Position numbers and translations under genes: made by a program
Assembly: GCA_049579585.1 (NCBI GenBank)
Contig: JBAUOE010000105.1
Coordinates: 1-58,111, forward strand
Reading direction: 5' to 3'
DNA: 58,111 bases
Source: Solirubrobacterales bacterium
Lineage (GTDB): Bacteria; Actinomycetota; Thermoleophilia; Solirubrobacterales; 70-9
In this document: piece by piece, positions 1 through 58,111 of the stretch
How the letters are laid out: each line of letters starts with the position of its first letter
Position numbering within the stretch: the stretch's first letter is position 1
The notes under the pieces: generated by a model
Databases searched by the model: none
Seen by the model: only the letters and a program-made list of their open reading frames with translations
Told to the model about the DNA's origin: nothing

Positions 1-1
1 C

Positions 2-1348
2 TCTTATGGCGCGTCCGGCATCGCGCTGTTTCCGGGAGGTTCGGGCCAGATCTCGGACGGATTCGTCGACCATCAGGGACGGGTCGTAGCGACCGGACGA
101 ACCAGCGACGGCGCCGGACAGGTCGGAAGGTTCACGGTTGATGGAACCGCCGACCCGGCATTCGGGTCCGGTGGCATCGCGACCTACACACTGTCCGCTC
201 CGAGCAGCGACACCGCCCGGCAGGTCTTCCGGGCCGGAAACAGAGTCCTGGTGGCCGGAAGCACCAACGCGAGGACCGAAAACGGCAACGGAAACCGGTT
301 CTCCTTCACCCGGCTGCTACCGAACGGCAAGCCCGACCGAAAGTTCGGCGACAAAGGGCAGGTAATCACCGGGATCCGTTCGGAACGTCGGGCAATGCTC
401 GGTTATTCGTCCGGAAAGATCTTCGTTGGTGGCCGGATAGAACTTGGCGACGATGACGATTACCATGCCTACATGGCGATCTCCAGGTATCGCTCGAACG
501 GCTCGATCGATTCCTCCTACGGTAATGGTGGTTTGACCGCCGAAGCCACCCTTGACGGCATGTTCCCCGAATACCTGATGGCGCAGCCTGACGGCGGGGT
601 AGTCACGGTTGACAAGACCCGCAGTGGAGCGAAGATGGCGCGGATCAACCCTGCCGGAGGGATCGACCTGAACTTCGGTTCCGGAGGCTCAACGAACATT
701 CGGATACCGCACGATCCCGGGGCAAGCCTCAGCGTCGAATCGGTCGCAACCGACCGCAAGGGCCTGCCGATCCTGGTTTTCTCCCGAGGAAGCTGCCGGC
801 CGAATCTTTGCGGCACCAATGAACTTGTCGTTTTGAAATTCAACTCCCGCGGGCGTCCCGCAACCGGATTCGGTGGCCGCGGCCAGATGGTGTCAAAAGC
901 AAGGACCGTCGACGCCATGTCGGTTGTCCCTGACGGCCGGGTAATCATCACCGGCATGAGATGCGTGGGCGGATCAGCCGAAAAATGCGCGAAGCGCCGG
1001 TTCGTACTTGTGCTCAAGAAGAACGGCCGTCCCGACCGCAGCTTCGGACGGCGAGGGCTCTCGGTTTCCCCGGTACGCGACGTCAAGGTTTCCGCGGTCA
1101 CGGCAACACGATCCGCCGTGATCCTCGCCGGTGAACGCGCGGGACGTCCCGCGCTGCTCAGCTTTGGCAAGAACGGCAAGCCATCCCGGGGCTGGGGTCG
1201 CGGGGGCCTGGTCAGTGTCAGCGCAGGGCTTGGCGGGGCGCTGAACTCGATCTCCACGATGCCCAACGGTCGGCTAGTTTCGGCCGGTGCCCTGCGCACT
1301 TCCGACGAGGCCGACAATTTCCTGACAGTGGGGCTCACCGCCCCTTAG
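2..1348 (+). CDS. delta-60 / beta-propeller repeat protein, 5' partial (continues upstream of window)
   Basis: This frame is open from nt 2 with no stop. The listed ORF 251..1348 is only its first in-frame GTG. It carries repeated units with Gly-rich signatures (NGSIDSSYGNGG, AGGIDLNFGSGG, GRPATGFGGRG, GRPDRSFGRRG, GKPSRGWGRGG) typical of delta-60-type repeats. Confidence 0.6.
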   Translation, partial: SYGASGIALFPGGSGQISDGFVDHQGRVVATGRTSDGAGQVGRFTVDGTADPAFGSGGIATYTLSAPSSDTARQVFRAGNRVLVAGSTNARTENGNGNRFSFTRLLPNGKPDRKFGDKGQVITGIRSERRAMLGYSSGKIFVGGRIELGDDDDYHAYMAISRYRSNGSIDSSYGNGGLTAEATLDGMFPEYLMAQPDGGVVTVDKTRSGAKMARINPAGGIDLNFGSGGSTNIRIPHDPGASLSVESVATDRKGLPILVFSRGSCRPNLCGTNELVVLKFNSRGRPATGFGGRGQMVSKARTVDAMSVVPDGRVIITGMRCVGGSAEKCAKRRFVLVLKKNGRPDRSFGRRGLSVSPVRDVKVSAVTATRSAVILAGERAGRPALLSFGKNGKPSRGWGRGGLVSVSAGLGGALNSISTMPNGRLVSAGALRTSDEADNFLTVGLTAP

Positions 1349-1353
1349 CGGCA

Positions 1354-1848
1354 CTACGGCTGGGCGAAGGACTCGTCTGCATTCAGCCGTTTCTGCAACT
1401 GCTGGATGCTCTTGGTGTTGCTTTCAACCTGCTGGTTGGTCTGGCTGATCCGGTTGTTCGTCCGGTCGATGTCGTTTTCAACCTGGGTGAGTTCGGTGTC
1501 AAGCGCGGAATCGCGGCTGGCAAGCGTGTTCAGCTGCTGCTTGAAGTTCTTGTTCTGTTTCTTCAGCTTCTGGATGCTGTTGGCGTTGCTGTTGAGTCTC
1601 TTCACGAGGGACTTCTCGGAATTGGTCAGGTTGTCAACCAGTTGCTCCGCATCGGAAGCCTGCTTGTCTTCTTTCGCGTCCTGCGTTGCCTGGGCGGACG
1701 CGAACTCCTGTTCAATCTGGGTCGAAATGTCCTGGCTGTCCTTGGTCGCGTTCTTGGCGTTATACGCCGTGATCGTGCCAACGATGCCGAGGACGAGCCC
1801 GAGGGAACCAAGGGTGATCGCGAGAATCTTCTTCGTATTCGAGCTCAT
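1354..1848 (-). CDS. membrane-anchored coiled-coil protein, function unknown
   Basis: 164-aa ORF. It has an N-terminal hydrophobic helix (ILAITLGSLGLVLGIVGTITAY) followed by a long N/Q/S/D/K-rich heptad-like region. No recognisable catalytic motif. Confidence 0.55.
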   Translation of the reverse strand: MSSNTKKILAITLGSLGLVLGIVGTITAYNAKNATKDSQDISTQIEQEFASAQATQDAKEDKQASDAEQLVDNLTNSEKSLVKRLNSNANSIQKLKKQNKNFKQQLNTLASRDSALDTELTQVENDIDRTNNRISQTNQQVESNTKSIQQLQKRLNADESFAQP

Positions 1849-1883
1849 GGTCCGCAGACCCTAGCCGAAGGTCAACCAGTCGT

Positions 1884-1900
1884 GGGGGTGATTTACCCCC
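1884..1900 (-). terminator. GC hairpin between secG and the coiled-coil gene (possible terminator or processing stem, no U-tract)
   Basis: GGGGGT-gattt-ACCCCC: a 6-bp perfect stem with a 5-nt loop, just downstream of the secG stop. Confidence 0.3.
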
Positions 1901-1906
1901 GGTGAA

Positions 1907-2131
1907 TCAGATCTTGAGCAGGAGAACCGTGTTCAGGAAGAACACGACTGCGGTCACGACTGTCGCCCTTGACAGGTTGCGCTCGACCATTGAGCCGCCG
2001 CCAACTGAACTGCCGCCGCCACCGATGCCGAAAGCACCCGAGAGGCCCGCGTCTTTGCCCGAGTGCAGCAGCACCAGGAAGATGAGCAGAACGGCAATTC
2101 CTACCTGAATAACAGCGAAGAAGGTGTACAT
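1907..2131 (-). CDS. secG: preprotein translocase subunit SecG
   Basis: Taken from the internal Met (MYTFFAVIQVGIAVLLIFLVLLHSGKDAGLSGAFGIGGG...), giving 74 aa. Two TM helices flank a Gly-rich loop, the classic SecG layout. The upstream 33 aa of the listed ORF look like read-through. Confidence 0.85.
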   Translation of the reverse strand: MYTFFAVIQVGIAVLLIFLVLLHSGKDAGLSGAFGIGGGGSSVGGGSMVERNLSRATVVTAVVFFLNTVLLLKI

Positions 2132-2144
2132 ACGACGCTGGAGT

Positions 2145-2471
2145 CTAGCTGTCGCCGGGTTTGGACGCGCGGTCGTCAGGCGGGGAAGGTTCCGTTTCGG
2201 CCCTACCACCGACCTGATCCAGCTTTTCAAGGATCTTCACGGCGTCACCACGCAGGTCCGCGTTGATTTCATCGAAGTCCCCTTGCGACAGTTTGCCGGA
2301 GGCCAGATCGGTTTCGGCGTCGCGGATCTCGCGGTATTTGGAATCGCGGGCTGCTTCAAGTGCCGCCCGTTCCGGGTCGACCGCGGTGCTGGCTTCCTGC
2401 CCGCCCCAGAACGGGTAGGTCACGAATGCGCCAATGGCTGCCGCCAGGATCGCTCCAATCAGGTATTCCAT
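2145..2471 (-). CDS. small membrane protein resembling the N-terminal domain of CcmI (cytochrome c biogenesis factor)
   Basis: 108 aa with one N-terminal TM, then 'YREIRDAETDLASGKLSQGDFDEINADLRGD', which resembles the CcmI N-domain pattern. Its start overlaps the ccmF stop by 1 nt. Confidence 0.45.
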   Translation of the reverse strand: MEYLIGAILAAAIGAFVTYPFWGGQEASTAVDPERAALEAARDSKYREIRDAETDLASGKLSQGDFDEINADLRGDAVKILEKLDQVGGRAETEPSPPDDRASKPGDS

Positions 2472-4597
2472 CAGGCTTCAGACCCCGCTTTGCGTCGTCG
2501 GAAGGTGCCGCTGGGCCAGGCTGCGAACAGAGCACCAAGGATCGCGATGATCGCTCCGATCCAGATCCAGGTGACCATCGGGCTGACGATCACGCGGAAA
2601 GTGACCGGCACGAAGTTTTCCGGGGCCGTGTAGTCCTCGAGGATCTGGTCGGTCGCAAGATTCTGGACTTCGATCAGCTGCTCGGTGAGAGCTTCCGTCT
2701 GCGACGGGTCCCGCTGGATGACCGGTAGCACCTTTTCTCGCATGTAAGCGCCAAAACGGGCGTCAGCTGATTTGGCCCGATCCTGGATCACCGTCGTGTC
2801 GGGCTCAAGTGAAACCCAGAAATCGGAGAAGAGTCCGGCGTCGAGTCCAACTTCGGATGTCGCTTCGCCTTCGAAGTAGCTGCTGATTGTCCGGGTTTCG
2901 CCGGAATTCAGGTGGTATCGACGGCTCGGATACACCCTGAAGTTCTTCTTGCCGTCCCGGTCGACCTGGAGTTCGGCGCCGAAAACCAGGGCGTCCCGGT
3001 CCCGCTCGACCGTGGGCTTGACGTAAGTGATGTCGTAACCATGGACGGAAACCGTTTCGCCGGGGGCCAGCTTACGGTCCACCTTCGTCTCGAAACTCGA
3101 TGAGGCGGCCACCCCGACCAGCAGGACAACCAGCCCCAGGTGGACGATGTAACCGCCGTACCGGCGCCGGTTCCGGATCGCGACGGCATAGATCGAAGCG
3201 ATCATCGAACCGCCCGAACTCTTGCGGCGGGCCGAGGCTCCACGCCATGTGTCCTGGAAGAGCGCGACCACGGTGAAGGCGGCGAGCGTGAAGACGGCCA
3301 GCGCCCCGACGCTTTTCGCAGCGTCGGTGAAAACCAGAAGGACCACCAGGACGATCGAGGCGGCGACGAGCGGCCAGAGGAAAACCTTCTTGGCGCCTTC
3401 CCAGGAAAGCCGGCGCCAGGCCAGCAGCGGGCCAAGGCCTGTGAACAGGACAAGCAAAACCGCCAGCGGGGTTGTGTAACGATCGAACCACGGCGCGGCC
3501 AGGGTCGAACGGGTGCCGGTGATCAATTCCGAGATCAGCGGAAAGAAGGTTCCCCAGAAAACGACGGCACAGAGTGCCACGAGCAGCAGGTTGTTGATCA
3601 GGAATATCGCTTCCCTGGAGACCAGGGAGTCGATTCTTCGTTCCGACCGGAGGATGTCCAGCCGGGAGATGACCAGGAAGGTCGAACCGATCAGAATTAC
3701 CCCGATCAGGGCCAGGAAATAGGGGCCGACAGTTGAGTCACCGAAAGCATGGATTGACTGGAGCACGCCCGATCGCACCAGGAATGTGCCGAGCAGGGCA
3801 AGGGTGAAACTGGCGATGATCAGGCTGACGTTCCACACTTTCAGCATGCCGCGCTTTTCCTGAACCATGATCGAGTGGAGATAGGCGGTGGTGATCAGCC
3901 AGGGCATTATCGATGCGTTTTCAACCGGGTCCCATGCCCAGTAACCACCCCAGCCCAGTTCGGTGTAGGACCAGCGCGAGCCGAGGATGATGCCGATCGA
4001 AAGGAAAGTCCAGGCGATCAGGGCAAAGCCCCGCGTCGACTTGGTCCAGGCCGCATCGACCTGCCGCGTGATCAGCGCACCGATCGCGAAAGCGAAAGGC
4101 ACGGTCAGCGAGACGTAACCGACGTAAAGCATCGGCGGATGGATGATCATCGACGGGTGCTGCAGCAGCGGGTTCAGGCCGGTGCCGTCACGCGGAACTT
4201 CGGACAGAACGGTGAAAGGATTCACGCCGCCGCCGAAAAGCATCAGGCTAATGAAAAAGACCGCGATTCCGAGCATGATTGCGGTGGCCCATGGCACCAC
4301 GTCGCGGAGCTTCCGACGGGTCGCGTAAAGGGAAATGGAGGCGACCACCGACAGCAACGAAGCCCAGAGCAGCAGCGAGCCTTCCTGGCTCGACCACATC
4401 GCCGTGAACTTGTAGAAGTTCGGTGTTTCAATTGATGAATGGTTGGCGACAACGCTCAGGCTGAAGTCGTCGGTAAGGAATGCGTACTCAATCGCAAATA
4501 CGCAGAGCAGCAGGAGAAAGGCCAGCGAATAGGCAGAGCGGCGGGAGGCATCAACCCAGCGACGGTCGCCGCGGGTACCGACCAGCGCGGCGATCAC
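2471..4597 (-). CDS. ccmF: cytochrome c-type biogenesis protein CcmF (heme lyase component)
   Basis: 708-aa polytopic membrane protein with the Trp-rich motif WGGYWAWDPVENASIMPWL. Confidence 0.9.
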   Translation of the reverse strand: MIAALVGTRGDRRWVDASRRSAYSLAFLLLLCVFAIEYAFLTDDFSLSVVANHSSIETPNFYKFTAMWSSQEGSLLLWASLLSVVASISLYATRRKLRDVVPWATAIMLGIAVFFISLMLFGGGVNPFTVLSEVPRDGTGLNPLLQHPSMIIHPPMLYVGYVSLTVPFAFAIGALITRQVDAAWTKSTRGFALIAWTFLSIGIILGSRWSYTELGWGGYWAWDPVENASIMPWLITTAYLHSIMVQEKRGMLKVWNVSLIIASFTLALLGTFLVRSGVLQSIHAFGDSTVGPYFLALIGVILIGSTFLVISRLDILRSERRIDSLVSREAIFLINNLLLVALCAVVFWGTFFPLISELITGTRSTLAAPWFDRYTTPLAVLLVLFTGLGPLLAWRRLSWEGAKKVFLWPLVAASIVLVVLLVFTDAAKSVGALAVFTLAAFTVVALFQDTWRGASARRKSSGGSMIASIYAVAIRNRRRYGGYIVHLGLVVLLVGVAASSSFETKVDRKLAPGETVSVHGYDITYVKPTVERDRDALVFGAELQVDRDGKKNFRVYPSRRYHLNSGETRTISSYFEGEATSEVGLDAGLFSDFWVSLEPDTTVIQDRAKSADARFGAYMREKVLPVIQRDPSQTEALTEQLIEVQNLATDQILEDYTAPENFVPVTFRVIVSPMVTWIWIGAIIAILGALFAAWPSGTFRRRKAGSEA

Positions 4598-4646
4598 ACC
4601 GAAGGTGGCTGTCAGTAACGCCAGCCAGAGCGCCGCGGAACCGAGG

Positions 4647-5048
4647 CTACTGATACTTCTTCTCCGAGAACTTCGACGGGCACTTGGTCACGAGTGTGTC
4701 CTTGTCCCCCACGAAGACCCCGGATTCATTGACGCTTCCCTGAAGCACTATTTCGCGGTGATCGCGGAACGGATCAGGGATAACGCCTTCGTAGCTGACC
4801 GGGATCGAGCCTGCCCCATCACGGTCGCTGACCTTGAAAGTTGCTCCAGTATCGGTCTTTACGATTGAGCCGGCAATTACCTTTCCGGTCATCTCATAGT
4901 TCTTCCCGGGAATGGCACTCTGAAGTTCGGAGGGTTCGCGCGCTTCGCTTGAAGCGTTGAACGATACGTAGATCAGCCCTGTTGCCAGAGCGAGAGCCAC
5001 ACCGAGGGCTACGAAGAGCCGGATTTGACGCTTTCGGGAAAGATCCAT
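4647..5048 (-). CDS. ccmE: cytochrome c maturation heme chaperone CcmE, Cys-type variant
   Basis: 133 aa with an N-terminal TM anchor and an OB-fold-like body. The C-terminal 'VTKCPSKFSEKKYQ' sits where canonical CcmE has HxxxY. Codons were checked directly (TGC at 4680..4682). Confidence 0.85.
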   Translation of the reverse strand: MDLSRKRQIRLFVALGVALALATGLIYVSFNASSEAREPSELQSAIPGKNYEMTGKVIAGSIVKTDTGATFKVSDRDGAGSIPVSYEGVIPDPFRDHREIVLQGSVNESGVFVGDKDTLVTKCPSKFSEKKYQ

Positions 5049-5109
5049 ACTAAGCAGTCATTATCGCAAGTCGGGCAGGTCGGCGTCTGCCTCGTGCCAG
5101 AATCAAGTC

Positions 5110-5817
5110 ATGAGCGAATCCGAGAAGGTCCTCCTGATCACTGGTGCAGGCAGCGGAATCGGGGCGGCCACGGCCCGCCTGATGGCTGCTGACTACAGGC
5201 TTGTCCTGGCCGGCCGGCGCCTCGAACCCCTCCAGGAACTGGCGGCGGAGCTGGGCGGCGAGGAGCGCGCGATCGTGACCCAGTGTGATGTCAGCGACTG
5301 GGATCAGGTCGAAGCGATGACCGCCGCCGCACTCGAAGCCTTCGGCAGAATCGATGTGGTTTTCGCCAACGCCGGGTTCGGTGCCAGCCGTGGCTTCCTC
5401 GAAGAAACTCCCGAGCAGTGGCAGTCGATGGTCCTGACCAACGTCCTCGGCCCTGCCTTGACGATCCGTTCCACGTTGCCGCACCTGCTCGAAAGGGGAG
5501 ACGGCCACGTGCTTATTACAAGTTCCATGGCCGGCCGCCGGGTACTCCCCGGCTCGATGTATTCAGCCACCAAACATGCTGCGACCGCGATCGGTGAGGC
5601 GTTACGGCAGGAGCTGCGCGGGCTTGATGACGGAAACCGGATCAAGATGACTTTGATCGAACCGGGCATGGTCGACACTCCGTTTTTCGACAATCGTCCT
5701 GGCGACAGCGCCCTCGGCGACGATGACATTGCGAGGGCCGTGGAGTACGCGCTGAACCAGCCCGACTCGGTCGACGTGAACGAGATTCTGGTTCGGCCGA
5801 TTTCCCAGCCGATCTGA
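5110..5817 (+). CDS. short-chain dehydrogenase/reductase (SDR)
   Basis: Cofactor motif TGAGSGIGAATA, catalytic YSATKHA, and a length of 235 aa. Confidence 0.85.
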   Translation: MSESEKVLLITGAGSGIGAATARLMAADYRLVLAGRRLEPLQELAAELGGEERAIVTQCDVSDWDQVEAMTAAALEAFGRIDVVFANAGFGASRGFLEETPEQWQSMVLTNVLGPALTIRSTLPHLLERGDGHVLITSSMAGRRVLPGSMYSATKHAATAIGEALRQELRGLDDGNRIKMTLIEPGMVDTPFFDNRPGDSALGDDDIARAVEYALNQPDSVDVNEILVRPISQPI

Positions 5818-5820
5818 TTC

Positions 5821-6852
5821 TCAGCCAGGCAGCAGAAGCAAAACGAGTCGCCAGTAGGCCCTGAGGACGAAACGCACCGGCCCCCGCCGGACCAATGCCG
5901 GCAGGAAAGGTGAATCCAGGTCGGGGGTAAGGATCAGCGCGAAGTTCCGGGCCGAGACCGAACGGACCGCCTGGATCTTCCGGCGTTCGCCAAGAAGCCG
6001 TGGCAGCCATCTGAGGGTTTCGGCCCAGGCCCGGCGTTTCTCCGGCAGCCAGCCGCCAGTGCTGGCGGCGGCAAACAGGGCTATTTCCGTGGCCAGGAGC
6101 GCCGGGAGCAGCAGCAGGAGAAGGGCGGCCGGATAGTTTCGGATGATCATCGCCCAGCGGTTCCGTTCCAGCCAGAACCATTTCGTTCCGGCCCCGCCAA
6201 ACTCATAGGCGTGGTCAACTTTCGCTTCGGTGAGCAGGCCGACCTTCTCGTTGGCCGACCTCAGCCGGATCGAAAGATCGGTGTCTTCCTGATAGAGGAA
6301 AAACGCTTCCGGGAAACCACCAAGCCGTCGCCAGGTTTCAAGGGGCATGGCGAGGCAGGCGCCTGACGCGGTCGGGACTTCCCGGTCAGGACCAGCTTCG
6401 CCCGCCGGTTCGCCATGACCGCCAGCCCAGGAGATCCCGGTGAAATGAACCGGGTTGCCGGCCGAGTTGATGTAAAGGCGATCGTTCTCCCGGAAGAGAA
6501 CCAGACCCATCCAGGCAGACCAGTCGGGATGCACTTCCAACGGCCACCGGATCGCGGCGCCAAATCCCGGTTCGGGCCGGGCATCAGGGTTGAGGACCAG
6601 CAGCAGGTCCCCCTCGGCTAGTTCGGCACCCCGGTTCACCGCCGCGGCAAAACCAAGGTTGGCCCCCATCGTTTCGATCCGGGCATCGGGCAGGTGCTCG
6701 GATACGACGCTTGCCAGTTCATCGGTTGAACCGTTGTCGACCACGATCACTTGGTCGCCATCTTCGAGTTCAGTCCCGAGTGCGGGCAGGGTCCGCCCCA
6801 GTTCCCCGGCCGAGTTGTAAGCGACGATGACAACAGTGAGCGTGGCTTTCAA
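5821..6852 (-). CDS. family 2 glycosyltransferase
   Basis: N-terminal 'VVIVAYNSAGEL...VIVVDNGSTD' and a DxD-like region typical of GT2/GT-A enzymes. Confidence 0.8.
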   Translation of the reverse strand: MKATLTVVIVAYNSAGELGRTLPALGTELEDGDQVIVVDNGSTDELASVVSEHLPDARIETMGANLGFAAAVNRGAELAEGDLLLVLNPDARPEPGFGAAIRWPLEVHPDWSAWMGLVLFRENDRLYINSAGNPVHFTGISWAGGHGEPAGEAGPDREVPTASGACLAMPLETWRRLGGFPEAFFLYQEDTDLSIRLRSANEKVGLLTEAKVDHAYEFGGAGTKWFWLERNRWAMIIRNYPAALLLLLLPALLATEIALFAAASTGGWLPEKRRAWAETLRWLPRLLGERRKIQAVRSVSARNFALILTPDLDSPFLPALVRRGPVRFVLRAYWRLVLLLLPG

Positions 6853-6925
6853 AGCGGACGACGGGGATCGAACCCGCGACCTCGAGCTTGGGAAGCTCGC
6901 GCTCTACCAACTGAGCTACGTCCGC
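6853..6925 (-). tRNA. tRNA-Gly (anticodon CCC)
   Basis: The minus strand reads GCGGACGTAGCTCAGTTGGTAGAGCGCGAGCTTCCCAAGCTCGAGGTCGCGGGTTCGATCCCCGTCGTCCGCT. It has a 7-bp acceptor stem, a D-arm GCTC/GAGC, an anticodon stem CGAGC/GCTCG with loop TTCCCAA, and the T-loop GGTTCGATCC. The discriminator is U and CCA is not encoded. Confidence 0.9.
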
Positions 6926-7014
6926 ACAGGCGCATTGTGCCTCATACCAATCCGAAGACGGGCCGTGATGCACATTCTTCATACTCTGCAGTCTTGAAGG
7001 AATCCAGACAGATA

Positions 7015-7575
7015 ATGATTCTCGGGGTGTCGATCGGCGTGTCGACGGCACTCACTCTCGTGGCAGTCGCTGCCCTGCTCGCCTTCCTGACCTGGGGTCT
7101 GATCGCCAAAGGAGACAGTTCCCTGGCCATCGGCGAACCGGTTCCGGTGGCCACCCTGCCGACCCTGCCCGAAGGCGGGGAAACCTCCCTTGCCGACTTC
7201 AGAGGCGACTGGGTCCTGCTCAATGTCTGGGCGTCGTGGTGCGTTCCCTGCCGGGATGAATCGCCCGCCCTGGATGAATTCGAGAGAGAGAACCGCAACC
7301 GGATCAAGCTGCTCGGGGTCGACACCAAGGACCTGAGCGAAGACGCGCTCAAGTTCCTTGAAAAATACGGAATCTCCTACCCCCAGATTCGCGATGCGGC
7401 TGGTAGTTACGCCGACGACCTGAAGACCACCGGGGTGCCTGAGTCCTTCCTGATCGACCCGGATGGAAATCTGGTGGCCCGCTTTCCCGGACCGTTCGAG
7501 GACGTCGAAGCGATCGAAAACTTCGCCGCTCCGGCCCTCGCCGGCACGGCAACCAGCCCTGGACCGAACGGGTGA
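7015..7575 (+). CDS. ccmG: thiol:disulfide oxidoreductase, CcmG/DsbE/TlpA family
   Basis: Start taken at the internal ATG (MILGVSIGV...) because the longer ORF runs across the tRNA. It has an N-terminal TM anchor and the thioredoxin motif WASWCVPC. It overlaps ccmH by 4 nt. Confidence 0.8.
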   Translation: MILGVSIGVSTALTLVAVAALLAFLTWGLIAKGDSSLAIGEPVPVATLPTLPEGGETSLADFRGDWVLLNVWASWCVPCRDESPALDEFERENRNRIKLLGVDTKDLSEDALKFLEKYGISYPQIRDAAGSYADDLKTTGVPESFLIDPDGNLVARFPGPFEDVEAIENFAAPALAGTATSPGPNG

Positions 7576-8024
7576 AACGTTTCCTGACCCTGGTCGCGGT
7601 GCTTGCCCTGGCCTGGTCGGTGGTTCCGGTCGCTTCTGCCGAAACCGCGAGCCTGCCTCAATTGGAAGACGAAGTTATGTGCCCGGTGTGTGGCACCCTG
7701 CTCGGACTTTCCCGCGCTCCCGCCGCCGAAAGACAGCGGGTGTTCATTCGCGGATTGATCAACGAGGGCGCCACCGAAGACGAAGTGAAAGATGCCCTGG
7801 TCGCTGAATACGGGCCGCAGGTTCTCGCCCTGCCGGATGACGACGGAATCAACGTCTACGCCTATCTGGTCCCCCTGATCGGTTTCGCCCTGGGCGCCCT
7901 CGGGGTCCTGTACGCCGGACTCCGCTGGCGGCGCAACAAAAAGCAGGCGGCCCCGCCTGCGGACGGCCCCCCGCAAGGTGAATCGGATCGCCTCGACGAA
8001 GACATGGCCAAGTACGACCTGTAG
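7572..8024 (+). CDS. ccmH: cytochrome c-type biogenesis protein CcmH
   Basis: Signal peptide, a 'VMCPVCG' CxxC motif followed by 'ERQRVFIRGLINEGATEDEVKDALVAEYG', and a C-terminal TM. Confidence 0.8.
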   Translation: MKRFLTLVAVLALAWSVVPVASAETASLPQLEDEVMCPVCGTLLGLSRAPAAERQRVFIRGLINEGATEDEVKDALVAEYGPQVLALPDDDGINVYAYLVPLIGFALGALGVLYAGLRWRRNKKQAAPPADGPPQGESDRLDEDMAKYDL

Positions 8025-8033
8025 GGCGCGGCC

Positions 8034-9659
8034 TTACATCCGGTCGGGGGCGGAAATACCGAGCAGCGCCAGTGACGCTTTGATCGTCTTGCCGGTCACT
8101 TCACACAGGTTGAGGCGGGCGGCCTCAACCCCTTCGCCTTCGGCCCCGATCACCTGACAGTCCCGATAGAACGCGTGGTAAGCGGCGGCGGTCTGGCTCG
8201 CGTAAGTACAGATCCGGTGCGGGGCCCGTTTCTCGGCCGCTTCGTGAACCTCGGCCGGGAATGCGATCAGCTTGGCGATCAACGCCTTTTCGGCCGGATC
8301 GACCGGTGCGGTAGCGGATTCCGCCCCGGTCCGGCCCCTGCCTTCATCACTTGCTTTGCGCAAAATGCTCTGGATTCGGGCGTGCGCATACTGGACGTAA
8401 TAGACCGGGTTGTCCGACGACTGCGAACGGGCAAGGTCAAGATCGAGATCCATGGTGCTGTCATGGCTTCGCTGAACCAGGAAATACCGGGCGGCATCGG
8501 TACCGATGTCCTCGACCAGTTCGTCCAGAGTGACGATGTCGCCGGCCCGCTTCGACATCTTGGTTCGCTGGCCGCCCTCGACGAGGTGGATCATCTGCAT
8601 TATCTGGACCTCGAACTCGACCGGCCTCTCGAAGGACTGGACCGCCGCGGTCATCCGGGCGATGTAACCGTGATGGTCAGCCCCGAGCACATCAATCAGG
8701 CGTGAATATCCACGCTCGACCTTGTCGGCGTGATAGGCGACGTCAGCGCCGAAATAGGTCGGTTCACCCCCGGAGCGCACCAGCACCCGGTCCTTGTCGT
8801 CACCGAAATCCGTGGTCCTCAGCCAGGTGGCCCCATCATCCTCGAAAGTATGACCTGTGGATTCGAGACGATCGAGCCCACGCTCGACGAGGCCGTCTTC
8901 ATAGAGCGACCTTTCCGAGAAGAACTCGTCCATTTTCACACCGAAACGCACCAGGGAATTACGGATGCTGTCAACCATCCACTCAACCCCGGTCAGGGCG
9001 AGGGCTTTCAGGTCATCAGGCTCGATCCGTTCGGCTTTCGCCCGATCTGCAAGTTCGTTCACGTAATCGCCGTGATAACCGTTCTCCGGCGGCTGCTCCC
9101 CGACCATGCGGGCGGCAATCGAAGCGGCAAAGTTCTCCACCTGCGAACCGCCATCGTTGACGTAGTACTCACTGTTGACCGTATGCCCGACTGCTTTCAA
9201 CAGACGGGTAAGAGCATCGCCGTAGGCCGCGTGGCGCCCCGAAGCTGCGGTGAGCGGACCGGTCGGGTTGGCCGAGATGAACTCGACCAGGGCGTGTTCG
9301 GGATCAGCAACGGGCGGGATCGCGGCCGATCCGGTGACAGTCAGGTCACTGACCACATCCCGGTACCAGCCGTCAGTCAGGAAAAGATTGATGAAACCGG
9401 GGCCGGCGACTTCGGTCCTTTCAACCCCGTCTCCCAGTTCGCGGGAAAGCTCCTCCGCGAGTTCAGCGGCGATCTCCCGTGGCGGACGCCCGAGGGTTTT
9501 AGCCATGAGCATGGCCGCATTGGTGCTGTAGTCGCCAAGTTCCGGCTTCGGCGATACGTCCAGGGCAGGGCGTATCGAGTCGTCGCCGGAGAAAGTCCGG
9601 GCGGTTGAAATCAGGACATCATGCAGGCGGGTTACGGGATCGAGTGAATTCACGGTCAC
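8034..9659 (-). CDS. argS: arginine--tRNA ligase
   Basis: 541 aa with class I signatures: SANPTGPL (HIGH-like region), ADHHGY, MSKRAG (KMSK-like), and a DALR-type C-terminus ending in M. Confidence 0.93.
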   Translation of the reverse strand: MTVNSLDPVTRLHDVLISTARTFSGDDSIRPALDVSPKPELGDYSTNAAMLMAKTLGRPPREIAAELAEELSRELGDGVERTEVAGPGFINLFLTDGWYRDVVSDLTVTGSAAIPPVADPEHALVEFISANPTGPLTAASGRHAAYGDALTRLLKAVGHTVNSEYYVNDGGSQVENFAASIAARMVGEQPPENGYHGDYVNELADRAKAERIEPDDLKALALTGVEWMVDSIRNSLVRFGVKMDEFFSERSLYEDGLVERGLDRLESTGHTFEDDGATWLRTTDFGDDKDRVLVRSGGEPTYFGADVAYHADKVERGYSRLIDVLGADHHGYIARMTAAVQSFERPVEFEVQIMQMIHLVEGGQRTKMSKRAGDIVTLDELVEDIGTDAARYFLVQRSHDSTMDLDLDLARSQSSDNPVYYVQYAHARIQSILRKASDEGRGRTGAESATAPVDPAEKALIAKLIAFPAEVHEAAEKRAPHRICTYASQTAAAYHAFYRDCQVIGAEGEGVEAARLNLCEVTGKTIKASLALLGISAPDRM

Positions 9660-9689
9660 CCATCTTAAGCCTCGCGGTCCGGAAGGCTT

Positions 9690-10106
9690 TCAGAGGTGGT
9701 AGTTCTCTCCGGCCAGGATCTTCGACGCCCGGAAGATCTGTTCAAGCAGGACGATCCGGGCCAACTGGTGAGCAAGGGTCTGTTCTCCCAGCGAAATCCG
9801 CTCCTTGACCTGCTTTCTAACCGGTGCCGGCAGCCCGGCAGGACCGCCGATCAGGAAGGTGATCTTCTGCCCCTGGTGCCGGCGACGGTCCAGCCATTTC
9901 GCCCAGCCCTCCGAACTCATCTGGGGTCCGGCGAAGTCGAGGGCGACCAGGTGGTTGGATTCATCGATCCTTCGCTGCAGCGAATCGTCATCTTTCACTT
10001 CGATGATTTCCACGGACTGTTTGGTCCGCAACATCTTGGTGTAGTGCGCTTCCGCTTCAGTGAATGGTGGACGGATCTTGCCGACCGCGAGGACCGTGAT
10101 CTTCAT
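9690..10106 (-). CDS. rlmH: 23S rRNA (pseudouridine1915-N3)-methyltransferase RlmH
   Basis: 138-aa SPOUT protein with motifs MKITVLAVGK, FLIGGPAG and LAHQLARIVLLEQIFRA...G..YH. Confidence 0.88.
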   Translation of the reverse strand: MKITVLAVGKIRPPFTEAEAHYTKMLRTKQSVEIIEVKDDDSLQRRIDESNHLVALDFAGPQMSSEGWAKWLDRRRHQGQKITFLIGGPAGLPAPVRKQVKERISLGEQTLAHQLARIVLLEQIFRASKILAGENYHL

Positions 10107-11365
10107 TTGTCTTCTCCGGCACGCAAGGCTTCAGCAACACCGATTCTCTCGAGGATGGTGGGGTGGGTTCCGAAAACGTACTGGTAAATAGCGGGTGGAT
10201 CGGGATCAGTCAGGTTCGAATCACCGAGTTGCTGCTGGAGGCCAATCATGCTCTCCGGATCACCGGTGAGTTCCATCGCAAACGCGTCGGCGTGGATCTC
10301 GATGTCCCGGGACAGGACATTGCCCGGAACGGTGAGAACCAGGGTGGCTACCGCAACCATGAGAGCAAGGGCAGGCAGAATCGCCGGTCCCGAATCGTCG
10401 TCGCCTCGCCCCCGAACGATCACGGCGGTTCCGACCTGGACGAATAGCACCCCCAGCGGGATGACCAGAAGGGCGAAGCCGAGCCCGCGATACAGGTCGT
10501 TCGATTCCACATGGCCCAGTTCATGGGCGATCAGAGCCGACAGTTCGGCACCCGAAAGCTCATTGATCGCGTTGTCGTAAATGACCACCCGTTTCGATGA
10601 ACCAATGCCATTGACCGATGCGTTCAGGGTGGACGAACGTCGACTCGCATCCACCTCGTAAACCTGACCTACATCCACCCCGGCTTCATCGGCCAGGCGC
10701 AGGACCTTTGATCTGACCGGACCCTCGGGCAGCGGCGTGAAATCGTTGAAGAGCGGCGATACCAGGACCGGCCAGAGCCACACAAACACGATGGCGTAAG
10801 CGACGACAAGTGCGGACCCGACTATCCAGAACCTGCGTTGGAACCGCCTCCAGAGCCAGACCGCCACGATCGCCCCGATGGCAGCCAGCAGACAGCCGAT
10901 CAGTGCCGCGAGAAGAAAGTCGGTAAGCCAGCCCCAGTGGCCCTGGGTGACCAGGCCGTAATCCCTTCCCTGGTTGAAGGCAAGCAGCGAGAACGGAAAC
11001 CGGACGGCAGCGACGGTGAGGGATATGCCGGCCCCGGCCAGTGCCGCGCCGCGCCAGGTATGACCGGTGGCCCAGCGAAGAAATGATCGCAGCGGCGACC
11101 CCCGGTAGAAAGCGAGAAAGGCCAGGGTCGCGAATTCGGCCAGCATCGCTCCGATCGCGATCAACCGGCGTTCGGAACGGAAATCCTGCGCACGCTCAAC
11201 CAGGGCAGGGTTGAAATAGTCGCCCGCCGAGAGCGATTTCGGATCGACGGACCCGCCCGGGGCCAGCAGCCAACTGACCAGGTAGGCAAATAACAGTGCC
11301 GCCAGACCCACCCAGATAAGGGAACTGGCTTTCATCGGATTCGGGCGCTCCCGGTCGGCGCTCAT
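10103..11365 (-). CDS. M48 family (Ste24/HtpX-like) membrane metalloprotease
   Basis: Multi-TM N-terminal half, the zinc motif HELGHVESND, and a distal E..HAD region. Confidence 0.8.
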   Translation of the reverse strand: MSADRERPNPMKASSLIWVGLAALLFAYLVSWLLAPGGSVDPKSLSAGDYFNPALVERAQDFRSERRLIAIGAMLAEFATLAFLAFYRGSPLRSFLRWATGHTWRGAALAGAGISLTVAAVRFPFSLLAFNQGRDYGLVTQGHWGWLTDFLLAALIGCLLAAIGAIVAVWLWRRFQRRFWIVGSALVVAYAIVFVWLWPVLVSPLFNDFTPLPEGPVRSKVLRLADEAGVDVGQVYEVDASRRSSTLNASVNGIGSSKRVVIYDNAINELSGAELSALIAHELGHVESNDLYRGLGFALLVIPLGVLFVQVGTAVIVRGRGDDDSGPAILPALALMVAVATLVLTVPGNVLSRDIEIHADAFAMELTGDPESMIGLQQQLGDSNLTDPDPPAIYQYVFGTHPTILERIGVAEALRAGEDK

Positions 11366-11428
11366 GGGCCTCTACGATAGACCCAGCGGCCCGGACGCCC
11401 CTGCCAGCCAGTTCCACCCGCCGAATCC

Positions 11429-12166
11429 ATGAACGTAGCCGTAATCTCCGACATCCACGCCAACCTTCCTGCCCTGAATACGGTCGTTGAAGCGATCGAT
11501 GAATCAGGTGTTGACGAGATCTGGTGCCTTGGCGATGCCGTCGGCTACGGGGCCAGCCCGTCCGAATGCCTGGAGATCCTGAGCGATCGGTGCAGCGTCT
11601 TCCTGCTCGGCAACCATGATCTCGCCGCACTTGAACAGATCGACATTTCAACTTTCAGCCCCGGGGCAGCCCGCGCGGCAATCTGGACCAGGGAGAACCT
11701 GACCCCGGAAGCAATCAAAACCCTGCGGTCGCTGGCCGGACCCTCTTCGATACAGGGAGAAATCGGCCTTTACCATGCTTCGCCGAGAGATCCTGTGTGG
11801 GAATACGTGATCGACACCGACCACGCTGATGAGAATTTCGATGCCCAGGATGAACGAATCGCGATGATCGGCCATTCCCATATTGCGCTTCATTTCAGCC
11901 GCGAAACCGGTGAAGCAGCCACCTCTTCAATTGTCGCCCAGGACGGATCGTCAATAGCGATGAAGTCGGGCCAGTGGCTGGTCAACCCTGGCAGCGTCGG
12001 CCAGCCCCGGGACGGAGATCCTCGGGCCGCCTGGCTGAGTCTCGACACGGAATCCCTGGAAGCCACCTTCCACCGGGTTGAGTACCCGATCGAGAAGGCC
12101 GCCGGCGCGATCCGTGATGCCGGACTCCCTCAGCAACTGGCCGACCGTCTTTTTCAGGGACGCTAA
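11429..12166 (+). CDS. metallophosphoesterase (calcineurin-like) family protein
   Basis: Ordered motifs DIHAN, GDAVGYG, GNHD and GHSH. Confidence 0.8.
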   Translation: MNVAVISDIHANLPALNTVVEAIDESGVDEIWCLGDAVGYGASPSECLEILSDRCSVFLLGNHDLAALEQIDISTFSPGAARAAIWTRENLTPEAIKTLRSLAGPSSIQGEIGLYHASPRDPVWEYVIDTDHADENFDAQDERIAMIGHSHIALHFSRETGEAATSSIVAQDGSSIAMKSGQWLVNPGSVGQPRDGDPRAAWLSLDTESLEATFHRVEYPIEKAAGAIRDAGLPQQLADRLFQGR

Positions 12167-12168
12167 CC

Positions 12169-12753
12169 ATGCGCAGCAGGAAAACAGTCTGGGCGATCGG
12201 AGTCGTCCTCGCGATCGCGGCCGGGATAACTGCCGGCCTGCTGATGAGCGGCGAGGACCGTTCCCAGCTCTTCCCGTCCGAAGACGTTGCCGCGATAACG
12301 GAGAACATCGATCAGGCGGAAGCCCTTGCTGCCAGTGGCAACTGCTTCCGGGCACTGAAGCCGGCCGGCGAAGCGCAGGCGCAGGCCGAGAACCTTTCAT
12401 CCTCAGTTGATCCTGCCCTGAAACGATCACTGATCGATGGTGTAGTCAGATTGGTACTTCGCATCGGCAACCAATGCGAAGAGAACCCTGAAACCGGAAA
12501 TACCGGTACTACCGATCCCGTTGAAACGGAACCCGAAGTAGCTCCTACTGGCGACACGGGCACGACTTCAGACGAAAAACAGACCGACTCGACGGCGAAG
12601 AAAGACAAGCAACCATCGGAAAAAACGACCAAACCGACGCCGGAACCGAAGCCGACGCCCGAACCGGTCGAACCGCCGACAACCACCCCACCAACCCCCG
12701 AGCCGCCGGTGGACACCGGACCCGGTTCCGGCGGCATCTCCCCCGATCAGTAA
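12169..12753 (+). CDS. membrane-anchored protein with Pro/Thr/Glu-rich tail, unknown function
   Basis: 194 aa with an N-terminal TM (WAIGVVLAIAAGITAGLLM), a small two-Cys domain and a TPEP-repeat-like tail. It sits 2 nt after the phosphoesterase and 13 nt before the kinase. Confidence 0.5.
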   Translation: MRSRKTVWAIGVVLAIAAGITAGLLMSGEDRSQLFPSEDVAAITENIDQAEALAASGNCFRALKPAGEAQAQAENLSSSVDPALKRSLIDGVVRLVLRIGNQCEENPETGNTGTTDPVETEPEVAPTGDTGTTSDEKQTDSTAKKDKQPSEKTTKPTPEPKPTPEPVEPPTTTPPTPEPPVDTGPGSGGISPDQ

Positions 12754-12766
12754 AGCTGAACAGGCA

Positions 12767-13966
12767 ATGACCGACACAACAGCCCTTGGCGACCGATACG
12801 AGCTCCATGACAAGCTCGGTTCCGGAGGCATGTCAAATGTCTACCGGGCGACTGATCGCATCCTCGAACGCACGGTAGCGGTCAAGGTCCTGGCTGAACA
12901 TCTTTCCGACGATGATCGTTTCGTCGCGCGCTTCCGCCGGGAGGCCCTGGCAGTCGCCAAATTGATCCATCCGAACATCGTCCAGGTCTACGACACCGGG
13001 GTTGACAGTGGCCGGCATTTCATCGTCATGGAATGTGTTGAAGGACGATCCGGAGCCCAGCTTTTGAAGAGCAGCGGCGTGCTTGACCCTGAAACCACGG
13101 TTGAGATCGGTGTTCAGGCCTGCGCCGGGCTGGAATACGCCCATCGCCACGGGATCATCCATCGTGACGTGAAACCCGGCAACCTGATGGTTACCGGTGG
13201 CCCTTCGGGCGGCGGGGAAATGACCTGCAAACTGACTGATTTCGGGATCGCCAGGGCGGCCGAGCAGACCCGCATCACCCAGGTCGGATCGGTAGTCGGC
13301 ACCGCCGCCTACCTGGCGCCTGAACAGGTCCGGGGTGAAGAAGCAACCCCAGCCACTGACGTCTATGCCCTCGGAGTGGTCCTCTACCAGTTCCTGACCG
13401 GCCGTTTGCCCTACGAAGGCTCGTCCCTGGCTGAACTGGCGATCAGGCAGCAGAACGAGAAACCTCTGCCCCCCAGGACTTACAATTCCGATGTTCCGGA
13501 AACGGTGAGTGGATCAGTGATGCGCGCCCTCGAAGGCGACAAGAACCTGCGTTTCCACTCGGCCGGCGCCCTTTCCGACGGACTCGAACGCGGCCTGCGC
13601 GGTGAAGACGTAACCATCCAGATGGATGATGACGGGCCGAGGACTCCGGAGCACTTCCCGTTGGCGGAAACCGCCACCCGGCCCCTGGAACGTACCGCCC
13701 GCACGGCCCACCGACCTGCGCCCGCACCCCCGAGGTACAAAGGCCCTCCACCCCGTCCCGTGCTCAAGAAGCGCTCGTTTTTCAACCGGGCTTTTCGATT
13801 CGTGGCTGGCATGATCGCGCTGGTCCTGATCGCCGCGGTCGTGGCGGGTGTGGTCATCTCCCTGACCGATCAGGCAGCCAAAATAAAGATTCGGGAATGG
13901 ACTTCGGAATCGGTCGACCGGGTAACGGTTGACCTCAAGGAATTCCTCAGAGACAACACGCAGTAG
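12767..13966 (+). CDS. Ser/Thr protein kinase (Hanks type), single C-terminal TM
   Basis: GSGGMSNVY...VAVK, HRDVKPGN, DFG and APE motifs. The TM MIALVLIAAVVAGVVISL lies near the C-terminus. No PASTA repeats. Confidence 0.9.
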   Translation: MTDTTALGDRYELHDKLGSGGMSNVYRATDRILERTVAVKVLAEHLSDDDRFVARFRREALAVAKLIHPNIVQVYDTGVDSGRHFIVMECVEGRSGAQLLKSSGVLDPETTVEIGVQACAGLEYAHRHGIIHRDVKPGNLMVTGGPSGGGEMTCKLTDFGIARAAEQTRITQVGSVVGTAAYLAPEQVRGEEATPATDVYALGVVLYQFLTGRLPYEGSSLAELAIRQQNEKPLPPRTYNSDVPETVSGSVMRALEGDKNLRFHSAGALSDGLERGLRGEDVTIQMDDDGPRTPEHFPLAETATRPLERTARTAHRPAPAPPRYKGPPPRPVLKKRSFFNRAFRFVAGMIALVLIAAVVAGVVISLTDQAAKIKIREWTSESVDRVTVDLKEFLRDNTQ

Positions 13967-13989
13967 ACGGCGCCAACTGGCCCGGCTTC

Positions 13990-14718
13990 TTATTTGATGT
14001 CGCTGCGCATCAGGCGGATCGTCCCGAGCGCAAGCAGACCAAGAACCCAGGCAGCAACGATGACCACGGCAACGACACCTGCCTGTTCGACTTGAACGCC
14101 AAAAATGTCGGATTCGTAACCACGAATGTTGTCGGTCAGTTTGGCCAGGGCCGGCCCCATCGCGAAATCACCGACCTTGGGGATCGCCGGGATGATGCTG
14201 TCAATGATGAAGATGAAGACGAGGGCGATCGTCATGCCACCCGCCATGCTCATCACCAGCAGCGAGAACGCCATGCCGACCGTTGCGTACACGAGGTTGA
14301 TGAGCATCGAAGCGAGTCCGGCCCGGAAAACTTCTTCGGCTGAAATCGACTGGTCGTGACGTGCCGCGGCCAGGTCGAACAGTGGCCAGGCGACCAGGTG
14401 GAACAGCACGGTGACGATCAGCAAGAAGAAAACGACCGCGAGAATCTTCGACATGATCAATCGTCCCCGGCGGGGGTCGGCGGTGAGCGTTCGCCTCACC
14501 GTGTTCTGGCCGAATTCCACACCGAAGATCCAGACCCCGAAAACGATTGACGCGATGCTCAGCGGGAAACCAACGGCCAGGTCGATGATGCCCGAGTCAT
14601 CGCCGCCTGTTCCCCAGATGATGGTCGAGACGAGGCCGATCAGGAAACAGAAGAGCACTGCAACGAGACACCATCGCGGGGTTGGCATCGAACGGATCTT
14701 GAGGATTTCAGCCGACAT
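13990..14718 (-). CDS. ABC-2 type transporter permease
   Basis: 242-aa polytopic membrane protein that overlaps the upstream ATPase gene by 11 nt. Confidence 0.65.
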   Translation of the reverse strand: MSAEILKIRSMPTPRWCLVAVLFCFLIGLVSTIIWGTGGDDSGIIDLAVGFPLSIASIVFGVWIFGVEFGQNTVRRTLTADPRRGRLIMSKILAVVFFLLIVTVLFHLVAWPLFDLAAARHDQSISAEEVFRAGLASMLINLVYATVGMAFSLLVMSMAGGMTIALVFIFIIDSIIPAIPKVGDFAMGPALAKLTDNIRGYESDIFGVQVEQAGVVAVVIVAAWVLGLLALGTIRLMRSDIK

Positions 14719-15706
14719 CGCGCATCCTCCCCGAACCGTCAGGACCCCCGGTCAGGGTCAGGAAGACGCTCTCCAGGTCAGGGTTGTCCCGGCGAAGCTC
14801 GGAGACGTAGACACCGGCACCGGCCAGCAGGACATTGATCTGTGAACCGTCTTCGACCGGACCGGTGATAGCCAGTTCACGGATCGGTGCTTCTGGTGGC
14901 AAATCCCGGCTTTCGACAAGGCCGACGCCCAGACCAACCTCATGCAGAGCAGCGGCTGCGGCGTCCACTTCTTCGCTGGCAACCCGCACGCGATAGCCGC
15001 CCTTGACGCCGGCCTGGCTGAGAATTTCAGCCATGGTGCCGTCGGCAACGACTTCCCCCCGGTTGATGATCGTGGCGCGATCACACATCAGTTCAACCTC
15101 AGCCAGGAGGTGTGATGAGACCAGCACGGTCACGCCCGATTCGGGCAGCCTTTTGATCAGTTCCCGCATCTCGACGATGCCGGCGGGATCGAGTCCGTTG
15201 GTCGGTTCGTCGAGGATTACCAGCCGGGGGTTTCCGAGCAGAGCGATGGCCAGGCCGAGGCGCTGCTTCATGCCCATTGAGAATCCGCGGGTATTCGAAT
15301 TCGCCCGGGCGGAGAGCCCGACCAGTTCGAGCAGTCGATCTATTTCAGGATCGGCGTTCTTCAGCCCACGGGCCTTCGCCTGAATCTGCATGTTCCGACG
15401 GGCGGTTGTCCTCCCGTAGAGCGAAGGTCCTTCGATCAGGGCCCCGGTCTGGCGGACAGCAGCGGCGAAACCCCGGCTCCCGGTTGAAGCACCGAGCAAT
15501 GACGACCTGCCGGAGTTCACACGGGTCAGTCCGAGCAGGGCCCGGATCGCGGTTGTTTTGCCGGATCCGTTTGGTCCGAGCAGCCCGCAGACCGAACCTT
15601 CAACCACGTCGAGCGACAGTTCATTCAGGGCCAGGGTGCTGCCGAACCGGCGGACCAGGCCTTCCATCGAAGCGAGTGAACCTGTTCTCACGGCAGCGCC
15701 GTTCAT
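14708..15706 (-). CDS. ABC transporter ATP-binding protein
   Basis: Walker A GPNGSGKTT, signature SMGMKQR, Walker B LVILDEPTNGLD, plus a C-terminal extra domain. Confidence 0.88.
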   Translation of the reverse strand: MNGAAVRTGSLASMEGLVRRFGSTLALNELSLDVVEGSVCGLLGPNGSGKTTAIRALLGLTRVNSGRSSLLGASTGSRGFAAAVRQTGALIEGPSLYGRTTARRNMQIQAKARGLKNADPEIDRLLELVGLSARANSNTRGFSMGMKQRLGLAIALLGNPRLVILDEPTNGLDPAGIVEMRELIKRLPESGVTVLVSSHLLAEVELMCDRATIINRGEVVADGTMAEILSQAGVKGGYRVRVASEEVDAAAAALHEVGLGVGLVESRDLPPEAPIRELAITGPVEDGSQINVLLAGAGVYVSELRRDNPDLESVFLTLTGGPDGSGRMRDVG

Positions 15707-16965
15707 CAGGCTTCCCAGGGAACGGTTCCGTCGAGCACCCGACTGCTGTATTCAGCAAACCGTCCCGCCGATATCGCGTCCCTTGCGGCTGACATCAGTC
15801 GCTCCATGTAAGTCAGGTTGTGTTCGACCAGAAGCCTTACCGCGGTCAGTTCTTCCGACCGTGAGATGTAGTTGACGTAGTCGCGATCGTAATCGGAGCA
15901 GGTGACGCAGGGGCAACCTTCCACGATGGGTTCGTGCTGGCCGGCCATGCCACCTTTGCGCAGGTCGACCCGGAAACGCTTCTCCGGTTCGGGAGCCATA
16001 GCCATGCCATGACGGGCAAGCCGGGTCGGCACCGCGCAATCGAAGACGTCGAGGCCGAGAGCGATTCCGCGCATCAAATCGTCAACTTCGCCGATCCCGA
16101 GAAGGTGTTTGGGGGCATCCACCGGCAGGGCGGGAACGGTGAAGCCGAGCACTTCCGCCATTTCTTCCTTGTCGCGTCCCAGAGTGCCGCCGATAGCGAT
16201 CCCGTCGACCTGTGCTTCGCCTACGTACTGGCACGACTCGAGTCGCAGGTCTTCATAGGTTCCGCCCTGAATGATTCCGAAAACTGCCTGTCCTGCCGGG
16301 GCGTGGTCCTGATGCCATTTGAGGCTGCGGTCGAGCCAGCGGTGGGTGCGTTCGGTCGACCGGGCCGTGTATTCACGGTCGGCGTGGAAAGGGGTGCATT
16401 CATCGAAGACCAGGGCGATGTCGGAAGCGAGATCTGCCTGCACCGACATTGAGGCTTCCGGGGACAGCATCAGTTCAGAGCCATCCTTGTAGGAGCGAAA
16501 ACGGACACCCTCCTCTTCAATTCCAAGGGTTTTCGCAAGGCCCTGCATTTTGCGGCCGGTTCCTTTGATCTCTTCCGCCACGCCGCCATGGGCCAGTGAG
16601 AAGACCTGGAAACCACCGGAGTCGGTGATTATCGCTTTGTCCCAGGCCATGAACTTGTGGAGGCCGCCCGCTTCACGCATCCGTTCCGGGCCTGGAGCAA
16701 CCAGCAGGTGGTAGGTGTTGCCAAGCACCATTTCGTAACCGAAGCCGGCGACTTCCCGCGACGACATGCCGCGTACGCTGCCTTTGGTTGCCAACGGGAT
16801 GAAGGCCGGGGTCTCCACCGGGCCGTGCGGGGTCTGGAGCGTGCCGCGCCGGGCATCGCCGTCACGGTCGTGAATCTTGAAAGTCAGCCGCTCAGGATCG
16901 TGGCGCACAAGGCGACAGGCTACCGGGGGGTGTCGCTCCTTGTTGGCTGCGCCCAGCGCAGACAA
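15706..16965 (-). CDS. tgt: tRNA-guanine transglycosylase (queuine tRNA-ribosyltransferase)
   Basis: ETPAFIPLATKGSV, TDSGGFQVFS, GIAIGG, and the zinc site C.C..C with a downstream H-type region. Confidence 0.9.
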   Translation of the reverse strand: MSALGAANKERHPPVACRLVRHDPERLTFKIHDRDGDARRGTLQTPHGPVETPAFIPLATKGSVRGMSSREVAGFGYEMVLGNTYHLLVAPGPERMREAGGLHKFMAWDKAIITDSGGFQVFSLAHGGVAEEIKGTGRKMQGLAKTLGIEEEGVRFRSYKDGSELMLSPEASMSVQADLASDIALVFDECTPFHADREYTARSTERTHRWLDRSLKWHQDHAPAGQAVFGIIQGGTYEDLRLESCQYVGEAQVDGIAIGGTLGRDKEEMAEVLGFTVPALPVDAPKHLLGIGEVDDLMRGIALGLDVFDCAVPTRLARHGMAMAPEPEKRFRVDLRKGGMAGQHEPIVEGCPCVTCSDYDRDYVNYISRSEELTAVRLLVEHNLTYMERLMSAARDAISAGRFAEYSSRVLDGTVPWEA

Positions 16966-17019
16966 GGAGGAGCGTTGCCTGATTCCGGTTTGGTCGGACC
17001 ACTCGGACCACTCGGGCGA

Positions 17020-18552
17020 TCAGGCGATCAGCGAATGCCCGGTCATTTCCACCGGCTGCTCCATGCCCAGTGCGTCGAGCACCGTGGGTGCCACGTCGGC
17101 CAGGATGCCGCCATCCTTCAGGGGTGGACCCGGAATCGTGAGAATCAACGGGACCGGGTTCAGCGAATGGGCGGTGTTCGGCGATCCGTCAGGCTCGAGC
17201 ATGTTGTCGGCGTTGCCGTGGTCAGCGGTGATCAGACACGCACCTCCACTGGCGAGCACCGCTTCGACAACCCGGCCGAGACAACCGTCCACTGCTTCAA
17301 TTGCTTTGACCGCGGCCGGGATCACGCCTGTGTGTCCGACCATGTCGGGGTTGGCGAAGTTGATGACGCCGAAACTGGGCTGCTGCTCCTGCCAGCCGGC
17401 GATGAAAGCATCCGCGGCGGCGTTGGCACTCATCTCCGGCTTGAAGTCATAGGTCGGTACGTCGCGAGGTGACTCAACCAGGCGGTGCTGCTCGCCTTCC
17501 CATTCCTCTTCGCGTCCACCGTTGAAGAAATAGGTGACGTGGGCGTACTTCTCGGTTTCGGCGACATGGAGTTGCCGATTACCGGCCCCCGAGATCACGC
17601 TGGCCAGGGTGACCTCCGGACGACGTTCCGGGAAGGCGACCGGATACGGCCAGCCCTTGCGGTAGACAGTCATCGTGGTCAGGTCGACCAGCGGACCGCC
17701 GGAACGCGGAAATTCGTCGAAATCAGGTTCGGCAAGGGCACGGGTCAGCTCCCGGGCGCGGTCCGGCCGGAAGTTGATGAAGATCGCGACGTCACCTTCG
17801 CTCATGCCGTCGTAGTCACCAATGACCGTGGGCATGATGAACTCATCGGTCTTGTCGCTTGCGTAGGCGTCCCTGATCGCCGTTTCGGAGTTGGCGACCC
17901 GTGGGCCCTCGGCATGGACCATGGCGTCGTAGGCGAGCTTGACGCGCTCCCAGCGGGTATCTCGGTCCATCGCGTAATAGCGCCCGCTGATCGTGCCGAT
18001 GCGACCGGCAGAACGCAGCCAGCGTTCAAGTTCTTCGAGGTAGCGCTCGCCGCCGTGCGGCAGCGTGTCCCGGCCGTCGGTGATCGCGTGAAAGACAACG
18101 TCCGGAACGCCTTCCTGGCTGGCCAGTTCAACACAGGCTTCGAGGTGTTCCCAGCCGGAGTGCACCCCGCCGTCCGAAACCAGTCCGATCAGGTGCAGGC
18201 GCCCACGTGGGCTTTCAGCAGCCCGTTGACAGGCGGCGACCAGGGCGTCGTTGTCGAAAAAGCTGCCGTCGGCGACCGCGGAATCAATCCGCGCGAGGTC
18301 CTGCTTGACGATGGCGCCAGCCCCGAGGTTGAGGTGGCCGACTTCAGAGTTGCCCATCTGACCTTCCGGCAGGCCGACGTCCGGACCCTGGGCGCTGAGC
18401 TGGGTGGTCCGGTATTCGGACCAGAGCCGGTCGAAGTTGGGTGTGTCCGCGAGGGATATCGCGTTGCCCGGACCGTCCGGAGCAAGGCCCCAGCCGTCGA
18501 GAATCACCAAGGCAACTCCGGGTACCGGCAACTCGGTCGGCCCGGCCGTCAT
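17020..18552 (-). CDS. gpmI: 2,3-bisphosphoglycerate-independent phosphoglycerate mutase
   Basis: 510 aa with VILDGWG, GNSEVGHLNLGAGR-like, SDGGVHS and TADHGNA motifs. Confidence 0.93.
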   Translation of the reverse strand: MTAGPTELPVPGVALVILDGWGLAPDGPGNAISLADTPNFDRLWSEYRTTQLSAQGPDVGLPEGQMGNSEVGHLNLGAGAIVKQDLARIDSAVADGSFFDNDALVAACQRAAESPRGRLHLIGLVSDGGVHSGWEHLEACVELASQEGVPDVVFHAITDGRDTLPHGGERYLEELERWLRSAGRIGTISGRYYAMDRDTRWERVKLAYDAMVHAEGPRVANSETAIRDAYASDKTDEFIMPTVIGDYDGMSEGDVAIFINFRPDRARELTRALAEPDFDEFPRSGGPLVDLTTMTVYRKGWPYPVAFPERRPEVTLASVISGAGNRQLHVAETEKYAHVTYFFNGGREEEWEGEQHRLVESPRDVPTYDFKPEMSANAAADAFIAGWQEQQPSFGVINFANPDMVGHTGVIPAAVKAIEAVDGCLGRVVEAVLASGGACLITADHGNADNMLEPDGSPNTAHSLNPVPLILTIPGPPLKDGGILADVAPTVLDALGMEQPVEMTGHSLIA

Positions 18553-18554
18553 CT

Positions 18555-19322
18555 TCAGTTTCCCGCAGCCGACACGATGGCGCCGAAGCCTTCCGGATCG
18601 AGCGCTGCCCCGCCCACGAGGGCGCCGTCGATGTCGGGCTGAGCCATCAGGTCGACCGCGTTGTCCGGTTTGACCGATCCGCCGTAAAGGATGCGGACAC
18701 GGTTGGCCGCCTCCGGGTCACGTGACCGCAGGAGGTTGCGGATGAAAAGAATCGATTCCTGTGCCTGTTCCAGCGTCGCCACCTTGCCAGTACCGATCGC
18801 CCAGATCGGTTCGTAGGCGATGACGACCCTGTCGAGGTCATCGGTATGGATTTCGGCCAGGTCGGTGATCACCTGATGGGAAAGAACCGCATCGGTGTCG
18901 TTCGATTCACGCTCGGCTTCGGTCTCCCCGCAGCAAAGGATCGGCTGCAGGCCCGATTCGATCGCGCGACGGACCTTGCGGGCCAGGGCTTCATCGGTTT
19001 CACCGAAGTTCTGGCGGCGTTCGGAATGTCCGAGGATCACGGCGTCAACACCGATGTCAAGCAGCATCGGGGCCGAAACTTCACCGGTGAAAGCCCCGGA
19101 ATCTTCGAAGTACATGTTTTGTGCGGCCGACTTGACTGGTGTTCCGGCACACCGCTCGGCTACCCGGCCAAGTGCCAGGTAAGGCGGGCAGATCGCGACT
19201 TCCGGCCCATCACCTGTCTGCGTCGGCAGGAAGACATCGAGGAAAGCATCGGCCTCGGAAGCGGTCTTGTTCATTTTCCAGTTGGCAGCTATGTACGGTC
19301 GGCGGCTCATCGGTTCAATCAT
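18555..19322 (-). CDS. tpiA: triose-phosphate isomerase
   Basis: IAANWKMN, ILGHSERR, AYEPIWAIGTG and YGGSV motifs. ATGA overlap with the pgk stop. Confidence 0.93.
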   Translation of the reverse strand: MIEPMSRRPYIAANWKMNKTASEADAFLDVFLPTQTGDGPEVAICPPYLALGRVAERCAGTPVKSAAQNMYFEDSGAFTGEVSAPMLLDIGVDAVILGHSERRQNFGETDEALARKVRRAIESGLQPILCCGETEAERESNDTDAVLSHQVITDLAEIHTDDLDRVVIAYEPIWAIGTGKVATLEQAQESILFIRNLLRSRDPEAANRVRILYGGSVKPDNAVDLMAQPDIDGALVGGAALDPEGFGAIVSAAGN

Positions 19323-20506
19323 GCCGCGTCCAGCGCCTCGACGCCGGGAAGGTCCTTGCCTTCGAGCAGCTCGAGCGAAGCACCACCACCGGTCGAGACC
19401 CAGTCAACCTGATCGGTAAGGCCGAATTTGACCAGCGCGGCCACCGAGTCGCCACCGCCAACCACGGTGAACCCCGGAGCGTTCGCGACTGCGTCAGCAA
19501 CAGTTTTGGTGCCGGTCGCATATGGATCAAGTTCGAATGCACCCATCGGACCGTTCCAGAGAATCGTTCCGGCTCCAGCGATTCGCCGGGCGTAGTCGGC
19601 GGCAGAGTCCGGACCGATGTCCAGGCCCATCCAGCCTTCCGGTACTTCGACCCCTTTGAGGTCCTGGTATTCGGTGTCGGCCGAGAATTCCCGGCCAAGT
19701 GAAAGGTCGGTCGGCAGCACGAGTTCGCAGTCCGAAACCGCTGCTTTTTCGAGAGCGTCCTTGGCCAGCGGGATCCCGTCCTCTTCAACCAGGGAATTGC
19801 CGGTACCGAAGCCCTGCGCCCGGTAGAACGGGAAACACATTGCCCCGCCGATCAGAACCTGGTCGGCAAGCTCGATGAAACGGTCGATCACGCCGACTTT
19901 GTCGCTCACCTTCGAACCCCCGAGGATCACTACCAGCGGACGTTTCGGATCATCGGCCACCGAGTTGAGGTTCCTGACTTCGCTTTCCAGCAGCAGCCCG
20001 GCATAGGACGGCAGCTGATGGGCAACCCCGGCCGTGCTCGCATGAGCCCGGTGGGCGGCCCCGAAAGCGTCGTTGACATACAGGTCGGCGAGTTCAGCCA
20101 GGGCCAGTGAGAGTTCCGGGTCGTTGTCGGTCTCCCCCGGATGAAAGCGCAGGTTTTCCAGCAGCAGGACATCGCCCGGCTCGAGCGATTCCGCCAACGC
20201 CTTCGCGATCGGTCCGGTCGACTCGGTTGAAAGGCGTACTTTCGTATCCAGCAACTCGGCCAGACGGTCCGCCGCCGGCTTCAGCGAAAGTTCCTCAACC
20301 CGCTGGCCTTCGGGACGACCGAGATGCGACGCGAGAATCACCTTTGCGCCGTTCTCCCGCAGGAACTCGATGGTCGGCAGGGCCGCCCGGATCCGGGTGT
20401 CATCAGTGACCTGCCCGTTGTCGAGCGGCACGTTGAAGTCAACCCGGACCAGGACACGCTGACCGTTCAGGTCAGCGTCCCGTACCGATTTCTTACTGAA
20501 GCTCAT
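19319..20506 (-). CDS. pgk: phosphoglycerate kinase
   Basis: RVDFNVP, ASHLGRP, AFGAAHRAHAS and STGGGASLE motifs. Confidence 0.95.
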   Translation of the reverse strand: MSFSKKSVRDADLNGQRVLVRVDFNVPLDNGQVTDDTRIRAALPTIEFLRENGAKVILASHLGRPEGQRVEELSLKPAADRLAELLDTKVRLSTESTGPIAKALAESLEPGDVLLLENLRFHPGETDNDPELSLALAELADLYVNDAFGAAHRAHASTAGVAHQLPSYAGLLLESEVRNLNSVADDPKRPLVVILGGSKVSDKVGVIDRFIELADQVLIGGAMCFPFYRAQGFGTGNSLVEEDGIPLAKDALEKAAVSDCELVLPTDLSLGREFSADTEYQDLKGVEVPEGWMGLDIGPDSAADYARRIAGAGTILWNGPMGAFELDPYATGTKTVADAVANAPGFTVVGGGDSVAALVKFGLTDQVDWVSTGGGASLELLEGKDLPGVEALDAA

Positions 20507-20551
20507 GCTGGGACCCGCGATCCCGAGACGTCCTGGTCCTTGCCCGACGCC

Positions 20552-21643
<1,092 letters not shown>

Positions 21644-22006
21644 TCAGTCAGTCCCGACGGTCAATTCGATGTCGTGCCCATCCGGGTCGCGCAGGTAAGC
21701 CGAATAAGGGCCTGAACCATGACCTCCGGGCTCACCCGGTTTTGCGACGTTGGAACCACCGGCCCGGCAGCCACCTTCCCAGGCAGCTTTGACCGCGGCG
21801 ATACCGGGTGCCCCCAGGCTGACCAGGGTGCCTTCCGCCCTCGCACCGGCACGTTCCGTGACGAAGAGAATCGGCCGTGAGATCCCGTAGCCAATTACGT
21901 CGGCATTGTTCACGTGACGGCGCCATCCCAATGGCGAAAGCAGCGCGTCATAGAACTCAGACGCGCGCCGCATATCGGATACCTCTAAAACGATGTGATG
22001 TAACAC
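21644..22006 (-). CDS. VOC (glyoxalase/bleomycin-resistance/dioxygenase) family protein
   Basis: 120 aa with 'HIVLEVSDMRRASEFYDALL' and a C-terminal 'DPDGHDIEL' pattern. Confidence 0.75.
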   Translation of the reverse strand: MLHHIVLEVSDMRRASEFYDALLSPLGWRRHVNNADVIGYGISRPILFVTERAGARAEGTLVSLGAPGIAAVKAAWEGGCRAGGSNVAKPGEPGGHGSGPYSAYLRDPDGHDIELTVGTD

Positions 22007-22083
22007 TGTTCGCAGGCTATTGGAGAGCGCCCCATGACCACGTTGAGGTCAGCCTGCTATGACAATGCCCCGACTCGCGGGGA

Positions 22084-22854
22084 TTAGTTGCGTGGTGTCC
22101 AGCGGAAAAACCGGATCGCCAGGAGAAGCCCGGCGATGCCCCAGATTCCCACCACCAGCAGATCCCCCCACTCGAAACCGGATCCGACGGTATTCGGGCT
22201 GTAGGCCGAAAAGAATGCTTCGAAGAAGTCGCGGATCGGAAAGTGGTTGGCGAACGAAAGTACGCCTTCCGGAATCTCACTTTCCGGAATGAAGATGCCG
22301 GAAAGGAAGTAGAGCGGCAGGGTGATCAGGTTGGTGATCGCCGGTGCCGCTTCGCGGGAAGGAATGATTGCGGTCATCGCGATTCCCAGGCAGCAGAATG
22401 ATGCGGCGCCAATTATCAGGGTCACCGCGACCGCAGGCAGGCGATCCCATGGAATCGGCGCGCCGTAAAGAACTTTGCCGATCAGGGTCACCACGACGAC
22501 CATCAGCACCGAAATCACGATCGCGTTGCCGACCCGTCCGGCAATGAAAACCCATGGCGGCAGCGGGGTGCCCCGGCCACGTTTGAGCAGCCCGGCCTCA
22601 CGGCTGATCGTCAGGTTAGTCGCGAGACTGACCATGGTGGCCGAAACGACAGCGAGGGTGATGATGGCCGGCACGTAGTAGGTGGTGGTCGGCAGGTTGC
22701 CGAGCGACTCGATCTCTTCGCCGCCAAAGATCGTGGCAAAGATCAGCATGAAGATCACTGGCAGCATCGCGGTGAAGAACACCGATGCCGGATTGCGCCA
22801 GAAAATCTTCTGGGTGTACTTGAACTCGTGGAGGACCAGGCGCACCGAATTCAT
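22084..22854 (-). CDS. ABC-2 type transporter permease
   Basis: 256 aa and about 6 TM helices. 4-nt overlap with the upstream ATPase gene. Confidence 0.75.
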   Translation of the reverse strand: MNSVRLVLHEFKYTQKIFWRNPASVFFTAMLPVIFMLIFATIFGGEEIESLGNLPTTTYYVPAIITLAVVSATMVSLATNLTISREAGLLKRGRGTPLPPWVFIAGRVGNAIVISVLMVVVVTLIGKVLYGAPIPWDRLPAVAVTLIIGAASFCCLGIAMTAIIPSREAAPAITNLITLPLYFLSGIFIPESEIPEGVLSFANHFPIRDFFEAFFSAYSPNTVGSGFEWGDLLVVGIWGIAGLLLAIRFFRWTPRN

Positions 22855-23768
22855 GATTCAGTCACCTGAAGGTAAACGTCTTCGAGGCTCGGTCGTTTGA
22901 CTTCGAGCCCGTCGAGGTCCACCCCGTTCTCGATCGACCAGCCGGTCAGCCGGTTCAGGTCGGCCACCGTGTCGTGGCTTTCGATAGTCACCAGTGATTC
23001 ATTGTCGGCCCCACCGGCCGCGATCGTGACCCGCTCAAACCCGGTGAACTGTTCGGCATCGGTTCCGGCCGGAAGGTGAAATGTGATCCTGGTCGGCAAC
23101 TGGTCCCGGTCGCCGAGGTTCTCCGGGGTGTCTTCGGCAACGATCCGGCCCTCGTTGATGATCGCGACCCGGTCGGCAAGGAACTGGGCCTCGTCCATGT
23201 AATGCGTTGTCAGGAGGACGGTCTTTCCGAGGTCGCGCAATCCGGCGATCATTTCCCACGCCTGGCGTCGGGCCGAAGGATCGAAACCGGTGGTTGGCTC
23301 ATCCAGGAAAAGGAGTTCGGGGTCACCAACCAGGGCGATGCCAACATCCAGCCGGCGCTGCTGGCCGCCGGAAAGCTTTCCGGCACGGACGTCAACCTTG
23401 TCTTCGAGCCCGACCAGGGTGATCACTTCATCGACCGGCCGTGGGTTGCTGAAGTATCCGGCGTACAGCTCAAGCGATTCCCGCACGGTGAGCTTCGGTT
23501 CCAGGGTCGTGCCCTGCAGCACGATTCCGATGCGCTCACGCCAGGCACGCGTGGGCCGGGCAGGGTCCACACCGAGCACCTCGACATCGCCACCGTCACG
23601 ATCGCGATACCCCTCGAGGATCTCGACAGTGGTCGTCTTGCCGGCGCCGTTCGGACCCAGCACGGCCAGAATCTCTTCCGGCTCTACCTGGAGATCAATC
23701 CCTTTGACGGCCTCCAGCTCACCATAGGACTTGCGCAGTCCACGAATGGATATGACCGGTTCAGACAC
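22851..23768 (-). CDS. ABC transporter ATP-binding protein (DrrA-like)
   Basis: Walker A GPNGAGKTT, signature LSGGQQRR, Walker B LLFLDEPTTGFD. Confidence 0.88.
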   Translation of the reverse strand: MSEPVISIRGLRKSYGELEAVKGIDLQVEPEEILAVLGPNGAGKTTTVEILEGYRDRDGGDVEVLGVDPARPTRAWRERIGIVLQGTTLEPKLTVRESLELYAGYFSNPRPVDEVITLVGLEDKVDVRAGKLSGGQQRRLDVGIALVGDPELLFLDEPTTGFDPSARRQAWEMIAGLRDLGKTVLLTTHYMDEAQFLADRVAIINEGRIVAEDTPENLGDRDQLPTRITFHLPAGTDAEQFTGFERVTIAAGGADNESLVTIESHDTVADLNRLTGWSIENGVDLDGLEVKRPSLEDVYLQVTES

Positions 23769-23824
23769 TCGGTGATCCTACGTCCCTCAGCTCTTCGGGC
23801 GGTTCCAGCCCGGACCGCGACGCC

Positions 23825-24724
23825 TCAGGGGATGTCGCGATGGTTGACCCGGACAACCACGTCATCCCGGCTGGAGAGATCGCGCCAGATCCTCTCGGCG
23901 ACAGTTACCGAACGGTGTCGCCCACCGGTGCAGCCGATCGCGATCGTGAGGTGGCTCTTGCCTTCGGTCACATATGCCGGGACCAGAAACTCGAGCAGCG
24001 GCAGCAGCCGCCCGTAGAATTCGCCCGCCTGGGTTCCGGCCTCGACGTACTCCCGCACTTCGGAATCCAGCCCGGTCATGGGGCGTAATTCGGTTACGTA
24101 GTGCGGGTTGGGCAGGAACCGAACGTCAAGGGTCAGGTCGGCGTCACGCGGTGGACCATTCTTGAATCCGAAAGTGAGCAGGGTGACTGCCATCCGGCCT
24201 TCGTCTTCGTTCGAAACCATTTCGTCCGAGATCCGGCGGCGTAGCTGTGCCGCTGTGTCCATTGAAGTGTCCATGACCATGTCGGCCCGGGCCCGAAGCG
24301 GTGCCAGCAACTTGCGTTCGGCTTTGATCCCTTCGAGGATCCGGCCTTCGGGTGCCAGCGGGTGGCGGCGGCGGGTCTCTTTGTAACGGTCGGTGAGGAT
24401 CTCTTCGTTTGCTTCGAGGAAAAGGACCTCGGGGCGCGGACCATCGGATTCCAGGTCCTCGAGAACCTGGAGAAGCTCATCGAAATACTCGCCGCTCCTT
24501 ACGTCCGAGACGACAGCGGCCCGCTCCACCCCGCTGCCAGGAAGGCGGAACATCTCTCCCAGCGCTCCGATCATCTGTGGCGGAAGGTTGTCGACGCAAA
24601 AGTAACCGTTATCTTCGAAAGCGGCGATCGCTTCCGACTTGCCGGCGCCGGAATGGCCGGTGATTACGACCATGTTCACGTTCTTGGCGGGCGTGTCTTC
24701 CACCGACTGCTTTTGATCCGGCAA
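23825..24724 (-). CDS. rapZ: RNase adapter / nucleotide-binding protein RapZ (YvcJ family)
   Basis: P-loop GHSGAGKS, DVRFLPNPHY and a C-terminal GCTGGRHRSV motif. Confidence 0.88.
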   Translation of the reverse strand: MPDQKQSVEDTPAKNVNMVVITGHSGAGKSEAIAAFEDNGYFCVDNLPPQMIGALGEMFRLPGSGVERAAVVSDVRSGEYFDELLQVLEDLESDGPRPEVLFLEANEEILTDRYKETRRRHPLAPEGRILEGIKAERKLLAPLRARADMVMDTSMDTAAQLRRRISDEMVSNEDEGRMAVTLLTFGFKNGPPRDADLTLDVRFLPNPHYVTELRPMTGLDSEVREYVEAGTQAGEFYGRLLPLLEFLVPAYVTEGKSHLTIAIGCTGGRHRSVTVAERIWRDLSSRDDVVVRVNHRDIP

Positions 24725-24731
24725 CGTTTGT

Positions 24732-26654
24732 CTATCCGATTCTGTTCAACTGCTCGTGTATTTCACGAGCAACCTTACCGGGCAGCCCGGGCACCGCTTC
24801 GATTTCCTCCCGGCTCGCCTTCATCAGCCGTTCGGGTGAACCGAAATGCTTGATCAATGCGCGTTTGCGGACCGCCCCGACTCCACGCAGGCCGTCGAGC
24901 GCCGACTCGGTCATCGCCCGGTCGCGACGGCCACGATGGTGACCGATGGCAAACCGGTGAGCTTCATCACGAACCCTCTGGAGCAGCATCGAACCCTCCG
25001 AGTCGGCAGGCAGGTCAACCGGGTCGGTGCTACCGGGAACGAATACCTCTTCGAGCTTTTTGGCCAGGCCGATCACGGTGACTCCCATGTCGATGAAACC
25101 CTTAAGCGACCGGATTCCGGCCGCGAGCTGTCCTTTGCCGCCGTCGATAAGGATCAGCGAAGGCAGCGCCGCGAAGCTTTCGTCGCGGCTTCCATCGTGG
25201 GGAGAGAGGTCCGCCTGCTCAAGGTATTGCGCCATGCGTCGCCCGAGGATCTCTTCCATTGACGCGAAATCATCCGGTCCGTCGTGCCCGGTTTCCCCCC
25301 GCACCTTGAACCGCCGGTAGTCGGATTTCTTGGGCCGCCCGCCTTCGAAGACGACCATTGACGCAACGGTGTGGTTACCGCCGAGGTTCGAGATGTCAAA
25401 ACCTTCGATCCGGATCGGCAGCTCAGCCATGCCCAGGGCCTCAGCCAGCGCAGACAACGACTCGACCCGCCGCTGCTGACGATGCTCACTGCGCAGGCGA
25501 TCCTGGTCGAGTGCGAGCCTGGCGTTCCTTTCGGCAAGTTCCCGAAGGCGCCGTGAATCGCCCCGTTCGGCAATTCGGACTTCTACCTTCGTCGCTGCTC
25601 CTACCCGGCGGTCGGCGAGGAAAGTCTCGATCATTTCTGCTCGTTCAGCCATGTACGGACCGAGCACGATTCGTTTGGGGATTGAGGGTGACGCCGCGTA
25701 AAACTGCTCGATGAACTCGCCGGTGACTTCGGCCAGGTCGCTGCCGGCCGGGTTGTCGAGGTAGAAGCTCTGACGTTCGGCGAGGATGCCGTCGCGTACC
25801 TGAAATACCTGCGCGTTGGCGTCGGTTCCTTCGGCCGCCACCCCGATCAGGTCGGCCGTTCCGACGTTGGACCCCGAGATCCGCTGGCGTTCGAACAGTG
25901 AACGAACCGACTGGAGCCGGTCGCGGAATATCGCTGCCGCCTCGAAGTCCTGGCGACCGGCGGCCTCTTCCATCTGACGCTCGAGGTCTTTTTCGATCTG
26001 GTCGTACCGTCCGGAAAGAAAGTCGATGACCGCATCAATGTTCTTGCGGTATTCATCTTTGGTGACGTAATCGACGCAGGGAGCGCCGCAACGCTTGATG
26101 AAGTAATCGAGGCAGGGACTGCCGGAGCGTCGCCCTGGCTGTTTGCCTTCACAGGTCCGGTATTGGAAAAGTTTCCCGAGCAGGTCGAGTGTGTCGCGGA
26201 CGCGTCTGGCTGACGAAAACGGTCCGAAGTACACGCGGCCGCTTCGGTGTCTTTCGCGGGTGAAGTAGACCCGCGGGTATTCCTCATCGAGGCTCACGGC
26301 CACATAGGGATAGGACTTGTCGTCGCGCAGCTTGATGTTGAACCGTGGCCGGTACCGTTTGATGAAGGACTGTTCGGCGATCAGTGCTTCCGATTCGGTC
26401 TCGGTCGCCAGGAACTCGATCCGCTCGATCAGCACCGTCATTTCGGCATTGCCGGCATTGAAATGGGAAGCGACCCGCTTGCGGATCGAGATCGCCTTGC
26501 CGACATAGATCACTTCGTCGTCGCGGTCACGGAAGAGATATACCCCGGGCGTATCGGGCAGCGATCGACGCTCGGCGACCATGCGCTCGATTCGTCCGTC
26601 GCGATCGTTGGCGGTTTCTTCGGGGGCGGGCATCGTCCAAAGAGTAGGCCACAC
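24732..26654 (-). CDS. uvrC: excinuclease ABC subunit C
   Basis: GIY-YIG N-terminus (PGVYLFRD...VIYVGKA), a UvrBC-interaction region, an endonuclease domain and a C-terminal (HhH)2. The start is ambiguous: GTG 26654, ATG 26633 or ATG 26582 are all possible. Confidence 0.93.
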   Translation of the reverse strand: MWPTLWTMPAPEETANDRDGRIERMVAERRSLPDTPGVYLFRDRDDEVIYVGKAISIRKRVASHFNAGNAEMTVLIERIEFLATETESEALIAEQSFIKRYRPRFNIKLRDDKSYPYVAVSLDEEYPRVYFTRERHRSGRVYFGPFSSARRVRDTLDLLGKLFQYRTCEGKQPGRRSGSPCLDYFIKRCGAPCVDYVTKDEYRKNIDAVIDFLSGRYDQIEKDLERQMEEAAGRQDFEAAAIFRDRLQSVRSLFERQRISGSNVGTADLIGVAAEGTDANAQVFQVRDGILAERQSFYLDNPAGSDLAEVTGEFIEQFYAASPSIPKRIVLGPYMAERAEMIETFLADRRVGAATKVEVRIAERGDSRRLRELAERNARLALDQDRLRSEHRQQRRVESLSALAEALGMAELPIRIEGFDISNLGGNHTVASMVVFEGGRPKKSDYRRFKVRGETGHDGPDDFASMEEILGRRMAQYLEQADLSPHDGSRDESFAALPSLILIDGGKGQLAAGIRSLKGFIDMGVTVIGLAKKLEEVFVPGSTDPVDLPADSEGSMLLQRVRDEAHRFAIGHHRGRRDRAMTESALDGLRGVGAVRKRALIKHFGSPERLMKASREEIEAVPGLPGKVAREIHEQLNRIG

Positions 26655-26682
26655 GGAGGTTTGTTCGACTAGGCTCCGTCAA

Positions 26683-27507
26683 ATGACCACCGGTACTGCA
26701 GCACCCCCGAATTTCGAGACCCTCGACATCAAGATCGATGGTGACATCGGCACATTGACCCTGAACCGGCCGGACTCGTTCAACGCGATGAGCCCCGACC
26801 TGATCGATGAACTGGCCGTGGCAACTGCCTGGTTTGCCGACCAGGCCCCGCTTCGTGCCCTGATCGTCACCGGTTCCGGTGTCGCTTTCTGCTCGGGGGG
26901 CGACATCAACTGGTTCAGGAAGGGTCTGGCCGACCCGGATGTGGACATCGTCGCCAGCGTCCGCACCGGCGCCGATCGTCTTCATCAGGCAATCGTCGAT
27001 CTTCAGCGCATCCCCTACCCGGTGATCGCCGCGATCAACGGTCCTGCGGCCGGTGCCGGCCTTTCGTTCGCCCTGGCCTGCGACTTCCGGATCTGTTCCG
27101 ACAAGGCTTTCCTGGCCTGCGCTTATGGCCGGATCGGGGCTTCACCGGACGGCGGCATGACTTACTTCCTGCCGCGGGTGGTCGGACCGAGCCGGGCAAT
27201 CGAGATCCTGCTCGATGACACCAACATGACCCCGCAGGAAGCTCTCGCGGACAAACTGGTTTCAGAGGTGGTGCCGGCAGATGAACTGGCCGATCGTGCC
27301 CTGGCGAAAGCCACCGAGCTGGCCGCCAAGTCGCCCTACTTCAATCGTATGGCGAAGCATCTGATCCATTCCAGCCTCGACCACACGATCACCGAGCACC
27401 TTCAGGAAGAACGCCACGGGATCGCTGATTCGATGGGAACCGAGGATCTGGCCGGCGCCGTGGAAGCTTTCCTTTCCGGTGGCAAAGCCGAGTTCCACGG
27501 CAAGTAG
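26683..27507 (+). CDS. enoyl-CoA hydratase/isomerase (crotonase) family protein
   Basis: Start taken at ATG 26683 (MTTGTAAPPNF...). Crotonase pattern LNRPDSFNA...FCSGGD...INGPAAGAG. Confidence 0.85.
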   Translation: MTTGTAAPPNFETLDIKIDGDIGTLTLNRPDSFNAMSPDLIDELAVATAWFADQAPLRALIVTGSGVAFCSGGDINWFRKGLADPDVDIVASVRTGADRLHQAIVDLQRIPYPVIAAINGPAAGAGLSFALACDFRICSDKAFLACAYGRIGASPDGGMTYFLPRVVGPSRAIEILLDDTNMTPQEALADKLVSEVVPADELADRALAKATELAAKSPYFNRMAKHLIHSSLDHTITEHLQEERHGIADSMGTEDLAGAVEAFLSGGKAEFHGK

Positions 27508-27584
27508 CCGACGGGATCCCACCACCCAACGTTCTGGGTCGGCTAATGCCCCGATGACGGGCCATAGCCGACCCGGTTGCCGGG

Positions 27585-28055
27585 TTACGCCTTGAGCAGC
27601 CTGGTCACGCTTTCGGCCACACAGCAGGGCTTTTCGTTTCCTTCGATCTCGATCGTGAACCGGGTGACGTTGTTGATCCATCCGTTTCCGAGATCGTCGG
27701 ATGCGATCAGTTCAGCTCTGGCCCGGACCCTGGATCCGGCTGGAACCGGTGCGGGAAAACGAACCTTGTTCCAGCCGTAGTTCACTCCCAGCTGGAAGCC
27801 ACCGGTGACTGCGATCAGCTGGTCGCGAAATCCGTCGATCAAGCCCAGGGTCAAATTGCCGTGAGCGATCGTCGTGCCAAACGGACTTTCGGTTTTCGCA
27901 CGCTCGACGTCAACGTGGATCCACTGGTGATCGCCCGACAGCCCGGCGAAGGTGTCAATCATTTCCTGGGTCACTTCACGCCATTCGGTCGGACCAACCT
28001 CTTGGCCGATCATTCCGTCGATTGAGTCAAGTCCTGTTATTTCGAGTCGGTCCAT
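27585..28055 (-). CDS. MaoC-like (R)-specific enoyl-CoA hydratase / hotdog-fold dehydratase
   Basis: 156 aa with 'FAGLSGDHQWIHVDVERA...FGTTIAHG'. Confidence 0.8.
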   Translation of the reverse strand: MDRLEITGLDSIDGMIGQEVGPTEWREVTQEMIDTFAGLSGDHQWIHVDVERAKTESPFGTTIAHGNLTLGLIDGFRDQLIAVTGGFQLGVNYGWNKVRFPAPVPAGSRVRARAELIASDDLGNGWINNVTRFTIEIEGNEKPCCVAESVTRLLKA

Positions 28056-28109
28056 GACGGAACCATATTCGATTGTTGCGTTTCAAAAACCGGGAAATAC
28101 TGTAAGCTA

Positions 28110-28125
28110 ATTCCGTTATCGGAAT
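28110..28125. promoter_or_regulatory. inverted repeat ATTCCG-ttat-CGGAAT in the divergent MaoC/PaaI promoter region (candidate TetR operator)
   Basis: 6-bp perfect arms with a 4-nt spacer in the most AT-rich intergenic stretch. Related half-sites (ATTCCGA at 29976, CTTCCGATAA at 29995) lie upstream of the TetR gene. Confidence 0.35.
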
Positions 28126-28159
28126 CAACTTACGAAAACTTTCCTACGATGGGAGCACC

Positions 28160-28600
28160 ATGGAAGCTCAGGACAGATCAGGGGAACTGCCAGCAGATGG
28201 CTCGGAACTGATGAAGCTTTTTCTGCCGAACTCACCTTTCGTTGCCGAGATGGGCATCAGCCTTTCGGAGATAAGTGATGGTCGAGCCAGTTTGCTGATG
28301 CCGTTCCGGCCCGAACTGGTCACCATCGGCGACATGGTCCATGGAGGGGCGATCGCGGCACTGATCGACATCACCGCAATGGTCACTTCATGGGCCGGCG
28401 CCGATGTACCGGAGAAACTCCGGGGCGTGACCGTTTCGCTTTCAACCGAGTTCATCGACTCGGCGAACTCCGAAGACCTGGCCGGGGAAGGCACCTTGCT
28501 GCGCCGTGGGGCGTCGCTTTCGATGTCCGAAGTGGAAGTACGGAGCGTGGTTGACCAGCGCCTGATCGCAAAGGCGCTGGCCACCTACAAAGTGGGCTGA
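28160..28600 (+). CDS. PaaI-family hotdog-fold thioesterase
   Basis: 146 aa with the 'MVHGGAIAALIDIT' motif characteristic of PaaI/4HBT class II thioesterases. Confidence 0.8.
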   Translation: MEAQDRSGELPADGSELMKLFLPNSPFVAEMGISLSEISDGRASLLMPFRPELVTIGDMVHGGAIAALIDITAMVTSWAGADVPEKLRGVTVSLSTEFIDSANSEDLAGEGTLLRRGASLSMSEVEVRSVVDQRLIAKALATYKVG

Positions 28601-28603
28601 CCG

Positions 28604-29308
28604 TCAGGAATCGAGAGTCGACTTGATCTCGGCCTTCAGGGCGGCGATTGGCTCAGCCGACAGCCCCTGCTTGATGCCCTGCTGGACATGCTGCGGCTTG
28701 CCAGCCAGCGGCTCCGCAATCGCAATCGCGGCTGGCACCACATGGTCCTCGGCAGCCACCTGATCGACGATGCCTGCGGGGAGAGCTTCAGTGGCGGCGT
28801 ACCGACGCCCGGTAAGCATCGCTTCCCGGGCCGTTGCGTAGGTAAGACGGTGGGTGATCAGGGCGTTCATTCCGGGGACGAAGACCAGCCCGATATCTGC
28901 CTCGGGCAGGCAGAAGAACCCACGGTCCTCACGCATTACACGCCAGTCGCAGGCCAGGGCCATCATCGCGCCGGCAGCGAATGCGTGGCCGTTGAGCGCC
29001 GCCACGGTCGGTGCCGGGAACTCCAGCAGACGGATGAATACCTCGTAGACCCGACTCAGGGTTTCGCGACGACCCTGGTCGTCTGCGGCAGCCAGCCAGT
29101 CGAGGTCGAGCCCGTTCGAAAAGAACTTTCCCTGCCCGGTCAGGACCAGCGCTGAAGGTCCTTCTATCGCTTCGACCTGATCGAGCGCCGTTTCCAGTCC
29201 GTCGAGAGTGGTCGGATTGAAACGGTTCTCCCCCAGGTTCATCTGAACCACGGCGATACCCGTGTCCTGCACTTCGACGCTGATTCCTTCTTCAGTTGTT
29301 TCGGTCAC
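28604..29308 (-). CDS. enoyl-CoA hydratase/isomerase family protein
   Basis: 234 aa with crotonase-fold signatures (FFSNGLDL, LNGHAFAAGAMMALACD). Confidence 0.8.
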   Translation of the reverse strand: MTETTEEGISVEVQDTGIAVVQMNLGENRFNPTTLDGLETALDQVEAIEGPSALVLTGQGKFFSNGLDLDWLAAADDQGRRETLSRVYEVFIRLLEFPAPTVAALNGHAFAAGAMMALACDWRVMREDRGFFCLPEADIGLVFVPGMNALITHRLTYATAREAMLTGRRYAATEALPAGIVDQVAAEDHVVPAAIAIAEPLAGKPQHVQQGIKQGLSAEPIAALKAEIKSTLDS

Positions 29309-29958
29309 TTCCCAGCTCCTTCGGTTTCGAGTGAGGAGGCGTTGCCACTTCGGATGGCGCCAATTACCAGCTGCTCGCCAGTCCCAAGTACTCCTTTGAG
29401 GTTTTTCCGGGTCAGCTGATCCCGGCTGTACATCGACAGCACGCCGTTCCAGGATCCGAACAGGAATACGGTCACAGCCCGGGCCGAAACCCCGACGTTG
29501 CCACCCGCTTCGAGGGCCTGCGCGACCAGTTTCTCGAGCCTTTCAAGCATCGAAAAAATCGAAGCCCGGATCTCATCCCGGGCCTTGGCCACCCTCTCGT
29601 CACCTTCGCGGTCAACGTCGTGGAGTGACATCAGGCGCAGTGCCAGCGGATTGTCCAGGTGAAACTTCAAATAGGCACGACCAACGGCGATCAGTTGCTC
29701 GAAGACATCCACTGACTCGTCGTAGGCCGGTTCGAGCACTTCTTCGTTGGTTACCGCGGTGCGTTTCGCGAGCGCGAGGTAGAGATCCCCTTTGCCGCCC
29801 TCGAAGTTGAAATAGATGGAGCTGACCGCAACGTCCGCCCGTTCCGCGATTGCTTCAAGTGAAGCGTCGCGATAACCATTCGAGATGAAAAGTTCTTCGG
29901 CCGCATCAAGCACGGCCTTCTGGGTGCGTCGGCGACGGCGATCGATCTTTTCGGTCAT
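29305..29958 (-). CDS. TetR/AcrR family transcriptional regulator
   Basis: N-terminal HTH region (RRTQKAVLDAAEELFISNGYRDASLEAIAERADVAVSSIYFNF). 4-nt overlap with the downstream crotonase gene. Confidence 0.85.
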   Translation of the reverse strand: MTEKIDRRRRRTQKAVLDAAEELFISNGYRDASLEAIAERADVAVSSIYFNFEGGKGDLYLALAKRTAVTNEEVLEPAYDESVDVFEQLIAVGRAYLKFHLDNPLALRLMSLHDVDREGDERVAKARDEIRASIFSMLERLEKLVAQALEAGGNVGVSARAVTVFLFGSWNGVLSMYSRDQLTRKNLKGVLGTGEQLVIGAIRSGNASSLETEGAGK

Positions 29959-30042
29959 TCCCTAATTGTAATCACATTCCGAAAGCAGTACCAACTTCCG
30001 ATAATCATGGTTGGTCTCATCGCCGGATCGTTGAGCCGGTGG

Positions 30043-31947
30043 TCACCTCACCAGTTCAACCTCCATCGGCATCGGTTCGATCGCTCCAACCCCGCCGAGC
30101 AGGGCCAGGATCCGGGCGACATAAGCCTGGGTTTCGGGATAGTCCGGAATGCAGTTACAGGGCGAAACGGCACCCGGCCCGGCGTTGTAAGCAGCCAGAG
30201 CAAGTGCCGGTGAACCGAACTGGTCCAGCAGGTCGGACATCAGGTGCCCCTGGGCATCGATCGCCGCCACCGGATCGAACGGATCGCCGAGCCCGTATGC
30301 GGCGGCCGTGCCCGGCATGAACTGCGCGATTCCCTGCGCCCCGGCCGGCGAACCGGCGTTCGGATCGAAGTTGGATTCCGCGTAGAGCTGAGCCGCCAGC
30401 AGAGCCGCCGAAACACCCCACTTCATGGCCGATGCGAGGATCGGCTTTCGGTACCTGGCCGGCACGAAAGCAGGCAGCGCCGCGGCCGATGCCGACTCAG
30501 GACCACCCGTGGTCTGAACCCGGTTGCCCGCACCCGAGCAAGGCGCCGGCCCGGCCACGAAGCCGAAATGCCACGCTTCCCATGAGTACCTCTTCGTGAA
30601 TCCGAATCGGGTGGCGTTGGCCGCCAGCCAGCCGTAAGCCGTGGACGGACCGAGATCAAGCTCGGTTGCGCAGCGATGAAGCGATGTACCTGGACGGGCG
30701 ACCCAGGTCGGATCCGGGTTGGCGGCGAACAGGGCAGCCTGTTCAGCATCAGACCGAAACGCGGAGGTGATCGAGAGGGTGACCCCGGCCGCTGCGGCCG
30801 CAGCCGACATCCGGTCGAAAGCGACAGCGACATCGGGACGCATGCCTTTTCCCTGCCTTTCGGACAACGGACCTGAATATCCACCACCCGTCGCCACCGT
30901 TGGAACGGAACCCATAGAAACCGGTGCGCCGACCCGGGCTTCGGCCCAGTCCGACGTCGCTCCGGCCGGTCCTCCGCTCTCAACCCGGGAGCGAATCGTG
31001 ACGATCGTCCTCACCGGTGCGTACGAAATCGAATCGGGGAACCTTACCGAGACTCGAATCGGGGAGGCTCCATTTTGCACGGCGATCCTGGTCGCGGTCA
31101 ACCGGGCCCGCATCAGGTACTCGAACTTGCTCATGTGGGCAGGGTTCGGCGCGCCGTTCGGCAGCACCGGTGGCGCCAGCAGACGGGGCAGGTCGTTCTT
31201 CATCGAACGGGCCGATGAGAGGGCTGAAAGGTCAGCGACCGATTGCGCCCTCGCTTTGCCCGTGATCGCACCCGCGATCGCGGCCAGAGCAACCGTGGTC
31301 AGGACGAGAACGAAAACCGCACCGAGAACCAGCGGCGTGGCCTGACCGCTTTCGCCTGCCAAAGACGCCTGCTTCCGGAGCCCGGCTCTGGCCCGTGCGG
31401 ACTTCCTGCCGGCAAGCAAACGGCGAGAGGCGAACCGCCCCGGGGCTTCCGGCACGAGTTCGACGGCATCGGCGAAATCTCCGGCTTCCCGGAGGGCAAG
31501 TTCGGAGAGCGCCCGCAGACCCTCCTGCTCCGTCGGATCAAATCGAAAGAGCACCTGATCCGCCCGGAAGTCGGGCGAATCGATCAGCTCCCGATAGCGG
31601 TCCGGCGGAAGGGCAACCGCCAAGCGCACCTGGCCGTCGAGAGCATCGATCAGTTGCAGGACACTCTCGACAGCGGAGGCATCGTCAGGGACTGTCGCGA
31701 CGCAGAGCGCGCCGCGTGAACGAAGTTCGATTGCCGGGCCCCGGGCTGCGATCGAACCCTGCAGTTCTTTAGCCCAGGCCGATGCGACCAGGGTTGCCGG
31801 ACGGGGGCGCTGCGAGGTGACTTCGATCAGCAGGGCGCCTTCATCAATTTCGATCTGGCCCTGGAGAGCCAGGGCGGCGGTCGCCGTGGTCCCGCCCGCA
31901 CCGGCGAGTGCCGTGACCAGAGTCAGGTATTGCCCCGGCCGCCTCAT
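30043..31947 (-). CDS. multidomain envelope protein: unknown cytoplasmic N-domain, TadE/G-like membrane helix, VanY/M15 peptidase domain and SLT lytic transglycosylase domain
   Basis: 634 aa with an ATGA start/stop overlap with the upstream TadE-like gene. aa ~200-250 'GQATPLVLGAVFVLVLTTVALAAIAG...AQSVADLSALSSA' is TadE/G-like. 'SAFRSDAEQ..PGTSLHRCATELDL..WEAWHFGF' matches the M15 H/D/H zinc pattern. 'AESNFDPNAGSPAGAQGIAQFMPGTA...AAYNAG' is an SLT motif. Confidence 0.75.
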   Translation of the reverse strand: MRRPGQYLTLVTALAGAGGTTATAALALQGQIEIDEGALLIEVTSQRPRPATLVASAWAKELQGSIAARGPAIELRSRGALCVATVPDDASAVESVLQLIDALDGQVRLAVALPPDRYRELIDSPDFRADQVLFRFDPTEQEGLRALSELALREAGDFADAVELVPEAPGRFASRRLLAGRKSARARAGLRKQASLAGESGQATPLVLGAVFVLVLTTVALAAIAGAITGKARAQSVADLSALSSARSMKNDLPRLLAPPVLPNGAPNPAHMSKFEYLMRARLTATRIAVQNGASPIRVSVRFPDSISYAPVRTIVTIRSRVESGGPAGATSDWAEARVGAPVSMGSVPTVATGGGYSGPLSERQGKGMRPDVAVAFDRMSAAAAAAGVTLSITSAFRSDAEQAALFAANPDPTWVARPGTSLHRCATELDLGPSTAYGWLAANATRFGFTKRYSWEAWHFGFVAGPAPCSGAGNRVQTTGGPESASAAALPAFVPARYRKPILASAMKWGVSAALLAAQLYAESNFDPNAGSPAGAQGIAQFMPGTAAAYGLGDPFDPVAAIDAQGHLMSDLLDQFGSPALALAAYNAGPGAVSPCNCIPDYPETQAYVARILALLGGVGAIEPMPMEVELVR

Positions 31948-32273
31948 CGTGACTTAACGCTCGCGCTCGAGGTCAGCGAGATCCGGTCCGAAAGCGCAGT
32001 AAACGGAGACGGCGGTCGGATCGTCACCTCGACCCGTTCGCCGAAGCGTCTCACCGAAACCCTCGACCGGGCCCAGCCGGGAAGGGCATCCCTCACCGCC
32101 GGTTCGACCGGTTTCCCCTGGACCAGTGCCACTGCCCCGGCTGTTGCAGCACCGTCTGCCACCGTCAGCGAATAGCCGGTGGCGAGCAACTGGAAGCAGA
32201 CCAGACCGGCCAGCGCCAGGACAGCCATCCCGGCCACCGCTTCGACCGATGCCTGTCCGGATTCAGCCTTCAC
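31944..32273 (-). CDS. TadE-like pseudopilin-type protein
   Basis: 109 aa. The N-terminus 'ESGQASVEAVAGMAVLALAGLVCFQLL' fits the TadE/TadF leader plus hydrophobic helix pattern. Confidence 0.6.
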   Translation of the reverse strand: MKAESGQASVEAVAGMAVLALAGLVCFQLLATGYSLTVADGAATAGAVALVQGKPVEPAVRDALPGWARSRVSVRRFGERVEVTIRPPSPFTALSDRISLTSSASVKSR

Positions 32274-32613
32274 CGTATGAAGCCGATCCGTAGACGAATG
32301 CTTCCGGCATCCCGGGCAGCAGTTGCGGGATCTTTACCCCCACCTCGACCCCATCGTCCCGAGAGACTCTCATTCCCGCACGAAGCGGACCGGGAAGAGC
32401 GTGCTCAGCCGCGCTGCGAGGTTCCCGGCCAGTCAGCACCGCGCGTGCGCCGGCCTTTGCCGCTATTCCCGCCGACCAGAATGCATGGCCCGCCACGGCG
32501 ATCTGACCGGCGATCAGGAGGGATATCAACACGATCGGAATCGACCCGATCAGTTCGATCGAGACCGCGCCGCGATCTCCCTCAATCAGCTGTTCAAGCC
32601 CGCCTTTCTCCAT
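32263..32613 (-). CDS. TadE-like pseudopilin-type protein
   Basis: 116 aa. 'DRGAVSIELIGSIPIVLISLLIAGQIAVAG' fits the TadE N-terminal motif. It overlaps the next gene by 11 nt. Confidence 0.65.
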   Translation of the reverse strand: MEKGGLEQLIEGDRGAVSIELIGSIPIVLISLLIAGQIAVAGHAFWSAGIAAKAGARAVLTGREPRSAAEHALPGPLRAGMRVSRDDGVEVGVKIPQLLPGMPEAFVYGSASYGEG

Positions 32614-32715
32614 GTCGCGAGCCTGCCCGAAGTCGGCTCAACGGTTGCTGGCAGGCTGTGAAATATCGCAAACGAAACAGGCACCCGAGTGTGCCCCGGC
32701 AACGGCGGTCCGAAG

Positions 32716-33630
32716 TCAGCGACGGAAAAACGAACCGATCGAACGAACCGGCCGGGTAATCCGCCAGCTCAGCGAATTCTCGTATGCGACACGAATCGCC
32801 CGGGTCCGATCCCCTTCTTCGCCGATGTGCCGCCCGAGATTCTCCACTTCGCGCCGGATCTGCTCCAGGTTGTGCCTGAGGGCCACAGCTTCCCGGGCGT
32901 CCGGGCCCGGTTCAAGCAATTCCGCCGCGGTGATCGAAACTTCCTTCTTTCTCATCATCAGCCAGCACTGGTTGTGAACCCACGGGCTGGCTACAACCAG
33001 TTCAAAGGCCCGGCCCCAGTGTTCCCGGACCCACCAGTCAGACATCAGCACCATCGGCCCACCCTCGTCCCACGGCCGATCATGGAAAAGGGTGTTCATG
33101 CCAATGCGATTCTCATCCCAGGCTTCCCCGGCGATCTCCTCCGAGTTCCACTCGCCCATGTAGCTGGCCATCAGGAAACCACCGGGCTTCAGCACCCGGT
33201 GAAGTTCGAGCAGCCACTCTGCCGAGTTGCCGGCCAGATGCGTGAACACCGAGATTGCCCACGCAAAATCGAAACTCTCCGATTCGAAAGGGAGCGGCGG
33301 ATCGATGCCGGCCCGCAGGACATTGAGTGGCGGGCAGAGGTTCTCCTCCAGCCATTCGATGCTGCGCCCGTCAATGTCGGCCCCCCAGAACTCTCCCGAT
33401 TCAGCTTCAGCCAGGAAGTGCCGGAGGGTTCGACCGGCGCCACAGCCGAAATCCAGGACCCGTTTGCCTTCCAGGCCGAAATCCCGGGGAAGCAAGGCCA
33501 GCAATTGATCCCGCGCGAACGCCCCTTTTGCTTCGTATGAAGCGAAGCCTTCCGGATCATTGCCCTCGAGGCTGTGGACCCGATTGGCCAAATCGAAGGG
33601 TGGGTACGGATACCCGGCGCTCCGGCTCAA
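32716..33630 (-). CDS. class I SAM-dependent methyltransferase
   Basis: Motif I VLDFGCGAGR, then FDFAWAISVFTH and LKPGG. Confidence 0.8.
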   Translation of the reverse strand: MSRSAGYPYPPFDLANRVHSLEGNDPEGFASYEAKGAFARDQLLALLPRDFGLEGKRVLDFGCGAGRTLRHFLAEAESGEFWGADIDGRSIEWLEENLCPPLNVLRAGIDPPLPFESESFDFAWAISVFTHLAGNSAEWLLELHRVLKPGGFLMASYMGEWNSEEIAGEAWDENRIGMNTLFHDRPWDEGGPMVLMSDWWVREHWGRAFELVVASPWVHNQCWLMMRKKEVSITAAELLEPGPDAREAVALRHNLEQIRREVENLGRHIGEEGDRTRAIRVAYENSLSWRITRPVRSIGSFFRR

Positions 33631-34367
33631 ATCCGGTCCCCCGTGCTGATCCGGCTGATTACCGGCGAATGGTCCGACAGGCGAATCATCAAATCCGACT
33701 CTGGATCGGGCACATCACGCCGTTCCGGACTCCAGCTGGAGGTTGGTCGCTCGACGATGCCACCGCGAAGCAGGATGTGGTCGATCGATCCGTGCTCGGT
33801 CGGCAGGGAGAATCCGTATTCATCGTGAAGCTGCTGGAAAACCTCGCTCTTTCCCGGCCGGATGTTGAAATCTCCTCCGAGAACCAGCGGCCGGTCATCG
33901 CCAGCCCACTTGATTGCTTCTGCGGCGGCGCGCATTACATCCCGTTCGCCTTTCGCCTGACCGGTGCTGGCATGGAAATTGGCGACACAGAGCCCGTCGG
34001 CCATCCTGACCATCGACATCGTCCGCCGCTCCGGTAACCAGCAGAGCGTTTTGCTTGCCCGCTGCGTGACCAGAGAACCCGGCCGGTCCTTACGAACCAG
34101 GATCAGGTTGCTGCCACCTTCCCAGCTTCCCGGCAGATGCGGACGCAACCGGGCCACCGGCGACATGACCGGTGACATCCAGTTTCGTGAAGTCAGGGCC
34201 CTGAACTCGAACGACGAAGTTGCCCTGGCCAGACGTTCATCCCAGCGGGGCGGCACTTCCTGGAGCAGGGCGATGTCCCATTTGGCCGCGGCCAAGAAGG
34301 CTGCGAACTCGTCGAACAGGTCCCGATTGAGCAGCACGTGTTCACGGCCAGGCACCCGGCGTCCCAT
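33627..34367 (-). CDS. endonuclease/exonuclease/phosphatase (EEP) family protein
   Basis: 246 aa with LQEV, GGDFN and a C-terminal SDHSPV motif. 4-nt overlap with the methyltransferase gene. Confidence 0.75.
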   Translation of the reverse strand: MGRRVPGREHVLLNRDLFDEFAAFLAAAKWDIALLQEVPPRWDERLARATSSFEFRALTSRNWMSPVMSPVARLRPHLPGSWEGGSNLILVRKDRPGSLVTQRASKTLCWLPERRTMSMVRMADGLCVANFHASTGQAKGERDVMRAAAEAIKWAGDDRPLVLGGDFNIRPGKSEVFQQLHDEYGFSLPTEHGSIDHILLRGGIVERPTSSWSPERRDVPDPESDLMIRLSDHSPVISRISTGDRI

Positions 34368-34456
34368 GACTTTCCACGAGAGTCCTGCCTCGCCCGGTTT
34401 CGGCTCCGGCGGAAAGTCACGACCGTGGAAAAGGTTCCAGGAAAGCAGCCGGCGGT

Positions 34457-34828
34457 TCAGTAGCTCTTCGCCTCCGACCAGACCAGCCAGATCGTGACGC
34501 CGGCCGATCCCATCAGCAGAATCCAGGCGAGAGTTCCCAATCCGGTGCTGAACATCTGGTTGCTGCCGGCGATCATCAGCACGATCAGTCCGACCGCCGA
34601 GAAAAGGACCAGACGCCTGGAGTCAGGCATGGCCAGCATGGTCAGACGGTTTGCCAGATACGCCTGGTAGACCGCAAAAGAGATCGCCGTCAGGAAAGCC
34701 ATGGAAATGGCGAGCAGCACGGCGCTGGCGAAAGCTCCACCGCCCGGCAGAAAAGCGACACCCAGCGCGAGCAGCGCGATGATCGCAATATTGCGTGCCG
34801 CAGTCATGTGAAGAAGCTTATCCCGCAA
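34457..34828 (-). CDS. small integral membrane protein (about 4 TM), unknown function
   Basis: 123-aa hydrophobic ORF that overlaps the upstream small ORF by 11 nt. Confidence 0.55.
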   Translation of the reverse strand: MRDKLLHMTAARNIAIIALLALGVAFLPGGGAFASAVLLAISMAFLTAISFAVYQAYLANRLTMLAMPDSRRLVLFSAVGLIVLMIAGSNQMFSTGLGTLAWILLMGSAGVTIWLVWSEAKSY

Positions 34829-35063
34829 CCATTATTACGAGGCCGAAAACGATGATCGTGACCGTCAAGGCCAGCGAGATCGCGCCGACCGCGAGCGAAC
34901 CGATCGCGGCCGCAGTCCGTCCCTCAAGGTTGTAATCCACGTACTTTGCGGTGCCACGAATGCCGAGGGAAACCACGATCGTGAGCAGGATTGCCGCGAC
35001 CGCACCGGCGACCACCGATTGCAGCAGTTCAGACCAGTTGACAACGGTCGCGAGGAGGATCAC
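34818..35063 (-). CDS. small integral membrane protein (2 TM), unknown function
   Basis: 81-aa ORF with a 4-nt overlap with the pit stop. Confidence 0.5.
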   Translation of the reverse strand: MILLATVVNWSELLQSVVAGAVAAILLTIVVSLGIRGTAKYVDYNLEGRTAAAIGSLAVGAISLALTVTIIVFGLVIMVAG

Positions 35064-36175
35064 GATTCAGCCGCTCCGACTGGCGCTCCGCGGCGATAAC
35101 GCTGAACGAATGCGGCAATGATCGCCACGACCGAAACAATGCTGATGATGATCGGGCCGAGGTTCCCTCCGCCCATAAGCACCGTGAATCCGAATGTGGC
35201 GGCCCCGATCGCGGCTGCCGCCGGGAGGGTCAGCACCCAGGCAGTGACGATGTTGCCTGCCACTCCCCACCGAACGGCCGACAGCCGCTTGGCAACGCCG
35301 GAACCCATCACCCCTCCGTTGATCACATGGGTGGTTGAAAGCGGAAACCCGTAGTGGGAAGAAGCCATGATCACGGCCGCGCCAGCCCCCTGGGAAGCGA
35401 ATCCCTGCGCGGTATCCATCTTGATGATCTTGGTACCGGTGGTCTTGATGATCTTCCAGCCACCGCTGTAGGTGCCGAGAGCGATCGCGGTGGCGGCCGA
35501 GAAGATCACCCAGAAAGGTGGATCGGACCCGGCGCTCAGCACGCCATCAGCGACCAGGGCGAGCGTGATTACACCCATTGTCTTCTGGGCATCGTTGGTG
35601 CCGTGGGCCAGCGCCAGCAACCCTCCGGAAGCGATCTGAGCCACCCTGTATCCGCGGTTCACGGGACCGGGTCGCAGGTTGTTGACGATGCGATAGGAAA
35701 TCGAGATCGCCAGCGCGGCGACCAGGAAAGCGAGGATCGGGGCCACAACACCGGGAACCAGGACCTTGCCAACCAGGCCCTGAACTTCGATCGCCCCGGT
35801 ACCGACCGCCGCTACGGCTGATCCGACAATGCCGCCGATGAGCGCGTGCGAACTTGATGAAGGCAGGCCGTAGTACCAGGTGATCAGGTTCCAGGCGATC
35901 GCACCCATCAGCCCGGCGAAGACGACGTTGAGAGCGTCAGCGCCGGCAATGGCCGACGGGTTGACGACATCTTTGGCGATCGTGGCCGCAACCTCGATCG
36001 AGATGAATGCACCGATGAAGTTAAGGATTGCCGCGAAAGCGATCGCGACTTTCGGTGACGCCGCCCCGGTCGAGATCGAAGTCGCGACGACGTTCGCCGT
36101 GTCGTGAAACCCATTGGTGAAATCGAAGGCCAGCGCCGTAACGATGACGATGACGAGAATCAGATGGGGGTCCAC
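35060..36175 (-). CDS. pit: inorganic phosphate transporter, PiT family
   Basis: The FDFTNGFHDTANVVATSI signature, repeated later as AHGTNDAQKTMGVI. Polytopic, 371 aa. Confidence 0.9.
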   Translation of the reverse strand: MDPHLILVIVIVTALAFDFTNGFHDTANVVATSISTGAASPKVAIAFAAILNFIGAFISIEVAATIAKDVVNPSAIAGADALNVVFAGLMGAIAWNLITWYYGLPSSSSHALIGGIVGSAVAAVGTGAIEVQGLVGKVLVPGVVAPILAFLVAALAISISYRIVNNLRPGPVNRGYRVAQIASGGLLALAHGTNDAQKTMGVITLALVADGVLSAGSDPPFWVIFSAATAIALGTYSGGWKIIKTTGTKIIKMDTAQGFASQGAGAAVIMASSHYGFPLSTTHVINGGVMGSGVAKRLSAVRWGVAGNIVTAWVLTLPAAAAIGAATFGFTVLMGGGNLGPIIISIVSVVAIIAAFVQRYRRGAPVGAAES

Positions 36176-36181
36176 AAAGCC

Positions 36182-36799
36182 CTAGCTGTTCTTGATGACG
36201 ATGCCTTCAAGAATGTGCGCCGCGGTCTCCGTGGAGTCGATCGCTTTCTCGAGGACGGCAAACATGTCTTTCCAGCGGATCACGACCATCGGATCGATTC
36301 CGTTCGAGAAGAGTGAAGCAACCGCATCACGCGAGACCCGGTCACCGTCATTCTCGAGACGATGGATTTCGATCCAGTACTTGTCCAGATCCTTGAAGGT
36401 CGGCAGATTCTCGAGCCCGGCCGCCAGCTGTTCACAGCAACCAACCAGAATTCTGGTCAGTTCCTGGGCCTGGGACATCGGGGCTTCGATCTTGTAGAGG
36501 CCGAGGAAATCCGCGGCTTCTTCGATGTAATCGACAACGTCATCGAGCTTGGTCGCCAGACCGTAAATGTCCTCACGGTCAATCGGCGTCACGAATGTCG
36601 AGTTGAGACGCTTGATGATGTCGTGGGTGATCCGGTCTCCCTCCTGCTCGGTCAGCAGGATCTCCCGGGTGAGCCCGTTGTCATCGGGCCAGGCATTCAT
36701 CATCTCGTCCAGCATCCTGGATGCTCGCAGCGTGTTCTGACCGGCCTCGCTGAAGAGGTCGAAGAAACTGCTGTCCTTGGGTAGAAGTGAGAAACGCAT
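36182..36799 (-). CDS. DUF47 / PhoU-like phosphate transport regulator (Pit accessory protein)
   Basis: Start taken at ATG 36799 (MRFSLLPKDSSFFDLF...), a typical DUF47 N-terminus. It lies 6 nt upstream of pit. Confidence 0.85.
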   Translation of the reverse strand: MRFSLLPKDSSFFDLFSEAGQNTLRASRMLDEMMNAWPDDNGLTREILLTEQEGDRITHDIIKRLNSTFVTPIDREDIYGLATKLDDVVDYIEEAADFLGLYKIEAPMSQAQELTRILVGCCEQLAAGLENLPTFKDLDKYWIEIHRLENDGDRVSRDAVASLFSNGIDPMVVIRWKDMFAVLEKAIDSTETAAHILEGIVIKNS

Positions 36800-36844
36800 T
36801 ACGGCCGCGGCCAACCTACCAGAGCTTTACTTTTTACCAACAGG

Positions 36845-38962
36845 TCAACCCGACTGAAGCTGGGCCGCGGCGGAGGCGAGCGCATGGTGACGCTCGCGCA
36901 GTTCCTCCTGAACGTTCCGGCGTTCGCCGCCTTCCGGCTGCAGCCGGGACCAGTTGCCGGAACTGTCCAGCACCCAGGAGTTGGTGTTGTCGGCAAAGCA
37001 TCTTTCGAGCACGTCAAGCACCTGGTCACGGGCGGTCTCGTCATCGATCGGGGTCACCAGTTCGACCCGGCTGTCGAGGTTACGTGGCATCAGGTCGGCT
37101 GACCCCATCAGAACCGTTGATTCTTCACCTCGCTGGAAGGCATAGACCCGTGAATGCTCGAGGAAGGAACTGACGATCGAGATGACCCTGATGTTTTCCG
37201 AAACGCCCGGCACGCCGGGACGCAGGCAGCAGATGCCACGCACGTTGATTTCGACCTTGACACCGGCCATCGAAGCTTCGTAGAGGGCCTCGATGCAGCG
37301 CTGGTCGACCAGCGAGTTCATCTTCAGCGAAATCCTGGCTTCGCGACCTTCGAGATGCGCCTCAATCGTCTTCTCGATTTCGGTCAGGATCGAACTGCGC
37401 ATCGTGTCCGGTGATACCAGAACCCGCCGGTACTTGATTGGTTTTGCGTAACCGGTCAGCACGTTGAACATCTCGGCAACGTCTGCCCCAATCTCTTCGT
37501 CGGCGGTGAAAAGACCAAAATCGGTGTACAGGCGGGCCGTCTTCGAATGGTAGTTGCCGGTGCCGATATGTACGTAATTCCGGACCCGGTTTCCTTCCCG
37601 GCGGACGACCAGAAGGGCCTTGATGTGTGTTTTGAGACCGGGGATTCCGTAGACGACGTGAACGCCGACTTCTTCGAGACGTTTGGCCCACTCGATGTTC
37701 GCTTCTTCATCGAACCTGGCTTTCAGTTCGAGCATGCAGACCACCTGCTTGCCGCGCTCTGAAGCGCGAATCAGGGCCTGGACCAGGGGGGAGTCGTCGC
37801 TGGTGCGGTACACCGTCTGTTTGATTGCGAGAACGTCCGGATCCCGGGTGGCCTGGGCGATGAAACGTTCAACCGATGTCGTGAACGAGTCGTACGGATG
37901 GTGGACCAGAACGTCGTTTTGGCGAATCGCACCGAAAATGTCAACCGGGTTGCCATCCTCGCCCTGCAGACGCGGTTGGGTAACCGGGTTCCATGGTTCG
38001 TCCCGCAGTTCGGAATGTCCGGGAATCTTGACTACATCCCAGAGGTCCTTGAGGTCGAGCAGCCCGGAAATCTCGAAAACTTCGTTCTCCTGCAGCCGCA
38101 GAACATCGACCAGGGTTTCCTTGAGGGTCGGGTCCATGTGGCTGGACACTTCGAGCCGCACCACTTCGCCGAAACGTCGACGGCGAACTTCTTCCTGGAC
38201 GGCTTCGAGCAGATCATCAGCTTCGTCGCTCACGTTGAAATCAGCGTCCCGCGTAACCCGGAAGTAGCCGTAATCAATGACGTCAACGCCCGGGAAAAGC
38301 ATTTCGAGGTTGTCCGCAATTACATCTTCGAGCGGAACCAGGACATTCCGGTCGTCGCTGCCGACTTCGATGAAACGGCCCAGGAGTTCTTTCGGAACTT
38401 TGATCCGGGCCAGGACCTGGGTCGCGGTCTCCGGATCCTTCAGGAGGACAGCGAGGCTGAGTGACAGATTCGAGATGTATGGGAAAGGCCTGCCCAGACC
38501 GATCACGAGTGGGGTCAGGGTAGGGAACACCTGCTCCTTGAAGCACCGGGCAACTTCCTTGTGTTCCTTCTTGGTCAGCGAATCGAGTCTGGCAACCTTG
38601 ATTCCATGATCCTTGAGTTGCGGCCGGAGGTCGCCGTCGAAGCAGTCCCGCAAACGGCGATCGAGTTCGAGTGACCGGCTGCGAATCGCCTGGATCTGCT
38701 CGCGTGGGGAAAGCCCGTCCGGACCGCGGGCATCGATTCCCGCATCTACCTGGTCCCAGAGACCGGCAACCCGCACCATGAAGAACTCATCGAGGTTCGA
38801 TGCGTAAATCGCGCAGAACTTGACTCGTTCCAGCAACGGAACCGATTCGTCTTCGGCAAGTTCAAGTACCCGCTGGTTGAAATCCAGCCAGGAGAGTTCA
38901 CGGTTGAAATAGAGTGATTGATCAGTCAGTTCTGGCAAGCAGCCATCGTACCTCCTCGACAA
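36845..38962 (-). CDS. ppk: polyphosphate kinase 1
   Basis: 705 aa with YFNRELSWLDFNQRVL, two PLD-like HKD-type regions and the autophosphorylation-region motif. The start appears to be TTG. Confidence 0.93.
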   Translation of the reverse strand: MSRRYDGCLPELTDQSLYFNRELSWLDFNQRVLELAEDESVPLLERVKFCAIYASNLDEFFMVRVAGLWDQVDAGIDARGPDGLSPREQIQAIRSRSLELDRRLRDCFDGDLRPQLKDHGIKVARLDSLTKKEHKEVARCFKEQVFPTLTPLVIGLGRPFPYISNLSLSLAVLLKDPETATQVLARIKVPKELLGRFIEVGSDDRNVLVPLEDVIADNLEMLFPGVDVIDYGYFRVTRDADFNVSDEADDLLEAVQEEVRRRRFGEVVRLEVSSHMDPTLKETLVDVLRLQENEVFEISGLLDLKDLWDVVKIPGHSELRDEPWNPVTQPRLQGEDGNPVDIFGAIRQNDVLVHHPYDSFTTSVERFIAQATRDPDVLAIKQTVYRTSDDSPLVQALIRASERGKQVVCMLELKARFDEEANIEWAKRLEEVGVHVVYGIPGLKTHIKALLVVRREGNRVRNYVHIGTGNYHSKTARLYTDFGLFTADEEIGADVAEMFNVLTGYAKPIKYRRVLVSPDTMRSSILTEIEKTIEAHLEGREARISLKMNSLVDQRCIEALYEASMAGVKVEINVRGICCLRPGVPGVSENIRVISIVSSFLEHSRVYAFQRGEESTVLMGSADLMPRNLDSRVELVTPIDDETARDQVLDVLERCFADNTNSWVLDSSGNWSRLQPEGGERRNVQEELRERHHALASAAAQLQSG

Positions 38963-38981
38963 GCAAGGTTGTGAATACCTG

Positions 38982-40001
38982 TTACTGGAGGGATGACTCC
39001 AGCGCGACCCAGACCCCTTGTCGGGACTGTTCCAGCCAGAGCCGCTTGAATCGTTCGTACATCATGCGTCGCCTGGTCAGCAGGTGAACTATGAGCAGTT
39101 CCTGCCCGCGATAGTACGTCCGGTTGGGCGCTCCCTGGACCAGGATCGGATCGAGGTCACGGCTGCCTCTCGCCCGGTCGATGAGTGTCGCGACATCCTG
39201 TTCTTCGAACAGTCGGATCTGTTCACGGACTTCTGGCAACACCAGGTCGCAGTCCCTGATTTCACCGAGGATTTCCTGGAGTCCACGGGCAGCGCGACGT
39301 GCGGTATGTGCCTGGGAGCCGAGACCTTCCGCGGTCAGTTCGAGGGCGTAACGCAACCTCTCGGCTGCCACTCGTATCCGGTGTTGCGCTTTCACCGCTT
39401 CTGGTTCAAGCGCATCCGGGGCCGATGAACGCAGGCGGGCAAGCCGGATGCCGACCAGCTCCCTGGTTCTTTCCGGAACTACCTCCAGCGCGTGGTGGTC
39501 GGAGCGGCCGTCGATCTCCGGGTCGTCGATCGCTACGTCGGAGAGATCCTCGATCCGGACGCGGAACGCCTGCATGCGGCGACCATGTACCGACTGGGCA
39601 AGTGTGCGGTTCGCATCGGACTGCTCGCCGCGCAGGCGGTCGGTCAACCTTCGCATTCCCTCCTGCCCGGCAGGATCCATCTCAACCGCGGCTGCTTCGA
39701 CAATCTCGATTATCCGGTCGAGGTCCCGACGTTTACCGACGGCGCTGCTCAGCGCCCTGACTTCTTCCCGACCACCGCGATACTGAGATTTCGAGAAGCA
39801 GGGACGAAAAATCTCGATCGCCGCGCGAAGGCGGCGAGTGGCCAGCCACATCGCTTCTGCCGGACTGGTGTCGGTTACATCGAGCAGGCCGATACTCAAG
39901 TTCGATATCTGGTCGACCCGGTGTTCGAGTGCGTATGCCGCAGCAGTCCGAAATTCCTCGTCCGGAGCATCGTCGGATTCGGATTTAGCGGGAACCATCA
40001 T
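38982..40001 (-). CDS. CHAD domain-containing protein
   Basis: 339 aa, all-helical and Arg/His-rich with 'ATRRLRAAIEIFRP', 'GKRRDLD' and 'HRIRVAAERLRYALE', typical of CHAD. Confidence 0.8.
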   Translation of the reverse strand: MMVPAKSESDDAPDEEFRTAAAYALEHRVDQISNLSIGLLDVTDTSPAEAMWLATRRLRAAIEIFRPCFSKSQYRGGREEVRALSSAVGKRRDLDRIIEIVEAAAVEMDPAGQEGMRRLTDRLRGEQSDANRTLAQSVHGRRMQAFRVRIEDLSDVAIDDPEIDGRSDHHALEVVPERTRELVGIRLARLRSSAPDALEPEAVKAQHRIRVAAERLRYALELTAEGLGSQAHTARRAARGLQEILGEIRDCDLVLPEVREQIRLFEEQDVATLIDRARGSRDLDPILVQGAPNRTYYRGQELLIVHLLTRRRMMYERFKRLWLEQSRQGVWVALESSLQ

Positions 40002-40029
40002 CGGACGGCAGCCTATATCCCCGACTTGC

Positions 40030-40935
40030 TCAACTGGTCATTGCGGGATCGCTGATCCCTTTATCCCCGCTGAGCATGTCGAGCACGATTCCTTCGCGGA
40101 TTCCGCCCTTGCCGATCTGCAGGGGCTGGCCCAGCATCTCGGATACTTTTTCGAGGATCAGGACCCCGGTCGGCAGGATCTTTACCCGCACCGGATCGAG
40201 TTCGAACTGTTTGCCGACATCGGCGGCGGGATCCCCGCAGAGCACGCGGATCCCGCGTTCCAGGGTTTCGTATTCGAGCATCACCCCGACCAGTCGTTTC
40301 AATGAAGTCGCGCTGCCGCCAACCGCGACGGCCTGGTCAGGAATCTCCATGTCGAAGTCACTGAATTCATCTTCGATGCGATCACGGATCTTGCGAATTT
40401 CTGATGCGGAAGGAGGATCACTTTCAACGAGTTCGTCGGCAAGAATGCCTGATCCGACCGACCAGGACTTGACCTCGCTAACCCCGCCGTCGATCGTGCC
40501 GAAGGTGATTTCGGTCGAGCCACCGCCAACATCGACTACCGCAATACTGCCTTCGGCCGGGTGGCCAAGAGCTTTGGTGGCCCCGATGAACGCGAGCCTC
40601 CCTTCTTCTTCTCCGCTGATGATTTCGACCGGTATGCCGGCTTTCGCCTCGATCGCCTCAACGAATTCCTCGCTGTTCTCCGACTCCCGGATCGCGGCCG
40701 TGGCAACAGCCCGGAACTCGGTGGCACCCAGTTCACGGGCGAGATGCACCTGGGTCGCGACCACCTCGGCGACTTCGGCGATTTTCTCCTGCGAGATTCG
40801 CCCTTTGCTGTCCCTGGCTTTACCGATACGGGTATAGGCCCGCTGCTCCATGATCTTCGCCAACTGGCCATCCTTGGGTTCAGCCACCAGGATGCGGGTT
40901 GTGTTGGAACCTATGTCGATGGCGGCGCGCAGCAT
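40030..40935 (-). CDS. ppx: exopolyphosphatase, short Ppx/GppA family
   Basis: 301 aa with intact ASKHA motifs AAIDIGSNTTR, SGEEEGR and VVDVGGGSTE. Confidence 0.88.
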   Translation of the reverse strand: MLRAAIDIGSNTTRILVAEPKDGQLAKIMEQRAYTRIGKARDSKGRISQEKIAEVAEVVATQVHLARELGATEFRAVATAAIRESENSEEFVEAIEAKAGIPVEIISGEEEGRLAFIGATKALGHPAEGSIAVVDVGGGSTEITFGTIDGGVSEVKSWSVGSGILADELVESDPPSASEIRKIRDRIEDEFSDFDMEIPDQAVAVGGSATSLKRLVGVMLEYETLERGIRVLCGDPAADVGKQFELDPVRVKILPTGVLILEKVSEMLGQPLQIGKGGIREGIVLDMLSGDKGISDPAMTS

Positions 40936-41001
40936 GGAATTGGCTGGGCTGATCTTCGCAGAAAGACCGGATGCGCCCGTGGGGACTGCCGCGTCCTCAA
41001 T

Positions 41002-41017
41002 CCGGTTCCGGAACCGG
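41002..41017. promoter_or_regulatory. perfect 16-nt palindrome CCGGTTCCGGAACCGG in the phoU-ppx spacer
   Basis: Self-complementary over all 16 nt. It sits in the only sizeable gap (126 nt) inside the phosphate gene block. Confidence 0.3.
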
Positions 41018-41061
41018 AACTTTCTCTTCTGAACGACAGACGCTTTCAGGACGGCATCCGG

Positions 41062-41760
41062 TCAGACCGGATGAGACGCATCTTCGAACTCACGGAACAG
41101 ACCGGTAACGACAAACGCCACCTGCTCCCCGACGTCAACGGCGTTGTCACCCATGCGTTCCAGTGCCCTTGCGGCAAGCAGCATGGTCATCGCCCATTCA
41201 CGACGGTCAGGATCGTCACCGATTTCGATCGCGAGGCTGAAGCACTCCTTGTTAAGACGGTCAACCTTGTCGTCCTGGAGGACCAGATCCATCGCCTGCT
41301 TCACGTCCCGCTCGGAGAAAGCACGCTTTGCCTGAACCATTTCGAGCTTCACGTGTTCGCCCATGGTCAGGATCTTCTTGACCATGCGCTCGTCGATCGG
41401 CGGTGTGTGTCCGACCAGGGGGATCAATTTGCAGACGTTCACGCACTGGTCCCCCATGCGCTCGATGTTCTTGATGACATGGAGAAGGGCCGAAATCAGA
41501 CGCAGGTCTGTTGCGACCGGTGACTGTGTCGCGAGCAGCGTGATCAGGCCCTGATGGACTTCCAGGTAACGACCGTCGATCTGGTCGTCGTCACCCATGA
41601 CGATCTGGGCCAGCTCGATGTCCTGATGCTGGACTGCGCTGAGGGTTCGGTCGAGGGATTTGGCGACCATGTCGAAACCGCCCAGGGCCTGCTCTTCAAG
41701 TCTGGTCAGTTCTTCCTGATACTGAACGCGAATCCGATTGCTCACATGGAGTTCAGACAT
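41062..41760 (-). CDS. phoU: phosphate signalling complex protein PhoU
   Basis: 232 aa with two PhoU repeats (D.IDGRYLEVH..., ERMGDQCVN / ERMGDNAVD). Confidence 0.92.
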   Translation of the reverse strand: MSELHVSNRIRVQYQEELTRLEEQALGGFDMVAKSLDRTLSAVQHQDIELAQIVMGDDDQIDGRYLEVHQGLITLLATQSPVATDLRLISALLHVIKNIERMGDQCVNVCKLIPLVGHTPPIDERMVKKILTMGEHVKLEMVQAKRAFSERDVKQAMDLVLQDDKVDRLNKECFSLAIEIGDDPDRREWAMTMLLAARALERMGDNAVDVGEQVAFVVTGLFREFEDASHPV

Positions 41761-41765
41761 TTCGC

Positions 41766-42710
41766 CTAACCGACCTTTCCGGTGACGTAATCCTCGGTCC
41801 GCTGATCGGCCGGGTTGGTGAATATCTTCTCGGTTTCGTTGTATTCGACCAGCTGTCCCCAGCGGTTGTTCTCGGTCGAGTCGAGTTCGACGATCAGGAA
41901 GGCGGTCTTGTCGGAAACCCGGGCCGCCTGCTGCATGTTGTGCGTGACGATCACGATCGAGTACTGCTCTTTCAGTTCGGACATCAGGTCCTCGATCTTG
42001 CCGGTCGAGATCGGATCGAGCGCGGAACAGGGCTCGTCCATCAGGATGACTTCGGGATCAACCGCCATGGTGCGGGCGATGCAGAGACGCTGCTGCTGGC
42101 CGCCGGACATCCCATACGCGTTGTCCTTGAGACGATCCTTGACTTCGTCCCAGAGCGCGGCGCCGCGCAGAGCTTTCTCGACCCGCTCGTCGATGTCCTT
42201 CAGTCCCAGCACACGGGGTCCGAATGCGATGTTGTCGTAGATCGACTTGGGAAACGGATTCGGCTTCTGGAAAACCATGCCGATCATCTTGCGCACCTGC
42301 ACCGGATCAACTTTCGGTCCGTACAGGTCTTGGCCGTGGTAGAGGATCTCCCCGTCCACACTCGCCGAGGCAACCAGGTCGTTCATCCGGTTGAGACAAC
42401 GCAACAGGGTGCTTTTGCCGCAACCGGAAGGACCGATGAGAGCAGTGACTTCATTGCGGAAGATGTCCATCGAAACTCCCTTGACGGCGGGCTTGCCACC
42501 GTAGGAGACGGTCACGTCGTTGACCTCGAAGACCTTTTCCTTGTTCCAGACGTCCCCACTTTCCGGTGCCGGCTCGGCAGTGACAGCAATCTGCTGACTG
42601 AGGCCTTTCTCGTGCTCGCGTGACGGTTCGGGGCTCAAAGTCATCTCGTCTTTCGGGTCATTTTCAGTCAGTTGTCCGTTTATACCTGAAGTCATCTTTA
42701 CTCCTACCAC
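41766..42710 (-). CDS. pstB: phosphate ABC transporter ATP-binding protein PstB
   Basis: [22 protein letters not shown] and [12 protein letters not shown] motifs. It has an N-terminal extension, and ATG 42695 is an alternative start. Confidence 0.93.
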
Positions 42711-43642
42711 TGTTGCTCGTATCGGTTTCGCAGCCAGACCGCAAAGGAGTTCATTGCCAGGAGCACGATCAGCATCACGATGACGCCGGCCGCCGCCAAC
42801 ACCTTGAACTCATCCTGTGGGCGGGATGCGTATTGGTAGATCAGCACCGGAAGTGCTGAGAAACTCTCCCCGAAGAAGGTGGGGTTGAAGGTCACGAAAG
42901 TCGTTGCTCCGACGAGAAGCAGCGGGGCTGTCTCACCAATCGCTCTCGAAATCGCGAGGATCACGCCGGTGGCGATTCCGGGAATTGCGGCTGGAAGCAC
43001 CTGCTTGCGGATCGTTTGCCATTCGGTGGCACCGAGGGCGAGTGAACCTTCACGTACCGATGGCGGTACCGCCCGCAACGCCTCCCGGCCGGCGAGGATC
43101 ACCACTGGCAATACCAGCAACGCCAGGGTCAAGGAACCAGCGGCGAGAATGAAGCCGAGGTCCAGCGGCCCGCGCACGATGAAGGCCAGTCCGAGGATGC
43201 CGTAAATGATCGACGGGACGCCCGCCAGATTCTGGATGTTCAGTTCGATCGCCCGGTTCCACCATCGGTTGCTGTCGGCGTACTCCTCCAGATATATGGC
43301 GGAGCCCACTCCCAGCGGCACGATCAGCAGGACAACGCCGAGGATCAGGTAGATGGTGCCGATCAGAGCTGGCCGGAAACCGGCCTCCGCGACGTTCAGG
43401 GACGACGGGGGATTGGTGAACAGCGCCATGTTGAAGCGCGGTCCGCCTTCGATGATCGCCTGGATTATCAGCGCGGCGAGTCCGGTGAGTGCGATTACCA
43501 GCGCCAGCAGAAGGAAAGCAAGGAAAAGGTTGCCCTTGATCCGATCCTTGGCAGGCTGTTTGGTGAGTGAGGACGTCGTTACGGCCCGGGCTCCGGCTGT
43601 GGCAAGTCGGGTCCGTTCGGACCCGGGTGTCTTGAGGCTCAT
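42704..43642 (-). CDS. pstA: phosphate ABC transporter permease PstA
   Basis: 312-aa polytopic protein with the EAA-like loop '[15 protein letters not shown]'. 4-nt overlap with pstC. Confidence 0.9.
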
Positions 43643-44598
43643 TCGTATACCTCCCTGAAGCGGCGGACCAATCGGATCGCGAAGATGTTCATGAAGAGCG
43701 TCATGACGAACAGCAGCGAGCCCACCGCGAAAATGGTGTCGTAGGTGATGGTTCCGGTACCGATGTCGCCCGTGGCAGTGGTGCCGATGAAGGCGGTCAT
43801 TGTCTGGACCGGACTGGCGAAAGCAAAGCTTGTGGTTGCCTGGCTGCCGGCGGCGAGAAGAACGATCATGGTTTCACCGATCGCCCTCGATCCGGCCAGG
43901 ACGATTGATGCGACGATGCCACTCATGGCGGCGGGCACCACGACTTTGGTGGCGACCTTCATCCGGGTCGAACCGAGTCCATAGGCGGCTTCCCTCAGTC
44001 CCCCCGGGACCGATCGCATTGCGTCGTCGGAGATTGAAGCGATGATCGGGGTGATCATCAGGCCGATCGCAACACCGGCAACGCCGGCGGCAAATGGCGT
44101 TGATTGAAGAGCGGGGATGAAGCTTTCGAGGAACGGCTTGAGCGCGGTGATCGCGAAAAGTCCGATTGCCACTGTGGGGATCCCGGCCAGAACCTCAATT
44201 ACCGGCTTCACCATCTTGCGGCCCTTTGGTGATGCGTATTCGCTGAGCCAGATGGCAATCAGCAAGCCGATCGGGACGGCGAAGAGCATGCCCCAGAGGG
44301 TTGTGCTCAAGGTGCCGATCACGATCGAGAGGACTCCGAAGGTCGCCGGGGTGAAGGTCGGTGCCCAGTCGGAGTGGAAGAAGAAGTCGGCTGGGCTGAC
44401 CTCGCCGAAGAAACTGATCGTCGGCAGCAGCAGCGAAATTACGATGCCGGTGGTGGTCAACACCGAGACGATTGCGCACAAGGCAAGCAGTCCCTTGATG
44501 ATCTTCTCTCCGTATCGCGGAGATGAAGCCTCCAGGCTCCGGGGCGGCGATGCCGCCCCGGAGGTCCCGGAGATTCCGAACGTGCCGGATGCTTCCAT
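43639..44598 (-). CDS. pstC: phosphate ABC transporter permease PstC
   Basis: 319-aa polytopic protein with the EAA-like loop 'REAAYGLGSTRMKV'. Confidence 0.9.
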   Translation of the reverse strand: MEASGTFGISGTSGAASPPRSLEASSPRYGEKIIKGLLALCAIVSVLTTTGIVISLLLPTISFFGEVSPADFFFHSDWAPTFTPATFGVLSIVIGTLSTTLWGMLFAVPIGLLIAIWLSEYASPKGRKMVKPVIEVLAGIPTVAIGLFAITALKPFLESFIPALQSTPFAAGVAGVAIGLMITPIIASISDDAMRSVPGGLREAAYGLGSTRMKVATKVVVPAAMSGIVASIVLAGSRAIGETMIVLLAAGSQATTSFAFASPVQTMTAFIGTTATGDIGTGTITYDTIFAVGSLLFVMTLFMNIFAIRLVRRFREVYE

Positions 44599-44625
44599 TT
44601 CAGTCAGTTCCTGATCTCGTTCGGT

Positions 44626-45603
44626 CTACGAAGCCGACTCGAGTGAGGTCAGGGCGTCATTCGCTTCAGTGAGCTGTGCGTCAGTCAGCGGAATGAATCC
44701 GGCCTGCTCGGCGACCTGGTTGACGTTCTCGAGGTAGAACTCGAGGAAAGCCTGGACCTCAGGCTTCTTCGAAGCTTCGTCCGAGGGGTAGATGAACAGT
44801 CCACGGGACAGCGGGACGTAGGTGCCGTCCTGAGCTGCTTCAGCCGACGGTCCAACGCAACCGTTACCGCCGTCGATTTCCATGGCCTTCAGGCTGTCAG
44901 CGTTCTCCTGGTAGAAGGAGAATCCGAAGTAGCCCATGCCACCCTTGGAACCCGAGACGCCAGTTACTGTCTGGTTGTCGTCTTCACCGACGTTGTTGTA
45001 GTCGGAGCGTGAAGCACCTTCTTCACCATTGATCGCTTCAGTGAAGTAATCGAAGGTACCTGAGTCAGTGCCCGGACCGTAGAGGTCCAGCGATTCGTCG
45101 AAGGCAGGCTCGAGACCATCGATCTGGCTCCAGTTGCTCAGCTTGGACTTTGGTGCCCAGACCTGGTTGAGCTGGTCGACCGTCATGCAGGTGACCGGGT
45201 TGTCCTGGTTCACGACGACTGTCATTGCGTCGTTGGCGACGGTGAGCTGCGTGGTAGCGATTCCCTCTGACGCGCAGGCTTCCTCTTCGTCGGCCTCGAT
45301 CGGACGTGATGCGTCGGAGATGTCAGTCTCGCCGGCGCAGAACTTTTCGAATCCACCGCCGGTACCGGAGGTGCCTACGGTGACCTTCACATCGGGGTTT
45401 TCATTCTGGAACAGTTCGGCAATGGGTTCGGACAGAGGGGCAACGGTGCTGGAGCCATCGATCTTGATGGTGCCGCTGAGGTCGCCACTCGAGGAACTGC
45501 CATCGCTGCTGCTGTCGTCATCGCCGCCACAGGCTGCGATGCCGAATGCCATTACGCCGGTGAGGGCCAGCGTGGCGAGAAATTTGGGCTTGGAACGAAA
45601 CAC
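44626..45603 (-). CDS. pstS: phosphate ABC transporter substrate-binding lipoprotein PstS
   Basis: Start chosen at GTG 45603, with AAGGAG 5 nt upstream. Lipobox 'FGIAAC' and the 'IDGSSTVAPL', 'GTGGGF' PBP pattern. Confidence 0.9.
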   Translation of the reverse strand: MFRSKPKFLATLALTGVMAFGIAACGGDDDSSSDGSSSSGDLSGTIKIDGSSTVAPLSEPIAELFQNENPDVKVTVGTSGTGGGFEKFCAGETDISDASRPIEADEEEACASEGIATTQLTVANDAMTVVVNQDNPVTCMTVDQLNQVWAPKSKLSNWSQIDGLEPAFDESLDLYGPGTDSGTFDYFTEAINGEEGASRSDYNNVGEDDNQTVTGVSGSKGGMGYFGFSFYQENADSLKAMEIDGGNGCVGPSAEAAQDGTYVPLSRGLFIYPSDEASKKPEVQAFLEFYLENVNQVAEQAGFIPLTDAQLTEANDALTSLESAS

Positions 45604-45706
45604 TAAGTCTCCTTTGGTTTTCTTACTGAGCTTTTGCTCTTCATGGCAGCCCCTTTGGCCGCCGGTCATTTGACTGTCCGGAGGAGAATCGCAGCGCAGG
45701 TTCAGT

Positions 45707-45771
45707 GACTTGTTACGGGCTTGTCACGAACTTGTGAAAGAAATGTGAACTTCCGAAAACGAAAGGTGAAC
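45707..45771 (-). promoter_or_regulatory. PHO-box-like array of 11-nt direct repeat units upstream of pstS
   Basis: The minus strand reads GTTCACCTTTC GTTTTCGGAA GTTCACATTTC TTTCACAAGTT CGTGACAAGCC CGTAACAAGTC. A T(C/G/A)AC core recurs with 11-nt phasing over the last four units. The array ends about 100 nt before the pstS start. Confidence 0.55.
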
Positions 45772-45791
45772 GCCCGGAGAGGTGGGCGTTC
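45768..45791 (-). terminator. hairpin downstream of the response-regulator gene (likely intrinsic terminator)
   Basis: GAACGCCC-(8 nt)-GGGCGTTC, an 8-bp perfect stem. On the minus strand it is followed by ACCTTTCGTTTTC. Confidence 0.45.
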
Positions 45792-45810
45792 GAGATGCAA
45801 AGAAGGCGGT

Positions 45811-46605
45811 CTAGGCCGACGCGGAGAGCACTTCATCAGTGCTCTGAGGGGCGGTTCGGCCGGAGCCTTCTTCTGCGGACAGAGGAGCGTCCGGGATCGA
45901 CGGTTCGGCCGCGAATCTGTAGCCGACGCCGAAGTGGGTGTGGATATAGGAGAAACCCGGTGAACGCTTTTCCAGCTTGTGCCGGAGCTTGCGTATGAAA
46001 ACGTCGACCGAACGGTCGCCGTGGGCCATCTCGTATCCCCAAACATGTTGATAAATCGCTTCACGCTCCAGAACGTTGCCTTCGCTTTCGGCAAGCAACT
46101 GGAGAAGTTCGAATTCGCGCCTGGTCAGATCAATGCTCTGACCGGACACGAAGGCCTGGAACTGATCGGAACGGACTTCGATCTCTCCGACAACCATCGG
46201 GCCGATGTCCTTGTTCGACTGGTGCCGGCGGCGACGCCTGCCAACTGCTTCGATCCGGGCGATCACTTCTTCCGGATGGCAAGGCTTGCTGATCCAGTCA
46301 TCTGCTCCGATGCGCAAACCACGCACGCGCTGTGACACCGTCGCGCCGCTGGCACAGACAATCACTCCGAGGTCCGGCAGCAGTCCGGTGATGCGCTCCA
46401 GGTAGCTCCACCCTTCGTCGCCCATTACTCCGAGGTCAACCACGACGGCATTCACTTTCATCGCGATCAGTTCCTGAGGCGGAACTGCCGACGCCAGAAC
46501 CCGGTGTTGCCACCCGGCGGAGTCCATGCGGTTGGTCAGGACCCTGATGAAGCCCGAGTCGTTGTCAATTACTGCGACTCGCATTGGTGCACGTGCTTGG
46601 CTCAT
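45811..46605 (-). CDS. OmpR/PhoB-family response regulator (PhoP-like), no adjacent histidine kinase
   Basis: The receiver domain has an acidic pocket (VIDND), an acceptor Asp (AVVVDLGV) and a conserved Lys (WISKP). The winged-helix output is 'LTRREFELLQLL...VDVFIRKLRHKL...GVGYRF'. The start is ATG 46605 or ATG 46584. Confidence 0.88.
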   Translation of the reverse strand: MSQARAPMRVAVIDNDSGFIRVLTNRMDSAGWQHRVLASAVPPQELIAMKVNAVVVDLGVMGDEGWSYLERITGLLPDLGVIVCASGATVSQRVRGLRIGADDWISKPCHPEEVIARIEAVGRRRRRHQSNKDIGPMVVGEIEVRSDQFQAFVSGQSIDLTRREFELLQLLAESEGNVLEREAIYQHVWGYEMAHGDRSVDVFIRKLRHKLEKRSPGFSYIHTHFGVGYRFAAEPSIPDAPLSAEEGSGRTAPQSTDEVLSASA

Positions 46606-46660
46606 TTCACTTATGAAGTGTAGGGAACAGATCAACGCGTGTCCGTGAGAAAGGCACATT

Positions 46661-46682
46661 TTTCACATCTTGTTCACAAGGC
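46661..46682 (+). promoter_or_regulatory. second PHO-box-like pair (TTTCACATCTT GTTCACAAGGC) in the divergent regulator / small-ORF promoter region
   Basis: Two tandem 11-nt units with the same core as the pstS array. Confidence 0.4.
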
Positions 46683-46724
46683 TTTGCCCGCCTTTCAGCC
46701 GCGCATTACGGTAGATTTCTCTGC

Positions 46725-46982
46725 GTGAACGTAAGTCGTCGTCTCAAAGCGTCCCTGACCGCCATTTTCACCGCATTCCTGATGCTGGTCGTGGCCCCCG
46801 TTGCCATGGCCGCCGACGGTGTCGGACTGGCTGGACGGGTCGATGACAAGTTCATAACTTTCTTCTGCTTCGGACTGATCGCTTTCTTCGCGATTCTCGT
46901 AACCGTGCTGTCTCTGATTTACGACCGGCTCGAAGCGAAAAAGGAACAGCGCCGCCACGACCTGGACCGCTTCAACTCCTAG
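46725..46982 (+). CDS. small secreted/membrane protein, unknown function
   Basis: 85 aa with a signal-like N-terminus ending VAMAAD, one further TM and a basic tail. GTG start, with a -10-like TAGATT ending 7 nt upstream, so the mRNA may be leaderless. Confidence 0.5.
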   Translation: MNVSRRLKASLTAIFTAFLMLVVAPVAMAADGVGLAGRVDDKFITFFCFGLIAFFAILVTVLSLIYDRLEAKKEQRRHDLDRFNS

Positions 46983-47003
46983 GTTCCATCTGGCTGCCTG
47001 GCG

Positions 47004-47609
47004 CTACCAGGCGTCAACGGTGAGGTGCATTGCCTTGAGGTACTGGTGGATCTCATCGGCTGCAGCGCCGGACCGCATGATTACCTGTAGCCCCAGCAGA
47101 TAAGTAGTGAAGAGATCGGTGCGCGCCTCGACGATCTCGGAGTCTTCCTCGCTCTCGGGAAGCGCCCGGCTGATTAGGTTCCGAATCTGCCCACGCATCT
47201 GTCGCCTGTAGTCGGTCGAGAAGTCGTAGCCAGGCAGGGTCCCCCGCAGTTCGTTGGATGCCATCACCATCAGGCAGCCGTCCCGTCCCCGCTCCGAGAT
47301 CGCGTCTGATTCGAACATTTCCAGAAACCGGTGGAGCCCTTCGATCCCGGGTCCGGCCTGATCGATCATGGCGGCGAACATGACGATTCGCTCTGCGAGA
47401 TAACGACGAAGGACGGTCGCGAAAAGTTCCTCTTTGGTTCCGAAGGTGCGGTACAGGCTCGGCTTGTGGACCCCGCTGGCCTCCACGATCTCGGTCATCG
47501 AAGTCTGGCCGTATCCCTGCTGCCAGAAAAGCGTGGTCAGTTTCGACAGCACTGCTTCTTCGTCGAACTGTCTCGGGCGACCGATAGTGGTTTTCGCGGA
47601 CGTACTCAT
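47004..47609 (-). CDS. TetR/AcrR family transcriptional regulator
   Basis: N-terminal HTH 'AVLSKLTTLFWQQGYGQTSMTEIVEASGVHKPSLYRTF'. Confidence 0.85.
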   Translation of the reverse strand: MSTSAKTTIGRPRQFDEEAVLSKLTTLFWQQGYGQTSMTEIVEASGVHKPSLYRTFGTKEELFATVLRRYLAERIVMFAAMIDQAGPGIEGLHRFLEMFESDAISERGRDGCLMVMASNELRGTLPGYDFSTDYRRQMRGQIRNLISRALPESEEDSEIVEARTDLFTTYLLGLQVIMRSGAAADEIHQYLKAMHLTVDAW

Positions 47610-47640
47610 GGAGCCATCTTACAGCCTGAAATCAAATATG

Positions 47641-47652
47641 TACCTGTCGGTA
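47641..47652. promoter_or_regulatory. candidate TetR operator O1 (TACC-tgtc-GGTA)
   Basis: Inverted repeat with the same TACC-N4-GGTA core as O2, centred 33 nt from it, in the TetR/AhpD-like divergent region. Confidence 0.4.
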
Positions 47653-47672
47653 ACAAAGTTGGATTATCTATG

Positions 47673-47686
47673 GTACCGTTCGGTAC
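47673..47686. promoter_or_regulatory. candidate TetR operator O2 (perfect 14-bp palindrome GTACCGTTCGGTAC)
   Basis: Perfect dyad between the divergent TetR (47609) and carboxymuconolactone-decarboxylase-family (47741) starts. Confidence 0.45.
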
Positions 47687-47740
47687 AGAAAGTGATTACC
47701 CGGGCCGGAACCGCCGACCCACCAAAGAAACGGAGCACCA

Positions 47741-48304
47741 ATGACCGACTTCCCGCTGCACGACGAAAACACCGCCCCGGAAGCAAGTAAGGATCTGCTC
47801 GCCGAGTCAAACAGGCAGAACGGGATGATCCCGGGGCTGCACGCAACCATGGCCGAGGCACCCGGTCTGCTCGAGGGCTATCAGCAACTGGGCAAGCTGT
47901 TCGTCAACTCGAGCTTCGACAAAGACGAGCTGACCGTGGTCTGGCAGTCGATCAACGTCGAGCACGCATGTCATTACTGCGTCCCGGCGCACACTGCGAT
48001 CGCAAAAGGCATGAAGGTCGATGATTCGATTACCAACGCCCTGCGTGACGGAACGCCATTGCCGGACGAGCGGCTTGAGGCCCTGCGAACCTTCACCCTT
48101 GCCATGGTTCGCGAGCGGGGCAACGTGGATGACGAAGCGGTTCAGGCCTTCCTGGACGCCGGATTCACGAAGCGCCAGGCGCTCGAAGTCATCCTCGGGA
48201 TTTCGCAGAAGGTGATGTCGAACTACACCAACCATCTCGCCCAGACCCCAATCGACGCGCCTTTTGAGAAGTTCGCCTGGGAACCCGTTCCGGCGACCGT
48301 TTGA
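47741..48304 (+). CDS. carboxymuconolactone decarboxylase / AhpD-like family protein
   Basis: 187 aa with the 'EHACHYCVPAH' CxxC motif typical of the AhpD-like fold. GGAG lies upstream of the ATG. Confidence 0.85.
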   Translation: MTDFPLHDENTAPEASKDLLAESNRQNGMIPGLHATMAEAPGLLEGYQQLGKLFVNSSFDKDELTVVWQSINVEHACHYCVPAHTAIAKGMKVDDSITNALRDGTPLPDERLEALRTFTLAMVRERGNVDDEAVQAFLDAGFTKRQALEVILGISQKVMSNYTNHLAQTPIDAPFEKFAWEPVPATV

Positions 48305-48394
48305 CCACCCGCATAAAGCCCGCACAGTAATTCCGGAGCAGCGCCGGGGCGTAATTGCGTCCCGGCGCAACCGGGGTTTGCCGAAGACCCGGAG

Positions 48395-49447
48395 CTAAAG
48401 CTTCCAGTAGGGAATCTGCGCCCGCCTGATCTCTTCCAGCCTTTGGTCCCAGCCCGTGTCGATCGAACCTGCCGGGGCGTCCGGATCGGTCAGATCGGTT
48501 TCGAAGTTCCCGAATCCACCGAGGATTGCGTGATCCAGTTGCGGCAGCGTGTCGAGGTTGTATCCACCTTCATGCAGGGCAACCATTCCGATCCCTTTGC
48601 TGGCAGCGAAATCTGCGGTCAGGCTGGCCAACCGGCCATACCCACCGACCGTGATCATCTGACTGGCGAGCTGATCCGCGGCGTGGGCGTCCTGTCCGGC
48701 GGAAACGATCAGCAACTCGGGCTCGTAAGCCTCGAGGACCGGCACCACCACCCTCTCCATAGCTTCGATGTGTTCACGGTCACCCGACCCCGGGGGCATC
48801 GGCAGATTCACCGTAAAACCTTCACCGTCAGCCGCACCAACTTCGTCGATCCAGCCGGTGCCCGGATAAAGCGGCCACTGGTGCATCGAGACGAAAAGGG
48901 CTCCGGGATCACGCCAGAGAATGTCCTGGGTTCCGTTACCGTGATGAACGTCCCAGTCCAGCACAGCGATGCGCTCAAGTCCGTACTGTCGAGCGGCATA
49001 ACGGGCGGCGACCGCAGCGTTGTTGAAGAGGCAGAATCCCATCGCCCGTTCCCTCGTCGCGTGATGCCCCGGCGGGCGGATCAGCGCGAACAGGCTGTCG
49101 GGACGCCCAGCCGAATCGTCCATGACTGCATCAACCGCTTCCATAGCGCCACCGGCGGCTTTCAGCGCCACGTCGTAGCTGGCGGGACATACTGGCGTGT
49201 CGCCATCAATCCAGCCCGGACCCAGGACTGCCGAGCTGCGAACCAGTTCGATCTCCCCCGCGGAGTGGGCCCGCCTGATGTCATCGACTGCGGCCGCCCG
49301 CGCTTCGAAGGTCTGTAGCTTCGCCCAGTCTTCGCTGCTTTGAAGCCGGCTCAGGACCGTGGGAATGCGGCGACCGTTCTCGGGATGCACCCCGGTGTCG
49401 TGAAGGGCCTGGTCGGCCAGCAATACCAGTCCTGTCGAGCGACCCAT
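48395..49447 (-). CDS. histone deacetylase-family amidohydrolase (AcuC / acetylpolyamine-type)
   Basis: RPPGHHA, DWDVHHGNGTQ, SAGQDAH and HEGGY motifs. Confidence 0.88.
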   Translation of the reverse strand: MGRSTGLVLLADQALHDTGVHPENGRRIPTVLSRLQSSEDWAKLQTFEARAAAVDDIRRAHSAGEIELVRSSAVLGPGWIDGDTPVCPASYDVALKAAGGAMEAVDAVMDDSAGRPDSLFALIRPPGHHATRERAMGFCLFNNAAVAARYAARQYGLERIAVLDWDVHHGNGTQDILWRDPGALFVSMHQWPLYPGTGWIDEVGAADGEGFTVNLPMPPGSGDREHIEAMERVVVPVLEAYEPELLIVSAGQDAHAADQLASQMITVGGYGRLASLTADFAASKGIGMVALHEGGYNLDTLPQLDHAILGGFGNFETDLTDPDAPAGSIDTGWDQRLEEIRRAQIPYWKL

Positions 49448-49451
49448 CGTC

Positions 49452-50297
49452 CTAGCTGCTCGGAAGCCGGAAGCCGGACAACAGACGCTTTTCGCTCTCC
49501 CCCTTGACTTCCGCCAGAACCTCTATGTGGTCAGCCAGTGGGGTATCGCGAATCTTGGTGGCCAGAAGATCATCCACCTGGAAAATGCCAGCCGAATTGT
49601 TGAGTTCGATCTCGATTCTGACCGCCCGTTTCTCCCCGGCCGAAATGTTGACCTGATCGATCGCCGCCGCGGAAATCGAGTGGATGCCCTCCTGACCGGC
49701 TTCCAGCGGAATCCGGGTGCGGCCCTCAGCCATGTCGAGAGCATCGGCAACCCGGACGATTCCAGCCTCGACGGTGTAAGGCTGTCCGCGCCGACGGTGA
49801 CCGATGATCGTGTGGAGGATTTCGGCGGTCACGATCGACCGTTCGGGCTCTTTGTAAATGTCGGCAAGCAGCCGCTGCAGGGCTTCGCGGGCAAGAAACA
49901 GGCTGTACGCCTCGTGGTCGGCGCGGTGGATCGACATGCCGATGTCGTGGAGCAGCGCGCCACCGGCAATCACGACTTCGGCGTCGCGGGAACTCATGCC
50001 GTGATCGGTGACCATCGCTGGCTCCACCCCGCCTTTACCGAGCAGCCTCGATAGCCGCAGGGCGATGTTCAGAACTATCTGCATGTGAACCCAGGAGTGA
50101 TCCGACATGCCGAGCCTTTCGGCGTGAATCTGGGCCATGTACCACCAGGTCCGAACCTGATCGTCGTCGTTCACCGCTTCGAGGAAACTTTCGAGGCGCC
50201 GGTTGCCCCGGGTCGGCGCCCGGACTTCCGTTTCAAGAATCATGTCACGGGTCTGGTTGACGGTGGGAATTGTCGGCTTGTCAGAAATGTCGCTCAC
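49452..50297 (-). CDS. HD-domain phosphohydrolase-like protein
   Basis: 281 aa with 'H...HDIGMSIHRADHE' and a later 'D' motif. Its GTG start lies 2 nt after the upstream stop, and its stop lies 4 nt before the deacetylase ATG. Confidence 0.75.
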   Translation of the reverse strand: MSDISDKPTIPTVNQTRDMILETEVRAPTRGNRRLESFLEAVNDDDQVRTWWYMAQIHAERLGMSDHSWVHMQIVLNIALRLSRLLGKGGVEPAMVTDHGMSSRDAEVVIAGGALLHDIGMSIHRADHEAYSLFLAREALQRLLADIYKEPERSIVTAEILHTIIGHRRRGQPYTVEAGIVRVADALDMAEGRTRIPLEAGQEGIHSISAAAIDQVNISAGEKRAVRIEIELNNSAGIFQVDDLLATKIRDTPLADHIEVLAEVKGESEKRLLSGFRLPSS

Positions 50298-50299
50298 CC

Positions 50300-51163
50300 C
50301 TACCGCTTCCCCCGGGATGGTTGCGTCGCCTCGGCGAGCCAGTGGCGTCCTGCCACGGAATCACTCGGAGCCGGTTCCACCGGAATCCCGAAGACATCGG
50401 CGAGCGCAGCGTGGCCAACTATCGCTCCGGGCAGAAGCCGCGAGGTCGCAGGGTCGATTCCGAACCAGGCCGACAGGTCGTCGTCGGTCTGCCCGAGGAT
50501 CGAATCAAGCCCCCGGCAGGCGTCGTCATGGGTGATCCGGTTGCCGCAGAGCTGCTCGATAACCGGGGCAAACCCGGAAGTTACGAGCAGGCGATCCATT
50601 GCTGGTGGGGTCAATGACTCGATCCGCCGACAGGCACCAGTGATCGCCGCCTCGATCTGTACCGGCCGCGGTGGATTGTTGAAGCGGGCTTTTTCGGTCA
50701 TCAGCCTCGCGCCAGCTGGTCGGGATCCAACCCAGACCGGTGGTTTTCCGGCAGATCCCACCCCGAGCCCCAACAGAGCGGTTCCGACCACAGCGACCCC
50801 GATTTCGCCGGACATCTGGTCGCGTTGAGGTCGGGTAACTGCCATGAAAGAAGCGGCAACGCTGTCGCGCCCGCTGAATATGCGGATCTGTCCCGAACCG
50901 GAAGTCCTGGCGGTCAGGTCCAGCAGGTCGACCAGTCGTGACCCCCTGAGGCTGGATTCAACCGAAACCTCAACTGACTGCGCACCCATTTCCCGCGCGT
51001 AATCGATCTCGGCTACCAGCAGGGCGGTCAGACGCTCGAGGTTGTCGAGTTTCGCGGTGAGGCGATGATTGCGCTCGACGATCTGGAAGGAATCCCCGTC
51101 GGCAATCTCAACGACGCTCAGCCGGGTCGAGCGTTTCGATATTTCGATTGCCCCCAGAATCAA
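50300..51163 (-). CDS. Ppx/GppA-fold (ASKHA) protein with degenerate catalytic motifs
   Basis: It aligns end-to-end by eye with the in-window Ppx, but DIGSNTTR is replaced by EISKRSTR, SGEEEGR by SGRDSVA, and VVDVGGGSTE by AVVGTALLGL. Start set at TTG 51163 because the longer ORF overlaps rpf. The start is uncertain. Confidence 0.65.
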   Translation of the reverse strand: MILGAIEISKRSTRLSVVEIADGDSFQIVERNHRLTAKLDNLERLTALLVAEIDYAREMGAQSVEVSVESSLRGSRLVDLLDLTARTSGSGQIRIFSGRDSVAASFMAVTRPQRDQMSGEIGVAVVGTALLGLGVGSAGKPPVWVGSRPAGARLMTEKARFNNPPRPVQIEAAITGACRRIESLTPPAMDRLLVTSGFAPVIEQLCGNRITHDDACRGLDSILGQTDDDLSAWFGIDPATSRLLPGAIVGHAALADVFGIPVEPAPSDSVAGRHWLAEATQPSRGKR

Positions 51164-51227
51164 GTTGTTGGCATCCTCGCAGCTTTGATCCAGTTGGTTT
51201 TGTCGGAAATGTGAAGGGTCGTGGATT

Positions 51228-51743
51228 TCAGATACCGCAGGTAGGCCATTGGCCCGGACCCGAACGGTCGTACAGGAGGGCAGCGCGGAAGTCCTGCTCG
51301 GCCTCGGAAGCCTCCGACGGCAACCCTTCACCGCCGACTGACTCCCAGGTAGCGGGACTGAACTGGTACTTGCCGTGATACAGCCCGCTCGAAGAAACGA
51401 TTTCGGGATCGCCGCCGGATTCACACGAAGCGATCGTTTCAAGCGTGGTCCGGGAGACCGAACCGGGCAGTTCCGCGAACCGCTCCCGACGCTCCTTCTT
51501 CCGGGCGGCTTTCGCGGCCGCGCGCTTGGCCAGGCGGGCGGCTTTGGCCTGCCGCAGCGCTTCTACTTCCGGGCGCAGGTTGAAGACGACAAGGGTCGAA
51601 GATTCGGAGGTAACGATACTGCCGACACTGGCCAGCATCGGTGGGGTTTCCGCTTCAGACCCCGACTTGCCGATCAGGAAATTGCCGCCGGCAAGCAAGG
51701 CCACGACCAGGAATAGAGTGACGACCGCGACTCTCGTATTCAA
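51228..51743 (-). CDS. resuscitation-promoting-factor-like (Rpf transglycosylase-like domain) protein
   Basis: N-terminal TM, a basic linker, then 'IASCESGGDPEIVSSSGLYHGKYQFSPATWESVGG...EQDFRAALLYDRSGPGQWPTCG'. Confidence 0.8.
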   Translation of the reverse strand: MNTRVAVVTLFLVVALLAGGNFLIGKSGSEAETPPMLASVGSIVTSESSTLVVFNLRPEVEALRQAKAARLAKRAAAKAARKKERRERFAELPGSVSRTTLETIASCESGGDPEIVSSSGLYHGKYQFSPATWESVGGEGLPSEASEAEQDFRAALLYDRSGPGQWPTCGI

Positions 51744-51835
51744 AGCGAGAGTGCCGCGAATCGGGAAAATAGGACAATCATTAGCGAATCTTCATATCAA
51801 ATTCGAAGGCCGTTCATACTTCAGGCAGCTGACAG

Positions 51836-52597
51836 ATGACTGCCGAATACGAACTTCTGAGAGATGCTTTTCCGGACCAGCCTGAGGTCGGCCCTTCCCT
51901 TTCCCGGGTGCTGCTGAGCCAGGTTGCTGCGGGCGAGCGGGCCGCCACCGTGCGCCTGAGCCGGCCCGGACGTGTAGTCGCATACGGACGTCGCGATACG
52001 AAAGCGCCCGGATATGCCGAAGCAGTAAAAGCCGCGTCAGAGCAGGGGTTCCCCGGAATGGAAAGGCTCACTGGAGGTCGCGCCGCCGCTTATACGGAGG
52101 GAGCGCTTAGCCTCACCCTGACCATCCCCGACGCAAACCCGGCGGAACGCACCAACAGGCGCTTCGAGCAAGCCGCCAGCATCGCCCGACAGGCGTTCGA
52201 AGCACTGGGCATCGAAGCCAGGGTCGGCGAAGTTCCCGGTGAGTACTGTCCCGGCGACTACAGCGTCAACGCCCGCGGTCGGATCAAACTTGCTGGCATC
52301 GGACAGCGCATGATCAAAGGTGCCGCGCACGTCGGCTTCGTGATCGTGGTCAAGGACTCCCAGCTGGTTCGCGACGTGCTCGACCCGGTCTATCGGGCTC
52401 TCGGGCTCGAATGGAATCCGCAGACAGTCGGCGCGATCGAAGATGAACTGCCCGGCACCAGCATCGAGCAGGTCGAGTCCGCCCTGTTGCACGAACTCGA
52501 AACCGGGCGTCAGCTGACCCCGGTGGATCTCGATGAACCGACCCTGACCTTGGCGAAACGGCAATCAGGACGATTCCGCTCGCCCACGCCAGACTGA
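51836..52597 (+). CDS. lipoate--protein ligase family protein (BPL/LplA/LipB fold)
   Basis: 253 aa with 'RLTGGRAAAY' and 'GDYSVNARGRIKLAGIGQR', which contains the catalytic-Lys region. Confidence 0.8.
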   Translation: MTAEYELLRDAFPDQPEVGPSLSRVLLSQVAAGERAATVRLSRPGRVVAYGRRDTKAPGYAEAVKAASEQGFPGMERLTGGRAAAYTEGALSLTLTIPDANPAERTNRRFEQAASIARQAFEALGIEARVGEVPGEYCPGDYSVNARGRIKLAGIGQRMIKGAAHVGFVIVVKDSQLVRDVLDPVYRALGLEWNPQTVGAIEDELPGTSIEQVESALLHELETGRQLTPVDLDEPTLTLAKRQSGRFRSPTPD

Positions 52598-52632
52598 TCG
52601 ACCGGTCCGTGGAATGGCAGTAGGCTGAAGAA

Positions 52633-53643
52633 ATGACGGGGGAGCAAGATCTGAACGGCAACGGACCCCGGGATGAGGACTCCCGGACGTTTGCCGAAAA
52701 GCTCGTTTCCGGTGGAACCCGCAGCGCCCAGCGGGTAGTCGGGGTCGCCGGACTGGACAAAGCCCTGGAAGCTGCGATCGAAGATGCGATCGTGAGAGCA
52801 GTCGAATCGGACGCAACCGAACGGGCAGTTGCCCGGATCCTCAACGGTCCGATGATCGAGCAGGCAGTCCAGCAGGCACTTCGCTCCGACGCGGTTGAAC
52901 AGGCCCTCCTCGAAACTGTTGACTCGGAAATGGTTGACCGGCTCTGGGGGCGGATTCTCGACAGCGACGAAACCCAGAAGCTGATTGAGCGGATAGCCGA
53001 GGCCCCCGAGGTGCGGTCGGCGATCGCGTCGCAGGGAATCGGATTGATCGGAGATGTTGGCCGCCAGGTTTCCCAAGTCACGCGGCGGCTCGACTTCATC
53101 GGGCAGCGGGTCGTCCGTAAGCTCCTGCCACGATCGAAGCCCTTGCTACCAACCGCACACGCCGGGTTTTTCACCCGCGTGCTCGCTGTGGGTATCGATG
53201 CTCTCGTAGTGAATGTCGGACTGGTCTCCGCGACCGCCCTCCTGTCAGTCATCGCGGCTTTCTTCGGCACCGATCTCAGCGGGGTGCCAAAAGAATTGCT
53301 GGCGCTCGGTTTCACAACCTGGTTCGTCGTGAGTTCGCTTTACATGTTCACATTCTGGTCGCTGTCCGGACAGACCCCGGGAATGCGATTCCTTGACATC
53401 CGGATCGAACACAACGGCAGCAGCATCCTCGGTCCCAGAATCGCGCTTCGCCGGCTGATCGGCTTCTGGCTGGCCTCGATCCCCTTCGGACTGGGATTCA
53501 TTGGTGCCCTGATCAAGACTGACCGGCGGGCTTTCCCCGATCGCACAGGGCGGACGACCGTCTACTACGTCGACCCCACCAAGGCCGATGCTCCCCATGA
53601 CCTCGGGGTAATCGAAGAGCCTCACCAAGTCACCGCTTTCTGA
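52633..53643 (+). CDS. RDD-family membrane protein with helical N-terminal domain
   Basis: The C-terminal half has 3 TM helices and 'RRLIGFWLASIPFGLGF...DRRAFPDRTGRTTV', typical of RDD. The N-terminal half contains repeated AV..AL helical segments. Confidence 0.7.
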   Translation: MTGEQDLNGNGPRDEDSRTFAEKLVSGGTRSAQRVVGVAGLDKALEAAIEDAIVRAVESDATERAVARILNGPMIEQAVQQALRSDAVEQALLETVDSEMVDRLWGRILDSDETQKLIERIAEAPEVRSAIASQGIGLIGDVGRQVSQVTRRLDFIGQRVVRKLLPRSKPLLPTAHAGFFTRVLAVGIDALVVNVGLVSATALLSVIAAFFGTDLSGVPKELLALGFTTWFVVSSLYMFTFWSLSGQTPGMRFLDIRIEHNGSSILGPRIALRRLIGFWLASIPFGLGFIGALIKTDRRAFPDRTGRTTVYYVDPTKADAPHDLGVIEEPHQVTAF

Positions 53644-53716
53644 AGGCCTGCGGTACCCTTACTCGTGGAGTCCGTCACGGGAGGCGTGGGGGGAAATCGA
53701 ATTGGGAGGAATCATC

Positions 53717-56700
53717 TTGAATCGCAATCGCATCTGTGCGCTGATCGCGTGCTGCCTGTTTGGCTTGGCCATCGGGACATCAACCGCCAGCGCCGCCCCG
53801 GCACCAGTGCTGCCACCCGGACCGATCCTCCCCCAGGCCGAATGGCCAAACGACCCGGGCTTTGCCCGATGCGAACTTCAGGACCCGGTCTCCGGCTGCA
53901 AGGACTCCGAGCAGTGGAACATTTACGGCCCGATGGACGGCCTCTGCAAGGCTCCGGGTGGAGTCGCGTTCGATCAGCCACGCAACAGCACCCAGCCCAG
54001 CGGTGGCGGACTGCCCTGCTGGGCCAGCAACGCATCTGACCCGGAAGGCGCATCCGGAATCAACATGACCGGTGCCTGGGCACAGGGAAACCTGGGTCGC
54101 GACGAAATGCTGGTGGCGTACATGGAAGGCGGCGTCAACTACAGCTCGGACAAGATCAAGGACGGCCTCAACGCGGTCTACCTGAACAAGGGTGAACTCC
54201 CCTACCCGCAGGGCTGGGACGGACAGGACCTCGGCCGATACGACTTTGACGGCAACGGACGCCTCGACATCCGTGACTACGCAAAAGATCCCCGGGTCAA
54301 CCCGGAATGTCCGGTGGACATCCTGGCTGGCGGCGAAGTAATCGAAGAGGAAGGCACCACTCGCGGCTGCGCCAACGATGGCCAGCACCGATACACCGAT
54401 TCGGTGAAGATCAGCGGTACGAAAACTGCCTACCTTTCCCCACATGACCTGATCGCAGTATTCGGCAAGTGCCGGATCGTCGACAACCGCATCGCCGATT
54501 GCGGCAGCGGAACCAAGGTGGACAACGACGGCAACGGTTACCCGAACGACATCAGCGGCTGGAACGCTTACAACAATACGAACGATCCCCAGACCGAAGA
54601 CTCCGGTTACGGACACGCCTCCGGCCTGATGAGCCTGATTGGTGCCGAAGCAAACAACAACTTCGGCGACGTCGGCGTCTGCCGTGAGTGCCGGGTCCTG
54701 CCGGTCAAGACCGGTGCTGAATCGGTCGGCAAGGCCGACAACTGGGCACCCGGTCTTACCTACGCCGTAGATGCGGGCGCCAAGTCCGTTGCTTCAGTGG
54801 TTGTTTCTTACACCTACTCAAGCGCTGCCCGTGAGGCAGTCGCGTATGCGATCTCCAAGAACGTTCTGCTTTCTTTCGACTCGAACGACTTCGACTCGAT
54901 GGATCACACCGACGGTCATCTTTACGACCAGGTTTTCCCCGGCAACTCAGTGATTCAGGACCAGGGTGGCTCGGACACAAAGACTTTCCGTGCCCGCTCC
55001 AACGTAACCAGCTACGGAACCCATTCGGTGTTCTCCGGCGGTGAAACCACGACTTCCGGCGCAACCCCGTTCCAGGCTTCATTCCTGGGCATGGTCCAGT
55101 CTGCCGCGATGGACGCGGTTGACAATGGCGACTACCCGCGCACCCTGACCCCGAACGAGGTCCGGCAGGTGCTGATGAACACGGCCAGCCCGGTGGTGCC
55201 GCAGGTCGATCATCCGACCGTTCCGAAGCAGTGGCCAGGTAACCCTGATTCAACAACCGATTCAACCCACTCGAACTGGTCGACCCAGTACGGATACGGA
55301 CGGGTGAACATCGGCAAAGCAACCAAACTGATTTACGACGGCAAGGTTCCGCCGGAGGCCCTGATCACTTCACCCTCCTGGTACAAGTACGTCGATCCGG
55401 CACGGGATGCCGACATCGAAATCAAGGGCCATGTCAAACCTTCCGCCTGGGGATCCCAGGGCATCGGGTGGACCCTCGAATGGGCCCTTGGCGCCGATCC
55501 GAAGGATTCCGATTTCCAGACGATCTCAACCGGTGCTGAAGGCAAGGAAGGTGTGCTCGGCACACTCGACGTCAGCCAGATTCCGGCCACTTACGCCGCG
55601 AAAGATCCGGCCAATCCGATTACGCCATTCGGACCCGAGCAGTACACGGTTTCGATCAGGCTGCGGGCCGTTGATGGCAACGGTCTCAAAGGTGAAGACC
55701 GCCGGTCCTTCGGTGCCCGCTCGGATGCTGGCCTGGTTGAAGGTTTCCCCAAGTCGATCGACACTGAGATCAGTGCCGCCCCGACTTTCGTCGACCTGAA
55801 TGGCAAGCGCCAGCAGGAACTCGTGTTCGGAACGATGGATGGTGTCGTCAGCGCGTTGATGCCCGACGGCAACCAGGCTCCCGGCTTCCCGGTTTACACC
55901 AAGGAACTCCGTGAGATCGATCCGAACAACCCGCAGAACTTCGATGCGGCTTCATATCGCTCGGTACCGGCTCTGCGGGAAGCCCGTGACCCGATCAGCG
56001 GTATCGCCGTCGGTGATCTGACCGGCAATGGCTCCCAGTCGATCGTTGCTGCCACGACCAGTGGCTGGGTGTACGCCTGGAGCAACAGGGGCGCCCTCCG
56101 TCCCGGCTTCCCGGTTCGACCGAAGGCCATTTATGACACCAAACCGGTGCCAACCCCGATGGCTGGAAACAGACACCGTTCACCGACCAGGGGCAACTGG
56201 TCAGCGCCTTCACTGGGCAACCTGATGGGCAACGGAGAGCTCCAGATCCTGATGTCGTCCTTCGACGGTCACGTGTATGCGTGGCAGCCGAACGGCAAGT
56301 CGGTTCCGGGATGGCCAGTTGAGGTTTCGCTGCCGGATTCGATCAAGAACACGATTCCGCCGGAAGACTTCTTCCGCGATCCGAAACTGATGACCACCCC
56401 CGCCGTCGGTGACGTACTCGGCACCGGCACCGACCAGGTGTTCCTGCCCGGTTTCGACTGCGATGACAACAAGGGCGAAGTGTTCGGCTACGGCATCCAG
56501 TCTGAAGGCAACCGGGCACCCGGTGGCAAGTACCTGCCGGGATGGCCGGTCAGGATGAAGAGCCTTGCCGGCTGCTATTCGGAGTCGATTGACTTCGTCC
56601 AGGAGGGCGGCAACGCCGCTTCCATCGCCGACTTCGACGGCTCGGGGATCAACCGGATCCAGATGACGCCGGTTACCGGTTTCCCCCAGATCATCAACGC

Positions 56701-57817
56701 AGACGGTTCGGTTTACAAGAACCTGGCCGGAAGCTGCCCGACCTTGGTCTGTCAGGGAATCGCGCCCTACTTCGGGGCTGACGCGATTACCGTCGGGGTA
56801 ACCGGACAGGGCGCGATTGGCGACCTGGACAGCAACGGCACCCCGGAGTACATGCAGCCGATGGCTGGCGGAGTCACCCTTTCGGCGGCGCTTGACGATG
56901 CCGGGCAGGCAGCCCTGCCGGCTGTGTTCGACATGGCCTGGAATCCGAACGACGGCAGTGTGAAGGAGAACTTCCCGGTCAGTCAGGACGGATTCCCGTT
57001 CTTCGTCTCACCGATCGTCGCCAACCTGACCCCTGACGGAAACCGTTCGATGATCGCGTCGAACGATTCCTACTGGATTCATGCCCGTGGCCCGGATGGC
57101 AAAGAAGCCCCGGGATTCCCGAAATGGACCGGCCAGTGGACCTCGTTCGGTGGAGTTATCGGCGAGCCGAAGTTTGACGGCCAGCAGTATCTGTCCTACG
57201 GAACCCGTGAAGGTCAGATCTTCCTGTGGAAGGTCGGCGGAAATCCGGAACTCAGCAACGAGTGGTCCCATTACCGTCATGACGAACACAACTCTGGCCG
57301 TTACGGAAATGACACCCGTCCCCCGGCTGGCATGAAGGTAAAGGTCAAGCGATTCAAGAAGCAGGCCAAGCTGACCTGGGCGGCGCCCGGCAACAATGGC
57401 GTCAACAACGGGAAGGTCACCAAGTACCAGCTGTACCGCTCGACCAGCCAGATCAGTCTTGATTCGCTGGGCAAGGCGTCCAGGCTCAAGGCACCGAAGA
57501 TCCTCGCTCCGAACAAGACGCAGAAGATCAAGCTGTCAGCCAATACCAAGAAGAAGTTCTTCTTTGCGATCCGCGCCCAGGACTCGGCCGGTAACTGGTC
57601 CCAGCTCTCCAAGAACAAGGTCAAGCCGTTCAAGGTCAACTACAAGTTGATCAAGAAAAAGAAGAAGGTCTGTAAGAAGAAGTTCAAGGCCAGCAAGAAG
57701 AAGGCCAAAGGCAACAAGAAAAAGATCAAGCGGGCGAAGAAGCAGCAGAGCACCTGTATCCGCAAAGCCAAGAAGGCTGGCGGTCTCTCGGTCGGCAAGA
57801 AGAACAGCAAGAAGTAA
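53717..57817 (+). CDS. large secreted subtilase-like (S8-fold) / FG-GAP-type beta-propeller / FN3 protein with polylysine tail
   Basis: Start chosen at TTG 53717, with GGGAGG 7 nt upstream. Signal peptide ...TSTASA/AP. S8-like blocks are 'LVAYMEGGVN', 'DNDGNGYPNDISGWN', 'GYGHASG', 'TTSGATPFQAS' and 'GYGRVNIGKA'. There are five P-G-F/W-P propeller-type repeats, an FN3-like 'KLTWAAPGNNG..KYQLYRS' and a Lys-rich C-terminus. Confidence 0.8.
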   Translation: MNRNRICALIACCLFGLAIGTSTASAAPAPVLPPGPILPQAEWPNDPGFARCELQDPVSGCKDSEQWNIYGPMDGLCKAPGGVAFDQPRNSTQPSGGGLPCWASNASDPEGASGINMTGAWAQGNLGRDEMLVAYMEGGVNYSSDKIKDGLNAVYLNKGELPYPQGWDGQDLGRYDFDGNGRLDIRDYAKDPRVNPECPVDILAGGEVIEEEGTTRGCANDGQHRYTDSVKISGTKTAYLSPHDLIAVFGKCRIVDNRIADCGSGTKVDNDGNGYPNDISGWNAYNNTNDPQTEDSGYGHASGLMSLIGAEANNNFGDVGVCRECRVLPVKTGAESVGKADNWAPGLTYAVDAGAKSVASVVVSYTYSSAAREAVAYAISKNVLLSFDSNDFDSMDHTDGHLYDQVFPGNSVIQDQGGSDTKTFRARSNVTSYGTHSVFSGGETTTSGATPFQASFLGMVQSAAMDAVDNGDYPRTLTPNEVRQVLMNTASPVVPQVDHPTVPKQWPGNPDSTTDSTHSNWSTQYGYGRVNIGKATKLIYDGKVPPEALITSPSWYKYVDPARDADIEIKGHVKPSAWGSQGIGWTLEWALGADPKDSDFQTISTGAEGKEGVLGTLDVSQIPATYAAKDPANPITPFGPEQYTVSIRLRAVDGNGLKGEDRRSFGARSDAGLVEGFPKSIDTEISAAPTFVDLNGKRQQELVFGTMDGVVSALMPDGNQAPGFPVYTKELREIDPNNPQNFDAASYRSVPALREARDPISGIAVGDLTGNGSQSIVAATTSGWVYAWSNRGALRPGFPVRPKAIYDTKPVPTPMAGNRHRSPTRGNWSAPSLGNLMGNGELQILMSSFDGHVYAWQPNGKSVPGWPVEVSLPDSIKNTIPPEDFFRDPKLMTTPAVGDVLGTGTDQVFLPGFDCDDNKGEVFGYGIQSEGNRAPGGKYLPGWPVRMKSLAGCYSESIDFVQEGGNAASIADFDGSGINRIQMTPVTGFPQIINADGSVYKNLAGSCPTLVCQGIAPYFGADAITVGVTGQGAIGDLDSNGTPEYMQPMAGGVTLSAALDDAGQAALPAVFDMAWNPNDGSVKENFPVSQDGFPFFVSPIVANLTPDGNRSMIASNDSYWIHARGPDGKEAPGFPKWTGQWTSFGGVIGEPKFDGQQYLSYGTREGQIFLWKVGGNPELSNEWSHYRHDEHNSGRYGNDTRPPAGMKVKVKRFKKQAKLTWAAPGNNGVNNGKVTKYQLYRSTSQISLDSLGKASRLKAPKILAPNKTQKIKLSANTKKKFFFAIRAQDSAGNWSQLSKNKVKPFKVNYKLIKKKKKVCKKKFKASKKKAKGNKKKIKRAKKQQSTCIRKAKKAGGLSVGKKNSKK

Positions 57818-57838
57818 CTGAACTGAAGCGATAGTTCA

Positions 57839-57910
57839 TGGGGACGGAGGTGGATACCAAATTGCCTTCGCTCAGACAGACACGGAATTCGGCACCCACC
57901 TCCGTCCCCA
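57839..57910 (+). terminator. long hairpin 22 nt after the stop of the large gene (terminator-like, no U-tract)
   Basis: TGGGGACGGAGGTGG ... CCACCTCCGTCCCCA: a 15-bp perfect stem enclosing about 42 nt that can extend the stem imperfectly (CCAAATT / GAATTCGG). Confidence 0.35.
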
Positions 57911-58111
57911 CCGTCGCTGCTTGACCAACGGTCGCGGCGCCTGACGAAGCTGTATCCAGAAGCGACCAAAGCCTGACCGCTGCTGCGGTCGCCGGGTCAT
58001 CGGCGAGTGCGCAACCTGCCACGAAACCCGCCGGGTTGGCACCCCGCACTGCGGAAACTGCGGAGCAAGCTGAGGTCCGGGTCGACTTTGCCCCGGATGC
58101 CGCGGCAAAGT

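Follow-up and report, generated by a model that had tools for sequence, protein, structure and literature searches.

A core three-gene cassette of Solirubrobacterales as a candidate Tad minor-pilin tip complex carrying two peptidoglycan hydrolase domains

Heterotrimers of TadE-, TadF- and TadG-like proteins form the Tip complexes of Tad pili, whose large subunit has an exposed, variable C-terminal domain, and three of the four Tip clusters of Myxococcus are located away from the motor loci (PMC12075869). These complexes (KilL/KilM/KilN or TadE/TadF/TadG, from Myxococcus xanthus and others; Herrou et al. 2025, PMC12075869) are the system closest to a three-gene cassette found in a Solirubrobacterales bacterium, on a stretch of DNA of 58,111 nucleotides that was analysed as a whole and is referred to here as the window. 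The first-pass annotation of the window could not assign the cassette to a known system; the TadE/F/G Tip complexes do fit, and the derivation from Tad that it proposed is supported. In both cases two small and one large pilin-like genes are clustered, every member carries a prepilin-peptidase site (in the cassette a predicted one), the large TadG-like subunit has an extra C-terminal domain, which in the Tips is predicted at the pilus extremity, and the cluster may be far from motor genes. In contrast to the Tip complexes, whose cargo is a domain of unknown fold, the cassette carries two recognisable enzymes (VanY and SLT), its host is a monoderm actinobacterium, it is found once per genome, in invariant form and always at the same housekeeping site, and a predicted ParA/MinD-fold protein is either fused to its large subunit or placed ahead of it.

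Modular pilins, in which a domain is grafted onto the pilin, occur widely (PMC10191384; PMC6916266). In the monoderm Streptococcus sanguinis, PilB (vWA) and PilC (lectin) likewise have a functional domain that a short linker joins to the C-terminal end of a minor pilin (PMC10191384, PMC6916266), and both belong to a three-member tip complex, a candidate parallel to the cassette. They are, however, pilins of the T4aP class, whose signals are of the N-methylation type and whose modules serve adhesion, whereas the cassette displays Tad-class signals and catalytic wall-hydrolase modules. Within the same phylum, the flp-tad operon of M. tuberculosis encodes Rv3655c (TadE, NF041390; Glu5 present), which is the best family match of both small proteins of the cassette (sm1 and sm2), and Rv3654c (TIGR03816; no Glu5), which is the best match of the N-terminal half of the pilin module, all of these family matches being below curated cutoffs. 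Unlike the cassette, the two mycobacterial genes lie inside a tadZ-tadA-tadB-tadC-flp operon, and their products are short proteins without the enzyme domains of the large protein.

Two further groups of envelope proteins invite comparison. In GspL of the T2SS a cytoplasmic nucleotide-binding-fold domain is fused via one TM helix to an outer domain, and in T4aP machines PilM is a separate cytoplasmic nucleotide-binding-fold protein that binds the short cytoplasmic N-terminus of PilN. This fused/split duality resembles that of the N-terminal domain of the cassette's large protein, although GspL and PilM are actin-like and the latter domain is predicted to be ParA/MinD-like; neither GspL nor PilN is known to have the prepilin motif or the enzymes of the large protein. 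Envelope-spanning machines also possess specialised hydrolases, namely VirB1, the Gram-positive T4SS proteins TcpG, PrgK and TraG, flagellar FlgJ and gp16 of phage T7. Common to these and the cassette is an SLT-type enzyme, often combined with a peptidase, for a local gap around a trans-envelope structure (in the cassette a proposed role). Unlike the cassette, they are separate secreted or TM proteins or parts of the virion, and none of them is known to include a pilin module or to share an operon with TadE paralogues.

The cassette consists of three overlapping genes on the minus strand, as all features described below, and its coordinates as first annotated are borne out by the list of open reading frames, both overlaps by direct reading of the sequence. 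Two TadE-type minor-pilin-like proteins, sm1 (32263–32613, 116 aa) and sm2 (31944–32273, 109 aa, GTG start), precede the large protein (30043–31947, 634 aa), in which a predicted ParA/MinD-fold domain, a TadG/Rv3654c-like pilin module, a VanY domain and an SLT domain follow one another. The reading frames of sm1 and sm2 share 11 nt (gtgaaggctga), those of sm2 and the large protein 4 nt (atga). The 5′ limit of the unit is marked by a terminator-like hairpin (32679–32696) 3′ of the upstream methyltransferase gene, proposed from a consensus scan only, and the 3′ limit by an 85-nt gap with a promoter-like site before the downstream TetR gene (29965–29994). The GC content of the unit is slightly raised (0.658 versus about 0.61).

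Both small proteins show the class III pattern of TadE/TadF, that is, a short charged leader with Gly as its last residue, then Glu at +5 and a subsequent hydrophobic α1N segment. The leader of sm1 is MEKGGLEQLIEGDRG, followed by AVSIE (cleavage region ...DRG|AVSIELIGSIPIVLISLL), and the leader of sm2 is MKAESG, followed by QASVE (cleavage region MKAESG|QASVEAVAGMAVLALAGL). In alignments of 35–37 orthologues Ser18 and Glu20 (Glu+5) of sm1 are invariant and Gly15 (-1) is retained in at least 90%, while in sm2 Gly6 (-1), Gln7 and Glu11 (Glu+5) are invariant, giving the motif G|QAxxE; the sm1 motif G|[STAQ][AV]S[IVL]E is kept across about 70 loci. Profile–profile alignment identifies the two proteins as paralogues (hhalign probability 99.5%, E 5e-23). 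No Pfam match was obtained for either window protein in the Pfam scan, and their matches to NF041390 are sub-threshold (sm1, E 4.8e-3; sm2, E 1e-3 with 19.5 bits versus a cutoff of 40). Among the sm2 orthologues, 36 of 37 match NF041390 (TadE_Rv3655c; best E 2.2e-6) and 21 of 37 match Pfam TadE (PF07811; best E 1.5e-3), again all under the curated cutoffs. Of the TadE-type N-termini noted earlier, the prepilin-type motifs are thus strongly conserved, but the profile matches to PF07811 and NF041390 stay below threshold.

In the large protein the corresponding signal lies at the end of a basic, disordered linker (31345–31392; pLDDT <50 at residues 187–202 in the AF2 model) that varies in length among orthologues and terminates in the class III motif ...AGESG(-1). 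At -1, 103 of 115 sequences have Gly and the other 12 have Ala, Glu is frequent at -3, and the leader end E-R/S-G|Q-A is common to the large protein and sm2. The adjoining pilin-like module (30913–31344, residues 202–345) starts with QATPL and has no Glu at +5; Gln202 and Pro205 are invariant and Leu206 is found in 112 of 115 large-protein sequences. According to AF2, a hydrophobic α1N continues into a helix of about 54 residues, which is followed by a second helix and a three-stranded sheet (helices 204–257 and 274–291, strands 299–340; pLDDT 85–95), and flexible linkers join the module to VanY and SLT. The TadE/G-like helix recognised in the first annotation is confirmed by PF13400 (Tad/TadE-G-like), which matches residues 201–247 with E 7e-6 and 26.7 bits, above the gathering score of 22.3. 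TIGR03816 (Rv3654c family) matches with its model positions 1–53 of 109 (E 6e-6), below the cutoff of 50.95. Profile comparison detected no kinship of the module to sm1 or sm2, and none was detectable to any solved pilin. Judging from the alignments, the class III signal motifs of all three proteins are under strong selection.

Upstream of the linker, residues 1–185 (N-domain, 31393–31947) are predicted by AF2 with a pLDDT of about 95 and adopt, according to AF2 and Foldseek, an α/β fold of the SIMIBI (ParA/MinD) class. Foldseek matches comprise the ParA-family ATPase 3ea0 (probability 1.0, TMt 0.47) as well as FleN, NifH, Etk/VpsO (BY-kinases) and Cfd1, with E-values of only about 1e-2 because the whole large protein served as query. 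The P-loop position reads GxAxG(S/T), with the glycines kept but without a conserved Lys of Walker A, and the homologue alignment likewise shows no conservation of an acidic residue (Asp) for Walker B. With neither the deviant Walker A Lys, nor the Walker B Asp, nor a profile match, the N-domain lacks the signature of ParA/MinD/TadZ ATPases, and searches returned no Pfam or HMM match and no PDB sequence match. The family is isolated, with only 291 clusters among 1.84e9 representatives, and standalone homologues of about 200–215 aa are abundant. The annotation of this segment as cytoplasmic is supported. The suspected eroded ParA/TadZ-type Walker A motif finds support from AF2 and Foldseek but not from HMM or PDB sequence searches, and the N-domain is, at the level of the fold only, probably a member of the ParA/MinD class from which the catalytic Lys has disappeared.

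The outer part of the large protein harbors the two enzymes, for both of which the Pfam matches and invariant catalytic residues agree with the H/D/H ligands and the SLT domain annotated before. The VanY/LAS (M15) zinc peptidase domain (30556–30846, residues 368–464) matches PF02557 above the gathering score (E 5.8e-13) and contains the family motifs of the SxHxxGxAxD and ExxH type as SLHRCATELD and EAWH, with His424, Asp431, Glu457 and His460 as well as Ser422 invariant in 115 homologues. Its PDB matches are the VanY-type carboxypeptidases 5hnm and 5zhf; the region is poorly modelled by AF2. The SLT domain (30166–30441, residues 503–594) matches PF01464 above the gathering score (E 1.6e-18), and Glu524-Ser525, GIAQF and AYNAG are invariant in the same 115 homologues. 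Glu524 is aligned with Glu478 of Slt70, which together with the profile places the domain among the family-1 lytic transglycosylases with a catalytic Glu in an E-S motif. Among PDB entries its best relatives comprise a phage tape-measure SLT, T7 gp16, Slt70 and MltF, and Foldseek matches the fold to MltF and Cj0843. From their residues, both catalytic centres appear intact and both domains look active.

Full-length orthologues are present in at least 520 species genomes, far more than chance would give, and more than 115 full-length orthologues of the large protein share 53–83% identity. The three-gene unit is a core, syntenic feature of Solirubrobacterales: the co-oriented, overlapping pilin-like genes recur in 86 loci, the chromosomal site between ppk–pit and maoC–uvrC is identical in 47–53 of 53 full loci, and the cassette is found on complete chromosomes of the order (e.g. 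OY969702.1, OY970074.1, OZ241364.1, OY969703.1) as well as in a Conexibacter woesei MAG. N-domain and hydrolase protein are fused in 47 of 81 loci (the window and 46 others) and split in 34. In the split loci the N-terminus of the hydrolase protein is a short charged leader that runs straight into G|QA, e.g. MGTRREEG|QALLL, and these leaders read as textbook prepilin leaders. Since 34 of 81 genomes encode the N-domain in a gene of its own, the 634-aa protein of the window is a genuine gene fusion; the doubt raised earlier, that this reading frame might really be two genes, applies to those 34 relatives but not to the conserved fusion in the other 47. In one locus (L085) the hydrolase gene lies 8 kb from the other three genes.

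No member of the T2SSE, T2SSF, Peptidase_A24, Flp or CpaB families is present in the Pfam-scanned open reading frames, which cover most of the 58 kb; the pst/phoU/ppx/CHAD block (38982–45669), pit, uvrC and ppk were identified instead via annotated syntenic relatives. A validated CpaF-core bait found nothing in the window and no tad motor within ±10 kb of the cassette in 86 related loci (1.63 Mb), nor was a Flp-like open reading frame found near the cassette. The absence of a Tad motor, prepilin peptidase and Flp gene from the 58 kb thus stands, and in the relatives, too, the unit is conserved away from tad loci rather than within or beside them. The remote position is no proof of motorlessness, because Tip clusters of Myxococcus are also remote (PMC12075869). 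A T2SS-F-family platform protein has been reported for the class Thermoleophilia (PMC6544083).

We favour, with a probability of roughly 45%, the reading that the cassette encodes a Tad (type IVc) minor-pilin tip or priming complex, with two peptidoglycan hydrolases as its cargo. Directly observed are the arrangement of the genes, their domains and motifs, their conservation and synteny, and the alternation of fused and split forms; from these we infer that the proteins are processed, form a complex, sit at a tip and cut the wall, and that a motor exists. In favour of this reading are the recurrence of the three overlapping pilin-like genes as one unit, the conserved class III signals, the short leaders of the split forms, the AF2 model of the pilin module, the intact catalytic centres, the precedents of the Tips and of modular pilins, the platform protein reported for Thermoleophilia and the PF13400 match above threshold; the sub-threshold matches to TIGR03816 and NF041390 appear consistent with it. 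The small proteins would act as TadE/TadF-type minor pilins, with the large protein providing a TadG/Rv3654c-type pilin module. All three would be inserted into the membrane N-in and recognised by the prepilin peptidase at G|xxxxE (sm1, sm2) or G|QATPL (large protein), after which their α1N helices may bundle and prime a Tad-type filament. In T2SS pseudopili the cap is a minor pilin without Glu5 (GspK type), and the large subunit, likewise devoid of Glu5, would sit on top of the bundle. During filament growth SLT would cut glycan strands and VanY/LAS stem peptides or cross-links, thus opening the thick monoderm wall ahead. The N-domain, either fused upstream of the signal motif or produced separately, would be a non-catalytic cytoplasmic partner that couples or positions the large subunit at the inner face, and genes elsewhere in the genome would supply the TadA/B/C motor, the peptidase and the Flp pilin, an arrangement like that of three of the four tip clusters in Myxococcus. 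Cleavage of the fused form, present in 47 of 81 genomes, is a strong assumption, since to our knowledge no prepilin has a folded domain of about 185 aa as leader. Also counting against this reading are the TadE matches under the curated cutoffs, the lack of detectable kinship of the pilin module to sm1, sm2 or solved pilins, and the absence of motor, peptidase and Flp genes within ±10 kb in 86 loci.

No such unprecedented cleavage is needed if the large protein stays uncleaved as a bitopic TadZ-like/TadG-like scaffold of a Tad machine, a rather doubtful alternative that follows the logic of GspL. Its pseudo-ATPase domain would then lie in the cytoplasm, linked by a TM helix to an outer module that keeps SLT and VanY in place over the machine to clear a channel. 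The true minor pilins would be sm1 and sm2, and in split loci the N-domain protein would dock onto the short N-terminus that the hydrolase protein has in the cytoplasm, in the manner of PilM and PilN. The interchangeable fused and split forms (47 versus 34) mirror GspL versus PilM+PilN, and the basic linker conforms to the positive-inside rule. Furthermore, the membrane component of monoderm Tad machines is either TadZ or TadG (PMC6916266), TadG and TadZ are listed as a CM sub-complex (PMC10191384), and the large protein unites a predicted TadZ-class fold with a TadG-like anchor. However, the strict Gly/Ala at -1 and the sm2-like leader end are predicted by a peptidase site and unneeded for an anchor, the N-termini of the split forms resemble ordinary prepilin leaders, membrane-tethered enzymes span only part of a thick wall, and a Tad machine is presupposed whose motor is putative in these genomes.

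Conversely, the favoured tip complex could be extended to a polyprotein prepilin cut at Gly201|Gln202, which we consider unlikely. The folded 20-kDa ParA/MinD-like domain could be a giant leader removed by prepilin peptidase, so that one chain could yield a cytoplasmic factor and a hydrolase-tipped pilin; such processing would make fusion and fission interchangeable. Beyond that, the three pilin-like proteins could form a self-contained, wall-drilling short pseudopilus that serves no long pilus and is core to envelope biogenesis in Solirubrobacterales.

Similarly improbable is a Tad-independent complex for peptidoglycan remodelling, in which pilin-like helices are co-opted as anchors or partners, no filament is formed, and a housekeeping hydrolase pair for growth, septation or daughter-cell separation is positioned or regulated from the cytoplasm by the ParA/MinD-fold domain. 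That 520 or more species genomes have the unit at a constant site (ppk–pit/uvrC) is a pattern of core physiology rather than of accessory pili, and its universal conservation in synteny with housekeeping genes is as compatible with a core role in the wall as with a pilus accessory. Motor, peptidase and Flp genes are absent nearby (±10 kb, 86 loci), and in L085 the hydrolase gene has drifted from the other three. ParA/MinD-class proteins are positioning devices, but the N-domain is devoid of the ATPase residues on which such positioning depends. The invariant Glu+5 in sm1 and sm2 and the Gly/Ala at -1 in all three proteins, hallmarks of peptidase processing and filament packing, should moreover have been lost in mere anchors.

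Very unlikely is an offensive use of the favoured architecture, with the hydrolases attacking the walls of neighbours for contact-dependent killing or DNA release. The Kil Tad pili of Myxococcus are a precedent, as they are proposed to kill prey through variable tip domains (PMC12075869), and phage proteins that pierce the wall (tape-measure protein, T7 gp16) are among the nearest SLT relatives of solved structure. Against it, the cargo is single and invariant, with 60–90% identity order-wide and no sign of the diversification typical for antagonistic effectors, an adjacent immunity gene is absent, and PMC12075869 makes no mention of hydrolases as Kil tip domains. A remnant of a mobile element, either a VirB1-like conjugation module or a phage lysin module with a TM anchor, is already disfavoured and least probable of all, for although Gram-positive T4SS hydrolases have the same architecture (TM + SLT + peptidase), the best PDB match is a phage tape-measure SLT and GC is slightly raised, the position is the same in 47–53 of 53 full loci, integrase, T4SS and phage genes are absent from the unit, and such modules are not known for TadE paralogues or prepilin motifs.

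How type IV and Tad filaments pass through the thick, mesh-like peptidoglycan of monoderms is a listed open question (PMC6916266). If the favoured tip complex is real, wall-cutting enzymes that form part of the filament-initiating complex of minor pilins would be a concrete answer, the cassette would represent, as far as could be established, the first Tad tip with a cargo of readable biochemical function, and the idea, put forward in 2025, of Tad pili customised by the TadG-like subunit would be extended. The predicted ParA/MinD-fold partner, fused or split, upstream of a prepilin signal is an oddity that bears on the delivery of minor pilins to the assembly platform. Experiments on the family are feasible, because hundreds of abundant soil species carry it and cultured relatives exist.

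The three overlapping minus-strand genes reported in the first-pass annotation are present. According to ORF calling, sm1 (32263-32613, minus strand, 116 aa) and sm2 (31944-32273, minus strand, 109 aa, GTG start), which encode two small TadE-type, minor-pilin-like proteins, are followed by the gene of a 634-aa protein (30043-31947, minus strand), denoted here as the large protein. Direct reading of the sequence confirms overlaps of 11 nt (gtgaaggctga) and 4 nt (atga). A consensus scan places a terminator-like hairpin after the upstream methyltransferase gene and a promoter-like site within the 85-nt gap ahead of the downstream TetR gene; given these signals and the overlaps, the three genes look like one transcription unit. 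In public gene calls the large protein is named "transglycosylase SLT domain-containing protein", "D-alanyl-D-alanine carboxypeptidase family protein" or not at all, and the equivalents of sm1 and sm2 carry no Pfam family.

The C-terminal part of the large protein harbors two peptidoglycan hydrolase domains, both above the Pfam gathering score, namely VanY (residues 368-464, E 5.8e-13) and SLT (residues 503-594, E 1.6e-18). Across 115 sequences the VanY/LAS motif residues H424, D431, E457 and H460 as well as the SLT motifs E524-S525, GIAQF and AYNAG are invariant, and E524 corresponds in the alignment to Glu478, the catalytic residue of Slt70. Foldseek searches against the PDB match the C-terminal structure with MltF and Slt-type transglycosylases, and the nearest solved SLT domains include those of a phage tape-measure protein and of T7 gp16, both wall-piercing.

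A single-sequence AF2 model of the full protein was discarded (pLDDT 41), and the model described here was calculated from a 115-sequence alignment. Residues 1-180 form a confident alpha/beta domain (pLDDT around 95), followed by a disordered basic linker (residues 187-202), a helix of about 54 residues (204-257), and a second helix with a three-stranded sheet extending to about residue 340 (pLDDT 85-95). In the model this helix-helix-sheet module is pilin-like in outline. Flexible linkers lead from there to the poorly modelled VanY and the well modelled SLT domain. Because the basic linker follows the positive-inside rule, the N-terminal domain of about 185 residues (N-domain) is predicted to be cytoplasmic and both hydrolases to lie outside the membrane, on the peptidoglycan side.

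The N-domain resembles SIMIBI NTPases, with 3ea0 ("ParA family ATPase") matched by Foldseek at a probability of 1.0 and a target TM-score of 0.47, and with further matches to FleN, NifH, Etk/VpsO and Cfd1; since the search was run with the entire chain, the E-values are no better than about 1e-2. The P-loop glycines are kept, while a conserved lysine and the Walker B acid are absent. The earlier suggestion of an eroded ParA/TadZ domain thus receives support from the fold alone. HMM and PDB sequence comparisons gave no match, and no family, ParA and TadZ included, was linked to the domain by a Pfam scan of 29 members, by a profile search of the PDB or by exhaustive profile comparison with 1.84e9 representatives. 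The N-domain family comprises only 291 clusters among these 1.84 billion representatives. As modelled, the N-domain is probably a degenerate, non-catalytic ParA/MinD-class module.

All three proteins carry pilin-like N-termini. In the large protein, residues 201-247 match the TadE/G-like "Tad" domain (PF13400) with an E-value of 7e-6, above the gathering score, and residues 199-251 weakly match the NCBIfam Rv3654c TadE-like family, below its curated cutoff. The TadE assignment of the small proteins proposed in the first-pass annotation stays below threshold: sm1 and sm2 both match TadE_Rv3655c of NCBIfam weakly and under the curated cutoff, and among 37 sm2 orthologues the actinobacterial TadE model is matched by 36 and Pfam TadE by 21, consistently but always sub-threshold. 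The two small proteins are paralogues (hhalign probability 99.5%, E 5e-23). Profile comparison found no significant relation between either of them and the pilin module of the large protein, and the pilin-module profiles returned only noise against PDB sequences.

The motifs around the presumptive peptidase site were compared in about 70 loci and, for the large protein, in 115 homologues. In sm1 (G|[STAQ][AV]S[IVL]E) Glu+5 is invariant and Gly-1 at least 90% conserved, and in sm2 (G|QA[ST][VI]E) the Gly, Gln and Glu+5 are all invariant. The large protein displays the motif E-x-G|Q-A-[TL]-P-L, with invariant Gln+1 and Pro+4, Leu and never Glu at position +5, and at position -1 a Gly in 103 homologues and an Ala in the remaining 12. 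Prepilin peptidases tolerate Gly and, less well, Ala at this position, and the T2SS pseudopilus is capped by a minor pilin devoid of Glu5. In type IV filaments the partner of Glu5 is the N-terminus of the adjoining subunit (PMC10191384).

Among 86 related cassette-bearing loci (L001-L086), BLAST and HMM searches detect the N-domain exactly once in 81, inside the hydrolase ORF in 47 and as a separate gene of about 200-215 aa in 34. The question whether the 634-aa ORF is really two genes therefore has a divided answer: the protein is a genuine conserved fusion in the window and in 46 other species-level genomes, and in 34 of the 81 loci there are indeed two genes. A second N-domain in loci with some 200 codons upstream of the motif was ruled out by HMM, which found one per locus. 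An N-domain profile search gave 2,482 matches; the 120 matches listed are all standalone proteins without a Pfam domain, unannotated or "hypothetical", and those that are named belong to Solirubrobacterales. The split arrangement is exemplified by L086, in which sm1 (117 aa), sm2 (109 aa), the N-domain gene (213 aa) and the hydrolase gene (442 aa) are tightly coupled by 4-nt overlaps. In split loci short charged leaders directly precede the hydrolase motif (MGTRREEG|QALLLVLGG, MDATRREDG|QALVLALGG, MEGRKEEG|QALLLALGS), and this N-terminus reads as an ordinary prepilin N-terminus.

In a tree of the hydrolase part most deep branches, including that of the window, are fused, and the split forms make up one large clade with a few fused members; the tree was calculated by neighbour-joining with midpoint rooting, which leaves the polarity uncertain. 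Insertions cluster at the junction between the N-domain and hydrolase genes of split loci and immediately downstream of it (L041 10630-11175, L047 8913-9914, L054 9367-9921, L073 8405-9018, L085 10729-19068 and L086 12014-12665). The inserts comprise VapBC/PIN and PhdYeFM toxin-antitoxin pairs and an NAD-dependent epimerase gene; one genome even has the two genes separated by 8.3 kb of metabolic (pyruvate:ferredoxin oxidoreductase) genes. An 801-aa hydrolase from a single assembly (P0075) continues into the MaoC dehydratase encoded downstream, probably by frameshift or assembly artefact rather than as a real fusion.

The large protein of the window has a 100% identical counterpart in a Solirubrobacterales MAG (class Thermoleophilia, Actinomycetota). 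The 120 matches listed (53-100% identity, mostly over 89-100% of the query) carry VanY and SLT, and about two-thirds of them have a precomputed Tad domain. Counting one genome per species, relatives occur in at least 520 species, and the 80 loci kept derive overwhelmingly from Solirubrobacterales or Thermoleophilia MAGs, a few being labelled Actinomycetes, Actinomycetota or uncultured bacterium. The chromosomal context is always the same in the 53 loci with full 10-kb flanks: ppk – phoU_div – pit – (mem81) – mem123 – [occasional inserts] – sm1 – sm2 – N-domain/hydrolase – [TetR, ECH] – maoC – ECH – uvrC. From this constant synteny the cassette is taken to be a vertically inherited core feature of Solirubrobacterales and not an island, and an origin from a mobile element is rejected as unlikely.

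Two small membrane proteins, mem123 (34457-34828, minus strand, 4 TM) and mem81 (34818-35063, minus strand, 2 TM), have no Pfam family. The gene of mem123 immediately precedes sm1 in all 53 full loci, including those without pit and phoU, and may be functionally tied to the cassette. Despite conserved motifs mem123 lacks a conserved Asp pair, and a role as minimal prepilin peptidase was ruled out. The class I methyltransferase and endonuclease/exonuclease/phosphatase (EEP) genes located between mem123 and sm1 (32716-34367, minus strand) recur in only 2 and 22 related loci, respectively, and are therefore regarded as lineage-specific inserts rather than cassette members. In one complete chromosome (L001, equal to L030) an integrated element just downstream of the cassette (12874-18367), with a large serine recombinase, a TraG/TrwB-type coupling protein and an M48 peptidase, displaces the usual ECH-uvrC.

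The other genes of the window are housekeeping genes (ccmE/F/H, argS, tgt, gap-pgk-tpi-pgm, rapZ, uvrC, acyl-CoA enzymes, pit, phoU-like, ppk, pst). System I cytochrome c maturation is represented by ccmF (2471-4597), ccmE (4647-5048) and ccmH (7572-8024), interleaved within 2145-8024 with an SDR and a GT2 glycosyltransferase gene. On the minus strand at 22084-24724, as in L002 and L003, rapZ, an ABC-2 transporter pair and a glyoxalase-like gene precede gap-pgk-tpi. Many actinobacteria have yvcK-whiA at this position; in the window no gene resembling whiA was noted. A 380-aa ORF (50300-51442, minus strand) has good coding statistics and no Pfam family. A secreted S8 subtilase-family protein of 1371 aa (53702-57817, plus strand), most of it without a Pfam match, ends in an extremely lysine-rich tail (...KKKKKVCKKKFKASKKKAKGNKKKIKRAKK...).

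As claimed beforehand, the 58 kb contain no recognizable motor: none of the T2SSE, T2SSF, Peptidase_A24, Flp and CpaB families was found in the Pfam-scanned ORFs, which cover most of the window, the pst/phoU/ppx/CHAD block, pit, uvrC and ppk being identified via annotated syntenic relatives outside the direct scan. On annotated plasmids a CpaF-core bait recovered genes labelled "CpaF family protein" with identities of up to 85%, and VirB11/TrbB with 35-50%; with this bait tblastn detected no secretion ATPase in the window and the 86 loci (1.63 Mb), the best match being a 28-residue P-loop (E 0.087). Strict and relaxed motif scans revealed no Flp-like small ORF near the cassette, the recurrent match being the 2-TM protein mem81. 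For a Tad motor in Thermoleophilia the literature gave a single hint, these taxa being absent from the supplements to Herrou 2025 and Denise 2019: a T2SS-F-family protein is a reported marker of Thermoleophiliaceae (PMC6544083). This indicates no more than the existence of such machinery somewhere in the class.

Among published systems the cassette comes closest to the Tip complex of Tad pili, whose anatomy it shares. The Tip consists of TadE-, TadF- and TadG-like proteins that all have a peptidase site; their predicted assembly is a heterotrimer shaped like a spearhead and seated on an alpha1N bundle, and a variable C-terminal domain of the large TadG-like subunit is displayed where the pilus ends (PMC12075869). 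Three of the four Tip clusters of Myxococcus lie away from the kil (tad) loci, and TadEFG complexes have been proposed as general customisers of Tad pili (PMC12075869). Foreign domains are also grafted onto the minor pilins of S. sanguinis (PMC10191384, PMC6916266). The cassette differs in its putative cargo, a peptidoglycan glycosidase and peptidase pair, and in an incomplete literature search no Tad or type IV minor pilin was found to be described with peptidoglycan hydrolases. By its sequence features it would be classed as a tip-type cluster of the Tad TadE/F/G kind whose cargo is enzymatic and whose ParA-fold partner is either fused or split. Everything beyond this anatomy we infer: on the strength of the Tip-like organization and its glycosidase-plus-peptidase cargo we tentatively propose, at a probability of roughly 0.45, a tip or priming complex that would open the wall in front of an emerging Tad-type filament or around it, with motor, prepilin peptidase and Flp pilin encoded elsewhere in the genome.

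The main difficulty for the tip proposal is the fused N-domain, as a folded leader of 185 residues is not known to us from any prepilin. Possibly the large protein is cleaved at G201|Q202, in which case fused and split forms would yield the same pair of products. Alternatively, the protein would stay uncleaved as a stationary TadZ-like/TadG-like scaffold that keeps the hydrolases positioned above the machine; where the genes are split, the N-domain would bind the short cytoplasmic N-terminus of the hydrolase protein. A parallel is provided by PilM, which binds PilN, and by GspL, in which both are fused. Monoderm Tad machines moreover have TadZ or TadG as a membrane component (PMC6916266). We consider such a scaffold possible but less likely than the tip. 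A wall-remodelling complex independent of any pilus would suit the universal, housekeeping-like conservation, whereas the strict retention of Glu5 and of Gly or Ala at position -1 speaks against it; we consider it slightly less likely than the scaffold. An offensive, Kil-like role of the cassette is unlikely.

How pili cross the monoderm wall is a stated open question (PMC6916266). With its putative wall-cutting tip complex, the cassette provides a concrete handle on this passage.
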